Origin: Dimorphilus gyrociliatus
Taxonomy: Eukaryota > Animalia > Annelida
DNA length: 64,000 nucleotides
Assembly (NCBI GenBank): GCA_904063045.1
Contig: CAJFCJ010000005.1
Coordinates: 1,069,988 to 1,133,987, forward strand
Direction: 5' to 3'
Of this stretch, positions 1 to 64,000 are shown one piece after another. The notes under the pieces are model-generated. The model made no database searches and was not told the origin of the DNA. It saw only the letters and a list, made by a program, of their open reading frames with translations. Numbering within the stretch: position 1 is the stretch's first letter; each line of letters opens with the position of its first letter. A program made the position numbers and the translations under genes.

Positions 1-8
1 CCTTTCAG

Positions 9-893
9 GTGGACTTTGGTTGGAGACGAAACGATTTCGTTACTCGGGCAAATTGTCAAAATGTAATAATGAAAAGATAAGTTTGAAAAATATAAAGTTA
101 ATTGTTTTCCAACGAAGTTATAAAGTGATGAAAAATAGTATATCCAATAGACCAGCTTGTTCAAAGCACGAAAGAAAGAATCAAAAGATACTGGAAAAGA
201 AAAAATTCACTGCTATTTACACAGAGGAAATATATAATTTTCTTCGTTTACGAGAAAGTAAGAAAGCGGATCTTGAAGAAATCTATAATCACTTAAAAAC
301 TGCAATTTCACGAGGAAGATTGAGGAAAAGAACAGCCTTATCGGTTATGCTTGAGTCGAATAAGTTTTGGAAATTGGAAACGGGTTATTGGACTATTAAA
401 ACGGAATTCCTTCAAAGGTTCTCGTCAACATTTCGCACAAGCGATGTTAAAATAGAGAAATCGGAAGAGCCTGTGGTAAGATTCTCGAATAAATGATAAT
501 AACAAATAAAATTAAAAGTAAGCAATGATCCTATAGGATTGTGATAGGAAAAACTGGGCACTGGAAGGAGAAAGCGACCAGGATGAAGCAACTCACGTTA
601 ATGATTTAGAAGAGCAAGGGCATTTTGAGAAATACGTGGAAATTATTCTAAAAAGCATATTAAGAAATGAAAATCGCTTTACAACGACAAGAGAAATCTT
701 TTGCAATTTAAATTCTTATTATGGAAATGTACCGCCGTACGGATGCAGACCCCTTGTCCTTCAAATTTTAAAAAAATCAAAATGTTTCGTGTGCAAGAAA
801 TTTGGTCATTGGAATTTAACGAAGAGTTCTTACAGAGCCGTCAAATCCGGAATATTTGACCTTAGAACATTAGAAATTTTACTTAACAGTTAG
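9..893 (+). CDS. 5'-partial gene for a protein with two tandem, degenerate forkhead-like winged-helix domains; exons 9-475 and 537-893
   Basis: Acceptor CAG at 6-8. The phase-0 intron 476-536 (GTAAG...ATAG) joins ORFs 20..496 and 636..893 in frame. Motifs ESKKADLEEIYNHL...NKFWKLETGYWTI and YVEIILKSIL...TTREIF...SKCFVCKKFGHWNL resemble forkhead EKKLTLSEIYQFI...CFVKV...GSYWTL. Confidence 0.6.
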
Positions 894-2037
894 CAGTTAG
901 CTAATTTATATATATTTATATTTATATCTATATATATAAGATACTAGTGACATCTGTCTACTTGAGTTTAAAATACATTACATAAGTTTTCACCTTTAGG
1001 TCGTACTGTAGACTGTTTAGAAGCAAATGCTGCATTTTTTTTAAAGTTGATTTCTAAGAGCTTAGGGAGAAACTTCAGATTTTGAAACCCTGGGAAAATC
1101 AGTATTAAGTTTACACTCTCTTTAAAACTGAATTAGAAAGTAAAGCGATTTTTTTTATATTGATCGAACCTATCTATTTTGTTTGTACTTTTTCCCTTTT
1201 GATTTAGGAAGACATGCTCTTTGGTTTTTTTTTACTAAGATAAATATCAACAAATGTTATATCGCTAATGAGAAAAAAAAAGTAGTATTTTTTTTTTTAA
1301 AAAGAAAGAAAGAAACAGAAAATAAAAAAAATGTAACAGTTTACTTTAATATACATTTTTTCGTCTGGAAAAAGTTCAATAAATTTGCATTCTTAATGGT
1401 AACGTTTACATACAGCTGCCGAGATATACATAATTTAAATATTTAAACTTTTTATATCGAAAAAGAAAAGGATAAATTAGCTCTTCCATATCCTATGCAT
1501 ACATTCATTAATAATATAGACTAGTCGGAAGATGAGAAAGATGATTTTCTCACGTTGACAAGGTACAAAAAAAAACAACTTTCTACGCAATTGAAACTTA
1601 GATTTTAAGGCGCCAGTTAAACTTTTTTATTTTTTTTATTAGGTCAACCGTATGTTATCAATAATATATGTGCTACTTTCGTAACACATAAAGTGCAAAC
1701 TTAAGTCTTTGAATATATGCGTGCCAGTAAGTTAAAGTGTCCAATAAAGAAGTTTAAAGGTATAATTATCTCGGTCTTGAAAAGACTATTGATATACATT
1801 TTTTTCTTTCTCTCCAAGCTATCGCAATCGTTCAAAGGTTTAGCGAATATTTTAGTGCTTTCGGTGCTATTAATGTTATGATTTTATTGAACATTAATAA
1901 AAATAAGAATAAGAATACAGATTTGACAAATGAAAAGGCTTGTGGGTGGGAGATCACAGCGTGTGGGAGAAGTAAAGGATTAACAGCACTAAGAAACTAA
2001 TACACGTTTCTATCTATTTAAAGGGTATACATACACT

Positions 2038-4585
2038 CTAAGTTATTGGCGAAATAATGTTTTCTGTAATTTGAAAGTTGAATACTAATTTACACTTTTC
2101 AACGAATCTTAAGGCGTATAACTTAGGCATGAATAAGCATAAAGTGGTTACGGAGGCGTTTAATAAGCAGCAGCTTGCCAATAATATCATTCTAAATCTA
2201 TTGTCTTCAACTATAAAATAGGCTGGAACTAATACAATCCATACAAATAGTGTTGTACAAACTGAACCAAAAATTTGAGATGCTTCGTTAAAGTTTTCCG
2301 GTAGTTTTCTTGTTTGGAAAGCGAAAAAGCAACAAATTATAGAAATTAATATATTAAATACCAGGGGTGAAATAATGCTAGCCGCTGGTAAATTACAAAT
2401 GATCTGTACGCGTTTTTCATGTGGATTTGGTTGATTTAAAGTTGATTTTATAGACCCAAACGAAATCATTATAGAAAGTATTGTCAACTGTAAAAATTGA
2501 AACAATTATAAAGTGAGAAATAGAAGAGAAAAATATTTAATATAATATCATAAAAATCTAATTAGAAGCCATACAAACTTGTAATAATATTATGATAAAT
2601 GAAAATATTATCTGATGTTTATCTTGGATAAACCTAAGACCACGTTTACCGGTTGAACCTGCTTTGAAAATTCTTAAAAGTCTTATTACTTTACATAGAA
2701 ATGGAGCGTAAATTATACTGTAGGATAAGTTGAAGGTTATGTAACCAATTAGGCATGTTGCATTAGTTGGTTTAGCTACAATAAAATATATTGTTAAAAA
2801 TGTTGTTCCACTTCCAATTAGACTAATATTGCTTAATAGTATGGAACTTGCTTTAATTAACTTTTGGTCTCTTTTTAATCTATAAATAACACAAATACAA
2901 AATGTCAAGAAGAGGCCTGACGATGATACAATTAGAAGGAATATGCTTTCCGGTTCATGCCATTCCAGAAAAACAGGATCTATTGGGGAGCATATTAAAG
3001 ATGTTTCTACATCTGGCCAAGTAAACTGTGGACATGGCTTACAGGATGAATTATTAATTATTATCTCATTATTTCTGCACTTCCGGCATTCCCAACAACA
3101 GGATATCTCTGTTTTCAATGTATAATACTTAAGTGGGCATGGTTTACTACATATTGACTCTGGTATAGTGTTATTTATCCATCTAATATTATGATTTAAT
3201 TTCATAATATTTCTAGATCTAAGCCATTTACCGACTTTAATCTTTTTACCATCTCTTCCATACTGCATTATATCGTAATCTCCAATAACGTCACCGTTTC
3301 TATCGAAATTTAAATATCCAGTTAGCGTACTGTAATTACCTTTTCTAAGAGTGTTTAGCAGTCTTTCTCCGCTAACGCACTCTTTTAGTTCTCTACCCTT
3401 GGCCGATGGACAATAGACATCCCTAGCGGTCCGCATTGCCTCGGCTAATACAAACGTTGCATCATAAATTCCAGACGACCATAACCCTTCTAAAAATGAT
3501 TTAGGACTAGCCGTAATGTTCCACGACTTTTGACATAATTCTTTGACAGAGCTAGTATTCCATTTACAATTGAATAAATCCGACCACAATTCATCTATCC
3601 AGACGTTATCTTTAGAATTGTCTGGATTCTGGGATATGATAACAGAAACGAAATTTGGTATATTGGCCAGTGGAAATACAGTATAAAAACTTCTATACGC
3701 CGCTGTACGTCTATGGTCTTGATTCAAACTCATTAAAGTATCCATACCAATAAATATCTTATTATCAAGACCAGGAAAGGCTGGCAGTTTAGAATAGAAT
3801 ATATTTACATCGTTCCAGGAGAGTAGTATAACAATAACGTTCCAAGTGGAAGTCATTGTCAACTTTCTCATAATACTTTGCCACGTTTCAAACGTTTGCT
3901 TCCCTGGTACCATTTCATCAATTGCCAAACAAATTCCTTTGGCTTCGGCGGCTTTTCTCAATTTTTTAGCTCCATTCTCCCCATAGGAACCCTCAGAGTA
4001 GATTAATGAAAAATAATTCCAGTTTAGAGCCGATATGAACTCAATCACAGCATTTGCCTGATACCGATCGGGACTGACAATCCTTGAAAAATAAGGAAAT
4101 CGACTTTTATCGGATAATTCGTCGCTAGTTGCCATTCTCGATAGTTGTGGTATTCTATAGAGGCTCAGGAGAGGAGAAACCATCATTGACTTTGTGCTAG
4201 AATAGGGCCCGATAACGGCGTTTACGTGGAAAATTTCGGCTGGTAAAAAATATAAGCTCTCCCCCAACGCAGCCAGATTACTATCGCAATCGTCAAGGAT
4301 GGTATAACCTAACTTTATTCCTTTAATAAAATTGTTATCATTGATCCTCTTAACAGCCAGTCTTACCGCGACCGTATCAAAATAGCTGTTGACCCTAATC
4401 CTGTTACTGCAATAGTTACCAATACCGTCTTCCTTCTCGTGAACAGAGATCAAATAACCAATATTTAAGTCACCCATGTTATATTCATATTTTGAATTTC
4501 TATTAAAAAATGGATCAAAACATTGGAACGTATTTAATTCGATGATAAAAATGCACAAAAACAAAGAATATCTTTTACGATACAT
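2038..4585 (-). CDS. Class C GPCR, metabotropic glutamate receptor-like, 818 aa; exons 4585-2579 and 2487-2038
   Basis: Signal peptide, Venus flytrap domain (VIGPYSS, ATSDELSDKSRFPYFSR, EGSYGE), Cys-rich CCWECRKC domain and 7TM with TRKLPENFNEA and FMPKLY. A phase-0 intron at 2488-2578 joins the two ORFs. Confidence 0.93.
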
Positions 4586-6692
4586 CGAGATAAATGTGTC
4601 TTTATTACTTCGTCATGACTCAGTTAGTGAAGTGTGGCGACAAACTTTGTTTTTCTTCCCTTTTAACGAGCAGGGCGGCGCTTTTCCACATGTATCAAAA
4701 TGTAAAGCGATAATATAAATTAACTATAAGGTTTTTATTTTCAATACATTGTTTGTGTCCTTTCTTCCGTTTCCAAGGTATCAACAGGCGTCTACATACA
4801 GAAAAAAACTAATTGTTCTTTTCTTTTATTCCATATACTGATGCTTGACGTCTATTTTCTCAATTGTTTGTAAAGTTTCTATCAGCAAAGTTAAAAGTAC
4901 TCGGCATTGAAAGAGGCAATATAGAAGTTCAAGTAAAACAACTGTTTACCCTTTTAGTGGCCTTTACAATAAAATAAAAACATTTTAGATCTCAACTCGT
5001 TTATTAAAAGCTGAACTGCTGAGTTATTGCATAAAAAATAAAGTCTTATTCATTAAAGGATTAGGACAGTAGTTTATTTATCCTGTTGTAGTTGAGTAAA
5101 AAAGATGAGGAGGGGGAAAATGGAGTTTATTTTGCGATTTATATATCAAAGGAAAAAATAATTGAGACTTTGTTTGCGACAAAGTGTTTATTGAAGTAAA
5201 ATGAGGATACAAACTAGAAAAGAATCTCCCCAGTATTGACATTGTAAATGTTTATGAAGTAAAAAGGTTGATTTAAACTAACTACCAAGAAATCTAAGAC
5301 GTAACAAAATAATAAAAGGCCTAGTAACAGTTTATTGAGTACAAATAAAAAAATCTCAAGTGAGGAGAGAGAGAGAGAGAGAGAGAAGGAAAGACTATAA
5401 AAAACGACAATTCTTAGAATTTCCACAAGTTTACCAGAGATAATGTATTTTCAGTGAGATATTGCGTAAAAGATCATATAGGTTGTGCTTTTTAGTTCCT
5501 CTCTCTCTCTCCCACACTTTCTTTGAATTTGCTGATTGTAGTTTATATTTGTCACTATCTATATTAATTAATTATATAGAGACATTTATTTGCATAGTTT
5601 CTATATTTCTATTCACAGATGCATTCCAATACATTCTATTATTGTTCTACATTGATTAACTATCAAACAACAATTTCAGTTTTCAATTATCTAATATTTT
5701 CAATCTCTGAAATAGACTACCTCATCAATAAAGTACTTTTTTGATCATTAAAATGCTAATTTCGCTAACGAACGCCATCTAGTTGATTTTTAAACGTATG
5801 CATACGCGCTGGCAAATGCATCCAGATGTATATATATATATATATATAGCTAGATGTACAAATATATATTAGTAATATATATATATATATATACTATATG
5901 TATATCTAATATATAGCTACGCCGCGTGGACATGAAAAGACTAATGGTTGTCAGTTTTTTCTTAGGAGAATTCAATCAAAAGTTCGATGATCGAGAGAGA
6001 CACGCAATAAATCAGAGTGAAGAATTCATTCTCTAGTTTCTTACTAAGTTTTTATTATTGGATATATACAATATATATGTATATATATATGCCATTCAAA
6101 TGAACTATCAGGCTATTTATCCTCATTCTTACTTGTCATATAGGTTGTTAGCCTCTTGAGACTACTTTTTCATTGCGGATAGTTGCTTGACCCTTTGATA
6201 TCTGTTTTACAATCAAAATTTGTAGGCCTAAGTTATCTAGGGTCAAGATTCTAAAAGAAAATATCATTTCATACAGATATTAAAAATTTTACCCTACTAC
6301 TTTATCTTTTTCCTTTTTCTCTTTCTCACTCTAATTGACTCTCTTCTTTCTTATCTTTATCCACTTTTCTTAATCTTTATCTATTATAGATTTCAAATAG
6401 TTTTTTAACACATCAACCTTTAAAGTATCTATAACTCTCGTTTTGTTCTATGTCATAGGATAATATGTCTATTGTTCTTGTAAAAATTTACCTAATTTTT
6501 CAGACTTACAGACCATCTTTTATCAACTTTAAGTAGAGTCTGTATATCATTTTCTCTTCAAGTCACCTCCTTTTAGCCCTCAAGTCTCAATAGTATAACC
6601 TAGTAACATATGAGATTAATTAAATTTTCATCTTTTTCGTTCTTGTTTAGTCGGTTTTTATGTTAGAGAAAGAAGATAAAAAACTAAATGCT

Positions 6693-6768
6693 AGAGAGAG
6701 AAAGAGAGACAGTGAGTGAGTGAGAGAATGAGTGAGTGGGTTGGCGAGTGAGTGAGTGAGTGAGAGAG

Positions 6769-6802
<34 letters not shown>
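6693..6802. repeat. Compound (GA)n/(GAGT)n microsatellite
   Basis: Directly visible tandem GA and GAGT units. Confidence 0.9.
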
Positions 6803-6805
<3 letters not shown>

Positions 6806-9264
6806 CCAAGTTACTCTATCTATTTAGCCTCAAAGAAGATGATGCAATAAATCAGTCAGCTTAAAGTCATCTTTAATATGCTTTCATACTTTTTCTACTC
6901 ATTCTTTCTTTAAAATATTTCAATTGCTTCTTGGCTTTGTTCACTTTCTGAATTCATTTAGATTTAAATATTTATAAAAGGAAAGATAACAATTCAACTT
7001 TTCCCTCAATTTTCAAAGATTCAAACTTTTTACTTTTTCTTTTCTCAAAGTTAGTGAAAAAATACATTAATATTCGTAATTCTGTGTTTTGGACTTCGTA
7101 TTTCATTCATCTAGTAGGCCTTTAAAGAATATGAAACTTAATACTAAATTTTTGACCTCTTTTAGACATAATAATTTTTTTCAATTTCGGTTTAATGTTT
7201 CAGCTATAGTGAAGGTGAGATGTCTAATGTCTCGACTATATTTCAAGACCGTAACTAACTAGCTGCCAAGGTCTATAATCTTATATTTTTCTCTCGAGGT
7301 TACTGACCTCTATTGTCCCAATTTTTCAAAATGCTTTCTAAGCTTTAAAGAAACATTTTCGCATTTGTTTTTTGTTAAAATAGTTGCGTAATTGTAAAGT
7401 TACATAGCAAAATCTTATTTAAAAGAACTATAACGCCTTTGAATGAAGTTATGAATGAACAAAAAAAAAAAGATGAATGACAGTTCTTTTTATTTTTTTA
7501 AATGAAATTATGTCATATTTAATCTTATATATAGTAGTGATAATTATAAAATACAATAAGTTCCTATGCTAAGTTAAATAGTGCAAAGCACTTTTATAAT
7601 CTAATTTTTTTTATAAATGTTATCCATAGAAGTGTCTTAATTTTCAACATTATTATGATTAATTGATCTGCTTTAAATGTCTGCGCAACATGATTTTTAA
7701 TTGACCTTAAATCAACTTCATTTAAGTTTTATTACCGTCTTGACATTCCTTCTCTATGGAAATCACATATTTGTTTGTAATTTTAACTCTTTCGAATTTC
7801 TCATCAAAAACTTTTCCTCTCTGTTCTAATTTAAAGCCAAGAGATGTAGTCTTAGTTTATGGACAACCTCATTGTTTATAGAGACACGTCTAAACTTTTT
7901 ACAAACAATTTTTTTTTCGGGCTAGAAATGTTTGGATTATAGGCTGTCAACAGTTCTATTTCTGGAAGTTTATAGCGGAAGTAGGATCTAGACGCGTCCA
8001 ACAGACTATGATATATATAACAAAAAAAATAATCGGTTGTTTACCCGACCTACTTTTATTTCAATCCGGTTGTAATTTTGAACCGATTTGGTAGAGTTTC
8101 TGACAAACTTTACAAGTTTGTCATGCACTTAAAAAGGATATGAGCCAGATACAAAAAACGAAGAAAAAGGTAAGGAATGTTGTCAAAGGAGAGTATAAAA
8201 AATCAAAAAATTAGATATTTCTAACTTACATATAATCGCCAATTAAGATTAAAGAGATTTAGAAAAAAAAAGAGATTAAATCAAAAGATCTCTATATTGT
8301 TTAAAAATCATTTTTAAAACAACTCTTGAAAGATAAAAAGTTCAAAGGCTATGTTTAACTTAAAATAGAAGTGAACTGTAAGATATCTTATATAAACTCT
8401 TTAAAAACAATGAAAACAGATTGTGTAATCCACACGATGATTCTTTATTTTATAGTTAAAATTCATACAATAATAAAAATCTGTTAAATATAAAAATAAT
8501 TGGTTTAACTGTCTAAGGTGTAGGCTGTAAAAAAATTATTAGGGAATACGATATACTAGAACAAAATTAAAATTTTTGGTCTTCCCTTTCTCTTTCCCTC
8601 TCTCTCTCTCTCTCTCTCTCTCCACTTTAACATATTAAGATGTTCAAGATAAAACGATTATGAAAAATAAAAACCAGGTCAATGCCTCTTATACTAGGAC
8701 TAATATGCGGAAAATACTATATATCTTTTATCTAATTTAAATTATAAATCAGGTCTATATTACCTTTTTAGGACACTTTGTTATCAAGAGCTATACTCTG
8801 ATAATTAAAAAAAACTTTATAACCAAGTAAATGACAATGATACGGAAATCCTTGCCTTGGTTTTTCCCCTTCTGTTTTTATAGACTACTAGTAGACTAGA
8901 GCTTACGTAAAACTTTCGATTTCACCTTATTGCAAAGGTTTTATTCGAATTATTCATTATGGTAAGAAGTATTCCTTTAAAAATGATATCATTAATAAGC
9001 CGTATATATGGTTAACCACCTTAACCATTTTCGTAAGCTTTCTGTTCTCTTATAATTGTATTAGATGAATGTTTATTCTAGTAGACAAATACTATTCATT
9101 AAATCAGCGGGATATCTTTACATATCGTCCAAGTAATTTCTGTTGTTTTTGTTCAACATCTTTGGGATTTCTATTTAAGGCCTAGCTCTTTTCTTAATGT
9201 AAATCTCAACGTATTAAATTTAAGTGGTGAAAAAAGCATATACAGTATATATGTACAATATGAT

Positions 9265-9320
9265 TGAATGAATGAATGAATGAATGAATGAATGAATAAA
9301 TAAATAATGAATGAATGAAT
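9265..9320. repeat. (TGAA)n tetranucleotide microsatellite
   Basis: Directly visible TGAA units with a TAAA interruption. Confidence 0.9.
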
Positions 9321-10207
9321 AGTACAATAAAACAATTTTATTTGTGAAAAAATCTCAGTTATTCAATAAAAAAAATCATAAAGTAAAAAAATATCTTTTC
9401 TTTAGTTTGTCTTTTTTTTTTTTTAACTTTAATTTTTATTCTTTTTGAAATAATAATTAAAAAAGAAATATTACAATTTTCCCCTTTTTGAAGGTTTTTT
9501 TTTCTGGGCTTTTTTTTTTATTTTGACTAATGATGGAAAAATAAATTTTGCTTTTCCTTTCAAGTTGATCTGAGAACCAAAAACAGTTTACTTTTCGATA
9601 CTATTAAGCCTAAACTTGAAATAATCAGTCTATTGAATACCTTTCTTTCTTTTTTTTCTTTCTTTTTTCTTTTTTTACAGTGGTAATAAACCAATAATTT
9701 ATAGGTCATCGAACTATAACGATAAGAACAATTTTTTTTCATCAGATCCGATCACTACCCGCGTGTCTTTCATTCAAAAGCCAAACAACAAACAAACAAT
9801 ACTGTACAGCAAAAATATGTACACAACTGGGTTGCAGTAATACGAAAATATACGCATACAATATGTAAAGAAATACATATATTTTTGTTTACAGTCCGAC
9901 GTGTATACGATATATAAATACGTATATACAAATTATAGATTGTATATAATGAAGACATTACTAAAGGAGAGAAAGAGAGGCCTATACACTTTATGGTTTT
10001 TTTGGTTTGCAGTCGGCAATAAATAGAAATAAATAGGGAAAATGTTTGAACACAAAAAAAAACAGTTCCAACACGCTTTTTTAAAGATAATTATGAAGGC
10101 AGTGTAAAAGAAAACAAACATCCCCATTTCTCCGCTAAAAGCAAACTCAGATAAGAGAAATAAATTGAGAGAAGAACTTTTAATTTGGAATGTTTGCAAT
10201 AAAAAAT

Positions 10208-11131
10208 TCAATCAGCTTTTTTGAACCAATTTATGAGTTTTTTAATCGAATTGTTTCCAATTCGTTCCGAAAGAGGCGATAAAATTATCTTCCTTGGCTT
10301 ACACCGATAGCGACCCCTAGCACAGGTCAGTCTTGTTCCTTTCCGGCATTTCAACTTTCTATTTTTATTACACTTTTTTCTAGGTTTGCTGGGCGTCGGT
10401 GTCCATTTGCATTGATTATGTTTTGTCCCTCTTGTTCGTAACGTACCATTCCGTCTCACACACAAGAAGGCCTTACGCTTTTTTCTAAAGTGCCTCCTCT
10501 TCGCCCTCCGATAGGGATAAGAACAATGTTGAATATAAAACTTGCCTTCCTTGGGCCTTTCGACAAACTTGCAGTCGCTGGTCATATTTTTATAATCTCG
10601 AGTCTGAAGAAAACAAACGAAGAAAAGATATTAAAGATTTTTGAATTTTTTTTTAAACCATTTTTATATGCAAAACACAAGGAATTATCGGAATTAATCC
10701 TTTCGAAAAGTTACGTCTAAATAGAGCTTAAAATTCAATGCACATCCTACTCGCGTACGCTTGTAATAAAAGAGAAACCACGTATGTCTATGTCTTCGAT
10801 TTAGGATCGTTCAAGAAGATTCAATTACGGTTAATATTATACTTGTATATCTGACAAGAGTACTTAACAACAGTTCTCTCTCTACTTCCTCTACTGTACC
10901 AGAATTTACTGTTAAAACGTCAAGTGTATAGTTATTTATAATCCTATATATATTATTTTTTATTTATTAATAAACCCGCCAAATATTTACTGATTTACAA
11001 GTTCATTCTTTTGCTCCGATCAAGATAGAGAGACACAGCGTCCATCTCATTCATTTTGGTCTCTCATCTTTCGTTTTTCATTTTGCGATTTGCCTTTTTT
11101 GTGTTTTTGGCTTCGTGTAAAGTTTACGAGA

Positions 11132-11176
<45 letters not shown>

Positions 11177-11953
11177 AGTAGTAAATATTCTCTTTGTTTT
11201 CTTTTTGTTAAAATTATCACTGCGAAGTCAGTCGTGTATCGAATTTATATAAACATTTACGTAAACAAATGTTTCTCGCTTTTCTCTAATCTTACACTCT
11301 TAACACTTTTCTAGTTTTCAAGGGCGAAAATAACTTATTCATATTACATACTAAAAAAAGTCTGACGTCTGAATTTCATCAACTTCTCTCTGGTAAAAGA
11401 TTTTCACCAGGGCGCGCTTAAAGAGACAGTATCTAATGCATCACAGTAACAGCGATAGATGGCGCCTTAACAAATGGATTATCAATCTTACCGTTTCTTT
11501 TATGTAGAAAGTATTATTCCTCCACATACACAACATTAACCATAGGCCGTTGTCTAATTCTCTATAATAACTAATCGGGATTTTTCCTCCGCATTCGGAT
11601 GTTCCGCTATCATTTATGGCGTTCACCCTCTTCAATAAGGCTGTTTTTAAGATCAAAAACATTCACAATATCGATTAATCATTGTGCAAAATCTCTAATC
11701 TACTGTGACCTAAATAGTAGTACATACCGGTCGAGCTGTTTATCCCATTTTCGCAACTCTTTCTCGTAGGACCGACCTCTTTCAAGCGAAGAGAGCATTG
11801 ATTTCTGTAGTTCACCATGAAAAAAGTACTTTCTGCACCTACACTACGCTTTCCAACGTCTTTCGTCAGAATAAAATTTTGTCTGGAACTTATACAGTCG
11901 AAAATGATTAGGGAGAGGAAAACTAGGAACGAGTTTAGAGGAATTTGTAGCAT
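10208..11953 (-). CDS. Divergent fibroblast growth factor, 256 aa, secreted; exons 11953-11728, 11640-11492 and 10603-10208
   Basis: ATG 11953 gives a hydrophobic leader MLQIPLNSFLVFLSLIIFDCISS. Introns are phase 1 then phase 0, at the positions typical of the FGF core. Motifs MLCMWRNNTFY, TSDCKFVE and FLCVRRNGTLRTRGTKHNQ match FGF LxMNxxGxLY, ECxFxE and VALNKDGTPR. Confidence 0.75.
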
Positions 11954-12311
11954 TTCCGTACATCGTATCTGTATGTTTTTAGAACGGTTTCCGAAAATTC
12001 TACATCCATATATCCATATAATAATCCAAAGAAAAAATAGGAAGAAATCCGTAGTTCCTTGCAATACAACGTCTGGATTTTAAAAGGAGAACTGGCAGAG
12101 AAAACTTCGTAAGCTCCGCCCAAATTGGCAACTGGTTCCTTATTGGCTAAACTGGTTTTCTTTAAGAGTCTATTCTGAAAATTGTAATAAATTTGTAATA
12201 ATTGAATAGATTTTGAAATTATTTGGCTTGTGTGGCCAGCTGTTCAAAAGTGGTTATTACCGATACCAGCTTATCTCACCCACTAATACACATTAACTTG
12301 ACTATATACAG

Positions 12312-12350
<39 letters not shown>

Positions 12351-13280
12351 CCTAACTGACTGACATGATCAAACACGTCTGTGTCGGAAGGTACATTTAG
12401 GTTGACGTCAGCTAGTTGAGAAATGCTCAAAAAATTAGGAAATACAAGTTCAACATAAATTGTTATAGGCCTTTTGTTTATTTCATGCAGAAATAACCGT
12501 GCTAGACCAGAAAAAACCTAATGAGTCATTTTACGTTAAAAATAAACTGAACGTTTTAGAAATCTCAAATAGATTCAAGACAATTAGAAAAAAGGGCGGG
12601 GGAGGAGAAGAAGAAGTAAAAGAAGAAGAAGAAATAGAAGAAAGGGCTGTTATTTAGGATATAAGACATAAAAAACGAGTTTTTCCAGTTAGTCTTATAA
12701 AATGTTATATATATTGTATACATATAAAGATATAAATTTATATATATATATATTTATATATATATTGAAATTTTTATCTACTCATTAACACACTTTCTTT
12801 ATCATGAACAAAATTAGAATTATCTCTAATCTTACGTCAATTTCATTCACAATGACTTCTCTTACAGATTGTATTTATACATTTTAGAGAAACGAGCAAT
12901 AACGATTTCTCATCTTTATTTACTTCCCTTCCTTGTTTTCCAAATTAATTAATAAAGAAAATTATTCAAATTGTTTAAATATAGATCGTCCCTGTTTTTT
13001 TTATTTGTTAGTATAAAGAATATATTTATGACCCGAATTAACTTCATAAATTAAAGATAGATGTATTTAATACCTGTTTTTTTTTGTAGTTTGATGTTCT
13101 CTCTATACAGTTATGATAATATTTGAAGGAAATAAAGCGAAAATATGCTTAATTTGTAATCTTTGCTTGATAATTCAGGCGATTACGAAATATAGTTCTA
13201 TATCACATGTGCTTTCCGGATTATAAGAGAAAATTCAACAAATCTTACTTTTAAATTTTACGCGCTAAGAATTCCAGCTG

Positions 13281-16200
13281 ATGCGCATGCGCTGTAATCT
13301 AATGGCGACTAGACGAATTCTGCAATCTTTCTTCTGCAATACACGTTATTATTCCAATATCGTAGCTAAATCTAAGCTAAAAGCTCCTCTTTTATTAACT
13401 GGCATTGGCATAACCTACTTTTATGCGAATCATAAACGAACATGTCAAGCTGTTTATGCCCATGTAAGTTTGCTTTTTTCGGCCTTTTGTTTGGCTGTGT
13501 TTAATTAAAACGAGTCACTGTGAGTGATCAATCCACAAAAACCTAATTGATTATGACAGAAGTTACGGAAAAAATTAGCGAACCCTCGTAATTTTCGACT
13601 TTAGATGGTCGAGCGATAATAAGTGGATTTGACGTATAAATTATACAAAAGAATCCCTATTACGTAGATCAAAGAACGTTAGACGCTGTTAAATTAGATG
13701 AGGGTTACGTAACTGAACGAATTGGGAACTATTTCGAAGGCGATGACACTTCTAACCGCGTTTTTTCTTTTTTCTTTTCCAACAGGCTAACACCTCGCCT
13801 GCTCAAACTCATAGAGAATTGAGATTCTTATCATTTGCCTCTGTGGATTTTGACGGCAATGTTTATATGACACCGCAAGATTTTCTGGATAGCGTTACCA
13901 ATGAAATACCTAAAGGTAACTTTTTCAAAACCCAAGATACAAAAACGCCACTAACATGCATTTCACAAGAGAGCGACCAACAATCAAAGACAATAACAAT
14001 TATACAATTAATAAGTTATATTATTATTATTATTACTATAGAAAAATAGCACTGATTCAATTGTTGTAGGTCATAGGTCAATCTTTAAGGCACTCGATTT
14101 ATCTATAGCTTCAGATTTGACAGTGTGATGACTTTTTGAACTATTTTTCCCTAACTATTTATCCATTATCTTTTAAAAAGAGCTTATACCGACATTTCAA
14201 AATAATAAATAAAAAAAAGAAGAAAAGATTGAGCAGAACGACCAGCTTAGGAGAATAATTGGAATTTTATTGTTTTAATATATGAACAAACAATAACTTG
14301 CTAAATTATCCAAAAAAATCTATTAAACTATTTGTTAAGGAGAAAACGCTAATGTTTTTTTTCTCTTTCTTTTTTTTTAATAGTTTATTTTACAATCAAG
14401 CTTTAAGGATAATTTTTAATTCTCTTGCTGTATAAAAACCGATATATCTCAGTTTTATTGACTAATAAAGAAGATAAGATTATTTATTTCTTTAAAGAGA
14501 TATTTAAAATATTTATTACATAATAGAATAATTACTTACAGCATAGAAGTTTTGTCCTTCTAGGCCAACTTTCTTTGAGAAGTTGTCATAGAAAGGTTTT
14601 CAATATGATGTATCACACGAAATAACTTCTCTATCAACATATTTGTTCTTATATATTATTAAAAACACCGCAATAATTATTAATTTTCGCTGACAATGCA
14701 AACTCATAGCCTATAAGTTACAGATTATTAGCTTATTACCTTTAATTTATATGTATTCTAAAAATTGTTGTTATCCTATTTCTTCATTCTTTTTTTTTTC
14801 TTTTTTGGTATAGAGCAAGACCAAAATAAAAAATTGATCACCTATAGCTGCTTTTAAAATTTCCGTTTAATAGTTGTTTAGAAACAGAGCATACTCGTCT
14901 AGTTTTTTTTTTATTTTGCTGATGTAGGCCTTTAAATGACCTTCGTAAATGTCAATGACAGCATTTTTTCTACCCTGAAAAACTTTTAACTGTTTTGGAA
15001 ATGATACAATTTTCTTTTTGTTATTGTAATTTTACCAAGTATTACAACATTTTTCTTGATACATTAACTGTCAATGACCCCGACCTGTAGGCGGGCAGCT
15101 GTCTACATATATAGCGCGTGTAACAATGTATCGTGAATTGTTTACAAGAGTTCTTAAAAAGGCTCGGAGTGCAGGAGACGATTGCGTAATCGGAAAATGT
15201 CCAGGCACGTTTTCCTTAATCCGTTATTGTGATGATTCGCTTACGGAGAGAGAATTAGACGTGATAAATTTTACTACTTGAAAGAAAAGCTCAGTTGTAA
15301 AGTTATTATAGAAGCCAGACGGAAACCGGATCCGTTTATTATCAGTAGTAGACTGTAGAAAACTCAACGGGTGTTTTCGACTATAAAAGTCTGTTACCTT
15401 GGTAACAGACAAGCCCTAGACATCCGATAAAGAATATGAAAAAAAATGCACCCAGTGCAAACTTCAAAAGATAGGGAAAGTGACGTACATTGTTCAATTG
15501 TTTATACTTTAACACGTTAAATCAATATACCAATGGTTCTGTTATCATTTCGCTATCGTACTGAAATATAGGTCGCTAATATCTGTAAGATGATTTCCAG
15601 ATGGTTATTGGGAGAGACTAATAGTATAATTCCTAATTTGTATTTTGAACAGCAAGGGCAGGCAGGAAAAAGTTGGAAAAGAATGACGTTGAGAAACTCT
15701 TACGAATGACACCGTCCAAAAGAAAAAGTTCTGAAAAATTCTTAAGAGGAACCGGAACGAACGGTAAGCGTTAGACAACTCTAGAATATCTTTAAAGCAT
15801 TCCTTCGAAATTTCGTAATTCAAGTCCTTCAAAGGTCAATTTTCTTTCCGGATTTTGTACAATGTTTAGATACACTTAACCTAATTTTTCTCAATGAGAA
15901 AAGCACCAAAAGACAATAATATAGGACATTTTAAATATTAAATATATCCATATAATCGGTTAAAAGTTATACTTTAACAAAACTTATGTTACTATAGAAT
16001 TGAAGTCTTTTTTTAAAATCAAACCTTGGACTCTGGATGTCGAATTTAACCATCCGATTGTACAATTAATATCCTACCGTATAAGTTTAAAGTTTATTAA
16101 CCTCTTATTGCAATATTTTTAACTTGATTTATCTTCAAACCTGTAACTTAAACACTTTTTTATAATAATGTTATTATCTTAAAGAAAGAGGATAGAAAGA

Positions 16201-17338
16201 ATTAATAATGATCATAGAAAAGAGCAATACAATTTGTAAACTTTCAAGTTTTTCTTCGCAATAATTTCCCCCAATTAAACGCAATATATACATATCTAAT
16301 ATATACTGTATATATATTAGTATATTATAAGATTCAGTATTCTTATCTGATAGGCTTGATTTTCTTTTGAAATTTATCTTTACTTATTTTCAAAATAAAT
16401 TGATCTTATCAATTTGGTTTTTAACTCTACGAAGTAAAAATATTGTTCAGGCAAAAAGAAAAATTTTACCCTTACCCTTTTTTTTCTCTTTTTCTGTCGT
16501 TTTCCCTTTTCTCACCGCTTTCTTCTCTATTTTGTTTATATATCGTTTAGACTTACCGACTATTTTTTTAAGGTCTTTTCATCAATTTGCAATTAATCGT
16601 CTGCCAAAAAAAATCGATTTCAAAACATGACAATACTTATTATAGTCTTTAACATCGCCCTAAAAGTACGATTGCATAAACTTGTCTCAATTTGCTCCCT
16701 TCTGAATGCAATTAAGTCATTAGGTACAATTACGTACAAATAGATTATGTAATTACATTTTAACTGAAGGCAAAAGACACCTTCGAAAGTGAGATGGAAA
16801 TGAGTTAATGTCAAATATTTTCTTCACCCTCCAAATCAAAAATTCAACTGTTACTTATTTTACATTTGTTAACCAGAACATATACCTATCATCGGATAGA
16901 GAAATTACTTCACATAAATTAAAATTAATGTCTTTTTAGGTTATTTTCTATTACTTTAAGTGATAATAAAATGAAGGATTTTGTATAAATTGAAAGAGTT
17001 TTGAAATAGGTAGGTGAGTGAAAGAAGGACTTTCTGTAAGGTATTTTAATATGAGGAGCAAGTAGAATCTTGTCAACATTAAATGAATTTCTCGAAGAGT
17101 ATAAGAGGGTAATAGCTACAGTACACAACGTATACAATACTCGGTATAGTATGTTTGCAGATACATGTACTATATATAGAGGGGCATATACTATGAAAAA
17201 AAAAAGGAAGGTGGGGGGAGAATTGGAAAGCCACGGGAAGCAAAACAGAAAGAATTAAGATAAAAGGGAAAGTGTTTTGAAAAATAAATATTTTATTCAG
17301 AATAGAATCAAAGTCACCAATAAAAAGTTGTAAAAGAG

Positions 17339-17380
<42 letters not shown>

Positions 17381-17749
17381 ACATCTTCATTGTAAAACTT
17401 TCAACATTTTATTTAAATGACAATTTTATGGTATAGGTACGACCGAATGAAAGAAATATAATAGAATATATATATACTGTATAAATAGTAGAAACAAGTT
17501 TAACAAACTCGCTCTATACGTGTGTCTATAATTATCTATCTTAGTTCTCTTATCCGGCTCCAATATTTAATGATAGTTTAAAAAGATAAAACCATAAATA
17601 GATTATTTTAGCTACTTTACTTAAGGCGTACCATACGGTGTTCTTTTACACAACTTCTCGAATATTATATCATGCCCGTATGCCTCTTTAAAATATTTAC
17701 GACATGTTATTTACGCTAGATTTCATCTGTAAAACGTGGAAAGAGAGAG

Positions 17750-17785
<36 letters not shown>

Positions 17786-20700
17786 GGGGGAAGCGAAAGT
17801 TACTTTCTTATAAATATTTGCTCTTAACGAGTTATTTAGTAATTTCTAAATATACAGTATAATTAAAAATTTTTCATAGCAAATGACAGATTTAATAAAG
17901 GTGTTAAAGGATTATTTACATGTTATTCTCGAACGTTTTCTATTACAATAAAATACAATGTAAATGAATACGATCCAAAATTATTTACAAGCCAGTTTTT
18001 ACTCATCAATTATACTCTTCTTTTCGTACGATTATCGAATAACTCTGTTAAAAATTAATTAAAGAGAAAGCAAACACCTAAATTCGTATTTTAAAATACT
18101 TTGTTTTTAAAGAAAGAAAAAGTTATTGTTACTTGTTTACTTAAAAACATTGCAACAATTATAATTTTTCTGTTATATTTTTCATCAATCATAGAGGTGA
18201 ATGTTGAAAAAAAATATAACCAAATCTAATTGCACTTTCTCAACAACAGGGAAAGTGAAAAGTTCTTAACAAAATAAACAGAATACATCTGCCTGCTCGT
18301 GCCCAAACGAATAATTAAACACTTTCCTTGGGCGTCTAATTAAAAAGTTTTCTTAACTGATTTAACGGATTACGTCACGGATCCTGGGGTTTTACACTTT
18401 TAATGCGATTTGTTTCTAATTTGGCAGACCTTTAACAGAGTCGGTGCCTGTGGCTTACCCCCATTTTTCTCCTTGAAGTTAACTTTCAAAGCTTGTACAC
18501 GTACCGATTGGATCTCGTGTAAACATTGGCGTTTGCCAAACTTTTTCCACGCTAAGCTTTCTTCATTTATCTATTTCATTCAGGAGATAAGATTTCGTTC
18601 GATACTGAACCATTAATTAGAAAAAAATGCTTTTATCAAAAATTTGCCAATTGATCGTCTACGTTAGATTTATTTAGCAATCTTCCCCCCCTTCCTTTTG
18701 ATTTATATCGCAACGTTGATCTTTGTTTAGGAGAGTTTGTTATTTCTTACTCCTTAACCCACAAATCTTATTCTAAACCAAGTATCTAATGTGAAACTAG
18801 AAAAAGTATTGGTGAGTCAAAGAAAAAAAAAATTGGTATAATTGCCAATTCGGCGGAAAACCTTTTTAGAAAGTCAACAAAATACCAAGAATTTTCACTT
18901 ATTAGCTATATAGATCTATTTAAGAATAAAGCACGTCAAAATTTAGGTCTAACATACCGACTTGAGTCAGTCATTAGTAAAAATTTTATACCTTGTCATT
19001 TTAACACTTTAGCTAGATGTTTACTCGAATAACTTCGTACGACTTTGTTACCTCTTTCTTTAATAAATACGGTCGTCGTAGGTGGTGTAATTTGATTAAA
19101 ATCTTCGAAATATATATTTCTACGGGATTGTATCAAATAAAAAAAAATCGCACCATATTTTAATCTAATATTGATCTATTCATATTTATGTCTTTAAAGA
19201 GTTTATCGTATTTCTCTTCTAATTAGAGAAAATTTTCTACGATCTTAATTTAACATTGTTTTCGAATGACAAAATTATTAAAGAGTCTTTCATCACTTAA
19301 ACTATTAGCCTAATAGGCATAAAACTAATTTAATCAAAGCAAAATACCTTATCTTTTACTTTCCCTCTCTATTGTCAATGAATATTTGATATAATAGTTT
19401 GATTTTTAACAACCCACATCCACTTTATATGACGTTATTGTGGATAGGTATTGAAATCACCGACAATTGTTGACATTACGTGCTGGACAGCGGTCAATAA
19501 CGAATTTATTGTTTATTTACAGGTCTTATTTCGTACACGGAATATTTATTCTTGCTGTGCGTGCTTACAAGTGAGTTCAAATGTTCTGAATACTCGTAAA
19601 CAATTTGTTTATTTTACTTTCCCCCGTTCAGAACCAAGATCGGGATTTCGAATAGCCTTTAATATGTTTGATACGGATGGCGATCAACGCGTGGACAAGA
19701 ATGAATTTTTAGTAGTATGTACAATATTTTTTATTATATATACAAGTATATCCGTATATATATCGGAATATATATATATACTATGTATACATTCTAATAA
19801 GTAATATATATATATATATATATATATTCATCTTTGAATATATGTACTATCTCTTTTTTATCTTTATTATTGATACCAATCGTCTGTCGATTTCTTTTTT
19901 CATTCGTCGGTTAGATATTGAATATTTCTCTATTTGAATGCAAAAAATTCATTATTATTATTATTAGTTGTAGTGGTCTTAGATTATTTAAGGAGAATTG
20001 TACACTTAGTATCAAGTTTTTTTTTCTTTTTATCAAATTTATCTAAATATTTTTTCTTCTAAGCATGAATTATTTTTCATATAATGTTAAATTTACGAAA
20101 ATCTCTTTTCAGTTATTTTTTTATTTCTCTCTTAATTTTTTTTTTCTTTTTTTTTTTAATTAATAAGACAAAAAATATATCGCTAAACACATTCAAGGTC
20201 ACAAACAAATCAATCTAATCCGTAGACTAGACAATAACCTTTGATTTAATTAGAATATGTTTGACAAAATTGAATAACTGTCCTCTTATTATATTCTTAA
20301 GAAGAAGATTTAAAGTGATTTAGTTTAACTGTTCGATTAAGAGAATAATTTAAACTTGTCTAAATTTTAAATTAATCTAATTTACAAAAGTAGGGTAAGA
20401 ATGTTTTTTCTTTTTTTCTTAGTTGAAGATATTTTCCGTACTGATTTAAAGCTTTTGCTCTCTGATATATAAGAAAAATTAATACCAAAAAGTAAATTGT
20501 AGTATTTTATCAATTCAATGGACATTTAATTTCTCAATAAGCTCGGTAAAGTTATCGAAAAGGCTTCTGAAGGAGATGGATGGAGTACAGCAAATGTAAA
20601 AGAAGATAGCATAAATATGGTATAATATAAAAACAAAATATAACAACTATAACACCTTCTATTTCTAGTCGCAAGGTTTTGGTCTTAGCAGCTTAATATG

Positions 20701-21573
20701 GTCACTTAATTATCTTTCTTCTTATCTAACCGAATAATTAAATTAAATAGCTTTACTTCTATCTAAACAAAACTTTTGCACATCATTTCAAGAAAGAAAT
20801 CCAAATTGCTTGCTAATATTTGCGAAATATTCGAAAGCACAAGGCGAACAAAAAGAACAATAACACAAAATAGAATAATTAATTGTCAAGTTTTATGTTA
20901 AAAGAACAAAAATATGATAAAGATTATTTTACTGCAGATAGTAAATCATTTTAATAATCTCGTCTGTGGTTTTTACAAAACGTTTAAAACTTTCTACTAA
21001 CCAAGGTCAACGATCATTATAAATGAACTTGATTTAAGACAAATCTGTAAAAATCAACATACGATTATTATCAGAAATTGTGCAAGTTCACTATGGTGAG
21101 AGAGAGCTAGTGAGAGAGGAAAAAGAGTATTTTTATCATAGTTAAATATACACCTCATAAAGGCTATTAATTAAATTTTAAGGACATATCTCTATATAGT
21201 AGATTAATTACAATCTATTGTATCTTCTATCCTCATTAGTAGAGTTTTTGTTTTAGAGTAGATAATTTTAATCTCTTTTTTCTACGTTTGATCAGTACTT
21301 ATTAACAATTAGAGGCTAAAAAAGAAAAAAAAGATCATTGTCTCTCAGTTAATATAGCATATTTCTGTTTTTCTTATATAAGAATAGAAAGGAACAGGAA
21401 TAAAATATACAAATAACATCTCTACTTGAGTCATCTCTGTTTTGTTTATTTATCTTAGAGAAAGGAAGAAGTACTTTTATTCATTATATCATGAAAATTT
21501 ATGGAAATAATAAAAGAAATTTATAGTTTTTCCATTAACTGAAATTTTTAAATATTTTTTTAAATAGTTTTTT

Positions 21574-21604
<31 letters not shown>

Positions 21605-24192
21605 GCTCTCTCTCTCGCTCTCCCCCCCCCGCTCTCTGGCTCTCCCGCCCTGAGCCTCCCTTCCCCCTACCCCTATTACTTTTACCGCCTAGAAGCCGTC
21701 TTCCATTCTCAAGCACTCTCGAAACAATTAATTCATTTCTCCCCTCTAACACTCTCTCATCATCTTATCGGTACCCATTACTCATTCTCTATTACAAGAT
21801 AAAACGGATAAAATTAAGACTTCCCCTAACATGAATTAGGAATTTCCTCCTTTTGGTTTTTTGTTTTTTTTTACGTTCTGCAGTTGTTGGACGTGTTCGA
21901 AAGAAACACGCAGGACCTAGAAGTTAAACGGTCGGACAACCACCGAGCCAATATTTGGAAATTGTCGTTTGTACGTTTGCTTTTGATGAAAAAGCGATCG
22001 CTTTCCCATTGATTTTGTTTCGCAGGAGAATGTGTATTTTTTTTTTAAGTATACGCGTAAATGTATGATGCATGTACACAGTATTATATATATTATACTG
22101 TATATATGCTATACATACACACACATATATATATATTAATATATATATATATATATATATATATTAGTATATATTTATATTTAAATTTACTGTCAATTGT
22201 TTTGAAACCGGGTGATTTTAATTTTGCTATTTAACTTATTTGTTGTTATTAACGTTTTATATTTATTTTTTGCATCTAATCATCATTTATTATTATTTTT
22301 TTTTTTTTTGGGTTTCTCTCTTTCTCTCTTCTTATCTATCGGTTTTGTTCTTTTAGTTTTTCTTTGCACGATTCGCGAAAATATTAAAAACTAAAAACAA
22401 AAAAAAAATTAAAAAGAAAGTGGCAATGGGAGTTTTAAAAAGATAGAATATACTCTTTTTTTAGTATATACAGTTTAATCTGTCTTTTATACTGTATAAT
22501 AGGAAAAATATGAGCGACTATTCTGTTTCAAAGAAATAGTTTATTCTATACGCAAATAAACTTAAAGATTCTAATTAAAAATAACTTGATATCAAAACTA
22601 CAATCAAAACAAACATAACATAGTTTATTTTATGATAACTGTTGCTACCATACACTTTATATACTCTGGAGAAGCTATAGTCATATTGATAAAGTGAAAG
22701 ATTATCTATCAATGAAATGAAATGTCTATAATTCTTATTATATATATATATTTATATTAATCTCGTTTTTCTTTTCCTCTTTTAACTCTTTATTCTTACT
22801 ATCCGCTTTATAAGTTGGTAAATTTTATTAATTGATTTACTGTATTGATTGAAAGGAGAATATCGATGAATTGGCATAGTTTATAACTTATTTAAACTAC
22901 TTATGATCAAATTTTCATCGATATACGCTAAATTCTATCAAATTAATACCAAACTGAGGTTATTAGGTTCTTATTTTTATAATGTTCGAAAAACATCCGT
23001 AACAATTGCTCCAAATGCGAATTGGTGTTTTTTTTTTGTCTTCGAACGTACCAAACTTATACGACTAATTGTACTTTGTTATGTAATAATCTTTAAAAAT
23101 AGGATTATCCACATGCTTGCCACTTATTAACCGTTTAGAACCAATAGCTTTTTGCATGCCTTATTTAACAGAATGGACGGTATTTTATGTGTATAAAAAA
23201 CAGTATATATAAAGGTTTTGCGTCGTACCAGCATATTGACCACTTTATACACGAAATTATACGGTGCCCAAACTAATGATGGGGCTGTCCGTGGTCATCG
23301 TCTAGACATATTCAATCGATTGAACAAGCGTGTCATTTGAAAATCTTATTTACCGAACAGGTTTAACCGAAACTGTCAAAAAAAAAACAAATTTTGTATA
23401 TTCATTAGTATAATATAAAAAAATCAATCAACAAACCAACCAATTAGCAAAACAGAAACCTCTTTGCCCACTTTCTTTTTTCTTAAGCTAATTAGAGGAT
23501 TTTGCGATTCATCGCTTCATTAATCCATGCGATTGCCTTAATCCAAGATAAACCGCAAAATAATCTACCGATTAATCTGTTTATAATTAAGAATTAACCA
23601 TGCACGGTTTATGCAGCTAGAAAGAATAATACCGCAAAACGCCGACGATAACCCAGCTAATAACGACGTACGTCTTCAAAAACATTTGCTTCTTTTATAT
23701 ATACTTTTTATTCTTTCTTCTCAAAATGCACGACCCCTTTCCTCACTCTCTCTTCCCCACCCTCTCCGCTTTAGTTTTTGGTTTGAAAATTCTATTTTAT
23801 TACTCCTTTTCTTACACTTTCTAATGCATTAATATTTTAGTAAGAAGAACAAAATTCTATAATCGCCTGTTCTTTCTTTATTTATTTATTTACTCTCTCT
23901 CTCTCTATTTTTTTTTCATCTTTTCTTCTAACTTAAATGAATTTTATCCATTTCTGAGAAATTAAAGAGGATGTTGATTGTATAAATTTGTTTCTTTTCT
24001 CTTTGTATATGATTTATATTGTATATATAAAATGATATTTGCAAATGATTCCTCTTTAATCTACTTTCTCTTGTGTATGTGCACGAAACATCCGCTTTAT
24101 TCTCCCACCCCCCCTCTCCCCTCCTCTCTCGCTCTGTATCAGCCTGTCTATGTATCTCTCTCTCTCTCTCACACACACATATACACACACAC

Positions 24193-24229
<37 letters not shown>

Positions 24230-25873
24230 TGTGTGTGTGTTTGTTCTCTAGCTATTCTTCTTTTCTCTTTTTATTTTATTTATATTTTTTAAATTTTCTC
24301 CTTCTATTCTATTCGTGTTCGGGCTTGTTAGAGCATTGATGGCATTTTTGTGGTCAACCAATGGCCGATTGTGTTGTTTCGCTAACGTTGCATGTGGTCT
24401 CCGACATATATATTTATGTCTGTTTATAGAAGATCCTTATTTGCATGATCTAGTTTAATTTTTCTTACATTTTTCAAATTTCAAAGCGAAAGCATGCTGG
24501 GAATGTCGGACGCTGGTCAACCGCCCTGCTATTGTTAAATATCCAGGGCTGTTGTATAATTAGATTGAGGCGTCCAGGCTTTTTCTACAATTTACTGTTG
24601 TTATTTTCTTTGATTTGTAGCCCACTGACTTTTCCTCAGTGCACGATTTATTTTTTTTTGAGCTAAGAAACTATTGCTTGTGCTATCTTCCTTAACTTTT
24701 CGTGTGTGCTGCCATCTATCCAACGTTCGTTCATTGTCTCATCATTTTTGTCTTCTTTCCGATTAAAGGAACAAGAGACAAGTGTGCAAGATACAACTCT
24801 AACCTATCACTTCTTTGGGTCTAGAGGCAGAGACACGCTCAAGTACGAAGAGTTCTCAAAGTTTATGGAAAATCTGCAAACGGAAGTATGTATATATACT
24901 AATATATATACAATGGGTATATGTTGCGCCATCTATCGTACATTAGATGAAATTCGTAAAAGCAACATCTTGAACTTATTCAGGACAAAGTTAGAGAATG
25001 TAGGAATTTTTACGTCATAAATCAAGAATAAGCTGTTTTGTTTGGCCATATTGATGAATGATGTAATAAATATGTATTAAATCTTCCCTCTCAAAGCAGA
25101 CTCTGGAGCAAATGGACATATTTTATTTTAATAATCGACCATTAATATTCTATCTTTTGAATTTAATGAATTATAAAAGCTGCTTCAGAATATTAACAAA
25201 TAACAATATAAAAACTAGGTACTGCAATCCGAGTTTGAAGACTACGCCAGAGGAAAGTCAACCATTACAGAGGAAAATTTTGCAAAGATTCTCCTCCGCT
25301 ATACAGTCTTATCGGAGGAACAACATGACGAATATCTAAATAGATTACGTAAACGTATAACTAGTGGCAAGGTTGGTTTTATTTCTCTCGTCTTAAATGA
25401 TAAGAAGACAATTAAATCTTGAAAGGAAATAATAAGGCTATTGTTTTTTTTTTATTTTTTTAGGGAATCGACTTTAAGGCATTCAAAGATTTCTGTCAAT
25501 TTTTGAATAATCTGGACGATTTTGCAATTGCAATGAGAATATATACGTATAGTGAACAGCCGATTTCCGAGAGTAAGTGTCTACTTTAATCTCTCTTCTC
25601 TTCCAGTTTTACATGTTGAATTATCGTTATATATTTTCAGGTGAGTTTAGAAGAGCAGTTAAAATATCGACTGGACACGAATTGGACTTTCACGTTGTTC
25701 ATACAGTGTTTCAACTATTTGATGTAGATGGCGACAATCAATTGAGCCATAATGAGTTTATAACTGTTATGAAAGATCGCGTCCATAGAGGGTTTAGATC
25801 ACAAATCTTCCAAAAGAAGAGATTCTGGGAAAACTTTAAGGGCTGTGTCCGCCGAGAAATGAAACACTCCTAA
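13281..25873 (+). CDS. MICU3: Mitochondrial calcium uptake protein, MICU2/3 type. Exons 13281-13463, 13786-13915, 15653-15763, 19523-19570, 19632-19714, [cassettes 20542-20619, 21884-21970, 23617-23667], 24769-24885, 25219-25371, 25464-25572, 25641-25873
   Basis: Mitochondrial-type leader; YMTPQDFLDS, GLISYTEYLFLL, EF-hands DTDGDQRVDKNE and DVDGDNQLSHNE, DTTLTYHFFG, MKDRVHRGF and a C-terminal Cys (FKGCVRREM). All junctions are GT-AG and phase-compatible. Confidence 0.92.
15389..15410. promoter_or_regulatory. Perfect 10-bp inverted repeat containing an RFX X-box-like motif, in MICU intron 2
   Basis: GTCTGTTACC-TT-GGTAACAGAC. The core GTTACC-TT-GGTAAC fits GTNRCC(N0-3)RGYAAC. TATAAAA lies at 15382-15388. 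Confidence 0.45.
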
Positions 25874-26474
25874 AAGGGAAAAATTTAATTATAAACAGTA
25901 TAACATCTTAGAGTGTCTTTTTCTATTATCTTTGCAATGTGTTTTCAAGATTCTTCTTTATTCTTCCCTATCGCTCTCTCTCTCTCTCTCTCTCTCTCAC
26001 TCTATATCTCGGCAATATAACTATCAAATGATTAATCAATATTTGCTTTAGAAACAATTTTTAGTTTTTTTTTTAAAAAATACAATTATTGAATGAAATT
26101 GAAATTTATTATTTTCTCTTCTTTAACATAAAAATCATAAAGAAAACGAGAAAGCAAACATAATGTCATCAACACCAAATCGAATATAATAAAAGACAAA
26201 CTTAATAGTCATAACTCACCAAGATTAATTAGACTTAAGAAAAGAAACTGTTGGTTTGTGTAACAGTTAATTAATTGTTTGTTTATTTTTTTTCCTTCTT
26301 CTCTCCATATGTAAGTATGTTTAATACTGTTTGAATAGATTTTACGTTGTTAACTGCTATTTGTCTTTTTTTTAAGAAAAAGGAAACAGGAGCTGTCTTC
26401 TTCCATTAATTTTTATGTGGATAACAAGCTAACAGGCTTCTCTTAATGAATGAAATTTTTTTCTTTCAAAGTTA

Positions 26475-27188
26475 TTACGTCAGATTTTTCTCCTCATTTT
26501 CTGTACTATCTTTATCGTTTGCCATATTTTTATGAATTGATCTTTCGTGCCTGTTTAATGCGAACTTCCTATTGAACGATTTGTCACATATGTTACATTG
26601 ATAGGGTTTTTCACCTGTATGGCATCTCAGATGTCTCCTTAAGGTCGCTGGATAAGAAAACGATTTAGAACATTCCGTGCACTGATAGGACTTTTTCGAT
26701 TCACGATGAGACCTCTTTTTCTCACCAGCTGCAGGATCTTTCGCCTTTTGACATTCTAGTGATTCGTCAAGTATAATACAATTCTCATTTCCAATTTTCT
26801 GGTCAGTTTCTTCCGTTTTCACGGGTACAGATACAATATCGCACTCCCTGTTAATAAGGCCCAGAATTTCCGATTCGTCCTTAGTGGTCGAGTACCTTAA
26901 AGGCCACACAGAACTCTCACCCTCATCTTCAACCGTTAAATCGAATAGAGCAACGCTGTTCGTATCATTTTCTGGTGATTTTTGTTGTTTACAAATGCAC
27001 GGTGTCTCAACGATGGGTTGTTTGTAATCTTTTTCCAACGTTTCATTTACATTCACTAATATAATTTCTGTCGACTGCAGTGTTATGGCTAATAGTCCTT
27101 CAATTTTAAAGGAATCATCTTCTAAGGTGTTTTTGCAAAGAGTCATTACTGTATCGCATATTAGCTTCTTTATATTCTTTCTATCCAT
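26475..27188 (-). CDS. Single-exon zinc-finger protein, 237 aa, with two C2H2 fingers and a distinct N-terminal domain
   Basis: ATG at 27188; [10 protein letters not shown]...[20 protein letters not shown]...HERSIH. Confidence 0.9.
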
Positions 27189-27329
27189 TTTTCCCCAACT
27201 AGGCAAAAAATTTCGTTTCTAGAGGGATAACACGAAATGTTAAAAAATAAACTGGTTAGATAAGAGCAATCTTTTGCTTTTCTCATTAGAAACTTCGACT
27301 ACTGCAGATCTCAATATTTAAAATTTAAT

Positions 27330-28028
27330 ATGCTCCGGAAACTGCTCAGCCTCTATATGGACGCACTTCAAAAATATCCAATGAGCACCACATCTATTGG
27401 AGCAGGTTTGATAGGACGCATGACTTTTGAGGGCGATAATAAGATATTGTGTCTATTTTCAGGCGTATTAATGTTTGGAGGAGATGCCATATCCCAAATA
27501 GGTATTGAAGAAAAGTCAGAATACAATTTCAAGAGAGGTTTTCGGTTTTTAGCCTTTGGAACGATTTTGGCAGTGAGTTCTTCAATATACCATTCAAGAC
27601 TGTTATAATTTTCAACTTTTATCATTCAGGGGCCAATGTTGAGAACTTGGCACGTTTTTTTAGCAAGAACAATTGAAGCCCATTCAAAGAGATTAACTTT
27701 CCTAAAAATGACAGCAGCGGACCAAACAATAATGCCGCCAGTGTTTTTGAGTATTTTCATATCTGTCATGACTTATAGTAAAACCTTTTCAAGGGAGGCT
27801 GTACAAACTGCATTAAAGAATGACTTCAAACCAGTCTTGTTGAATAGCTATAAAATATGGCCAGCAGTTCAACTTATCAACTTTTATTTCGTACCGTTAC
27901 ATCACAGGTACGGCAAAAACCTATCTATTGTAGTTAAATCTGTTGATTCTTACTTTTTCAGAGTGCTATTTACAAACGTTATTGCACTTCTTTGGAATAC
28001 CTATTTAGCTTGGAAAACGGAAAGATAA
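27330..28028 (+). CDS. MPV17: Mpv17 mitochondrial inner-membrane protein, 176 aa; exons 27330-27405, 27463-27572, 27630-27907, 27962-28028
   Basis: Motifs GDAISQ, DQTIMPP, YKIWPAVQLINFYFVP and WNTYLAW; three GT-AG introns of 54-57 nt keep the frame. Confidence 0.93.
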
Positions 28029-28290
28029 ATTCATAAAGTGCCGACTGTTTATTCTTCAAAAAACCTATTCCAATACAAGTTTAAAATAAGAAAAAGGATG
28101 AATTTATAACTTTTGTATTTTATAGGCTACAAGGTTGATAATAGGCGGACACCTTTTTCCTGCGGAATTCCTTACGGTGCACTTTTGACCTAATCAGCCA
28201 CACAGATAACATTGTTATCAACATTTTAACACCAAGCAAATAAATCGACAAAGTAGTCACTGCGCACCGGTGAAACTCCGCCACCTCTCT

Positions 28291-29747
28291 TCACTTCTTC
28301 TTTCCGGTAGCCTTTTGGGCAGCTTTAGTCACCTTTCCGGCTTTTTCGGTCTTATCTACGGACTTGATGACGCCGACAGCAACAGTTTGCTTCATATCAC
28401 GGACAGCGAAACGTCCCAATGGAGGATAATCAGAAAATGACTCTACACACATCGGTTTTTGGGGTTTCAACTTAACCATGCAAGCGTCGCCAGACTTGAC
28501 GAATTTTGGAGCATCTTCCAATTTCTTTCCGCTTCTTCTGTCGATCTTTTCCAAAATTTCAACAAATTTGCAAGCGATGTGAGCTGTATGACAATCCAAA
28601 ACTGGAGCATATCCATTTTGGATTTGTCCAGGGTGGTTCAGGATGATAACCTTAAAAAATATAATTGTAAAAAATTGTAAATTTAAATATATTAATTATT
28701 TACTTGGGCTACAAAGGTGTCAGTTTCCTTTGGTGGATCGTTCTTGCTGTCACCAGCAACGTTTCCTCTACGGATTTCCTTAACAGATACGTTCTTAACA
28801 TTGAAACCAACATTGTCACCAGGGCTAGCTTCTGGCATTTGGGTGTGATGCATTTCGACCGACTTAACTTCAGTGGTGATTCCAGCTGGAGCGAAAGTAA
28901 CAACCATACCAGGTTTAATAATACCGGTTTCAACACGACCAACGGGAACTGTTCCGATACCTCCGATTTTGTAAACGTCTTGAAGGGGAAGACGAAGAGG
29001 TTTGTCAGAGGGACGGCTTGGTGGTACGATGGCATCCAAAGCATTCAAGAGGGTCTTTCCAGAGAAAGATTTCATTTCTTTCTTTTCATTCATAACTTCT
29101 TTCGACCATCCCTTGAACCATGGCATGTTTTTAGATTCTTCCAACATGTTGTCTCCGACCCAACCAGATATTGGTACGAAAGCAACAGTCTTGGGATTGT
29201 AACCGATCTTCTTGATGTAAGTGGAAACTTCCTTAGTGATTTCTTCGAAACGTTTTTCGGAGTATTTAGGTTCAGTGCTGTCCATCTTGTTTACACCGAC
29301 AATCAATTGTTTGACACCCAAAGTGTAGGCCAAGAGAGCGTGTTCTCTGGTCTGACCGTTCTTGGAGATACCAGCTTCGAATTCACCGGTACCAGCAGCG
29401 ACGATCAATACGGCGCAATCGGCTTGAGAGGTTCCGGTAATCATGTTCTTGATGAAATCACGATGTCCGGGAGCATCAATGATGGTAACTTCGAAGTTCT
29501 CAGTTTCGAATTTCCACAAGGCGATATCGATGGTGATACCACGTTCACGCTCGGCCTTCAGTTTATCCAAAACCCATGCGTACTTGAAGGAACCTTTTCC
29601 CATTTCCTGGGCTTCTTTTTCGAATTTTTCGATAACTCTCTTGTCGATACCACCGCATTTGTAGATCAAATGACCAGTGGTTGTAGATTTACCGGAATCT
29701 ACGTGACCGATAACGACAATGTTAATATGCTTCCTTTCTTTTCCCAT
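28291..29747 (-). CDS. EEF1A: Translation elongation factor 1-alpha, 467 aa; coding exons 29747-28704 and 28650-28291
   Basis: [22 protein letters not shown] and STDKPLRLP-type motifs; 53-nt phase-0 intron 28651-28703. Confidence 0.99.
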
Positions 29748-30278
29748 TTTTTTTCGTTGAAAACCACTTAGGAACTGTATGGATATTCAAATTATAGTTA
29801 TAATAAAAGAACCACGTGCTTTTTAAAATTTCTTATAAAATATCCAACATTTTAGAAACAGTAAGAAAATATTTAAGTAATTGGATTATAATATCCTAAA
29901 AGCGCAGTAACGTTGCACAACAACGTGTAAAGTTCATCTCAACACGTGGATACAATATGGCGGCCACAACGTCTAAAAAAAATTTCTTCAAATATTCCAA
30001 AAAATCTGTACTGCCTAGAAATTATTAATTAGATTATATTCTTCAAATTGTCTTATTTGGCTTTAATCTTAACCTCGTTGTTAACAAACGGCGGAGTCAC
30101 TTTCGTCATGTCATGAGTGACGGAAAAAACTTTCTCAAATTCAATTAATTTACAAATTGTTAAATAAAAATAAAATCAGATATCAATAGATTAAATTTTA
30201 CTTCATATATTACTTGAACATTAAGTCTAAAAAATGTTGGATTTAAAAGATAAAACTAGATATTAAAGAAATACATAC

Positions 30279-30370
30279 CTCTGTGCCACGAGTCTAAAGT
30301 AAAGGAAAGAATGACATGACCGGCGCGCTTTTATACTACATGGAGAGGGGGGCTATATGACGTCATTGGT
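30279..30370 (-). promoter_or_regulatory. EF1A core promoter and non-coding exon 1: CCAAT, CRE, TATA and a 5'-TOP tract; intron 1 is 29775-30278
   Basis: On the minus strand: CCAAT about 30369-30365, TGACGTCA 30358-30365, TATAAAA 30335-30329, pyrimidine start CTTTCCTTT at about 30309, donor GTATGT at 30278. Intron 1 holds CACGTG E-boxes (29813, 29943) and a YY1-like AATATGGCGGC (29954). Confidence 0.75.
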
Positions 30371-30675
30371 TATACCCCACTCATGGGAAATTTTTTTCAT
30401 AAAAAAAATAATGAAAATAAAAATTATTTTTGATTTAAATCACTGCTATAAATTAAAATAAACTTAACAAAATTAAAAACAAAATTTATTTGTTGACTAT
30501 GTTGTTTGCAAAACATCCCCCCTTAATGGCTAATCTTAATTAAGAATTTTGTAGGGAGTATGTTTAATCTATCAACTTACCGGATATCAGTATATCTGTA
30601 AAGGTTACACAAGAGTTACCGGTTAGTTTTCAAGCAGACGATATTTCCCTTGCTGTCGCAATTATTAATTGCAAT

Positions 30676-31201
30676 ATGCCGAATAACTTAAGATCGCTAA
30701 TGACATCAACAAATCAATTAGGGAATTTTTTGAAACAGGTTGCGTTCTATCATATGCTTCCCTTTTTAACGAAATTACTTACGACAGTGCTGTAATAGAG
30801 GCCCTTTGACCTTAACGAACTTCACTCAAATGCGTTTTCGTTACGTTGACTGGTTGATGTTGAGAGATGTAAAACGGCGAAAATTAACAGCTGAATATGC
30901 CCAAGAAAGGATGAGATACAAAGCGCTTATAAATAATAACATACTTCCTGAAGATTTAAGAGTTAGTAGTCGTTATAGTTTCGAAAGACTTAAAATGAAT
31001 AACCGCCGTCTATTTTAGGAAAGTGCAGATATGGATATGCGAAAATTACCCAGAGACTCTTTAAGGTGGCGAATTGTAGATAGATGTGTCATAACTTCAA
31101 GAGCTCGAGGGAATGTTCCAAGGTGGAGAATGAGCAGATTTATCTTTAGGCATAATGCAGACTATAATAAACTATCAGGTGTAACAAAGGCTAAATGGTG
31201 A
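30676..31201 (+). CDS. MRPS14: Mitochondrial ribosomal protein S14; exons 30676-30738, 30788-30961, 31019-31201
   Basis: DWLMLRDVKRR, LPRDS, RCVITSRARG, WRMSRFIFRHNADYNKLSGV. The first exon is the less certain part. Confidence 0.92.
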
Positions 31202-32035
31202 AAAGTGATAAACGATTTGTTATTGATAATAATAAACATGTTTAATTCGATTTATCTAGCGAGTAATCAATTATTTCCGCAGATTATAACGTCGCACCAT
31301 AGCTGCCATAATAAATGTCCATCGACTTTTTCATGTTAAATTCATACTACATGATGTGTATACAATTAACAGTGTCATGTAATGATTATATGTACATTTG
31401 TCCTAAAGGTGCTCCATAGATAATAGCCAGTGTATGTTTATATCTATGGCCGTTCGACAAAAAACACTGTTATTCATTATATAAAGATTATTAACGTTTC
31501 TCGAAATTATTTACTTTTATATGAATAATCTTCCGACCTTATATATCTGTCCAATGAAAAATTGCTTTATAATTTCTGTAGAGCCTACTTTCAATGCCCT
31601 AACTAGCTGGCTAGTAGTGTAAAAAGTAACTTATTTTTATAATGCGCTTATGTCCTTTAACAAATAAAATAATTGATTTCTCAAGGAATATATTCCTCAA
31701 ATATAATGTATATATTTATATGTACAGTATCATATTTTTGAAGAATAAACCGCATATTTGCTTAAATGGATAATTTATTTATGAATGCTAAATGAAATGG
31801 GATTATTCTAGAACCTTTTTATACACCAACCTAAAACTACTCATCTATTTATGGAAAACCATGGGCGATAAATGTCAGTATTCGTTTTAAAAATTACTAC
31901 TGATCTATCTTCAAGATGAAAGGTGTTTATGAAGCAAAAAATTTCAAAAATCAACGTTTTATTACCTAATAGAATACAACTGATTCTACAAGTTTGTAAA
32001 TAAGGTTCAATACAAAGAAGATGTTTGTACATGCA

Positions 32036-33519
32036 TTATTTGAAAGAGAATTCTACCGCTAAGCTTAGATGATCGGATGGATAATGATAGCCAGGTAATC
32101 TCTCTGAGCCAATCTCCTTTTCTTCGGGTAGTTTCTTAATGGAAGTTATATTAATATAGTTTGAACTGTAGAATATATAATCAACTGTTTTTCGTATATC
32201 AGTTTCGCCTCCTCTACCCCCACGTATTTTCCAAGTTGTAAATTCAGGTTCCGAGTTTAAAATAGACTTGTATGATGACATAAAATTCATTTTTGACGTA
32301 ATAACTTTGTAAACATTTTCGTTGGGATCTCCATTGAAATCTCCGCAAATCAATAGAGGTAGCTGGCTATATTTTGAATGAAAGTGGTTTATTAGAAACA
32401 CACCTTGCTCTTCTCTTAGCACCTCCCAACCTAATAAAAATTTGATATTTGAACATTTTTACTCTAAAATACAATAAATACAACCAACCTTTCCTAGCTT
32501 TTAAGTGAGTATTAGCAACGCAAAAGAGATTGTCACCCCTCTTGAAGGTAGCAACTAAACAAACTTGATTTGTAAAATGTCCAGATAGCGATTTTAGAAT
32601 AAGTCTTTCGCAATCAATTGATTCTAATTCGTTTCGTTTGTAAAAGATGGCACATCCATCTGGTCCATAAGTGTTCTTACAATAGAGAGCAGGACTGTCG
32701 GGTTTTGGTAGAAATGTTGCATTATATCCGATCCTACCTTTTTAGGGGAAAGAAAGAAAAAGAAAGTACGTTATTTTAAGTAGCAACAAAAGGGTATAAT
32801 TACGCAGTTAATAGTTTAAATGGGTTAATACGAAATTGCTTGATTTCGATAGATACATATCTTGAAAAATGATCGTTCATTCAAGTAAATATTTATTCTA
32901 TTTTCATCTATTAAACAAATATATAATTGGTACCTTAGCTCATTATGTTTATTACTTACACAGAACACTATGTAAAATACCAAATAGGTCGACTTCTTGT
33001 AGGCAAATGATATCTGCGTCAACATTAGCTATCTCTTCCAAGATTCGTAAAACCCGAAAAGGTAACTCTAGGGCAGATGAAGGACATCGACAAAAACTAT
33101 CTTTGCCTGTGCTCAGTGCTGTTAAAAAAAACCCATGTAATCCTTTATATTGCTGTTAATATCAATAGGTATGTTTGCTAACCTTGCGATAACATATTCC
33201 ATTGCATTATTTTGATGCTTTTTGAGGTATTTAAATGGGATTTTGTCTGATATTGACATTTTAATAGCGGTTGCTTAATATCACGAAATTCTTGTTTAAG
33301 TGCTAATTTGAGCGTTGCTAGGTCAACGATCTTTTCTGTGTCCTCAAAGCAAGACTTTACATCTAAGTAACATGATTCGACCGATGAAGGGAAGTCTATT
33401 TGTAGAATATCTCCTATTTGGACGTCTTTGAACCATCCTTTAGTATCCGACCTGCGGACCTTTGTTAGGTCAATATCCTGGTCGTTTAAATTTCCAAAAG
33501 ATGAAGCTCCATAATTCAT
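32036..33519 (-). CDS. NOCT: Nocturnin (EEP-fold NADP(H) phosphatase); exons 33519-33183, 33118-32960, 32737-32489, 32430-32036; the true N-terminus may extend upstream
   Basis: MQWNMLSQ, CLQEVD, PKPDSP...GPDGCAIFY, THLKAR, CGDFN, TTWKIR, DYIFY, PSDHLSL. Confidence 0.92.
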
Positions 33520-34035
33520 AGTTGCCAAGACTAGTTTAAAAAAATAATACGGCAAAGCTGACAAGAATATATTTCACTATCGATTCGATCAGAAGATGAA
33601 TTGATTGTTGTTCTTTATCGGTCAATGTCCTCCCATAGATGTCTCTGCTAACGAAGAGCTATCTGAACGATAGATGTCACTACTTGTATTTAGTATTTAA
33701 TATGAATATACTTTTTAAAAAATTACAAGAAATAAATCTACTTATAAAGCCCTTCTAAGAGCTGCGCTAGTAAGCCGATTAACAACCTGTTTTAATTCCC
33801 AAAACAATGCACTGTATATAAGATACAGGATTTACGGAGAATAAATATAGTTTTAAATATTAAGAATCTCTTAACAAATTTTTAAACAAATGGTTTATTG
33901 TTCACATAAATTATTTTTTAAATGTGTGAGCTAACTAAATTAATGATGCGGATGTAGACTATAATTCTGCTAAGTCTAATTTTAGTCTTTCAGATATATC
34001 ACAAAAAAAGAGAAATCTGTTCTTTTCCATAATTT

Positions 34036-37000
34036 TTAATCCATTTTTATATTGACGTAAATATATCGTATAAATCGTAGACTTGCGAAAAAAGCTACTG
34101 TCCCAAGCATTAAGAAAAAAGCGTAACATCCGAGAATTGTGTACCCAAAAAATTCAACAGTTTGTAACATTCCAGACATGTTCGATCGCTTAAAGTAATA
34201 AAATAATGAGTATAAGAAAACGAAACCTCCCGTCGATCTGTGGGACAAGTATTATTAAGTAAATCTTACTATTTCATTATTTCTAAATTGGATTAAAACA
34301 ATTAAAAGTTAAACTTACCCTGCACTGAAGACGCTTCTCCACCACCATCTATAATCTTCCGTGCTTAATTGGAAATAAGTAAGTGCAATAGATATACAAG
34401 CAGTTACGGATAATAGTATGGCGTAAACGACAAATAGAATTCCGTAGAGAGTGTACTGCTGCTCTCTACCCCATAACGTAGAAAATATATAATACAATTC
34501 AACCGATATGGCGCTAAAAGGTAGGAATCCTCCAATAACACAATGAGCCAAACAACTCCTATACCAGGGCACACTTGGTATTTCTCTAGCTATATTTTTT
34601 GTTCGGCAAGGAGCGTCAAAACTTCCCGCCCAATTTTTACCAAATATTCCACCAATTATTGTTAATGGATAGCCTAAAAATATCCATACACTCAACAATA
34701 ATAAGACAGTTTGCCATGGAAGTGCTTGGGTTGATCCGTATGCCCAAGCTACCGAGTTGGTAAAACTCCATACAATGAAAAATGGTAAGGCGAAGAGGGC
34801 TGAGGTTAAGTTGATATTCCAAACCCAGTTTTGCCCTCCCATTTTCCTATACATGTTGGCCGCTACATATCCACTTATACAAGATGTAAATGCGTAAAGG
34901 AATATGGAAGCGGCATTGATAGATCCATGCCGATGAACGTTAAACATTCCTAAGACTGCCATAATAAGTATTCCCGTAGCGACTGATATGAATTGACTGC
35001 CAACACCTGAAAATGATATAAATAATACATACACGCTTTATAGCATTAATAAAGCACTCGTACCGAGAATAGCGCAAAATAAGGTTTTGAATTTGGGAAA
35101 TCTGAACACATCTGAGTGAATAATTTTCCATCCGTTATCATCTTCAGGTATGTCGTCTTCTTCTTCATCGCCGTTATATCTCGCAAAATCATTCTTAAGC
35201 ACTCTGGTCTGAAAGAGAAGTAAAATTTACAGTTAACAAAAGAAAAAAAAAAATTTAGTATTATTGCACATATCACTTTGGAATGGACATTCAAAATATC
35301 TTTTATTAGTTTAATGTGTTTAACTTGGATTTTCACAGTAAAATATATGTATTTACTTTTGTAAAATTATTTTTAAAAGCCGTCTTAAGGGAGTATTTCT
35401 CGTCTTAGAGTTTCCTTTTTTTAATAGATTAGTCTTATTCTGAGCGCTTAATATAATATGGCACGTATAATTTTATTTTGCTATCTACACTCGTAAAGAA
35501 GTAAACGTATACGAATCATAAAAAAAAGGAAGAATAATTAATATTCCTATCTTTTTTTAATTTGTACCCATTTTATAGATTACTACAAGGGGGAAAATTA
35601 TTTGCTTACCAGAATGATAATCACGAAACCGATAAGGAGGAAAACGAGTACCATGGAATTAATAATCGATAGCCAGTGAATTTCAAGAGTTTTGGGAAAG
35701 AAGTTATTGTTATTCGTTCTTTTAGATCTTTCTGAATGTAGCATTCTATAGGGGAAGATGAAAACAAACACCAATTAGTAACATCTAACCAATTTGATAT
35801 AACAAGAAATGTCTTACTTGCTGGGATGCCATTTAACGCTATAAGTAAACGTCACTTTAAGAGGCGCTTGTTTATCATCCAAATTGGTTGGTTGTCGTTC
35901 TTTAGTCGATACATTTGCGTATATAATCTAAAGAAAGCGAAAAAAATTATTAATAAAATGACAGTTCAAAGAAGAAGCTACCAAACAATAAAGAATAGGC
36001 AACAATAGAGCTAGAGATGCGATCAGAAATTTTTCCTATATCAAAGTAATAAGATGGACAATGGTAGAAAGAAAACCAATGACGCAACAAACTGATTAAC
36101 TAATGGCTTCTATACACTTCATCTATAATCTTTCATCTCTTTTTCTATATCGATAACAATCGCAATTCGCCGCATAGGTTAATTCGGAATAAGAGTTTGC
36201 TGGAGATTATACCCGAGTCTCATTAAACATATACGTACATATTCTACTTTATAGAAGAAAAGTTAAAGCTTCTTTCTACATTAAAGCAATAATGAATTAT
36301 TCTTCGTAAAATATACAATGCTATAGAGAATCTAAGGAATCTCCAGGATCTTTTTCTATATTTACAAATTTAGCCTTATATATAAATATGGCCAGTCGCA
36401 TATTATAGTATATTCAATGTCATAGTTAAGATTGAACTTGTGCTATTTTTGACAGTAGTAACAAGAAATCAAATAGTCTCGCCTTATAAGATTTCTGTGC
36501 TACTACGCTTTATATATTGAGAGAAATAGTAGAAAAAGTAAAAAATGCGGAGGAAGGATAGAAGATAAAAATACAATTACAGATTTATATACGCCTCCTA
36601 AGCCTATTAATTTTTGTTTTCTAATCAGTTGGATTTGCCAAGTCAGGGATAAGAGCTTGCAGTCGGATTTTAACCGACTCGCATTAACGATGTACGCGTA
36701 CACGCACCTTTATTACAGACTGGCAAAGTAGAAAGTAAAGCTTCTTTCGACATTAAAGTAATAATGAATCAGCTTTTGATATAAAGTCACCCTAGGCCAG
36801 TCAATCTATTGTCACAAAGTACTTTAAGCGTAATTTGTTGAACAAAAAGCGGTGACGGGCATATTAGCTGCCGAAGGCGACGTCTTACGTTCGTTAGCCG
36901 TCACCTCTTTAGATGCCCTTTTCCACGCCTAACAAACCTGATCTCCGTTGTATTCGACATTAAATCGTAGATGCGTCCACAAATGAATCTTGTGTTTGTG

Positions 37001-38894
37001 CGGTAAAAATCCCCCTTCTTCTAAATGGCCAACAAATCCCCGGATAGGGAGTTCGTCTACAACGAATTCAAAAAAGTAGAGATCTTCTATAGCGCTCCTT
37101 AGGGTGTTCAAATCTTTTTCGGACAGCTCGACCGTGCATAATTCTTTATCATTTTCGTCCTCTGTAGTAAAAACAACATATTTTAATACCGGATTCATTT
37201 AAATTAATTCGAAACGGAAAGGCTAAACAAAACATTAAGAATATTTATGAAAAAAATTACTCCTACCGAAAGATATTCATACGTGGAGTATAAGCAATTA
37301 CAAAATGGAAAACGATTTATTGAAAAAAAAATTTCTTCTTTCATGCTTTCTTCATAGTACTTATTAAGGCAACGGGAGGTATCTTAATATTAATCAATTT
37401 GTTTAGTTACATTTCACTTCTTTTATAATTAAATGGAATAGAAATATAGTATAGGTCAAACAATTAATTAGGTACATTGAAACAGTCCGGCGAATTTATC
37501 CATCGCAAATTCAATAATCTATTATTCATCCCATTATAAAAGAAAGAAGACACGCCTAAATCTCGTGTTCATCCTAAGTCTATAGGCTTGCAGCAGGTGT
37601 TTAAATATAAATAATAAAGTTACTTTCAAGAAAAAAAAGACTTGTGCAGATGATAAAAATACAACAAAATTGTTGATTCTAAATCATATAATTAACTTTA
37701 AAAGAAAGGGTGTAATCTTACTTTTAAATCGTAGATCATAGTTTGAAACTGCCATTCGATCGCCGTCCAGAACTTCGCCCAATGTCAAACTTTTATGTTC
37801 GATCTGAAAGAGAAAAAATTAAGCGAAAGTTCGTCGAGATGAAAGGCTAAGTGGCTCAGTAGTCGAAATTGGCTAAATCGCTACTTTTCTCAATCAGCTA
37901 GAACAAGCCGAAAAAGGCGCATCAAAAATCAAAGGCTAATCTGCCTCTCTTCCATCTCAATCGTGTGTTTCGGCCATCAAAAGGATCAGGCTCAGCGAGT
38001 TTCATTTTTATCACGATCTAGTAATTAAATTAATGCCCAATTTCTTCATCTATTTTCACTCCAAAATGATTCTAAAGTATCAAGAATCATCAATATATAC
38101 AAATTAGCAAGGTGAGTTTTTCCTGCACTCTATAAATTACATTATTGGAGATTGATAAATATTCGTTTTGAATAAAAAAATTATTTCAATAATAATTACA
38201 ATAAATTTTTTGAAAATATTACTTTCTGAATTTATCAGTTATTAGAACACTTCATTTATCTTAGTTTATTCCCTAAAACGAACCATAAAAATTATTCATT
38301 TATATCGATAAAATTCTTTGAAATCTATCTAGGAAATAAATGATGGAAATAGAAATATATTCGATGCCTCGTCAATTAAAGTCATTCATCTGTGAATAAT
38401 TTAATGATCAACAGAATAAACCCCGAGCTCTATTTTTTTTATATAAAATAGTACATCAGTAAAAGTCTTGCTTAGTCTAAAACTCTTTAAAACCCAGAAG
38501 CAGTTTAGATAATATTGTAATAAAAATGTCAACCTTTTGTGGACGGCAAACAGGGAGCTGATAGTAGTGGTACGTTTCATGAGGGTTAAAGTAAGGTCCA
38601 ACTTTGTTAACATAAACCGTAACCTGTAAATTTTTAAAACAATAAGCTTCTAAATTGTTGAAATTAAGTAGTAAAGTTTTTGTTATCATTGTAATGACAA
38701 AATATCGATGGCCTGTGAATTTAGACCCGATTGAACTATCAAAAATAGCTTTTAAAGTCGTTAATTTTCAGATTTTAAGCATTGTTAGCCCTGATCGGTT
38801 TAAGAAACCTATTAACCTTTTCATCATCCTTATATTTTGCACTGGAAACTAGTGAAAAGCATGCCAACACGACAAATCCAAACGATACCGCCAT
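34036..38894 (-). CDS. TM9SF1: Transmembrane 9 superfamily member 1; exons 38894-38817, 38623-38534, 37803-37722, 37161-36938, 35927-35818, 35745-35610, 35208-35064, 35006-34319, 34237-34036
   Basis: [72 protein letters not shown]; all phases compatible. Confidence 0.96.
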
Positions 38895-39580
38895 TTTGGA
38901 AATACTGACGATTCGCACTCCTCAGCTATTTCCGGTAAACAGACGAAAAACTGGTAGAAAAAACCTATCTACACCACTGTGTCTTTACGCGAAGATTTAT
39001 TAATTTTGTTGAAATTTGACTATTTTATTGGATACGATATAATTATAACCTGCTAACTAAATACTAGATGCTATAAATATTTTAAATCGCGAAGCATTAA
39101 AAATACTGAGTTATCCCGGAAAAATATTCGACTGTTTTGGTTCTCAGCGTGTAATCGTTCATCTAGACTTTAATTTGAGGCTGTAGAGAGTGAGTTTGTC
39201 TTGAATATTAATTACTAAAATATCTTTAACATATTTTCGTAATAGATGAGCGATGAAATTGAAAAAGAATCACCGGTAAGCAGTTAATTTCTTTGGGCCT
39301 AAAATAATTAATAAAGATGAAGCAAAGTAGTAATTTTGCGTTTGAACTTAACAGCACCGTACGACAAACAATTTAATCATATAGAAAAAAAAATAATAAT
39401 ATATCAAGGCTTGCTATAAGTGCCTCATTTATTATTCCTATTCTAATTTACATTCGTCTTCATTTTACAAGTCACATGTTAATTTGTAGATAGGTGTATC
39501 TCTGTTGAATGTTTTCTGAAAAGTCCGTGCATTTCAAACGCTATTATAATTTAATGCCTAATATCTGTTATATATGCTAA

Positions 39581-42500
39581 TAATCCGATCTGCGTAAAGG
39601 TTAACGCTTCGATCGGTAATCCGCGTTTAATTGGTTCGTCGCCATTTTTTCATTAATTTCTTCTATCCCGTACAGCCGCCTGTCAAACGCAGGAGATTAG
39701 AGGAAGAAAAAGAAGGTAAAATAAATATAGATAAATACATATACTTACGACCATTTCGAATGATAACGTACGAATAGAGTATCACTATATCTCATAAAGA
39801 TTATCATTGTCCTGTTCTTTAGTAATCCTGTACTTAACGCTATTCCAAAAGCCAATTTAAATTTCTAAGTTTACCATGTGATATGCGGTTTTTTTCGCGT
39901 AGAATTTGCACAATGACGCTAAATCATCTCTGTATCTATTTACCTTATTCGAATTACAAAAATCCTTTTGTATGACATTTTACTCAATTTTTTTGTAAAA
40001 TATTCAAGTGGAATATTTGACTGTCTAAATAAGACAGAAAGAGCTTTATAGTAATTAATTTGGTATTTTTTCACTTTGATTGGATCAATTATAAAGTGCC
40101 TGTTATCGTCTTGGATCGACTACAAGTGAGATAGCCAGTATAGAAAATTCGTATTCTGCACTTTATCTAGTATAAACTATTGTAAAGATAGAAGGAATCG
40201 AAGTCAGACCACCATGACGGCGGCGACGCTCTGGAGAGCATCATGTTTCATTTGTAATCCCCTGTTTTTCCACGCATTCATCACGGACGGATTATGTTAG
40301 ATTATCTGCAAAGCCGTGATGGCCGTTCCTTTCTGCTGGGGATTACTGCTAATGCTGCAGCCGGCGTTGTTGCAGTATGTGACTTGATTTTTTTCCTGGG
40401 TGACGCCTGCCGCGTTTTTCTAGTTAACTATGTGTTTCGTTGAGCGTTCATTTTGAAAGGATTAATGTGGGTTGGATGAGCTGTCGGTGGTGACGCTCTG
40501 CCCCCACTAGAAGGATTAAGCGCCAGATTTTAGACGTCAATCTTGTTTGCCGGGCGCCGCGTTTCTTATTAAGACGTTGAGGCCGTTTTTTTTAGTTTTC
40601 CTTCAGTCTTTGCAATCGATTCTTACTTTTATATAGCGTACTGAAAGTTGCGTTGAGGTGTTGTATACGAAAAATTACATCCACAATTGAGGCAAGAAGT
40701 ACTCCTTCATGTAATTGTATAGGTATTATCAGCTAAGCAATTTTTCATTTAAAAATTTTATAAAGGAGAGCTAACTTAGAAAGCCCAGCGACGGATGTCA
40801 ATAGGATTTAAGAAGATGAAGAGAAATAATGCTATGTGTGAAGTATTTAAAGTGGTAGGGAGTTATGTAAAAAAAAGTAATTCCCGGTCGAAAATTTTGT
40901 AACTTAAGCAGCTGGAGTCAATAGTATTGAGGTCAGCATTAATATAAGAAAAGTATTGTAACGTGCTCAAACGCCCTAAATCGGAATTGATCGGCTAATC
41001 GTTTCAATACTGTCAACATTTCTGATTTTATCATAATTTTAAGTTGTTTGCAAGATGGCCCACATGTAGTTAAATCTTGTAAAGAGAGTCAATGGGATTT
41101 ATAAGGAGTGCTTGTAGCGTTGTCAAAAGTAAAATCTTCTTTAAACTTGTGCGAAGGCGTCTAATCTTTGGAACCTTTAGTGATGTATACGCATCGCCAT
41201 ATTGTTTGCCTTAACAACCGGAGTTAAAGGGATTTAAGCAATCCATATCAGTAGCAATCGTAAAAGTAGATGAAATAGATAATGTATTCACAAACTTATA
41301 TAAATTGTTAATTCGTCATGATTACAAATGACCCATCACCGAATTAGCAGTCGAAGAGTCAGACTATCTTAACTCTCTGTACAAACTAAACAAATAGTTA
41401 GTCTCGTCTGTCATCTAACGCTAAATGGATAAGCTCTATTATATTTTTATTAGTAGGCGAGCGTGTAATAACATTTTCTGGCGCGCGTTTATATTGTATA
41501 TATCTTTACATAAATATATATTTATAAATAGAGATATAGCGTATATAGCGGCGGCGTTTGCGAGAATTATGCGGCGTTTTGCGGGAGGTAAGAGCATCGA
41601 TCGCGTTTCGACCGTCCGGTTTTGCAGTAATCCGCCGGCCAGTATTCCGCTCGCGTCGTTAATCCTTTAATTATACTTTACGATTAAGGCCTACATCGAT
41701 AAGAGGGGGGCGTCGACTAGAAAGTTTTACAATAAAAGGGCTCTATTTAATTTATTTTCCATCGCTTTTTTTAACTGGTCACAGGATTCAATATATTTAT
41801 TCCCGCCGTGCAGCTAGACTGACTGTAGCTTCTTCACTGAAAAAGCCTAATCGTTTAGTGACTTATCGTACAATTTTTTTTTACTATTTAAAGAAAGACT
41901 ATCTAATGTTAAGCGGAAATAGAATTTTGATTTTAATCTCCAATTATCCAACGACCACTCTGGTCGTTTCGATTCTAACATGTTTAAGCCTCTACCTCTA
42001 CTAGTTTCATTCGACGAATATACTGATTACAATAGGGTAATGATTTCACATGTTATCTTAATTCCCTTTTAGTCACTGTCTATACATAAAGGTTCTTTTT
42101 AGTAAAAAACATTACCCAGTTTGCCCTAGTTCCATCTAAAGCTTATTGCCGATTCCACCATCTATACAGTCTAGTCGTATAAGTCCTCAATATAAAAATC
42201 GTTTGTGATTTTATCTTGAAGTCAGCGCCAAAAAGTATCATCTTTATTTTTCATAATGCGCACTATTTTATCCTTAACTTACTCTCAAAAAAATCGAACA
42301 GTCATATAATTTTAGACGACATCCGTCAAATAAGAATTTGAATAAATGATTACCAGTGATAAATTGTAATTCCTTTGTACGTCTTAATATGTATTATGAT
42401 AAGTTTTTGGCATCACTATATCCAGTAACGCATACAGGTGAAATCTGAACGGTATGCGATTATTGCTTTCGGTTTCTGTCTCTTAAAGTTCAGCAGACAC

Positions 42501-43940
42501 TTATAGGTCAGAGCATCCGGCTAGAAAAGAGGCTTAGGTCTATTGTCAGCCTCCTAACTCTCCGGGGAATTAGGCGCAGCTCCGATTTGGCTTTAGGTCG
42601 GCGCTTAAATCGTCGTAAAAAGCTTGCTAAAAAGTAGGTAGAAGCTTTAAGTAGAGGAAGTATATGGCGTGATTTTTCTAATGCCGACATGATCAGCTCT
42701 AAGGTCACGACAATCGGGTCGCTTCGGTCACGCTAGTCTTCCTCCTCCTGTTGTCCGTTAATTATTGGCTTTTTTTACTAAAAGGAATGCTAAGTTTACT
42801 CTTGAAGAGGTAAGAGAATTTTGCGGGTAGTCTTTTTCGGGATTCTTTCAGTTTGAAAATTTATTGTTTCTAAATTATCTGTCTAAAATTTCACTTGAAC
42901 ATATTTATCAGCAGACCTACTAATGTTTAGTTTTTCTCATGATTCTCAAATTGACTATTGTTTTTTTATTGATTCGTTCATCGTTAAAAAAAAGAAATTA
43001 AAACAATGCAATACACTGACCGTATTGCATATGCGGAGACGTATTGCAGGCTTGTTTCCTAAGATATTCACAAATAAATTCACCTGCTTGGGAATTTGGT
43101 GACTTTTTGACACGTGCAATTATCTCTTTGTGTAATGTTGCAAAAGTTAATTAAAGATCCATTTAAACAAAAAATAAAAAGGGAAAACGAAAGTATTTTA
43201 AGGTGTATTACACAATTTTTTTTAACTAAAGAAAACATAAAATATTTTAAAATCAAGTTTCATAAGTTTCTATTATCTATAGCCAGCTGTTTGCCGAGTT
43301 TGGAAAGGCAGATAAAAACGTTAATCCTAGGATGACCTTAATCTGATGTTAATCCTCGCTCGCTGCGTTTTGTCGATGCTTAATGAAGTTTTATTCGATT
43401 TTTTTCTGAGCTTCTATAATTAAAAAGCGATTACTGTAGTTTCCCTTGTTTTTACCGAAGGCATGCGGTGATTTCAATACAATACACCGCCGCTAGATGG
43501 AGTGTACATTTCTAAAAGGCTTATGCATCGTTTACGTAATGGATTTAAAAATTTTAGGTTTTAAATTCTACGGGTAAACGGCGGACTGTTCCTAGGTTAC
43601 CATTAATCCGGATTAGAATAATTCTTTCGTCGATATTTCGTTTAAATAGGAACGATGCGGATTATCCATAATCCGGGATTATCCCCGGACACGTTTGCGG
43701 ATAAATTTTGTCGGTGCGTCAGATGGTAATGCGTTTTCGTCGAGACAACAACTAGTGTTAGGGTAGGATACTATGGATCGTAAGTATTTAACTATTTATA
43801 CCGACGACTAGATAATTTATAATAGGCAACAGAGTACGCAACGCAACCCTGTCGCCATTTTTATCCGCTTCAATATAGCGTTTTTAAATGCAATTAAAAA
43901 GATCGGAAATCTTCTTGCACCAAAAATGAGATTTGGATTA
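39581..43940. promoter_or_regulatory. Cluster of 18 TAATCC/GGATTA (K50 homeodomain) sites in the non-coding region upstream of the Dve/SATB-like gene
   Basis: Hits at 39581, 39617, 39823, 40255, 40289, 40340, 40459, 40513, 41628, 41660, 43322, 43350, 43604, 43610, 43659, 43669, 43676, 43935. I counted 3 by eye in the equally long intergenic stretch 5000-9400. Confidence 0.65.
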
Positions 43941-45116
43941 GCCGACATGTTTATTTGTTAAAATGTGGGGGAAAATTTTGATATCGCCGTCTTAAAAAGA
44001 TAAAAAGATGTTTCGTTGTTGTTTGAGGAATGTTCCAAAGAATAGTTGATTATTACGTAAGAGGCTCTTCAAGTTTTCTTAGCAATTCCTTAATTTAGAT
44101 AGGTCTACTAGAGTACAATAAGAATTATATTATAGGTACCAAGGACATTTAGTATTATTATTCACAGTATTATTTTTACTATGTCGTGTTTAAAAATAAA
44201 TAAAGCAAAAACTTATAGCGAGCACTAGGTAGGCTATTGTGCATAAGCTATAAAGGGAGATTTTTTAAAGGCGCAACGTAGCGTGCTGAACAAGATAAGC
44301 TTTTTCAGGCGCGCCTAGTTCAGGTATTGAAATTTCCCTTTTGTTAAATGAATTTGGATGCCTCGCGAGCTTTCGAGAGGGGAAGAGAATGAACGTTTTA
44401 AAGCGAAAGTCATCGCGTCGCCGATGCGTAGTGAGATTAAGATTGGCGTAGGAAAAACGGTTGAACAATGGATTGAATAGTACAAATTCCCAGTAGGCAA
44501 CTTTCGAAAGGCGATTTCAATGCGCTGCGCGTTTTTCGATTATCCCATGGAGTCGTGCTGAGAGAATGTACAGCTTGTCGCCTCTCTAACGAAATTGGCC
44601 AAATTGAACTATAGTGAAAGTATAGTATTGTATGCGAGGAGAGAGAAAATTTCTCTCAGGTGATAATCTCTCGCTAAATAGAACGCGCCCTGTAGAAAAA
44701 GTATTGAAATCTCCTCTAGAGATCTGGACAGGTGCGCTTTAAAATGGATTTGAAGACATCTTGAAAGCGAAGGGCAGATGCAAAGAATCTTCATAGTCCA
44801 ATGAACATGGGCGTTGTAAATCATTCTCTTGTGTGGTCTTTTCTATTTTCACACAAGGCTCATCTTAGATTAAATTCTATAAAAAAGTTAGTCGATTCTT
44901 ATTAAAATTCGCTTTAAAAAAAAAAACAAAGTTTGATCTGGTAGTACAGTAGTTGAATCACGAATTTCCGACTGGATAAAGTAGAGATTATACGTAATGA
45001 ATATGCAAATGACACGGAGGAGGCGTTCATTGGTTGTTCGGGTTTTCATAATAGACTCTACGGGAGAGGGCGGAGCTTATTTTCTCTCTTTCGCTTTCGC
45101 GTCAGTAGAAAGAGTC

Positions 45117-48100
45117 ATGCTGCCCGTTCAACATCAATTCGGATTAATGAAGTTTGGAGTTCTGAAGAATTATCCACCGAATTTCGATCCGGCTGTGATG
45201 GCAGCTGCTATAGCTTCGAATCATGGTTAAATTTAAATACTTTATACCATTTCTTAAACTTATTGCACTTACGCGATAACGACGTAGGAATTTTAATTTT
45301 TTTATGTAATATTTCAAAACAAACATTATCCCATTAAAGAGGTAATGCTTATACTCATATTAATAATGCTGTAAATATATTTTAACGTAAAATAGATAAA
45401 GAAACTTTCGAATTAGACGCCCGATATATTAAACTTCCATACGATAAAGTTTTTATTTTTTTTTTGATTATTTTCGATTGAGTCTAATGTGTTCTCCTTA
45501 TCATTTTTGTCTCTTTTATTTTTTACATTCTTGAGCGTATTGTAAAATTAACAGGTTTTAAAATAAATAATTTCCTCTTTACAACTATACAAGAAAAAGA
45601 AAAAGAAAGAAACGAAATAAGGGAAGATATTAAGGCACTATAAAAGCAAAAATTCTTTTCTATAGGCTTACGCTTTTGTTGCCTATTCTTATCTTTATCT
45701 TCTTTCAAATCTTCAGTAGTTTCATAAAATTGTAAAAAATAGAAAAGGCCAGAAGGAAACTAGATTAATGCCCAGATAATACCCGAGATGGTAAACACAA
45801 GTCGACAATAGCATTTTTGAGTAGGCTAAAAACTTTTCTGTACGCTGTACTATCAGGACACCTGGTCGGTTTTCGCATATAATCTCGATTATCTCGTGAG
45901 ACCGTCAAGATGCTGACAGACTTTATTAAAGCATCGTTAATCTTTTTTAATACAGCGAACAAGAGTATGCCTATTCACTGTATTGTTGAGAAGACGCCCT
46001 CGACTGTCGAAGTTGACAGTTACGCAATTTTATCAAATTCGACGCCGTTCAACGAAATAGTCGGAACAGCCCTTCAGAAACTTGGATTCTCAACATCCCA
46101 AAGTGTTGGAGCAAAAGGTTGGTATAAGTAATAAGGAATTTTAATATTGAAAACGAGATTTGTATAGAAGAATATTGTGCCTATTCAAAACGCATCTAAA
46201 GAATGAGATTAGTCAGACCGACGCCAAGCTGGTCAGTGAAATTGCCTGACAAAAATTTCGCTCGTTCATCTTTATAGGCCTATAATGGCGATTAATTACT
46301 ATAAATAAAAACGACGCCCTATTATTAAAGAGAAAGCGATAGAGAAAAGAGTGACTAAAAGAGGGGCGGGAAAGATTTATAGACGAATAGATCATGAAAT
46401 CGAATGTTTACTCGAAAATTCAACTATTAATCCCTTTTTGTTTATTTTACTGGCGTATTGAAAGTGAATTTTTTTTATAATCCTACGAAGAAGAACGATA
46501 AGTAGGTGCGAATGGTAATTAAACAAAATAGGGTATATTTTTCTCGGCAAATTTCTTTAACAATCGTTAATAAGAAGTAAATAACATTTAAAGTGTTACG
46601 AATTAGTGTAATTTTTTTCTCCTTTCCCCTCTTGATGAACAAACTGTTTGTCTCACAAATTCAACACTATGAAAACTCAATTGCAATTGATCACGTGATT
46701 CAAAAAAAAAGTTTGATCGATATTGAAAAGAATTTTTGTTCGGAGCATATTGCCTCTATTCAAAGCGCATCCTAAATGGGATTAGACTGACTGACGCCAA
46801 ATTTAGTCAGTGAAATCGCCCCTACGTGGAAATTAATTGGTTTTCTTAAAACTTTTACTGAGCCTAATTACAAGGCACCGCGACGACTATAGTCGCTAAA
46901 CACATTTTTTTCGCGCCACTTTCTAAAAACAGTCCTCACGTTTAATTATAGAGAACGTTGCCGCACCTACCTTTTTTGTTTATGCCGACAGGTACCATAC
47001 AAATAAAAAATTGGAAAGCACTGACGTTCGATACGATTACCGATAATCCGGATGCTACTGTTGAAGATTTACTGGCTGATTTGACATCAGTTGTAACATT
47101 GAGAATTCGCCTTTGCAGGTTAGTTATCATAAATTATATACAGTATATATATATAAAACTTTAATGTACAAGTATATTTATAAATAGATATACTGTATAT
47201 GCATTGTGCGTATATAGAGTTAGGAATTTGGTCGGGTTTTTCCTTATGAAAATTGATACTATTTCGTTATTACTTTTTTTTAAATTCATTGTGCGAATCT
47301 AGAGTTTATAGTATATACTGTACTTTGGTGAAACACATATACACAAACCCCAAATATAGCAATCATGAATGCGATAAACCAGATTCCGCCATATTTTATT
47401 CTCTTTTCAAAAGTATTCAAAAAGTTGGTGGGGCGTTCATCCGTATAAAATTTTAAAGCATTAATCTTTTATTAACTAGTTCGTTATTATTATTATTATT
47501 TTCTCAAATTGAAAAGGGATTTTCTTTCCACGTTTTTTTTTCATAAATCTGAATATGAGGTGAGTGTTTCACCAATTCATTTTTAGTCAAAAAAAAGAAA
47601 AAAGCTCTTCTTTATATTCAATTTGAAGAGTCTGTAATATTACTTAGTCTTATAAGTAGAAGATAAATAAGTTTTTTTTCCTTAAAAGTATTCAAGTGAT
47701 TTTAATATATAAAAAGCATCAGTGTTAAAATTTTCGATTAAATCCCCCAGCACCTCATCAGATTTAAATGTAAAAGAAAAACAAAATGGTGGAAAAACCT
47801 TACTATTTTCTCCTCAATATATATATATATATATATATATGTATACTGTATATATATATATATATATACTGTATATATTCTATATATTTATTTTTTTATT
47901 CATTTTCTATATTTAAAAAAAAATACCTCTTGGGTCATGTTGTTATATTTTTGTTTCGTCCGTCACGTTATACAGCTCGTCTAGAGTAAGCGCGATAGAC
48001 GAAATCAAAGAGAAGCTGCTCAAGTTTCTGCTTACGCGTTCTATAGTTACGCTCCAAAACGCCGGCTGTCCGATCGATCAGGTTCGAATCCCTTTTCCTC

Positions 48101-49352
48101 TTTTTTACTTAAAAACAATCGAGTCAACGATATTTCTTAATAGAATTTATTGAATCGCTTCGCTAACGGAGACTTCACCGTGTCGGAAGCCACAGCTAAA
48201 ACATTCGATCAATGGTATAAAAAGCAATCGGAAGAAAAAGTTTTACTAAATGGAGGTGGAATTGGAATTTCACCAGGCAATGGAATGGGAGGGGTAGGGG
48301 TTGGTTTAGGTGGTCTAGGAGGTACCTCCTCAGACGAAGCCGCTAAGAGAGCCAGAACGAGCTTTGACCCAGAACACGAGATTCCAAGACTTCAGACTTG
48401 GTTTAAAGAATGCCAGCATCCCAGTAAGGAGCAGATGACCACTTTCTTAGATGAACTTAATTCACTCGAATCGAGGAAGGGTAGAAAGCCGTTGGATTTA
48501 ACAAATATTGTTTACTGGTTTAAGAACACAAGAGCAGCCATGAAGAGGTCTCAAAATAAGTATATGACGGATGAGAATGAAAATGAGGCCGTTCAGTCGG
48601 CTGACGCTGAGAGTGAAGGTTCCCGAGTACCAGAACTGCCAAATTCAAATGCCATTTATGTTTTCAATCCTAACAATGAGGAGGAGGAGGAAGAGGATGA
48701 TTTCAATGAATCTGAGTCAGATTTTGAAGAGGAGAAAGTTAAGAAAGAGCACCATGAGGGATCATCATCCATCAAACAAGAACCGGAAAATATAAAGAAG
48801 CGACATCTATCGGAAGATGATGATGAACCTCGCCATGTTACTCCTCCGGCCTTTCCAACATTTCCGCCTTTTACAAGTCAATCACAGGCCCTGCACAATG
48901 CAATGCTCCACAATCCATTAGCAGCAGCTGCGTCAATGCAGCTATTTCATCCAGCAGCAGCAGCGTTATACACTCCATCGATACTAAACACTCCAAACGC
49001 TCACGCGCAACAATACCCATCTCCAACTTCGGCACCAGGTCCGAATGAAACACCGACACCTCCTAGTGGAAGTAGTTTACCAAATGATGAGAGAAAGAAG
49101 AGGTCAAGAGTGTTCATTGATCCACTCTCAGAAATTCCAAAATTGGAAAAGTGGTTTGGCGAAGACACGCATCCAAGTTCGTATATGATCGAAAAGTATA
49201 CTGAAGAGTTGAATAGAAGCGAATACAGACATAGATTTCCCAGATTGGAACCGAAAAATGTTCAATTATGGTTTAAGAACCATAGAGCCAAGGTCAAGAG
49301 AGCGAGGCTGGAATTGCCCAGTCAGAATTCGGATTTAGTTCAGGACGTTTAA
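45117..49352 (+). CDS. dve: Compass/Defective proventriculus (Dve)-type CUT-class homeobox protein, 570 aa; exons 45117-45225, 45956-46117, 46992-47118, 47976-48081, 48144-49352
   Basis: ULD/COMPASS domain (MPIHCIVE...GTIQIKNWKAL...TVEDLL...TLRIRL), diverged CUTL-like segment (CPIDQ...FDQWY), two homeodomains (RARTSFDPEHEIPRLQTWF...YWFKN; RSRVFIDPLSEIPKLEKWF...WFKNHRAK). The first exon is less certain. Confidence 0.9.
46172..46820. repeat. Diverged ~75-bp direct repeat, two copies (46172-46246 and 46747-46820), in dve intron 2
   Basis: Shared blocks ATATTG, CTATTCAAA, CGCATC, AATG, GATTAG, GACGCCAA, GTCAGTGAAAT and GCC in the same order and spacing. Confidence 0.8.
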
Positions 49353-49469
49353 TTACGTACTTTTCACATCTGCACAGTTTTTGCACACTTACAAAACTAG
49401 TCCTGCTCTGCGTTCAATTCAGAGTGCAAAAATTTTTTTTTTGTTTCTTTATGTTTACTTACATATACA

Positions 49470-49488
49470 GTATATATATATACATATA

Positions 49489-49535
<47 letters not shown>

Positions 49536-49560
49536 TAATATATACATATATATATATTTA
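49470..49560. repeat. (TA)n microsatellite; similar runs near 12314-12346, 17343-17375, 50949-50980 and 53871-53928
   Basis: Directly visible TA runs. Confidence 0.9.
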
Positions 49561-50946
49561 AGAATGTATAAATAACAACATTAATATATATATATATTAA
49601 TGCGTATGAAATTCAAGATTATATATTTATATATTGTTCCCCGTAGACGTTCAGCGTTTTCTATGATGTTTTTTAACCACGTGTTCATTTATTTCCCTCA
49701 TTCCAGATTTTCTTACATTCCATATTAAATTAAATTGTACATATACGTGTCGTTACGTTATTATTAAATAGGTTAAATAAAAATTGCAAATTGTCCTAGT
49801 ACATTTTGGGTCGAAAAAAAAAAAACAGTTTTTTTTTGGCTATTTTAATCTCATTGCAGATTGTTTGTTTAAAAAAACAAAACAAAAAAAAAAACACACA
49901 GACTATTTAGTTGTTATACTTTATATTAATTTAAATTTAATTACCATCAATTGTCAATTTTGCTAACAACTTACCTTATTAATTCTCCGACTAAGCTAGA
50001 TTAAGTGTTTATTTTTAACAACTTATTCTGTTTTATCCCTCTAAATATTTTTATTTACCTGTATTTAATTGGATGGGCGTCGGTGATTAGGGGGAAAAAA
50101 ACCTGCTTTATTGGGATGAGTATCAGATGAGAAAAAGAGAGAAAAAGAAACAAACGGAGAGAAAATTTTTGAATGCTTTTGAAAAATATTTTTTTTTCCT
50201 TATTAATTATTATAATTAAACAATACTCGTTAATTATCGCCACTGTACATTATCTATATATATATATATATATACACCATATATATAGAAGGAGACACGT
50301 GCGTTTTGTTAAGTAATGTACAGCAGTTATAGATATTCAGTCGTACGAGTACTGTATATTTGTATAGGATTCTATCCTTTTTCATTATATTTGGTTCATA
50401 TGTTTTACACTTAAAAAGTATGTTGAATATTTTTTGAATAGAATTAATGTCGTTAACTTTATTGGCTTTTTGAGTTGTTAATGTACGACGAATATACGAC
50501 CTATCTTTGTAAAATCGTTTCAAAGACGTTATTTATTGAGAGAAACTTTCTTATAAACTACACCGATATTTCTATTTAAAAGTCTCTAATAAAAAAATTT
50601 ACCGAATCGTCATAGCAACATACCTCTACACCTTATTAATTCGCGCCTAATCTGGATTAGACGTCCGACAAGTGACGTTAATCCGCTTCGGATTTGATTC
50701 ATCCATAACGTCCTTTAGACGGATTCATTTCGGATTTGATTAATTAGGTCGTCGTGTATAAGGCTTGAAATACCTTTCCTGCATACCTTATATTTAATAA
50801 AAAGTCAAAAAGGCTCATAACCTTTTAAGATGTTTATGCATTTACCTTCGAATGGACATAGGCCTAAATTAAAAAAAATTACCAAAAGATACAAAGATAA
50901 ATTATATGACTATATACTGGCGTTTGTGTGTATGATTGTATATACA

Positions 50947-50985
<39 letters not shown>

Positions 50986-51086
50986 CCGTAGAGTGTATAT
51001 TAACATGTACTTCTTCAATGGTGATGCGTATTTTTAAATGGGCTTCAATGGCTTTCTTTTTAAATGATGATCTATATTTTCTATAG

Positions 51087-51995
51087 ACTCAACGACAGTA
51101 AAGAATGGTCTGAATCGAATGTTGCGGCAGCTGTAAAATTTTTATTGTCCAGAGAAGATATTAACCAAAGTCTTCTAGCTAAAATTTCCCCACTAAGTCA
51201 GGTAAGAGATACAGATGGCGTTATTATATTTAAATGAGGGACATTCTTTTATTCATTTCCCTAAATGCGGGTATTATTTCTAATTATACCTTGTTCGAAT
51301 AAACAAATACAGTCAACTATTTCAACAATTGCAAATGGTAAGGCGAGCATAACAGCAAAGAAATGTAAAGCATTTGGAGAATGGTATATGAAGTTCATTC
51401 AAGACGGTATTTTTTCAATATGATATAATCTGCATACCTGCTTATCTTAAATATGCATATATATATATATATATATAATATACGCCTACCCCTATATTTT
51501 CCATATTTAGCCAAAGAAGCGTCTACTAGTGGTAAAATGATTAAAAGGGAAACGTTTCGTTCTACCGAAATACCTAAATTAAGAGAATGGTTTAACGTAA
51601 ATAGAAAACCGTCAATGGCAGATTTGGAGAAATACCGAGATATATTAAATAACGGCCCAGCCAGAATAGATAAGTATAAAATAACAGTTCAGAAACTTCA
51701 GGTATATAGAAAGCTTATATAAAAAGTCCATAAATAAGTTTATACGTAAATTTTGATAATAAAATAGGTTTGGTTCAAGAATGAGAGGCAAAAGGAAAAA
51801 ATATCTGAAGGTAAGAAATGCTCAGATAAAGATGACAAATGTAGCAAAGAAGGAAAGTCTGAAGAAACGGCTAACGATAGACAACAAACTTTAGCTCAAT
51901 TAGGTCTAGGTTCGCCAGAATTTACAATGGATTTTGGTTTGGAAGAAGTTCAAAAGTTCGCCAGTTTTTACGATGACTTTAATCTAAATGGATAA
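51087..51995 (+). CDS. SATB-like CUTL + K50 homeodomain module; exons 51087-51201, 51313-51406, 51511-51701, 51768-51995. Probably alternative 3' exons of the dve locus
   Basis: Translates to LNDSKEWSESNVAAAVKFLLSREDINQSLLAKISPLSQSTISTIANG...AKKCKAFGEWY, which resembles the SATB1 CUTL domain, then FRSTEIPKLREWF...LQVWFKNERQK. The first exon is phase 2, matching the donor at 47118. Confidence 0.82.
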
Positions 51996-52603
51996 TAATG
52001 CCGATGGGTCATCACAATGATGATAATGATGTAACTTTTAATGGTTCAACTCTCTTTTTATTGTTTTTTGTTTGTTATGCATTTTTTTGGAACAATTAGT
52101 GACAACTTCGTAATTGTAAACAAATCTACCGTTTACTTAAGAATAAAAACGTCTGCTTTTAGACGGAAGATAGATTTCTATGCGTTGAAAAAAACTAAGG
52201 CGAAAAAATAACACTCTTCTTTATTGCGACAAAAAATGTTTATCGGTTTTTATTCTTCATATTATCGAAACGTTATTTTCGTTTATCTCTTCCTCTTTTC
52301 TTATCTTCTGTGAGTGATTTTATGGGTTATTTGAAAAATAATATGATAGAATGATTTAAGTTTGTATTTCGAAAAATAATTAAAATATGTATTCTTAATT
52401 AAAACATTCCATTTTCCCATTAATAAACAGAAAGCTCAAGACTTCGTTGAAAAGGTTGGTAAAGAGGTTCACTAATTAATAAACACATTCCTAAATAATG
52501 CAGGTTTACAAAAGAGTTTGCAGATTTCGAAAGAGTCAATTTGTACAATAGACAGAAGAAAAGTAAAATGTTTGAAGGTATCACAAATAGGCACTAAAGT
52601 TTA

Positions 52604-53872
52604 TTAACTTTCTTGATCTTCCGTACGAATTGATGAAAACGGCAAAGTCGTATCATCCTCCATATCTTCCGCTATACTACTACAATCTTCATCAATGCTC
52701 TGAAATTAGAATTTTATATATAGAGAGATATACTTTATAAACTAAGCCTAAGACGAAATAAAACATCATACAGTAACTGGACTTGGCACATGAAACACTC
52801 CTTTGGAACGTCCTCGTTTGTTGGAACTTTTTGCAGATTCCATTGAAAATCTCATCTTGCTAATCATCCAGTCTGGCACAGAAAACGCAGCTAATGATCT
52901 TATATCAGTTTTGTCAAGATCTCTATTAACGAGTCGATGAGGATGGGGAAGGGAATAGAGGAAATAAAGAGAAAATTAATAATCAGTAATAAATATATTG
53001 TATATGTGGAATGTATGTAAATAATTTTACTTGTATTCATCCATATCGACGATTCTGTCGACATCTTCCTGAAGAACTAAATATGCCCTTCCGCCAGTGG
53101 CGGGCATTAATTTTTGCTGATGAAGCCATACTTTATCATCCGAATCGGCGCAGTACTATTTAGAATATAATTAATATTTAACAATAAATATGTAAATTAT
53201 AAGTAGAGAAGGTGAAAAACGAGAGCGAGAGAGAGGAAGATTGATAGGAGAAAAACATTTACAAAATAGACGATGTATAATTAAGAATTTAACCTTAAAT
53301 ATATCTGGATGTTTTATGTACATTCGGCCCCTTGTTGCACCATATCCTAGAGCTTTATTAGCTTTTGCGCCCATTAAGAAGTGTGTTTCGGTCGTTAAAT
53401 TTTCCGGCTCCCACTGTGAATTTAATGAAGATATTTTTAAATAAAGAAAAGAAGAGAAAATAAAAAAAAAACTAAAATTATTATTAGATTGATTAAAGTA
53501 CTTACCAAGCGTCCTTCTCTAACGATTACTTCTTTCATCTTGTGTAACCTAAACGGAGATAGTTTATTTTGCATATTATCAGAATTAATACCGTTATTAC
53601 TACTGTTAAGAAGGCTCTGATCCGATTCATACATGACTCTAAATATGCACTATACAACTTGGGACTAGACAGATCAAATACTTTGAACTACTCCTTAGTT
53701 GTAAATACTACATTTTTAGTACTTGTACCGAGATGATTGCTTATATTTAATCCTTACAACGAGTTATATATGATTTTTCTTAGAAATAGATATTAACTTA
53801 CTTGTGAAGTAAAGGTCTGCCGACTTTCTTCTGTTAATAGTAAAAGAAAATATATATTTAAATAAATTTATA

Positions 53873-53931
<59 letters not shown>

Positions 53932-55344
53932 TATAAAGTATATTTTGAAAATGAATTATTAACCTTTTTCTTAGGAATTTTCTCTATGCTTGGAGAAGGA
54001 GAGGGAGAGACTCTCCTACTCCTCTTCTCAAAAAGTTGTTTCTTTCTTGCCCTAACTGATTTATTCTCTGATATATCTGACGTAGAGCTGTCAGATACGT
54101 CGGCAATTGTGTGGTTTTCGTCATCCTTTACTGGATATAATCTTTTTGACTGTAAAATTTTCAGAATGGTAAATATATAATGAGCAATAAAAGACAGAAA
54201 AAGTTTCATCATACATTCTCTAACAAATTCCTACAAAATGAATTCATCCATTGTTCAATTTGATCATCGGTAGCTTTTAGATTTATTTTCATATTGGCCA
54301 CAGCTAAGTTGATTATTGACTATAAAAAAAACATATGAAACAGGATTATGGGATACTTCGATAATCAATTAAATATGAATATAAGCGATTTTGTTTCTTT
54401 TTAACGTACATTTTGGAATTCTTTAACAAGTGAATTTAATTTATCATCAAATAATTTTTGAACAACAACACGAATAGCCTCGAATATTTCATCTCCGTCG
54501 GTAATAGAGCCAGCACTGCGAAATTTTAACCATTTTATTAATTCATAAATGTCTAATAATTAACAAGAGTTGTTTTTCACAAAAATAGTACCTACCTTGC
54601 CCTATTTATCGCATGTTCCTGATGTTTATTATACAAGTGGGATGACATGGTAGGAGAGGGAATGTTATTGAGTATCATTTGACGTTTATTGTAAAATTTG
54701 TACTTTTCCTTTTAGGCGTAATAGTTTGAAAGAAAAAAAAACACAAGAGTTACTTTTTTTATAGATAAAAGAAATTAAATTTTTATCAGCTCACCTCTTC
54801 AAGGGGAATATTTGCTTGATGAGATTTTTGACTATCTTTAGTCTTTTTTTTCTCGGGTTCTACTCTTTTCTCGGTCTTTTCATTTACAACTGCTGCTGTT
54901 CTCTTTGATGACGACGACGACGACTTTGAGTCATCTTTTTTCATTAATAGCGACGTCAGTAAAGGTTTATTTTGATAATTGTTACTGCTGGGAGCCTCAT
55001 GACCTTTGGCACTATCAAAAGCATCTTTTTGTGCTTGTGAGTAATTGACCTTAGGATCTACTGTCCGTCCAAAATGGTGATTTTCCGGAGTTATGTGGAT
55101 TATAGGAATTCGAGCATGAGCACCATAAGCTGGCAAAGGAGCAGATGGAACTCGATTCTCTATCGGCGTATAATAATCTAAACGTCTAGGCTCTGGAGTT
55201 ACGCTAGTTCTGTAGGGAGGAATTTGAGGAGCTGGAATGGGACGCGTCAAATCAATCGGACTGGATTGAACGGGTGCATATTGGTGCGCGGCCGGAAGGT
55301 GTGCGGCTTGAGGGTGTTGCGGAAGGAATTGTGATGCAATGAAA
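52604..55344 (-). CDS. DNTTIP1: DNTTIP1/TdIF1 (SAEG-2) MiDAC subunit; exons 55344-54795, 54708-54596, 54515-54410, 54319-54215, 54149-53964, 53830-53802, 53638-53506, 53413-53294, 53155-53031, 52922-52772, 52699-52604; start exon unresolved
   Basis: C-terminal domain WEPENLTTETHFLMGAKANKALGYGATRGRMYIKHPDIFKYCAD...GGRAYLVLQED...FSVPDWM, AT-hook-like KVGRP, and an N-terminal helical dimerisation-like region; phases compatible. Confidence 0.88.
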
Positions 55345-56423
55345 CTGAAAAGAATATTGAATAGAATCATTAAAAAAAAGAAATATACATTTGGGAAGAA
55401 CATTGTATGAAAGAATACTAATCAGTTTGATGATTATTTTTGTAAACATTAACGGTATCTGATAACAGCCACGCTAGTCATATTTTGTGACATATTTTGC
55501 GTAAAAACAATTTAAACTTGATCATATTATAAGAGACCTAATGGTGTCTATACTCTGACTAACAATACCAAATGAATTGATAAAAATCAATTAATGAAAA
55601 TGTAATCTAACAACGCGTGGGAGTTGTCAGTTACCCAGTTACGTGTTTTTAAGACAGGCAACAAAAACTAAAGTTGATTTTTGCTCGGGCAAATTCAACT
55701 GAGGGCGGATAAATTCACTAAAACTTCTTCAAAGTCTTAAGTTTTCTTCACTCAAAATAATAAGCGAGGAGTTATTAATTTAATCAACATCGCCTACTTA
55801 AAACCTTTAATAGGTTTTCTGTGCATCATTGTCTCACTTTTTCTTACGGGTAAATCAAAAGATCGTTCTATATTAAACATGTAGCCTATATAAAATTAGG
55901 GTGATTTTACTTTGTTACCTTTGGAAATTGTTAACATTACGATCCATCTCGGGTTCGTCGTAAACTTCCGGAAATTACGGTAATAGTTATCTCGTATTAG
56001 ACTGAAGATTTCTTTTTTGATATTTAAAATTTTCAATCGTTGAAATTCAATAATATTGTACAAAATGTGGTGTTGAATTCTTAGCATTATGGTAAAAGTA
56101 CGAAAATAACTCGCGTCAAATTCGAAAATCACGTGTTTCCTTATAAAAGTTTTTATACTATTTTTGCAAAATCTCTTATTTTCTCCCATATAAGCAAATA
56201 TTCATTATAGGCATTTTCCTTGGGAGTTTATAAGAGTAATAACGTGCACTAAATCTTGGTAAATTTCTCTTTAATCAAATGTTAATTTGAGTATAAGACG
56301 ACAAGAGCGTCCGCCATTGTCAAAATAAAACTAAACAGTGTACCAAATCGATTAAAATAGAAGATAGCTGAATGTTTTTCGAAATTTGATAAGTCCTAAT
56401 CGAAAGTATTAATAGATCTCGAA

Positions 56424-59400
56424 ATGCTCTCGAATAAATTGTTGAAAATTCAAAATTTTAGTCTTCCATTACGATTACAACGTAAAAATTTAACTTCCCC
56501 GTCTAACTATAATGGTGGGCTTTTATTATAAATGTTCTCCTCGCGTTCCTCGTTAATTAACGTTTTCTATCCAGGACTACTACAACTTTCAGAAGAAGTA
56601 CTTGAAGCAAAATCTAATAATAGGCCAATCGTGGCTCTAGAAAGTGCGATAATTACCCATGGAATGCCATATCCCGCTAATTTAGAGTTTGTTTTTATAA
56701 ATAATGTATAAGTTTAGTGTTTTATTTAAGTAATGCAACGTAAAAAGGACAGCGTTAAAAGTTGAGAGCAAAATAAGGCAAGCAAATTCTGTACCAGCAA
56801 CTATAGGCATTATGGATGGCAAACTTAAAGTCGGTTGGTAAACATATTAATTCTTAAATATTTAGTCATTTCGTCTTCAATAGTTAAAATTAAAAGGGCT
56901 TATAAATCCTCATCAATATTATTTAATGGTTCGTAGACAGTACCATTTTCAGATGTATTCAGAAGCGTTTGCATATCTGATTTATTTCGGTTGTTCCTGT
57001 TGCTTCTTCTCTTGAACCAGCAATCCATCAGTAAATAGGTTATAAGCATTATTGTAAAATTCAAAGCCAAATGGTAACCATACATAGCAATCATGAAGTC
57101 AACGTTACGGTGATCATCTCTGGCCCAGTATTTATTGTCATCGCTAGCTGTATTCGTTTAAAATAGAAACTTGAAAACCTATTGAAGCCTAACCCTCTTA
57201 CTTAATACTTACCAGGAAATTTTGAATGAACATCGTACAAGACAAAAGGTGTGTGTATAAACCAGGTTCCCAAAATCATAAGAAAATGTATCCTCGCACA
57301 ACTTAGGATAAAGCTTGCTTTCACATACATTTCCAAAACTAATGAAATGCTCAAGGCAATTAAGTTGAAAACAGGTAGCAAATGAATGATGTATTCAAGG
57401 GGCAATTTTCCTGTTGTATTATGAGAGATATTTATTAGCCAATGTCAATTTTTCGAGAAGTATATTCAAGGAGGTATATACCTTTCATATTTGCGTGGAA
57501 AAAAAAAGAGACGCCGTACCAAAAGACTGCAAGCGATAGTGTAGCAACACCTAAATTTTTTGGCAAGCTTTTAAAGCGATCGTAATATGTAAGTATATCG
57601 ACTATTGAATGTAAGATGAATAGTGTATAAATGGAAACATGCTGTACTTTGGCCAATCCCTTAAAATTATTATCCTTATCCAACGATACGAATCCATCCA
57701 AGAATTCAACGGTCGCTCCTGTAGGCGTTTAGAAAGTTTGTATTCAATTCATAAATATTATTATTCAAACGAACCAAATATACAAAACGACATTTTTAAG
57801 ATACTCTCCAAAGGTACAACTCTTCGGCATATTTTAGTAGGAAAGCTCGCTCCCTGCGCCTCATATTGTCTACCTTGTCTGACTGACTGGTAGGATAGGA
57901 AAGATACGATAATTTGATGTTAGGCTAAATTTTAAATTACCTCTAAATATCGACTAAATATCTTGAACATCCACCAATAAGCGAGAACTAAGAAGAAAGA
58001 GGCTTCATCAACATGACCCCAAAAGGAACCCATATTTAAAGCAGACTTTTGTTGAAAAAATAAGACAGAAATTACGTCCAAATATAAACTCTTTGACTCT
58101 AATGAGTTCAAAACTGTCTTTTAGCTTTCCTTTCTGCACGCTGTAGATATCTCCTTCGTTTGACCTACTGACGATTGATCAATATAACTTTTAGATTAGA
58201 TTATAAATATTATCAATGTTTATTGTTGTAGCTAAAACAGGACAATTGTGGCAAAAGTTGCATGGAAATATGTATAAAATTCAATACTAATACCTAGGTA
58301 GTTCAAACAACTTTAGATGAGGAAAATGCGCCTAATTCCTATTCTCGTCTTTCAATCATAATGTTACAACTGACCTATAATCCCGTTTTCTTAGACTTGT
58401 GATATTTTTTAGGATTAGCCTCTCATGAACTTGAAACTTTAGCTAAATCTTCAAATTCCGTCAAAGTATCGAGAAGAGATTTATCATACGCCTTACTTAA
58501 AGTATTATACTTTTAATACACTTAACTCTCATTAAAACTATGATGATTTTATTTCTCTTTCCTTACATAGCGACGACCTGGTGGTAGCACAGTATCAGCT
58601 AGTATAATAGCAGCAAACCTGGCGGGCATTGATGTTTTTGTTACTGGTGGAATTGGCGGAGTTCATAGAGAAGTTGAAAAATGTTTATATCTAACAATCC
58701 TCTCTTTTTTTATATTATTAAATTTTGGCAAATTCCATAGCTCTAGATATAAGTGCTGATTTAACTGAGCTGAGTAGGTCGAGAATTGCAGTTGTTTCTG
58801 CTGGAGTTAAATCAATTTTGGATATAGAAAAAACTCTTGAATTTCTTGTAAAAAAGAAAATTACTAATTAATTTTTGTAAATAGAAAATACTGTAAATCT
58901 TTTCTTGTTTGTTTGATTTAGGAGACGATGGGTGTTTTTGTGGCCACTTATCAAAAAACACAATTTCCCGCGTTTTTTACTTCAAATTCGGATTCTAAAT
59001 CACCTTATACTTTTGAATCCTCAAAGGAAGCGGCTGAGATTTTCCGTATATTCTTCTTTATTATATTAGAGTGTATTGTTCTTTTTATAAAAGCATTTTA
59101 TTAACCTTTTCCTAGATAAACAAAAAGTTTTAGGTCTTCGCAGTGGTTGCTTATTTGCGATTCCGATACCCGAGAATAATTCAATTCCTAAAGATTTCAT
59201 TGATAACGCCATTCACTCTTCCATGGATGAGATTAGGTATTTAAAAAAAGTATAAAATATCTTTTATACACTTGGTAAGTTTCTGAACAGAGAGAAAGAA
59301 ATCAAAGGAAAGGAAGTAACTCCGTTTTTACTGACAAAAGTAAAAGATTTAACAAGAGGATTATCATTAGAAGCTAGTATCCTTTTTTGGTATATTAAAT

Positions 59401-59543
59401 ATTCGTAATATTATCTTCATGATCTTTTTTTGTATCTAACAACCAAAATCCTTAACTGAATTTTTAAAGACATAGCACTAATATTAAATAACGCACAAAT
59501 TGGCGGAGAAATAGCTTGCGAATTGAAAAACCTAGAATCCTAA
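56424..59543 (+). CDS. psuG: Pseudouridine-5'-phosphate glycosidase (PsuG/IndA family); exons 56424-56481, 56575-56686, 56748-56833, 58413-58501, 58571-58682, 58741-58847, 58922-59045, 59116-59236, 59291-59376, 59470-59543
   Basis: [75 protein letters not shown]. Confidence 0.93.
56900..58033 (-). CDS. TMEM45: TMEM45-family membrane protein nested in psuG intron 3; exons 58033-57941, 57886-57775, 57718-57482, 57410-57213, 57147-56900
   Basis: MGSFWGH...FFL..WW start, QHVSIY, FFFH, EYIIHLL, GTWF and W..DDHRNVDF...H motifs; lies wholly inside intron 56834-58412. Confidence 0.85.
59377..59469 (+). other. U12-type (minor spliceosome) GT-AG intron in psuG
   Basis: 5' site GTATCCTTTT, branch TCCTTAAC at 59449-59456, AG at 59468-59469 with no real polypyrimidine tract; removal restores ANIAL. 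Confidence 0.88.
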
Positions 59544-59944
59544 AAGTGAGTAGATTCAAGATAAGAATTGAAATAAATGAATAAAAACTATTGCTAATTC
59601 TATTTATTTATTCAGATTAGGCAAAAAACATTGTGATAAATTGATTTATTTCCTGTTAGAATGATAGCTTCACTTTTTATTAAATTGTATCCATTTTGAT
59701 ACTTGAATGGATTTATGGTGGATACTCTGTTTTCTTCCTAAGAGCTTAGATTTAAAAAGTATCATTCATTTGGCCTAGTACCAAATAAAAAATAAAAAAT
59801 TTCGTTTTTCAAGTCAATCACTCTTTAAATTTATTCTGTAATTAAAAATATCAACTAAAACTATGTTTAAAGTGGCTTTGTTTACCAAACCATTGTTATC
59901 AAGTAGTAGATGCTTCAAGTTTAAAAAGAATTAGAGCCGATAAG

Positions 59945-61334
59945 CTAAGGTTTAAGAATTTCATCATCAGAATTTTCCGAAAGTAGGGGCTCTGCATCGA
60001 AAGATCTCTTTTTCTTTATGCAGGAGCACGGCATTAGAAGGCATGTTCTAAGGACAATCAATACACCAATGCATATAATAGATACAATAAAACAGGGTAA
60101 GTAATGACGCCTGGAGTGAACTATATTGCGTGCAACAGACTGTATGAAATACGGGAGACATCCTCTTTTGGAAATTATATCACTCATATTATATTGCTGA
60201 GTCACAATTCTGCGTCCATAGTTGTCATACTTTTCCTGATGATTGTATCTATCTTCTCCAAAGCACATTGTGTTCTGTTGATATTTGGAGCAAGATTCAG
60301 GTATAGTTTTCCAATCTTTATACGAGAATATTCCACAACACGGGCACTGTTCAAGTAAAGGAAAAAGTTGATTGAAAAAGCCAACTTGTAAAATTAATCA
60401 CACTTACATTTAATTGAACAGCCTCCCAAGCGTTTCTCATACTGTAGCTAGCAAAGCCATCTGTGTCGGCTACTTTCACAGAATAGCGAAGGCTATTAAT
60501 AAGTCTATTACTCTCCTGATTATAGAAATAAATAGAAAAAGTTAGTCTTCATTTTTAAAAAAGATAATGTTTTGAAATAATTTACTCTTTCTGTAATTAA
60601 ATCTGAGTCATATATATCTCTGGATTGTACCATTCCCAGTCCAGCTCCGTTAAGAACAATACAGACAACTAATAATCCAATAAACTAAAGGGTAATAAAA
60701 ACAATATCACTACATGATTGATAAAGAATATTTGCATAAATATATACTATATATAAATTGTTATAGCACTTACTGTTGCATAGTCCCTCTTTTTGAAAAA
60801 GACTACGATCATGCCAACAACTGAAACTGAAAGGGTTAAAATTCCGCAAGACAAAAATAAATAATCGGCCACTGTCCAATGGATAAAAACTGATCTGTCC
60901 AATAAATCATACCAACATTTTCGATTGTAATAATTGCCAACTTGCGCAGAATATCTGAAAATTGCATTTTGTTTTTATTCTCCAAATATATTAATATATA
61001 AACTTGAGCAGAATTTGTTGAAAACTAACCTGCAACCGTGTGATCTACTAGGTGTTTGATCGAATTTCATCAAACCCAAAGAAATCAGAATTGCTATTCC
61101 GAATACGGCGCCCAAGATGTTTAGGAACATAACTACTCCATATTTTACTTTTTTCCCATCAAGTGACGGTGTTTTCAAACATCCCATTGATGGAGCCTGT
61201 GTCATCTCTTTAGGATGTTGTTTTAAATTTCTTGTTTGTAGACTACATCGTAGACCGCAAACGTCCAAAACACAAAGAAGCCTTTGAAATCCATTAGGAT
61301 CCTTTTCCATCTCTGCCTCAGTGTTTGTGTCCAT
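59945..61334 (-). CDS. Tetraspanin-like protein, 364 aa; exons 61334-61030, 60954-60774, 60684-60586, 60515-60408, 60346-59945
   Basis: Four hydrophobic segments; large loop with CCG, DW, PESC and GC motifs (CPCCGIFSYKDWKTIPESC...GCL); phases compatible. Confidence 0.85.
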
Positions 61335-62195
61335 ATTAGCTCTCTTCAAATAAGTTCTAATTCCACGCGTACCAATTTAAGTAGTTCGTGAATCTACTTA
61401 AATATGAAAACCATAGTAGTGACATCTGTATAATATTATTTGCTTTTTGTATTCAGTTGTCTTGATTTAACCTTATACAACAATATACTTAAAAAATATA
61501 TGTAACATTTTTGTCTGAATATAATGTAATGTAAGCCTATTTATAGCAAAAGGACCTCCTTTTTAAGATTTTAGAGATGTCGCAATAGAGTAAAGTTTTA
61601 CGAAATAGTAATGTGACTCATACTCGTTGTTTACGAAGTACGTGTACATATTTCAAGTTTTGAAAAGCTAACTAATTCAATAGGTGTCTTTATTGAGTAA
61701 ATAGAAGAATCTATCACACTTAATCCCGCCTTGTGAAGATATTTGTTAAAAACGAAATAAAAACAAAGATTTCATTCTTTTCCTTCCGTTTTCTTCAACT
61801 TGAAAGTTGAAATTCTTAAACATTCGTTCGATCATAATTACTTATGAAACAAAATTTTCATTGGAGTTGAATTCAAAATATTTTGAATAGGCTTAGAGAA
61901 AATCAATGTTTCTTAATGATTGGACCATGCGTCTCTTAAAAAGTTTAAACAGGTTTTCCATAAAATTCTTGCTAGATAATAAATCTTTCGCATTTGTCAC
62001 TTAAAAAATATAGATTATTGAAAATTAACTATCTTTGCCGCTCAAGGTGATCGTTTGAACAACATTAGTCTTTTTATAAACTTACAATATCATCAATTCA
62101 CTACTTTTACTGTCTTTCCCGTATTTAGACAGTACTCAGTCCAAAGATTCACATGAATGTAATATCGCTCATTGCTACCAAATAAATTTTAGAGG

Positions 62196-64000
62196 ATGTT
62201 CTCCCGCAAATGTCATAAAATCTTGTTAAATTTTGCTACAAATTCAAAATTTAATAGGAAAATTTCAATTTCCAGTAAACGTTTATTTTTTATAGTTATA
62301 TAAATAGTTTACAAATACTAGAGAACACATATAGATATTATATTGTAGATACTATATCCATAATATAAATATTCTACACTATTTAGTTTCTGGACAAAAG
62401 TCAAACGGGAGAATTTATCCATCTTTCAGCTCAAAGTCTTTAGCTAACTTTTTAGCGAAAAAGTAAGAAAGGATAATTATAAAATAGATTAAAAAATTGT
62501 CCACTGAATTATTAAAGAACAGGTAATTTTTCAACAAACAACACCAATGAAATTACCAAAAAAGCAGTAAGGTTCTATGTCAAGTTCTTTTTGAAGCTTA
62601 AATTAAAAGAGATCAACGTATTTTGCAGATTGTAATCGGCGGAACAAACGTCGATTTCACTGCAGTCTTTGGAACATCTAACGTCAAAGTAATACTTATT
62701 AAACAAAGAATTTTTAATTATTTAATCAACTTGATCACTAGGAAGATGGCGCTACATATCCAGGTACTGTTAGATATAACTTTGGTGGAGTTGGAAGAAA
62801 CTTAGCTGATTGCTTGACGCGACTGAATGCCAATATACAATTTATATCCGCCATCGGAAATGACTATTTTGGCGAGAGCATTTACAATAAATGTAATCAC
62901 ATGGTAAGAATGAAAAATGCCAATATAAGCTCATTAAATTCATAGTTCATTTTCCATGTTATTATCTATCGTGTTTCAAAAAGAACTTTGACAGCATTCT
63001 GAGGTCAGAAACAAATCGAACAGCAACCTATTGTGGTGTATGTAAAAGCGATGGAGAGGTTTTGAATGGTATTGGTGATTTCGATATTCACCAGATAATC
63101 ACTCCAGATTACGTAATTATAAGAGAATTATAGAAGAAATTGCAGAATAATTGTCTAATATACTGTTCTTTATTCCATAGTTGCAAACCTTTGAAACAGA
63201 ATTAAAAGAAGCTAGTTTGGTGTTTGTTGATGGCAATATTCCAAAAGAATCAATATCGTATATATGCAACGTTTGTCAAAAAGCAAATACTCCTGGTTTG
63301 TCATTGAATAACTTATGATCTTTATAGTTCTTTCATAGAATATATCTCATTTCAAAAAGTTTGGTTTGAACCAACCGATTTGAATTTGGCTTATAAAGGA
63401 TTGAATTGCAATTTTACTTATACGTCACCAAATTTGGATGAATTGAGGGCCATGTCTCCAAGTCCGCAACCTTTAGGTAGTTAATTTAATTTTATCTGTT
63501 GATGAATATTTTTTTTTATCTATCTTCTGAATAGGGAAGTTATTTAAAAAAGACAATGTTAATCTGGCCGCATCACTGGGGAATAATTTGTTAAACTCCA
63601 TTCCAAATATATTAATAACTTTAGGAAAACATGGTGTTCTGCTTTGTCAAAGAAATGAGGTAGTTGTAAAAATTTCGAATGTAGCTGAGCAATCTCTCCT
63701 ATAATTAAATAGGTATCATTCAACAAAAGAACATTTAGGTACTTTCCGGTTAAAGAGTGTACAAACGTTGAAAATGTTCTAGGAGCGGGAGATTGGTAAA
63801 TAAATAGATAAGCCTAATCTCAAGTAATTTTTAATTAACGATTTCAGTTTGGCTGCAACGTTTGCCTATCATCATATTTTACAAGATATGGACGTAATAA
63901 GTTCAATGCAATTGGGGTTATTGGCTGCTCAAATATCGTTGACGTCCATAGAGGCTGTTTCAGCAAGTATAGTTAATATCAATTTAGAGAAATCTAAGGC
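62196..64000 (+). CDS. PfkB/ribokinase-family pseudouridine kinase, 3'-partial; exons 62196-62274, 62523-62566, 62629-62688, 62742-62903, 62984-63112, 63181-63295, 63360-63476, 63535-63659, 63713-63795, 63848-end
   Basis: IVIGGTNVD, FGGVGRNLA, SAIGND, VDGN, WFEPT, SPNLDEL, ITLGKHG and the anion-hole GAGD. The first two exons (basic leader MFSRKCHKILL...) are inferred. Confidence 0.88.

Follow-up and report, generated by a model that had tools for sequence, protein, structure and literature searches.

A probable, extremely divergent FGF gene paired head-to-head with MICU2/3 in the annelid Dimorphilus gyrociliatus

Introduction

Vertebrates have two pairs in which an FGF-type and a MICU2/3-type gene are immediate neighbours, FGF9-MICU2 (EFHA1) and FGF20-MICU3 (EFHA2); both are oriented 5'-5' and span hundreds of kb, the MICU partner having introns that are unusually long for its own genome. 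In tetrapods an EFHA (MICU2/3) gene and a ZDHHC gene are located upstream of FGF9 as well as of FGF20 (PMC3636272). Irimia et al. (2012; PMC3514665) illustrate their conserved ancestral microsyntenic pairs and regulatory blocks with, among others, fgf20a-efha2 (MICU3), where the FGF is the developmental gene and efha2 the non-developmental partner; such pairs were defined by no more than four intervening genes and presence in at least four of 11 lineages, the 5'-5' orientation being typical. On that definition (at least four of 11 lineages), linkage of FGF with MICU2/3 would extend from fish to molluscs. Since Irimia et al. already use fgf20a-efha2, the FGF-MICU2/3 pair is ancient but was known before the present analysis; literature on direct synteny of FGF9 and MICU2 was found nowhere beyond Irimia et al. 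(2012) and the Latimeria paper.

Annelid FGF ligands offer two further points of comparison. Ct-fgf8/17/18/24 of Capitella teleta, readily recognisable and of a different subfamily from the gene considered here, with no MICU linkage reported, was the reference against which the Dimorphilus genome paper scored the loss of FGF (PMC7854359). That paper found no bona fide FGF ligands in Dimorphilus and tied their loss to the loss of chaetae (PMC7854359), and a subsequent review on FGFs in annelids lists this worm as a documented case of complete FGF loss (PMC8224027). Avi-fgfA and Pdu-fgfA are the fast-evolving second FGF of nereids, which phylogeny cannot place and for which the authors propose synteny as a means of placement (Shalaeva et al., 2021; PMC8224027). 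Here we describe a gene of Dimorphilus gyrociliatus that stands head-to-head with a MICU2/3-type gene and is probably an FGF.

Results

A transcribed and spliced single-copy gene

The window analysed is a stretch of 64,000 nt (assembly GCA_904063045.1, contig CAJFCJ010000005.1, positions 1,069,988 to 1,133,987 of the forward strand), and coordinates below are those of the window. It carries a real, expressed gene, apparently without annotation so far, with the following structure.

11953 to 10208, minus strand: FGF-like gene from ATG 11953 to the stop at 10208; three exons, 256 aa
11728..11953, minus strand: exon 1, 226 nt, beginning with ATG 11953; donor GTATGT, phase 1
11641..11727, minus strand: intron 1, 87 nt, phase 1; RNA joint 11640/11728
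11492..11640, minus strand: exon 2, 149 nt; donor GTAAGA, phase 0
10604..11491, minus strand: intron 2, 888 nt, phase 0; RNA joint 10603/11492
10208..10603, minus strand: exon 3, coding 10603-10211, stop TGA 10210-10208
10110..10207, minus strand: 3' UTR, a lower bound (RNA contig 10110-10345)

ATG 11953 is the first in-frame ATG in its open frame. The gene is transcribed and spliced, since public RNA contigs (run X1) join its exons exactly as modelled, skipping 888 nt at the joint 10603/11492 (the shorter flank being 95 nt) and 87 nt at 11640/11728; both skipped stretches are bounded by CT..AC when read on the plus strand and hence by GT..AG in the sense of the gene. The contig joined to exon 3 covers 11492-11586 of exon 2 (X1 record 2), another falls in exon 1 (11728-11882, X1 record 3), and exon 3 with its UTR is covered at 10110-10345 and 10392-10603 (X1). 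RNA contigs also show that exon 3 of one strain has 3 nt inserted in frame. Exon 3 is single copy in the genome. Intron 2 contains a (GA)n repeat.

Read from the sequence, exon 1 encodes a hydrophobic N-terminus (residues 8-18), which fits the classical signal peptide proposed in the first-pass annotation, followed by the start of the putative core. In exon 3 a motif DCKFVE...FY precedes AFLCVRRNGTLRTRG, which is followed by a basic tail with four cysteines and a terminal helix. The mature part holds 12 cysteines, the protein has six N-x-S/T sequons and a secreted, very basic product is predicted; its pI of 10.5 and its basic loops are the only observations that bear on binding to an FGF receptor with heparan sulfate.

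The MICU2/3-type neighbour

The partner gene lies on the opposite strand.

11954..13280, no strand: intergenic spacer separating the divergent ATGs, 1,327 nt
13281..25873, plus strand: MICU2/3-type gene, ATG 13281, stop ending at 25873
13281-13463, 13786-13915 and 15653-15763, plus strand: exons 1-3 (splice model, partly RNA)
15764..19522, plus strand: largest single intron, 3,759 nt, single-copy; candidate regulatory site
19523-19570 and 19632-19714 (EF-hand 1), plus strand: exons (splice model)
19715..24768, plus strand: 5,054-nt stretch up to the next constitutive exon, with one or more candidate alternative cassette exons inside, otherwise single-copy
24769-24885, 25219-25371 and 25464-25572, plus strand: exons (splice model)
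25641-25873, plus strand: last exon, with EF-hand and stop

The joint 13463/13786 is present in two RNA runs, and an RNA loose end past 13915 matches 15653 onwards, connecting exons 2 and 3. Pfam EF-hand matches fall at 19640-19741 and 25622-25870, and the exons align to MICU2 and MICU3 chains. A search with the last exon, aimed at other invertebrate contigs for a comparison of synteny, gave no candidates. Bit scores of that exon are 73.8 for MICU2 and 71.2 for MICU3 compared with 41 for MICU1, another exon has MICU3 as its best match (24.6 bits), and a separate MICU1 orthologue is found on another contig (C9:797050-797217; 71 bits against MICU1, 33-36 against MICU2/3). Judged by these scores, the plus-strand partner is of MICU2/3 type and not MICU1, in agreement with the first-pass annotation, which had also correctly described the two ATGs (11953, minus; 13281, plus) as head-to-head and 1.3 kb apart. 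They diverge over 1,327 nt with zero genes between them, so that the Dimorphilus pair, with its MICU2/3 partner, falls within the limit of four intervening genes set by Irimia et al. and has the typical 5'-5' orientation. The sole ZDHHC2/15/20-like gene of the genome is on this contig too, 220 kb past the far side of MICU. The order FGF-MICU-ZDHHC agrees with that on human chromosome 13.

The region between the two genes contains (TA)n and, at about 12600-12645, a purine-rich simple repeat; unrelated RNA contigs stack on 12603-12645 because of its low complexity. A GPCR gene (DgyrCDS3316) and a zinc-finger ORF are among the nearby genes at the locus.

The MICU introns measure 322, 1737, 3759, 61, up to 5054 (with candidate cassette exons), 333, 92 and 68 nt, in a genome whose published median intron is 66 nt, and the earlier figure of up to 3.8 kb thus holds for the largest single intron. 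That intron (15764..19522) matches the rest of the genome only over 34-54 nt, in a microsatellite-like manner. Transposon insertions were considered as a source of the large introns and rejected, because these introns consist of single-copy DNA. In Dimorphilus large introns are, according to published data, those that carry ATAC peaks, and the presence of putative FGF enhancers inside the MICU introns fits the data.

Evidence bearing on FGF identity

Against the Pfam FGF family (PF00167), exon 3 gives E = 0.02 and 15.3 bits, with residues 8-60 corresponding to positions 68-110 of the 124 of the profile; the curated cut-off is 24 bits, and since exons were queried singly, exon 3 represents about one third of the domain. 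FGF is the sole family among 24,736 models to be matched by any of the three exons, exons 1 and 2 as single-exon queries matching nothing in Pfam. The run comprised seven short queries, and one spurious match of similar E-value, to DUF5752 (E = 0.013), arose among them. As the family matched by exon 3 is the one expected from the MICU2/3 neighbour, the chance of a weak match falling on it may be put at about 1e-6 per family.

Other searches returned no homologue. A six-frame scan of the whole Dimorphilus gyrociliatus genome with PF00167 yielded no candidate, and phmmer with each exon found no FGF among PDB sequences, the top match, archaeal Pcc1, being judged spurious. Exon 3 retrieved nothing in a word-indexed search and no homologue when HMMER was run exhaustively over 1.84 billion cluster representatives (two matches were junk repeat proteins aligned in the basic tail only), and a protein-language-model search (ESM Atlas) gave no usable match. 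AlphaFold2 on exon 3 alone reached a mean pLDDT of 59, falling below 50 over the putative core; the low-confidence strands that it places (DCKFVER, KFYIQHCS, FLCVR and GTLR) are located where beta8-beta11 of an FGF would align, and Foldseek of this model against the PDB gave no match.

Ancestral Fgf genes have two internal core introns (ici1 and ici2), which divide the core among three coding exons (PMC11733497). The Dimorphilus gene has exactly two introns, of phases 1 and 0, around a middle exon, and they lie at about the places of ici1 and ici2. Exon 3 starts some 2-3 residues off the canonical ici2 position in Pfam coordinates; because equivalence was judged from these coordinates (exon 3 residue 8 being profile position 68) together with an alignment made by eye, it is accurate to a few residues. 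Exon 2 of a canonical FGF gene has 104 nt, and the putative core of the Dimorphilus protein is about 15 residues longer than a canonical FGF core. The strict PROSITE FGF signature is not matched: D-C-x-F-x-E is present, but the spacings are different and so is the G-x-L part upstream of it. The proposal that the gene encodes an FGF ligand draws on the sub-threshold Pfam match of exon 3, on the intron phases and on synteny.

Discussion

The explanation that we favour, and hold to be reasonably likely, is that the gene is an extremely divergent FGF in the ancestral FGF9/16/20-MICU2/3 pair and represents the FGF9/16/20-lineage ligand of this worm. Its place in the head-to-head pair is the reason for regarding it as such: synteny, and nothing besides, makes FGF9/16/20 the most likely assignment of the gene at 11953-10208. 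Like the vertebrate loci, the Dimorphilus locus has an FGF-type gene directly beside a MICU2/3-type gene whose introns are unusually long for its own genome, and ZDHHC2/15/20 linked on the MICU side, although at a distance of 220 kb rather than adjacent. It differs from them in its compactness, the whole pair occupying 16 kb with a 1.3-kb spacer, and in an FGF which, unlike those of vertebrates, is barely recognisable, with a classical-looking hydrophobic N-terminus and a cysteine-rich basic C-terminal extension. Among annelids it may be likened, by description, to nereid fgfA as a very divergent FGF; nereid fgfA, however, passes domain searches, while the Dimorphilus gene does not on the single exon tested.

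An alternative is that the gene is a lineage-specific orphan, secreted, basic and cysteine-rich, with no FGF ancestry, the FGF-like motifs of exon 3 and the position beside MICU2/3 being coincidental. The Pfam match is sub-threshold and was accompanied in the same run by a spurious one of similar E-value, neither the cluster representatives nor the word-indexed search nor ESM Atlas supplied a homologue, AlphaFold2 on exon 3 and Foldseek lent no support for the fold, the published survey of this genome found no FGF, and the basic composition might raise the score by a few bits where the FGF profile is itself basic, in its C-terminal part. A chance match, however, must land on one family out of 24,736, and the one on which it landed is known beside MICU2/3; moreover, the number and phases of the introns agree with those of Fgf genes, and composition does not account for the motifs DCxFxE and F-L-x-V-x-x-x-G-x-x-R-x-x-G. 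We consider an orphan unlikely.

A different question is whether the gene might be a true FGF of another lineage, FGF8/17/18 or annelid fgfA, its adjacency to MICU2/3 being secondary or uninformative for orthology. The single FGF of Capitella has been assigned to FGF8/17/18/24, nereid fgfA is fast-evolving and without phylogenetic placement, and the string KRVNAINDSG in exon 2 resembles the FGF8 string KRINAMAEDG. Against this, head-to-head adjacency to MICU2/3 would be expected by chance for about 1 gene in several thousand, the conserved pair in the literature involves an FGF20-type gene, and the linkage extends to the ZDHHC2/15/20 gene; we regard another lineage as quite improbable.

As an FGF of the FGF9/16/20 lineage, the protein would adopt a beta-trefoil fold and would signal via an FGF receptor. 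Its cis-regulatory DNA, interleaved with MICU2/3, would form a genomic regulatory block, located in the multi-kb single-copy MICU introns, in the 1.3-kb shared upstream region or in both, and such interleaving could be the reason why the pair has survived in a genome of 78 Mb. The compact 16-kb block would offer a convenient test of whether bystander introns carry the enhancers of a developmental neighbour.

An ancient bilaterian microsynteny, as put forward by the first-pass annotation, is borne out by the published conserved pair and by the EFHA and ZDHHC neighbours in tetrapods; the pair has been known since 2012, so that in evolutionary terms the present case contributes a further lineage rather than a discovery. 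The new element is that microsynteny brings to light an FGF candidate, as yet without annotation, in a genome from which FGF ligands were reported to be absent. If the identification is true, the loss of FGF in Dimorphilus becomes a case of extreme divergence, the FGF receptors of the worm keep a ligand, and conserved gene pairs can reveal signalling ligands missed by sequence searches, an approach that could also place nereid fgfA. A wider and more doubtful proposition, which we offer tentatively, is that the annelids from which FGF has been scored as missing (Dimorphilus, and perhaps also all Dinophilidae and Helobdella) retain an FGF9/16/20 ligand that is ultra-divergent and visible by synteny alone. 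Were this so, the proposed link between the loss of chaetae and the loss of FGF would fall, the FGF-MICU2/3 regulatory block would have outlived the loss of most distal regulation in the genome, and the Dimorphilus locus would serve as a minimal model, 16 kb in size, for ancient regulatory blocks.

An expressed gene head-to-head with MICU2/3

On contig C5 of the 77.9-Mb Dimorphilus gyrociliatus assembly, from which the window is drawn (C5:1069988-1133987), an FGF-like gene on the minus strand begins at 11953, the earliest in-frame ATG of its open frame, and was read from the sequence as three exons coding for 256 aa:

11953-11728, minus strand: FGF-like exon 1, donor GTATGT, phase 1
11640-11492, minus strand: FGF-like exon 2, donor GTAAGA, phase 0
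10603-10211, minus strand: FGF-like exon 3, followed by TGA

Contigs from the public RNA sequencing run X1 splice 10603 to 11492 (888 nt left out) and, in a second contig, 11640 to 11728 (87 nt left out), both with GT..AG ends on the minus strand, while exon 1 and the 3' UTR to 10110 are also represented among RNA contigs. X1 is a coral-tank metatranscriptome, and the worm inside it is ~99% identical to both window genes in spliced transcripts (10110-13915), from which a Dimorphilus-like worm was judged to be present in the coral sample; this strain carries an in-frame 3-nt insertion within exon 3. In a further run, X2, the MICU mRNA is ~94% identical and the FGF-like exons were not found at >=90% likeness. 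The gene has one copy in the genome, and exon 3 is contained in no protein of the searched collection; since this includes the annotated Dimorphilus proteome, the gene appears to lack annotation.

The MICU gene starts at 13281 on the plus strand, its first joint (13463|13786) being present in two RNA runs, and spliced RNA contigs bear out the divergent arrangement described in the first-pass annotation, with 1,327 nt between the two ATGs. Alignment of the last MICU exon to human MICU2 gives 73.8 bits, to MICU3 71.2 and to MICU1 41, and the best match of another exon is MICU3. The worm's MICU1 orthologue (71 bits against human MICU1, 33-36 against MICU2/3) lies unlinked on contig C9 (C9:797050-797217; L004:1501-1668 in the excised locus). 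These scores and the separate MICU1-like gene therefore identify the window gene, by sequence, as the MICU2/3 orthologue, the type of partner originally proposed. What lies head-to-head with it is an expressed, spliced, single-copy gene coding for a secreted-looking basic protein.

The modelled MICU gene ends at a stop at 25873 and has introns of 322, 1737, 3759, 61, up to 5054, 333, 92 and 68 nt, the 5054-nt figure being an upper limit for a stretch with candidate cassette exons inside it. The median intron of this genome is 66 nt, and its 944 intronic ATAC-seq peaks lie in introns substantially larger than the remainder (genome paper). The two largest MICU intronic stretches are single-copy except for 30-90 nt microsatellite-like matches, which rules out transposon insertion as their origin. 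Candidate alternative exons in 19715-24768 (plus strand), 3' of EF-hand 1, lie near 20410 (VEDIFRTD...), 21883 (LQLLDVFERNTQ...) and 23040 (VFERTKL...); frame is also kept when the flanking exons are spliced directly.

The FGF-like/MICU spacer contains a purine-rich simple repeat (GAAGAAGAAG...) at 12603-12645 that collects unrelated contigs by the hundred in each run, making depth there meaningless. On the other side, ~5.5 kb without an open frame >=90 aa (4613-10110), long by the standards of this genome, separates the FGF-like 3' end from the start of a class-C GPCR gene (NCBI protein DgyrCDS3316, CAD5114175.1) and is reminiscent of the gene deserts found downstream of FGF9/16/20 in vertebrates (PMC3636272). 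A TM9SF gene occupies 34318-38767.

Resemblance to FGF

FGF is the sole Pfam family matched by any of the three exons, and the match comes from exon 3 alone (E = 0.02; residues 8-60 to profile positions 68-110 of 124), its 15.3 bits falling short of the 24-bit cut-off. The matched region includes D-C-K-F-V-E ... F-Y and A-F-L-C-V-R-R-N-G-T-L-R-T-R-G, by eye the FGF beta8-beta11 motifs, at which AlphaFold2 places strands with low confidence when given exon 3 alone. The gene has just two introns, the first of phase 1 and the second of phase 0; two internal core introns are ancestral in Fgf genes (PMC11733497), and exon 3 starts a few residues from the canonical second one in Pfam coordinates. 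Residues 8-18 of the protein make up a hydrophobic N-terminal segment, its mature part contains 12 Cys, and it carries six N-glycosylation sequons and has a pI of 10.5, all features that suit a secreted heparin-binding ligand. Outside the FGF core, the last 60 residues (10211-10400, minus strand) form a C-terminal extension in which a basic segment containing four Cys (C-x7-C-x7-C-x6-C) is predicted as a beta-hairpin (pLDDT 85-88), followed by a predicted amphipathic helix (pLDDT 70-86); its sole database matches are junk repeat proteins.

The resemblance could be due to chance and the product an orphan secreted protein: a spurious match of comparable E-value (DUF5752, E = 0.013) arose in the same set of seven short queries as the exon 3 match, exons 1 and 2 matched nothing in Pfam or PDB sequences, and searches with individual exons did not recover the PDB FGFs. 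Homologues of exon 3 were found neither among 1.84 billion cluster representatives nor in a word-indexed collection, and Foldseek and atlas searches gave no usable match. We nevertheless regard chance as unlikely, because the one family weakly matched, out of 24,736, is that known to adjoin MICU2/3; given this prior, we infer a per-family chance of about 1e-6.

Conserved linkage and lineage

From 17 animal genomes, Irimia et al. (2012) derived a set of 595 conserved ancestral microsyntenic pairs, the requirement being linkage in 4 or more of 11 lineages, and traced 593 of these to the bilaterian ancestor; one of their two zebrafish worked examples joins the developmental fgf20a to its non-developmental partner efha2/MICU3, and Fgf is named among families of ancient regulatory blocks (PMC3514665). 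The ancient FGF-MICU2/3 pair proposed in the first-pass annotation is thus correct, yet already published, and the new point is Dimorphilus.

The only ZDHHC2/15/20-like palmitoyltransferase gene of the genome (46 bits against DHHC15, 42 against DHHC20; C-terminal exon unique in the genome) lies 220 kb past the MICU 3' end on the same contig (C5:1315547-1317069; L005:2048-3570 in the excised locus, plus strand), further evidence for the FGF reading. The order FGF-MICU-ZDHHC is that of human chromosome 13; the worm keeps the order of the vertebrate trio, but as loose linkage. That chromosome carries FGF9, MICU2, ZDHHC20 and putative relatives of several window neighbours, such as TM9SF, which hints at conserved macrosynteny around the window.

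We therefore consider that the gene is probably a member of the FGF9/16/20 lineage that has stayed at the ancestral locus; a true FGF of a different lineage, at odds with a pairing exemplified by fgf20a, seems less likely even than chance resemblance. Of the initial interpretation, the MICU2/3 partner and the ancient pair stand, and the FGF9/16/20 identity is probable. As an FGF9/16/20-type ligand, the product would be a divergent beta-trefoil protein acting on the worm's FGF receptor; FGF regulatory DNA, located in the 1.3 kb that lie upstream of both genes and/or in the long single-copy MICU introns, may keep the pair together.

The genome paper (PMC7854359) describes Dimorphilus as devoid of bona fide FGF ligands and connects this with the missing chaetae. 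Shalaeva et al. (2021) cite it as a documented case of complete loss; they also note that nereid fgfA cannot be placed and that 'synteny analysis will help' (PMC8224027). The evidence partly supports a very divergent FGF at a known conserved pair; if true, the published gene-loss claim for Dimorphilus would be corrected, and the FGF-like/MICU2/3 locus would offer a compact model for a regulatory block.

What the first reader, a model, noticed from the sequence alone, without database searches (positions are those of the whole stretch)
20542..23667. Three parallel phase-0 cassette exons right after MICU EF-hand 1, possibly mutually exclusive
Seen: exon A 20542-20619 (LGKVIEK..., 26 aa), exon B 21884-21970 (LLDVFER..., 29 aa) and exon C 23617-23667 (LERIIPQ..., 17 aa). 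Each is AG/GT-bounded, stop-free and phase 0-0. All begin with L-x-x-[VI]-[IF], the pattern that continues the helix after EFLV (LQEIF in human MICU3, recalled). Inference: duplicated alternatives that tune Ca2+ gating of the uniporter by tissue. Constitutive inclusion of all three (72 aa) is also length-plausible.
Basis: partly seen in the sequence, partly recalled or inferred. Interest (0 to 1): 0.7.

Follow-up and report, generated by a model that had tools for sequence, protein, structure and literature searches.

The report
Optional linker exons in annelid MICU3
Three small in-frame exons sit just after the first calcium-binding site of the worm's MICU3 gene, a regulator of mitochondrial calcium uptake. 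They lie where molluscs, ticks, insects and other worms also splice this gene alternatively, so they are probably optional pieces used in combinations, not strict either/or alternatives.

Summary
Exons A (20542-20619, or 20542-20595), B (21884-21970) and C (23617-23667) are AG/GT-bounded, stop-free and phase 0-0. They lie between the EF-hand-1 exon (ends 19714) and the next constant exon (starts 24769) of the single MICU3-like gene of Dimorphilus gyrociliatus.

- **Not chance:** about 0.12-0.18 such ORFs starting L-x-x-[VI]-[IF] are expected in this gap, and three are seen. Their GC content matches the coding exons, not the introns.
- **Conserved motif:** B carries the NIW[KQT][LM] motif found at the same place in other annelids and a brachiopod.
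- **Other species:** RefSeq isoforms of oyster, abalone, clam, nemertean, tick and horseshoe crab differ exactly here. Exons starting the same way are used alone, together or not at all.
- **Strict exclusivity is unlikely:** no feature that enforces it was found.

Best reading: these are frame-preserving cassette exons, with B as the core, that change the end of the EF-hand-1 exit helix and the linker behind it. This is a new, unannotated member of a kind already annotated elsewhere.

The parts
19632..19714 (+). Constant exon encoding EF-hand 1; ends in phase 0 after ...EFLV, donor GTATGT
   Evidence: Pfam EF-hand_1 and EF-hand_6 hits. Best solved-structure match is human MICU3, 6agi residues 103-129. 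The same EFLV|GTAAGT boundary is present in Capitella and Helobdella.
20542..20619 (+). Exon A, 26 aa, starts LGKVI; weak acceptor tract; donor GTATAA. An alternative in-frame donor at 20595 (GTAAAAG) gives an 18-aa form
   Evidence: It lies between the EF-hand-1 exon and the NIW exon. Candidate exons of 17-18 aa sit at the same position in Capitella (L001:14198-14248) and Helobdella (L006:3756-3809), and an 18-aa unit is present in annelid transcript P0157.
21884..21970 (+). Exon B, 29 aa, starts LLDVF and ends ...NIWKLSF; the strongest polypyrimidine tract of the three; donor GTACGT. Probable core exon
   Evidence: The NIW[KQT][LM] motif is shared with Capitella, a capitellid transcript, Helobdella, P0157 and Lingula at the same position in the protein. 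It is a discrete exon in Capitella (L001:15097-15195) and Helobdella (L006:7653-7817).
23617..23667 (+). Exon C, 17 aa, starts LERII; donor GTACGT
   Evidence: Its start resembles the mollusc 'beta' exon (LERVF/LESVF) and the segment after the NLW unit in annelid transcript P0152. The similarity is weak by BLAST.
24769..24885 (+). Next constant exon, phase 0-0 (pseudo-EF-hand 2 region, ...DTTLTYHFFG...LQTE)
   Evidence: Matches human MICU3 6agi 206-240 at E 4.9e-08. The deposited model CAD5114177.1 starts inside it, at MENLQTE.
13786..13915 (+). Upstream constant exon (...FASVDFDGNVYMTPQDF...)
   Evidence: tblastn with annelid MICU3 proteins; boundaries read.
15653..15763 (+). Upstream constant exon that the ORF listing did not single out (...LEKNDVEKLLRMTPSK...)
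   Evidence: tblastn; boundaries and phase read.
19523..19570 (+). Constant exon (LISYTEYLFLLCVLT)
25219..25873 (+). Three 3' constant exons (25219-25371, 25464-25572, 25641-25873 with the stop codon), including EF-hand 4 and the conserved C-terminal Cys
   Evidence: 100% identical to P0002 / CAD5114177.1.

Best explanation
A, B and C are genuine coding exons of the single MICU3-like gene of Dimorphilus gyrociliatus. They encode the variable stretch that follows EF-hand 1: the last two turns of its exit helix, then a largely disordered linker leading to pseudo-EF-hand 2. Each exon is phase 0-0 and a multiple of three in length, so any subset keeps the reading frame. I infer that they are independent cassette exons used in combinations. 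B, the NIW exon, would be the core exon that is usually included, and A and C would be optional. I also infer that each begins L-x-x-[VI]-[IF] because each must be able to finish the EF-hand-1 exit helix when spliced directly to 19714. Shown here: the exons exist, are not chance, and sit at a splice hotspot conserved across protostomes. Inferred: alternative use in Dimorphilus itself, and any effect on the Ca2+ threshold or on pairing with MICU1.
For: Enrichment over chance and exon-like GC. B carries the annelid/brachiopod NIW motif. In Magallana gigas, RefSeq X2 (428 aa, alpha only), X3 (421 aa, beta only), X4 (401 aa, neither) and a Logan transcript protein (448 aa, both) differ exactly after EFLV, and the lengths add up. 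The same site varies in Haliotis, Mya and Tubulanus and in ticks, Limulus and insects. Annelid transcripts carry different subsets: unit 1 alone (P0154, P0178), the NIW unit alone (P0005), the NLW unit plus a following unit (P0152), and unit 1 plus the NIW unit (P0157). Capitella and Helobdella have the same EFLV|GT boundary, a discrete NIW exon, long flanking introns and further candidate exons in them. The introns here are 0.8-1.6 kb against a genome median of 66 bp (PMC7854359). An AlphaFold model of P0157 continues the exit helix 8 residues into the first variable unit, then is disordered, then has a low-confidence helix over the NIW motif.
Against: Similarity of A and C to exons of other species is weak (BLAST E 0.5-5 even in a 5 kb search space). 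The annelid subsets come from different species, so they do not prove alternative use within one annelid. All three together give 79 aa between EFLV and DTTL, against 78 aa in human MICU3, so constitutive inclusion is also length-plausible.
Confidence: 0.55

Rival explanations
1. All three exons are constitutive in Dimorphilus and together build a long MICU3-type linker of about 79 aa.
For: The length matches human MICU3 (78 aa between EFLV and DTTL). Annelid transcript P0157 carries two units plus a tail (60 aa). All phases are compatible.
Against: B and C keep the helix-completing start, which only the first exon would need. The orthologous exons are optional in every well-sampled species. 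The exons are flanked by introns 12-25 times the genome median, in a species whose splicing is adapted to short introns.
Confidence: 0.2
2. One reading: strictly mutually exclusive exons, with exactly one of A, B or C in each mRNA.
For: Shared start motif and phase. One exon plus the constant part gives 24-36 aa between EFLV and DTTL, like MICU2 and many invertebrate MICU3 isoforms. Some species' RefSeq isoforms use either/or pairs (ticks, Tubulanus, Lingula). Zebrafish micu3b is listed with an MXE event in an rMATS table, position not given (PMC7349279).
Against: No enforcing feature was found. The introns exceed 0.8 kb, so there is no steric block. All sites are GT-AG with no U12-type donors. 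All lengths are multiples of 3, so double inclusion is not removed by frameshift. No specific docking/selector pairs were found, only generic (TA)n microsatellites. Isoforms with both or neither exon exist in oyster, abalone, clam and Limulus. The exon lengths differ and similarity ends after about 7 residues.
Confidence: 0.1
3. Only B is a real exon. A and/or C are chance ORFs or decayed relics that are no longer spliced.
For: A has a poor polypyrimidine tract and weak donors. A and C lack significant similarity to other species. ORFs of 17-26 codons are not rare in AT-rich DNA.
Against: With B taken as real, two more motif-bearing AG/GT ORFs by chance has a probability of about 0.01 at 0.12-0.18 expected. 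Their GC is exon-like. Candidate exons lie at the corresponding positions in Capitella and Helobdella.
Confidence: 0.15

Closest known systems
RefSeq-annotated alternative linker exons of invertebrate MICU3 (e.g. Magallana gigas isoforms X2/X3/X4, Haliotis asinina X4/X8/X9/X10, Dermacentor andersoni X3/X4/X5)
   Same: Same position (directly after ...EFLV of EF-hand 1), the same helix-continuing start ([LIVM]-x-x-[IVL]-[FILV]), small frame-preserving exons, and two or three of them in a row.
   Different: The Dimorphilus exons are unannotated and diverged in sequence, so orthology of A and C to particular mollusc exons is uncertain. Their use in transcripts is unknown. Those isoforms are automated predictions, and I found no paper that describes them.
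MICU1.1, the muscle/brain splice variant of vertebrate MICU1 (micro-exon 5')
   Same: A small alternative exon in a MICU protein, reported to change uniporter regulation (PMC8909990; PMC7055370).
   Different: A different paralogue and, from my own recollection, a different position in the protein (not checked here). It is a single micro-exon, not an array.
Drosophila MICU3 (CG4662) isoforms A and C
   Same: Alternative coding exons are recognised in FlyBase: 'isoforms A and C ... cover all predicted coding regions' (PMC6506686). Insect proteins also carry one or two units at this site.
   Different: The paper does not say where the isoforms differ and found no clear functional difference between them. 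I did not align the fly isoforms.

Membership tests
MICU2/MICU3-type uniporter regulator | Canonical EF-hand 1 and EF-hand 4 | tested here: met
   Pfam EF-hand_1 and EF-hand_6 reach their cut-offs on exon 19634-19714. On exon 25640-25870 EF-hand_1 reaches its cut-off (29.4 vs 25.4 bits) and EF-hand_6 falls just short (24.5 vs 25).
MICU2/MICU3-type uniporter regulator | Closest solved relatives are MICU3, then MICU2, not MICU1 | tested here: met
   6agi (MICU3) E 1.1e-10 and 4.9e-08; MICU2 about 1e-7; MICU1 7.9e-05 and above 5.
MICU2/MICU3-type uniporter regulator | Conserved C-terminal cysteine, which established knowledge links to the disulfide with MICU1 | tested here: met
   A Cys is present in the C-terminal ...FKGCV..., and the aligned column is nearly invariant in 60 homologues (C458). 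Disulfide formation itself was not tested.
MICU2/MICU3-type uniporter regulator | Mitochondrial targeting sequence / complete N-terminus | not tested
   Only a probable first exon was seen, in the 13269-13505 ORF. No targeting prediction was run.
Mutually exclusive exon cluster | Tandem homologous exons of the same phase and similar length | tested here: inconclusive
   Same phase (0-0), but lengths of 78 (or 54), 87 and 51 nt, and similarity only in the first 5-7 residues. No DNA repeat joins them.
Mutually exclusive exon cluster | Exactly one exon of the cluster per mature mRNA | not testable with these tools
In orthologues the rule is broken: isoforms with both or neither exon exist.
Mutually exclusive exon cluster | A mechanism that enforces exclusivity (steric hindrance, U2/U12 incompatibility, frameshift/NMD, or competing RNA pairings) | tested here: not met
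   Introns are 827-1646 nt. All sites are GT-AG and the donors are not U12-like. All lengths are divisible by 3. Only generic (TA)n/(CA)n tracts pair.
Frame-preserving cassette exons | Symmetric phase and length divisible by three, so that skipping or inclusion keeps the frame | tested here: met
Frame-preserving cassette exons | Both inclusion and skipping are observed | not testable with these tools
   Seen for the exons at the same position in other species, not in Dimorphilus.

The most novel reading that the evidence does not exclude
The stretch just after EF-hand 1 of MICU3 is an ancient, protostome-wide (possibly bilaterian) combinatorial splicing module. It swaps the end of the Ca2+-sensing helix and the linker behind it. 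This could give animals that have only MICU1 plus one MICU2/3-type gene, as found here for Dimorphilus and reported for Drosophila, several uniporter gatekeepers with different Ca2+ thresholds. The module has survived even in the miniaturised Dimorphilus genome, where it occupies a 5 kb gap about 75 times the median intron, and it went unannotated there and in part in Capitella and Helobdella.
Probability: 0.35. Interest if true: 0.6.

Novelty: new member of a known kind. Interest (0 to 1): 0.35.

Why it matters
MICU proteins set the calcium threshold at which mitochondria take up Ca2+. In the papers I could search, the only well-studied splice variant is MICU1.1. If the exons after EF-hand 1 of MICU3 are optional across protostomes, isoform choice would be a cheap way to retune the sensor without gene duplication. 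Simple RT-PCR and Ca2+-uptake assays could test this. In practice, the deposited Dimorphilus model (171 aa) misses about two thirds of the gene, including EF-hand 1 and these exons, so gene-content and orthology tables for this species are wrong at this locus.

Tried and rejected
- **Dimorphilus transcripts in the protein databases.** An exact look-up of P0002 found no contig. A word search with P0002 returned only the deposited 171-aa protein, and the next hit was 62% identical.
- **P0157 linker region search.** It found only P0157 itself.
- **Blind tblastn.** I searched 141 linker sequences against the 5 kb gap. Exons A-C did not rise above low-complexity noise (best: B E 0.54, C 0.81, A 3.1). 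Cross-phylum orthology of single exons is therefore not claimed.
- **EF-hand profile.** Pfam EF-hand_1 matches stop at profile position 23-24 of 29 in every isoform. The profile does not show that the variable exons complete the motif; only the AlphaFold model suggests it.
- **Docking/selector search.** It gave only (TA)n/(CA)n microsatellites. At 15 (TA)n tracts of 7 or more repeats in 64 kb these are common, so I gave them no weight.
- **Joined model.** Exons were searched one at a time by reference.
Full report
**The observation.** A (20542-20619), B (21884-21970) and C (23617-23667) are each preceded by AG and followed by GT, and each is open in the stated frame. The exon before them ends in phase 0 at 19714 with ...EFLV|GTATGT. 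The exon after them begins in phase 0 at 24769. So any subset of the three keeps the reading frame.

**The gene.** The window is from Dimorphilus gyrociliatus. The 3' part of the gene is 100% identical to CAD5114177.1, DgyrCDS3318.

- The EF-hand-1 exon and the exon at 24769 match human MICU3 best (6agi, E 1.1e-10 and 4.9e-08), then MICU2, then MICU1.
- Pfam finds canonical EF-hands in exon 19634-19714 and in the last exon.
- From homology, and read in the sequence, the constant exons are 13786-13915, 15653-15763, 19523-19570, 19632-19714, 24769-24885, 25219-25371, 25464-25572 and 25641-25873. Their phases are consistent throughout.
- The deposited protein has only 171 aa and starts at a Met inside exon 24769-24885. 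The published annotation therefore lacks EF-hand 1 and the whole region in question.
- The genome holds one such gene, plus one other MICU-like locus on another contig.

**Is it more than chance?** I counted AG-started, stop-free ORFs of at least 12 codons that start L-x-x-[VI]-[IF] and end at a GT.

- In 300 Markov simulations of the 5 kb gap the mean count was 0.18, and none reached 3.
- In the rest of the real 64 kb window, both strands, there are only three others, all hydrophobic AT-rich junk. That gives about 0.12 expected in the gap.
- GC is 37%, 45% and 43% in A, B and C. It is 35-42% in the constant exons and 21-33% in the four introns around them.
- Exon A has a second in-frame donor at 20595 (GTAAAAG). 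The resulting 54-nt form has 42.6% GC. By my count, the extra 24 nt are about 25% GC. I therefore think the 18-aa form is at least as likely as the 26-aa form.

**What other animals do at this place.** I extracted the stretch between ...EF[LV] and the next conserved motif (.TTL..FFG) from 144 homologues. Isoforms of one species differ exactly here.

- In Magallana gigas, RefSeq X2 (428 aa) has a 27-aa 'alpha' exon, X3 (421 aa) has a 20-aa 'beta' exon, and X4 (401 aa) has neither. A transcript-derived protein (P0216, 448 aa) has both. The lengths add up exactly.
- Haliotis asinina uses alpha, beta, alpha+beta, or beta plus a micro-exon. Mya arenaria uses beta or alpha+beta. Tubulanus uses either of two exons or none.
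- Ticks, Limulus and insects show the same pattern with their own exons.
- Nearly all of these exons begin [LIVM]-x-x-[IVL]-[FILV].

**Annelids.** Transcript-derived annelid proteins carry different subsets.

- P0154 and P0178 have only a first unit (LDHLM..., LEQLM...).
- The capitellid P0005 has only a unit ending NIWTML.
- P0152 has a unit ending NLWTLL followed by a further unit.
- P0157 has the first unit and then a unit ending NIWKLM.

Exon B ends ...NIWKLSF. This motif is also in Helobdella (NIWQLI) and in Lingula, so B is the orthologue of that unit. A lies upstream of B, as the first unit does in P0157.

In the Capitella genome (L001) the EF-hand-1 exon ends EFLV|GTAAGT. The NIW unit is a discrete exon at 15097-15195. 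The introns around it hold AG/GT phase-0 candidates at 14198-14248 (LENLL...) and 16088-16150 (LETIL...). In Helobdella (L006) the boundary is the same. The NIW exon is at 7653-7817, flanked by introns of 4.6 and 2 kb where the other introns are about 0.1-0.3 kb. There are candidates at 3756-3809 (LEQLL..., donor GTAAGT) and at 5626-5694, which is a second NIW-bearing exon.

These short matches are weak by BLAST statistics (E 0.05-1). Blind searches of all linkers against the Dimorphilus gap do not lift A or C above noise. I treat the orthology of A and C as suggestive only.

**Structure.** I ran an AlphaFold model of P0157 with 60 homologues (mean pLDDT 73.9). The EF-hand-1 exit helix runs on for 8 residues into the first variable unit (to residue 221). 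It is followed by a disordered stretch (222-250, pLDDT below 50) and a low-confidence helix over the NIW motif (251-264).

Whichever exon is joined to 19714 therefore supplies the end of the exit helix. That would explain why every exon that can come first keeps the same hydrophobic spacing. The Pfam EF-hand profile itself stops at position 23-24 of 29 in all isoforms, so this rests on the model alone.

**Mutual exclusivity.** I looked for the known enforcing features and found none.

- The introns between the exons are 827-1646 nt, so there is no steric block.
- All sites are GT-AG with ordinary donors.
- All lengths are multiples of three, so double inclusion is not removed by a frameshift.
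- The only long complementary tracts are (TA)n/(CA)n microsatellites, for example 22113-22178 with 24179-24244. Such tracts are common in the window.

Together with the both-and-neither isoforms in other species, this makes strict exclusivity unlikely. By contrast, the introns are 12-25 times the genome median of 66 bp, in a species whose splicing is adapted to short introns (PMC7854359). That is the usual setting of optional exons.

**What could not be done.** No Dimorphilus transcript protein covering the region is in the databases. Use of A, B and C in Dimorphilus is therefore inferred, not shown. All three together would give 79 aa between EFLV and DTTL, against 78 aa in human MICU3. Constitutive inclusion stays a live rival.

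**Literature.** I found no paper on alternative exons after EF-hand 1 of MICU3. Zebrafish micu3b appears as an MXE event in an rMATS table, with no position given (PMC7349279). A fly study notes that MICU3 isoforms A and C together cover all predicted coding regions (PMC6506686). MICU1.1 is the known MICU splice variant.

**Verdict.**

- The most likely reading (0.55) is a set of frame-preserving cassette exons with B as the core.
- The rivals are constitutive use (0.2), strict mutual exclusivity (0.1), and A and/or C not being real exons (0.15).
- It is a new, unannotated member of a kind already annotated in other species. Interest is moderate to low until transcripts are examined.

Noticed in passing
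window 13269-25873: The deposited model DgyrCDS3318 (CAD5114177.1, 171 aa) starts at a Met inside exon 24769-24885. About two thirds of the MICU3-like gene, including EF-hand 1, is missing from that protein. I did not check whether a separate upstream model exists.
   Followed up: partly
window 19735-19860, 22095-22204, 24161-24250: Three (TA)n/(CA)n-(TG)n tracts lie just after the EF-hand-1 exon, just after exon B, and before exon 24769. The pair 22113-22178 / 24179-24244 is 80% complementary over 66 nt and would loop out exon C. Such tracts are common in the window (15 in 64 kb), so this may mean nothing.
   Followed up: partly
L001:14198-14248 and L001:16088-16150 (Capitella teleta): There are unannotated AG/GT phase-0 candidate exons (LENLL..., LETIL...) on either side of the annotated NIW exon. 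They are in the same order as A-B-C in Dimorphilus.
   Followed up: partly
L001:16582-16650 (Capitella teleta): Gene model P0151 contains a 23-aa segment that is absent from the closely related capitellid transcript P0005. It is either a mispredicted exon or a further alternative exon.
   Followed up: no
L006:5626-5694 and L006:3756-3809 (Helobdella robusta): A second short NIW-bearing candidate exon (good acceptor, donor GTATGT) and a LEQLL... candidate (donor GTAAGT) lie in the 4.6 kb intron upstream of the annotated NIW exon. This suggests exon duplication at this hotspot.
   Followed up: partly
G000:C9:796552-797211: This is the only other MICU-like locus in the genome. It is compact and presumably MICU1. 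Dimorphilus would then have one MICU1-like and one MICU2/3-like gene.
   Followed up: no
P0001 (Operophtera brumata KOB70282.1): The EF-hand-4 segment of this protein is repeated about five times in tandem. It looks like an assembly or annotation artefact.
   Followed up: no
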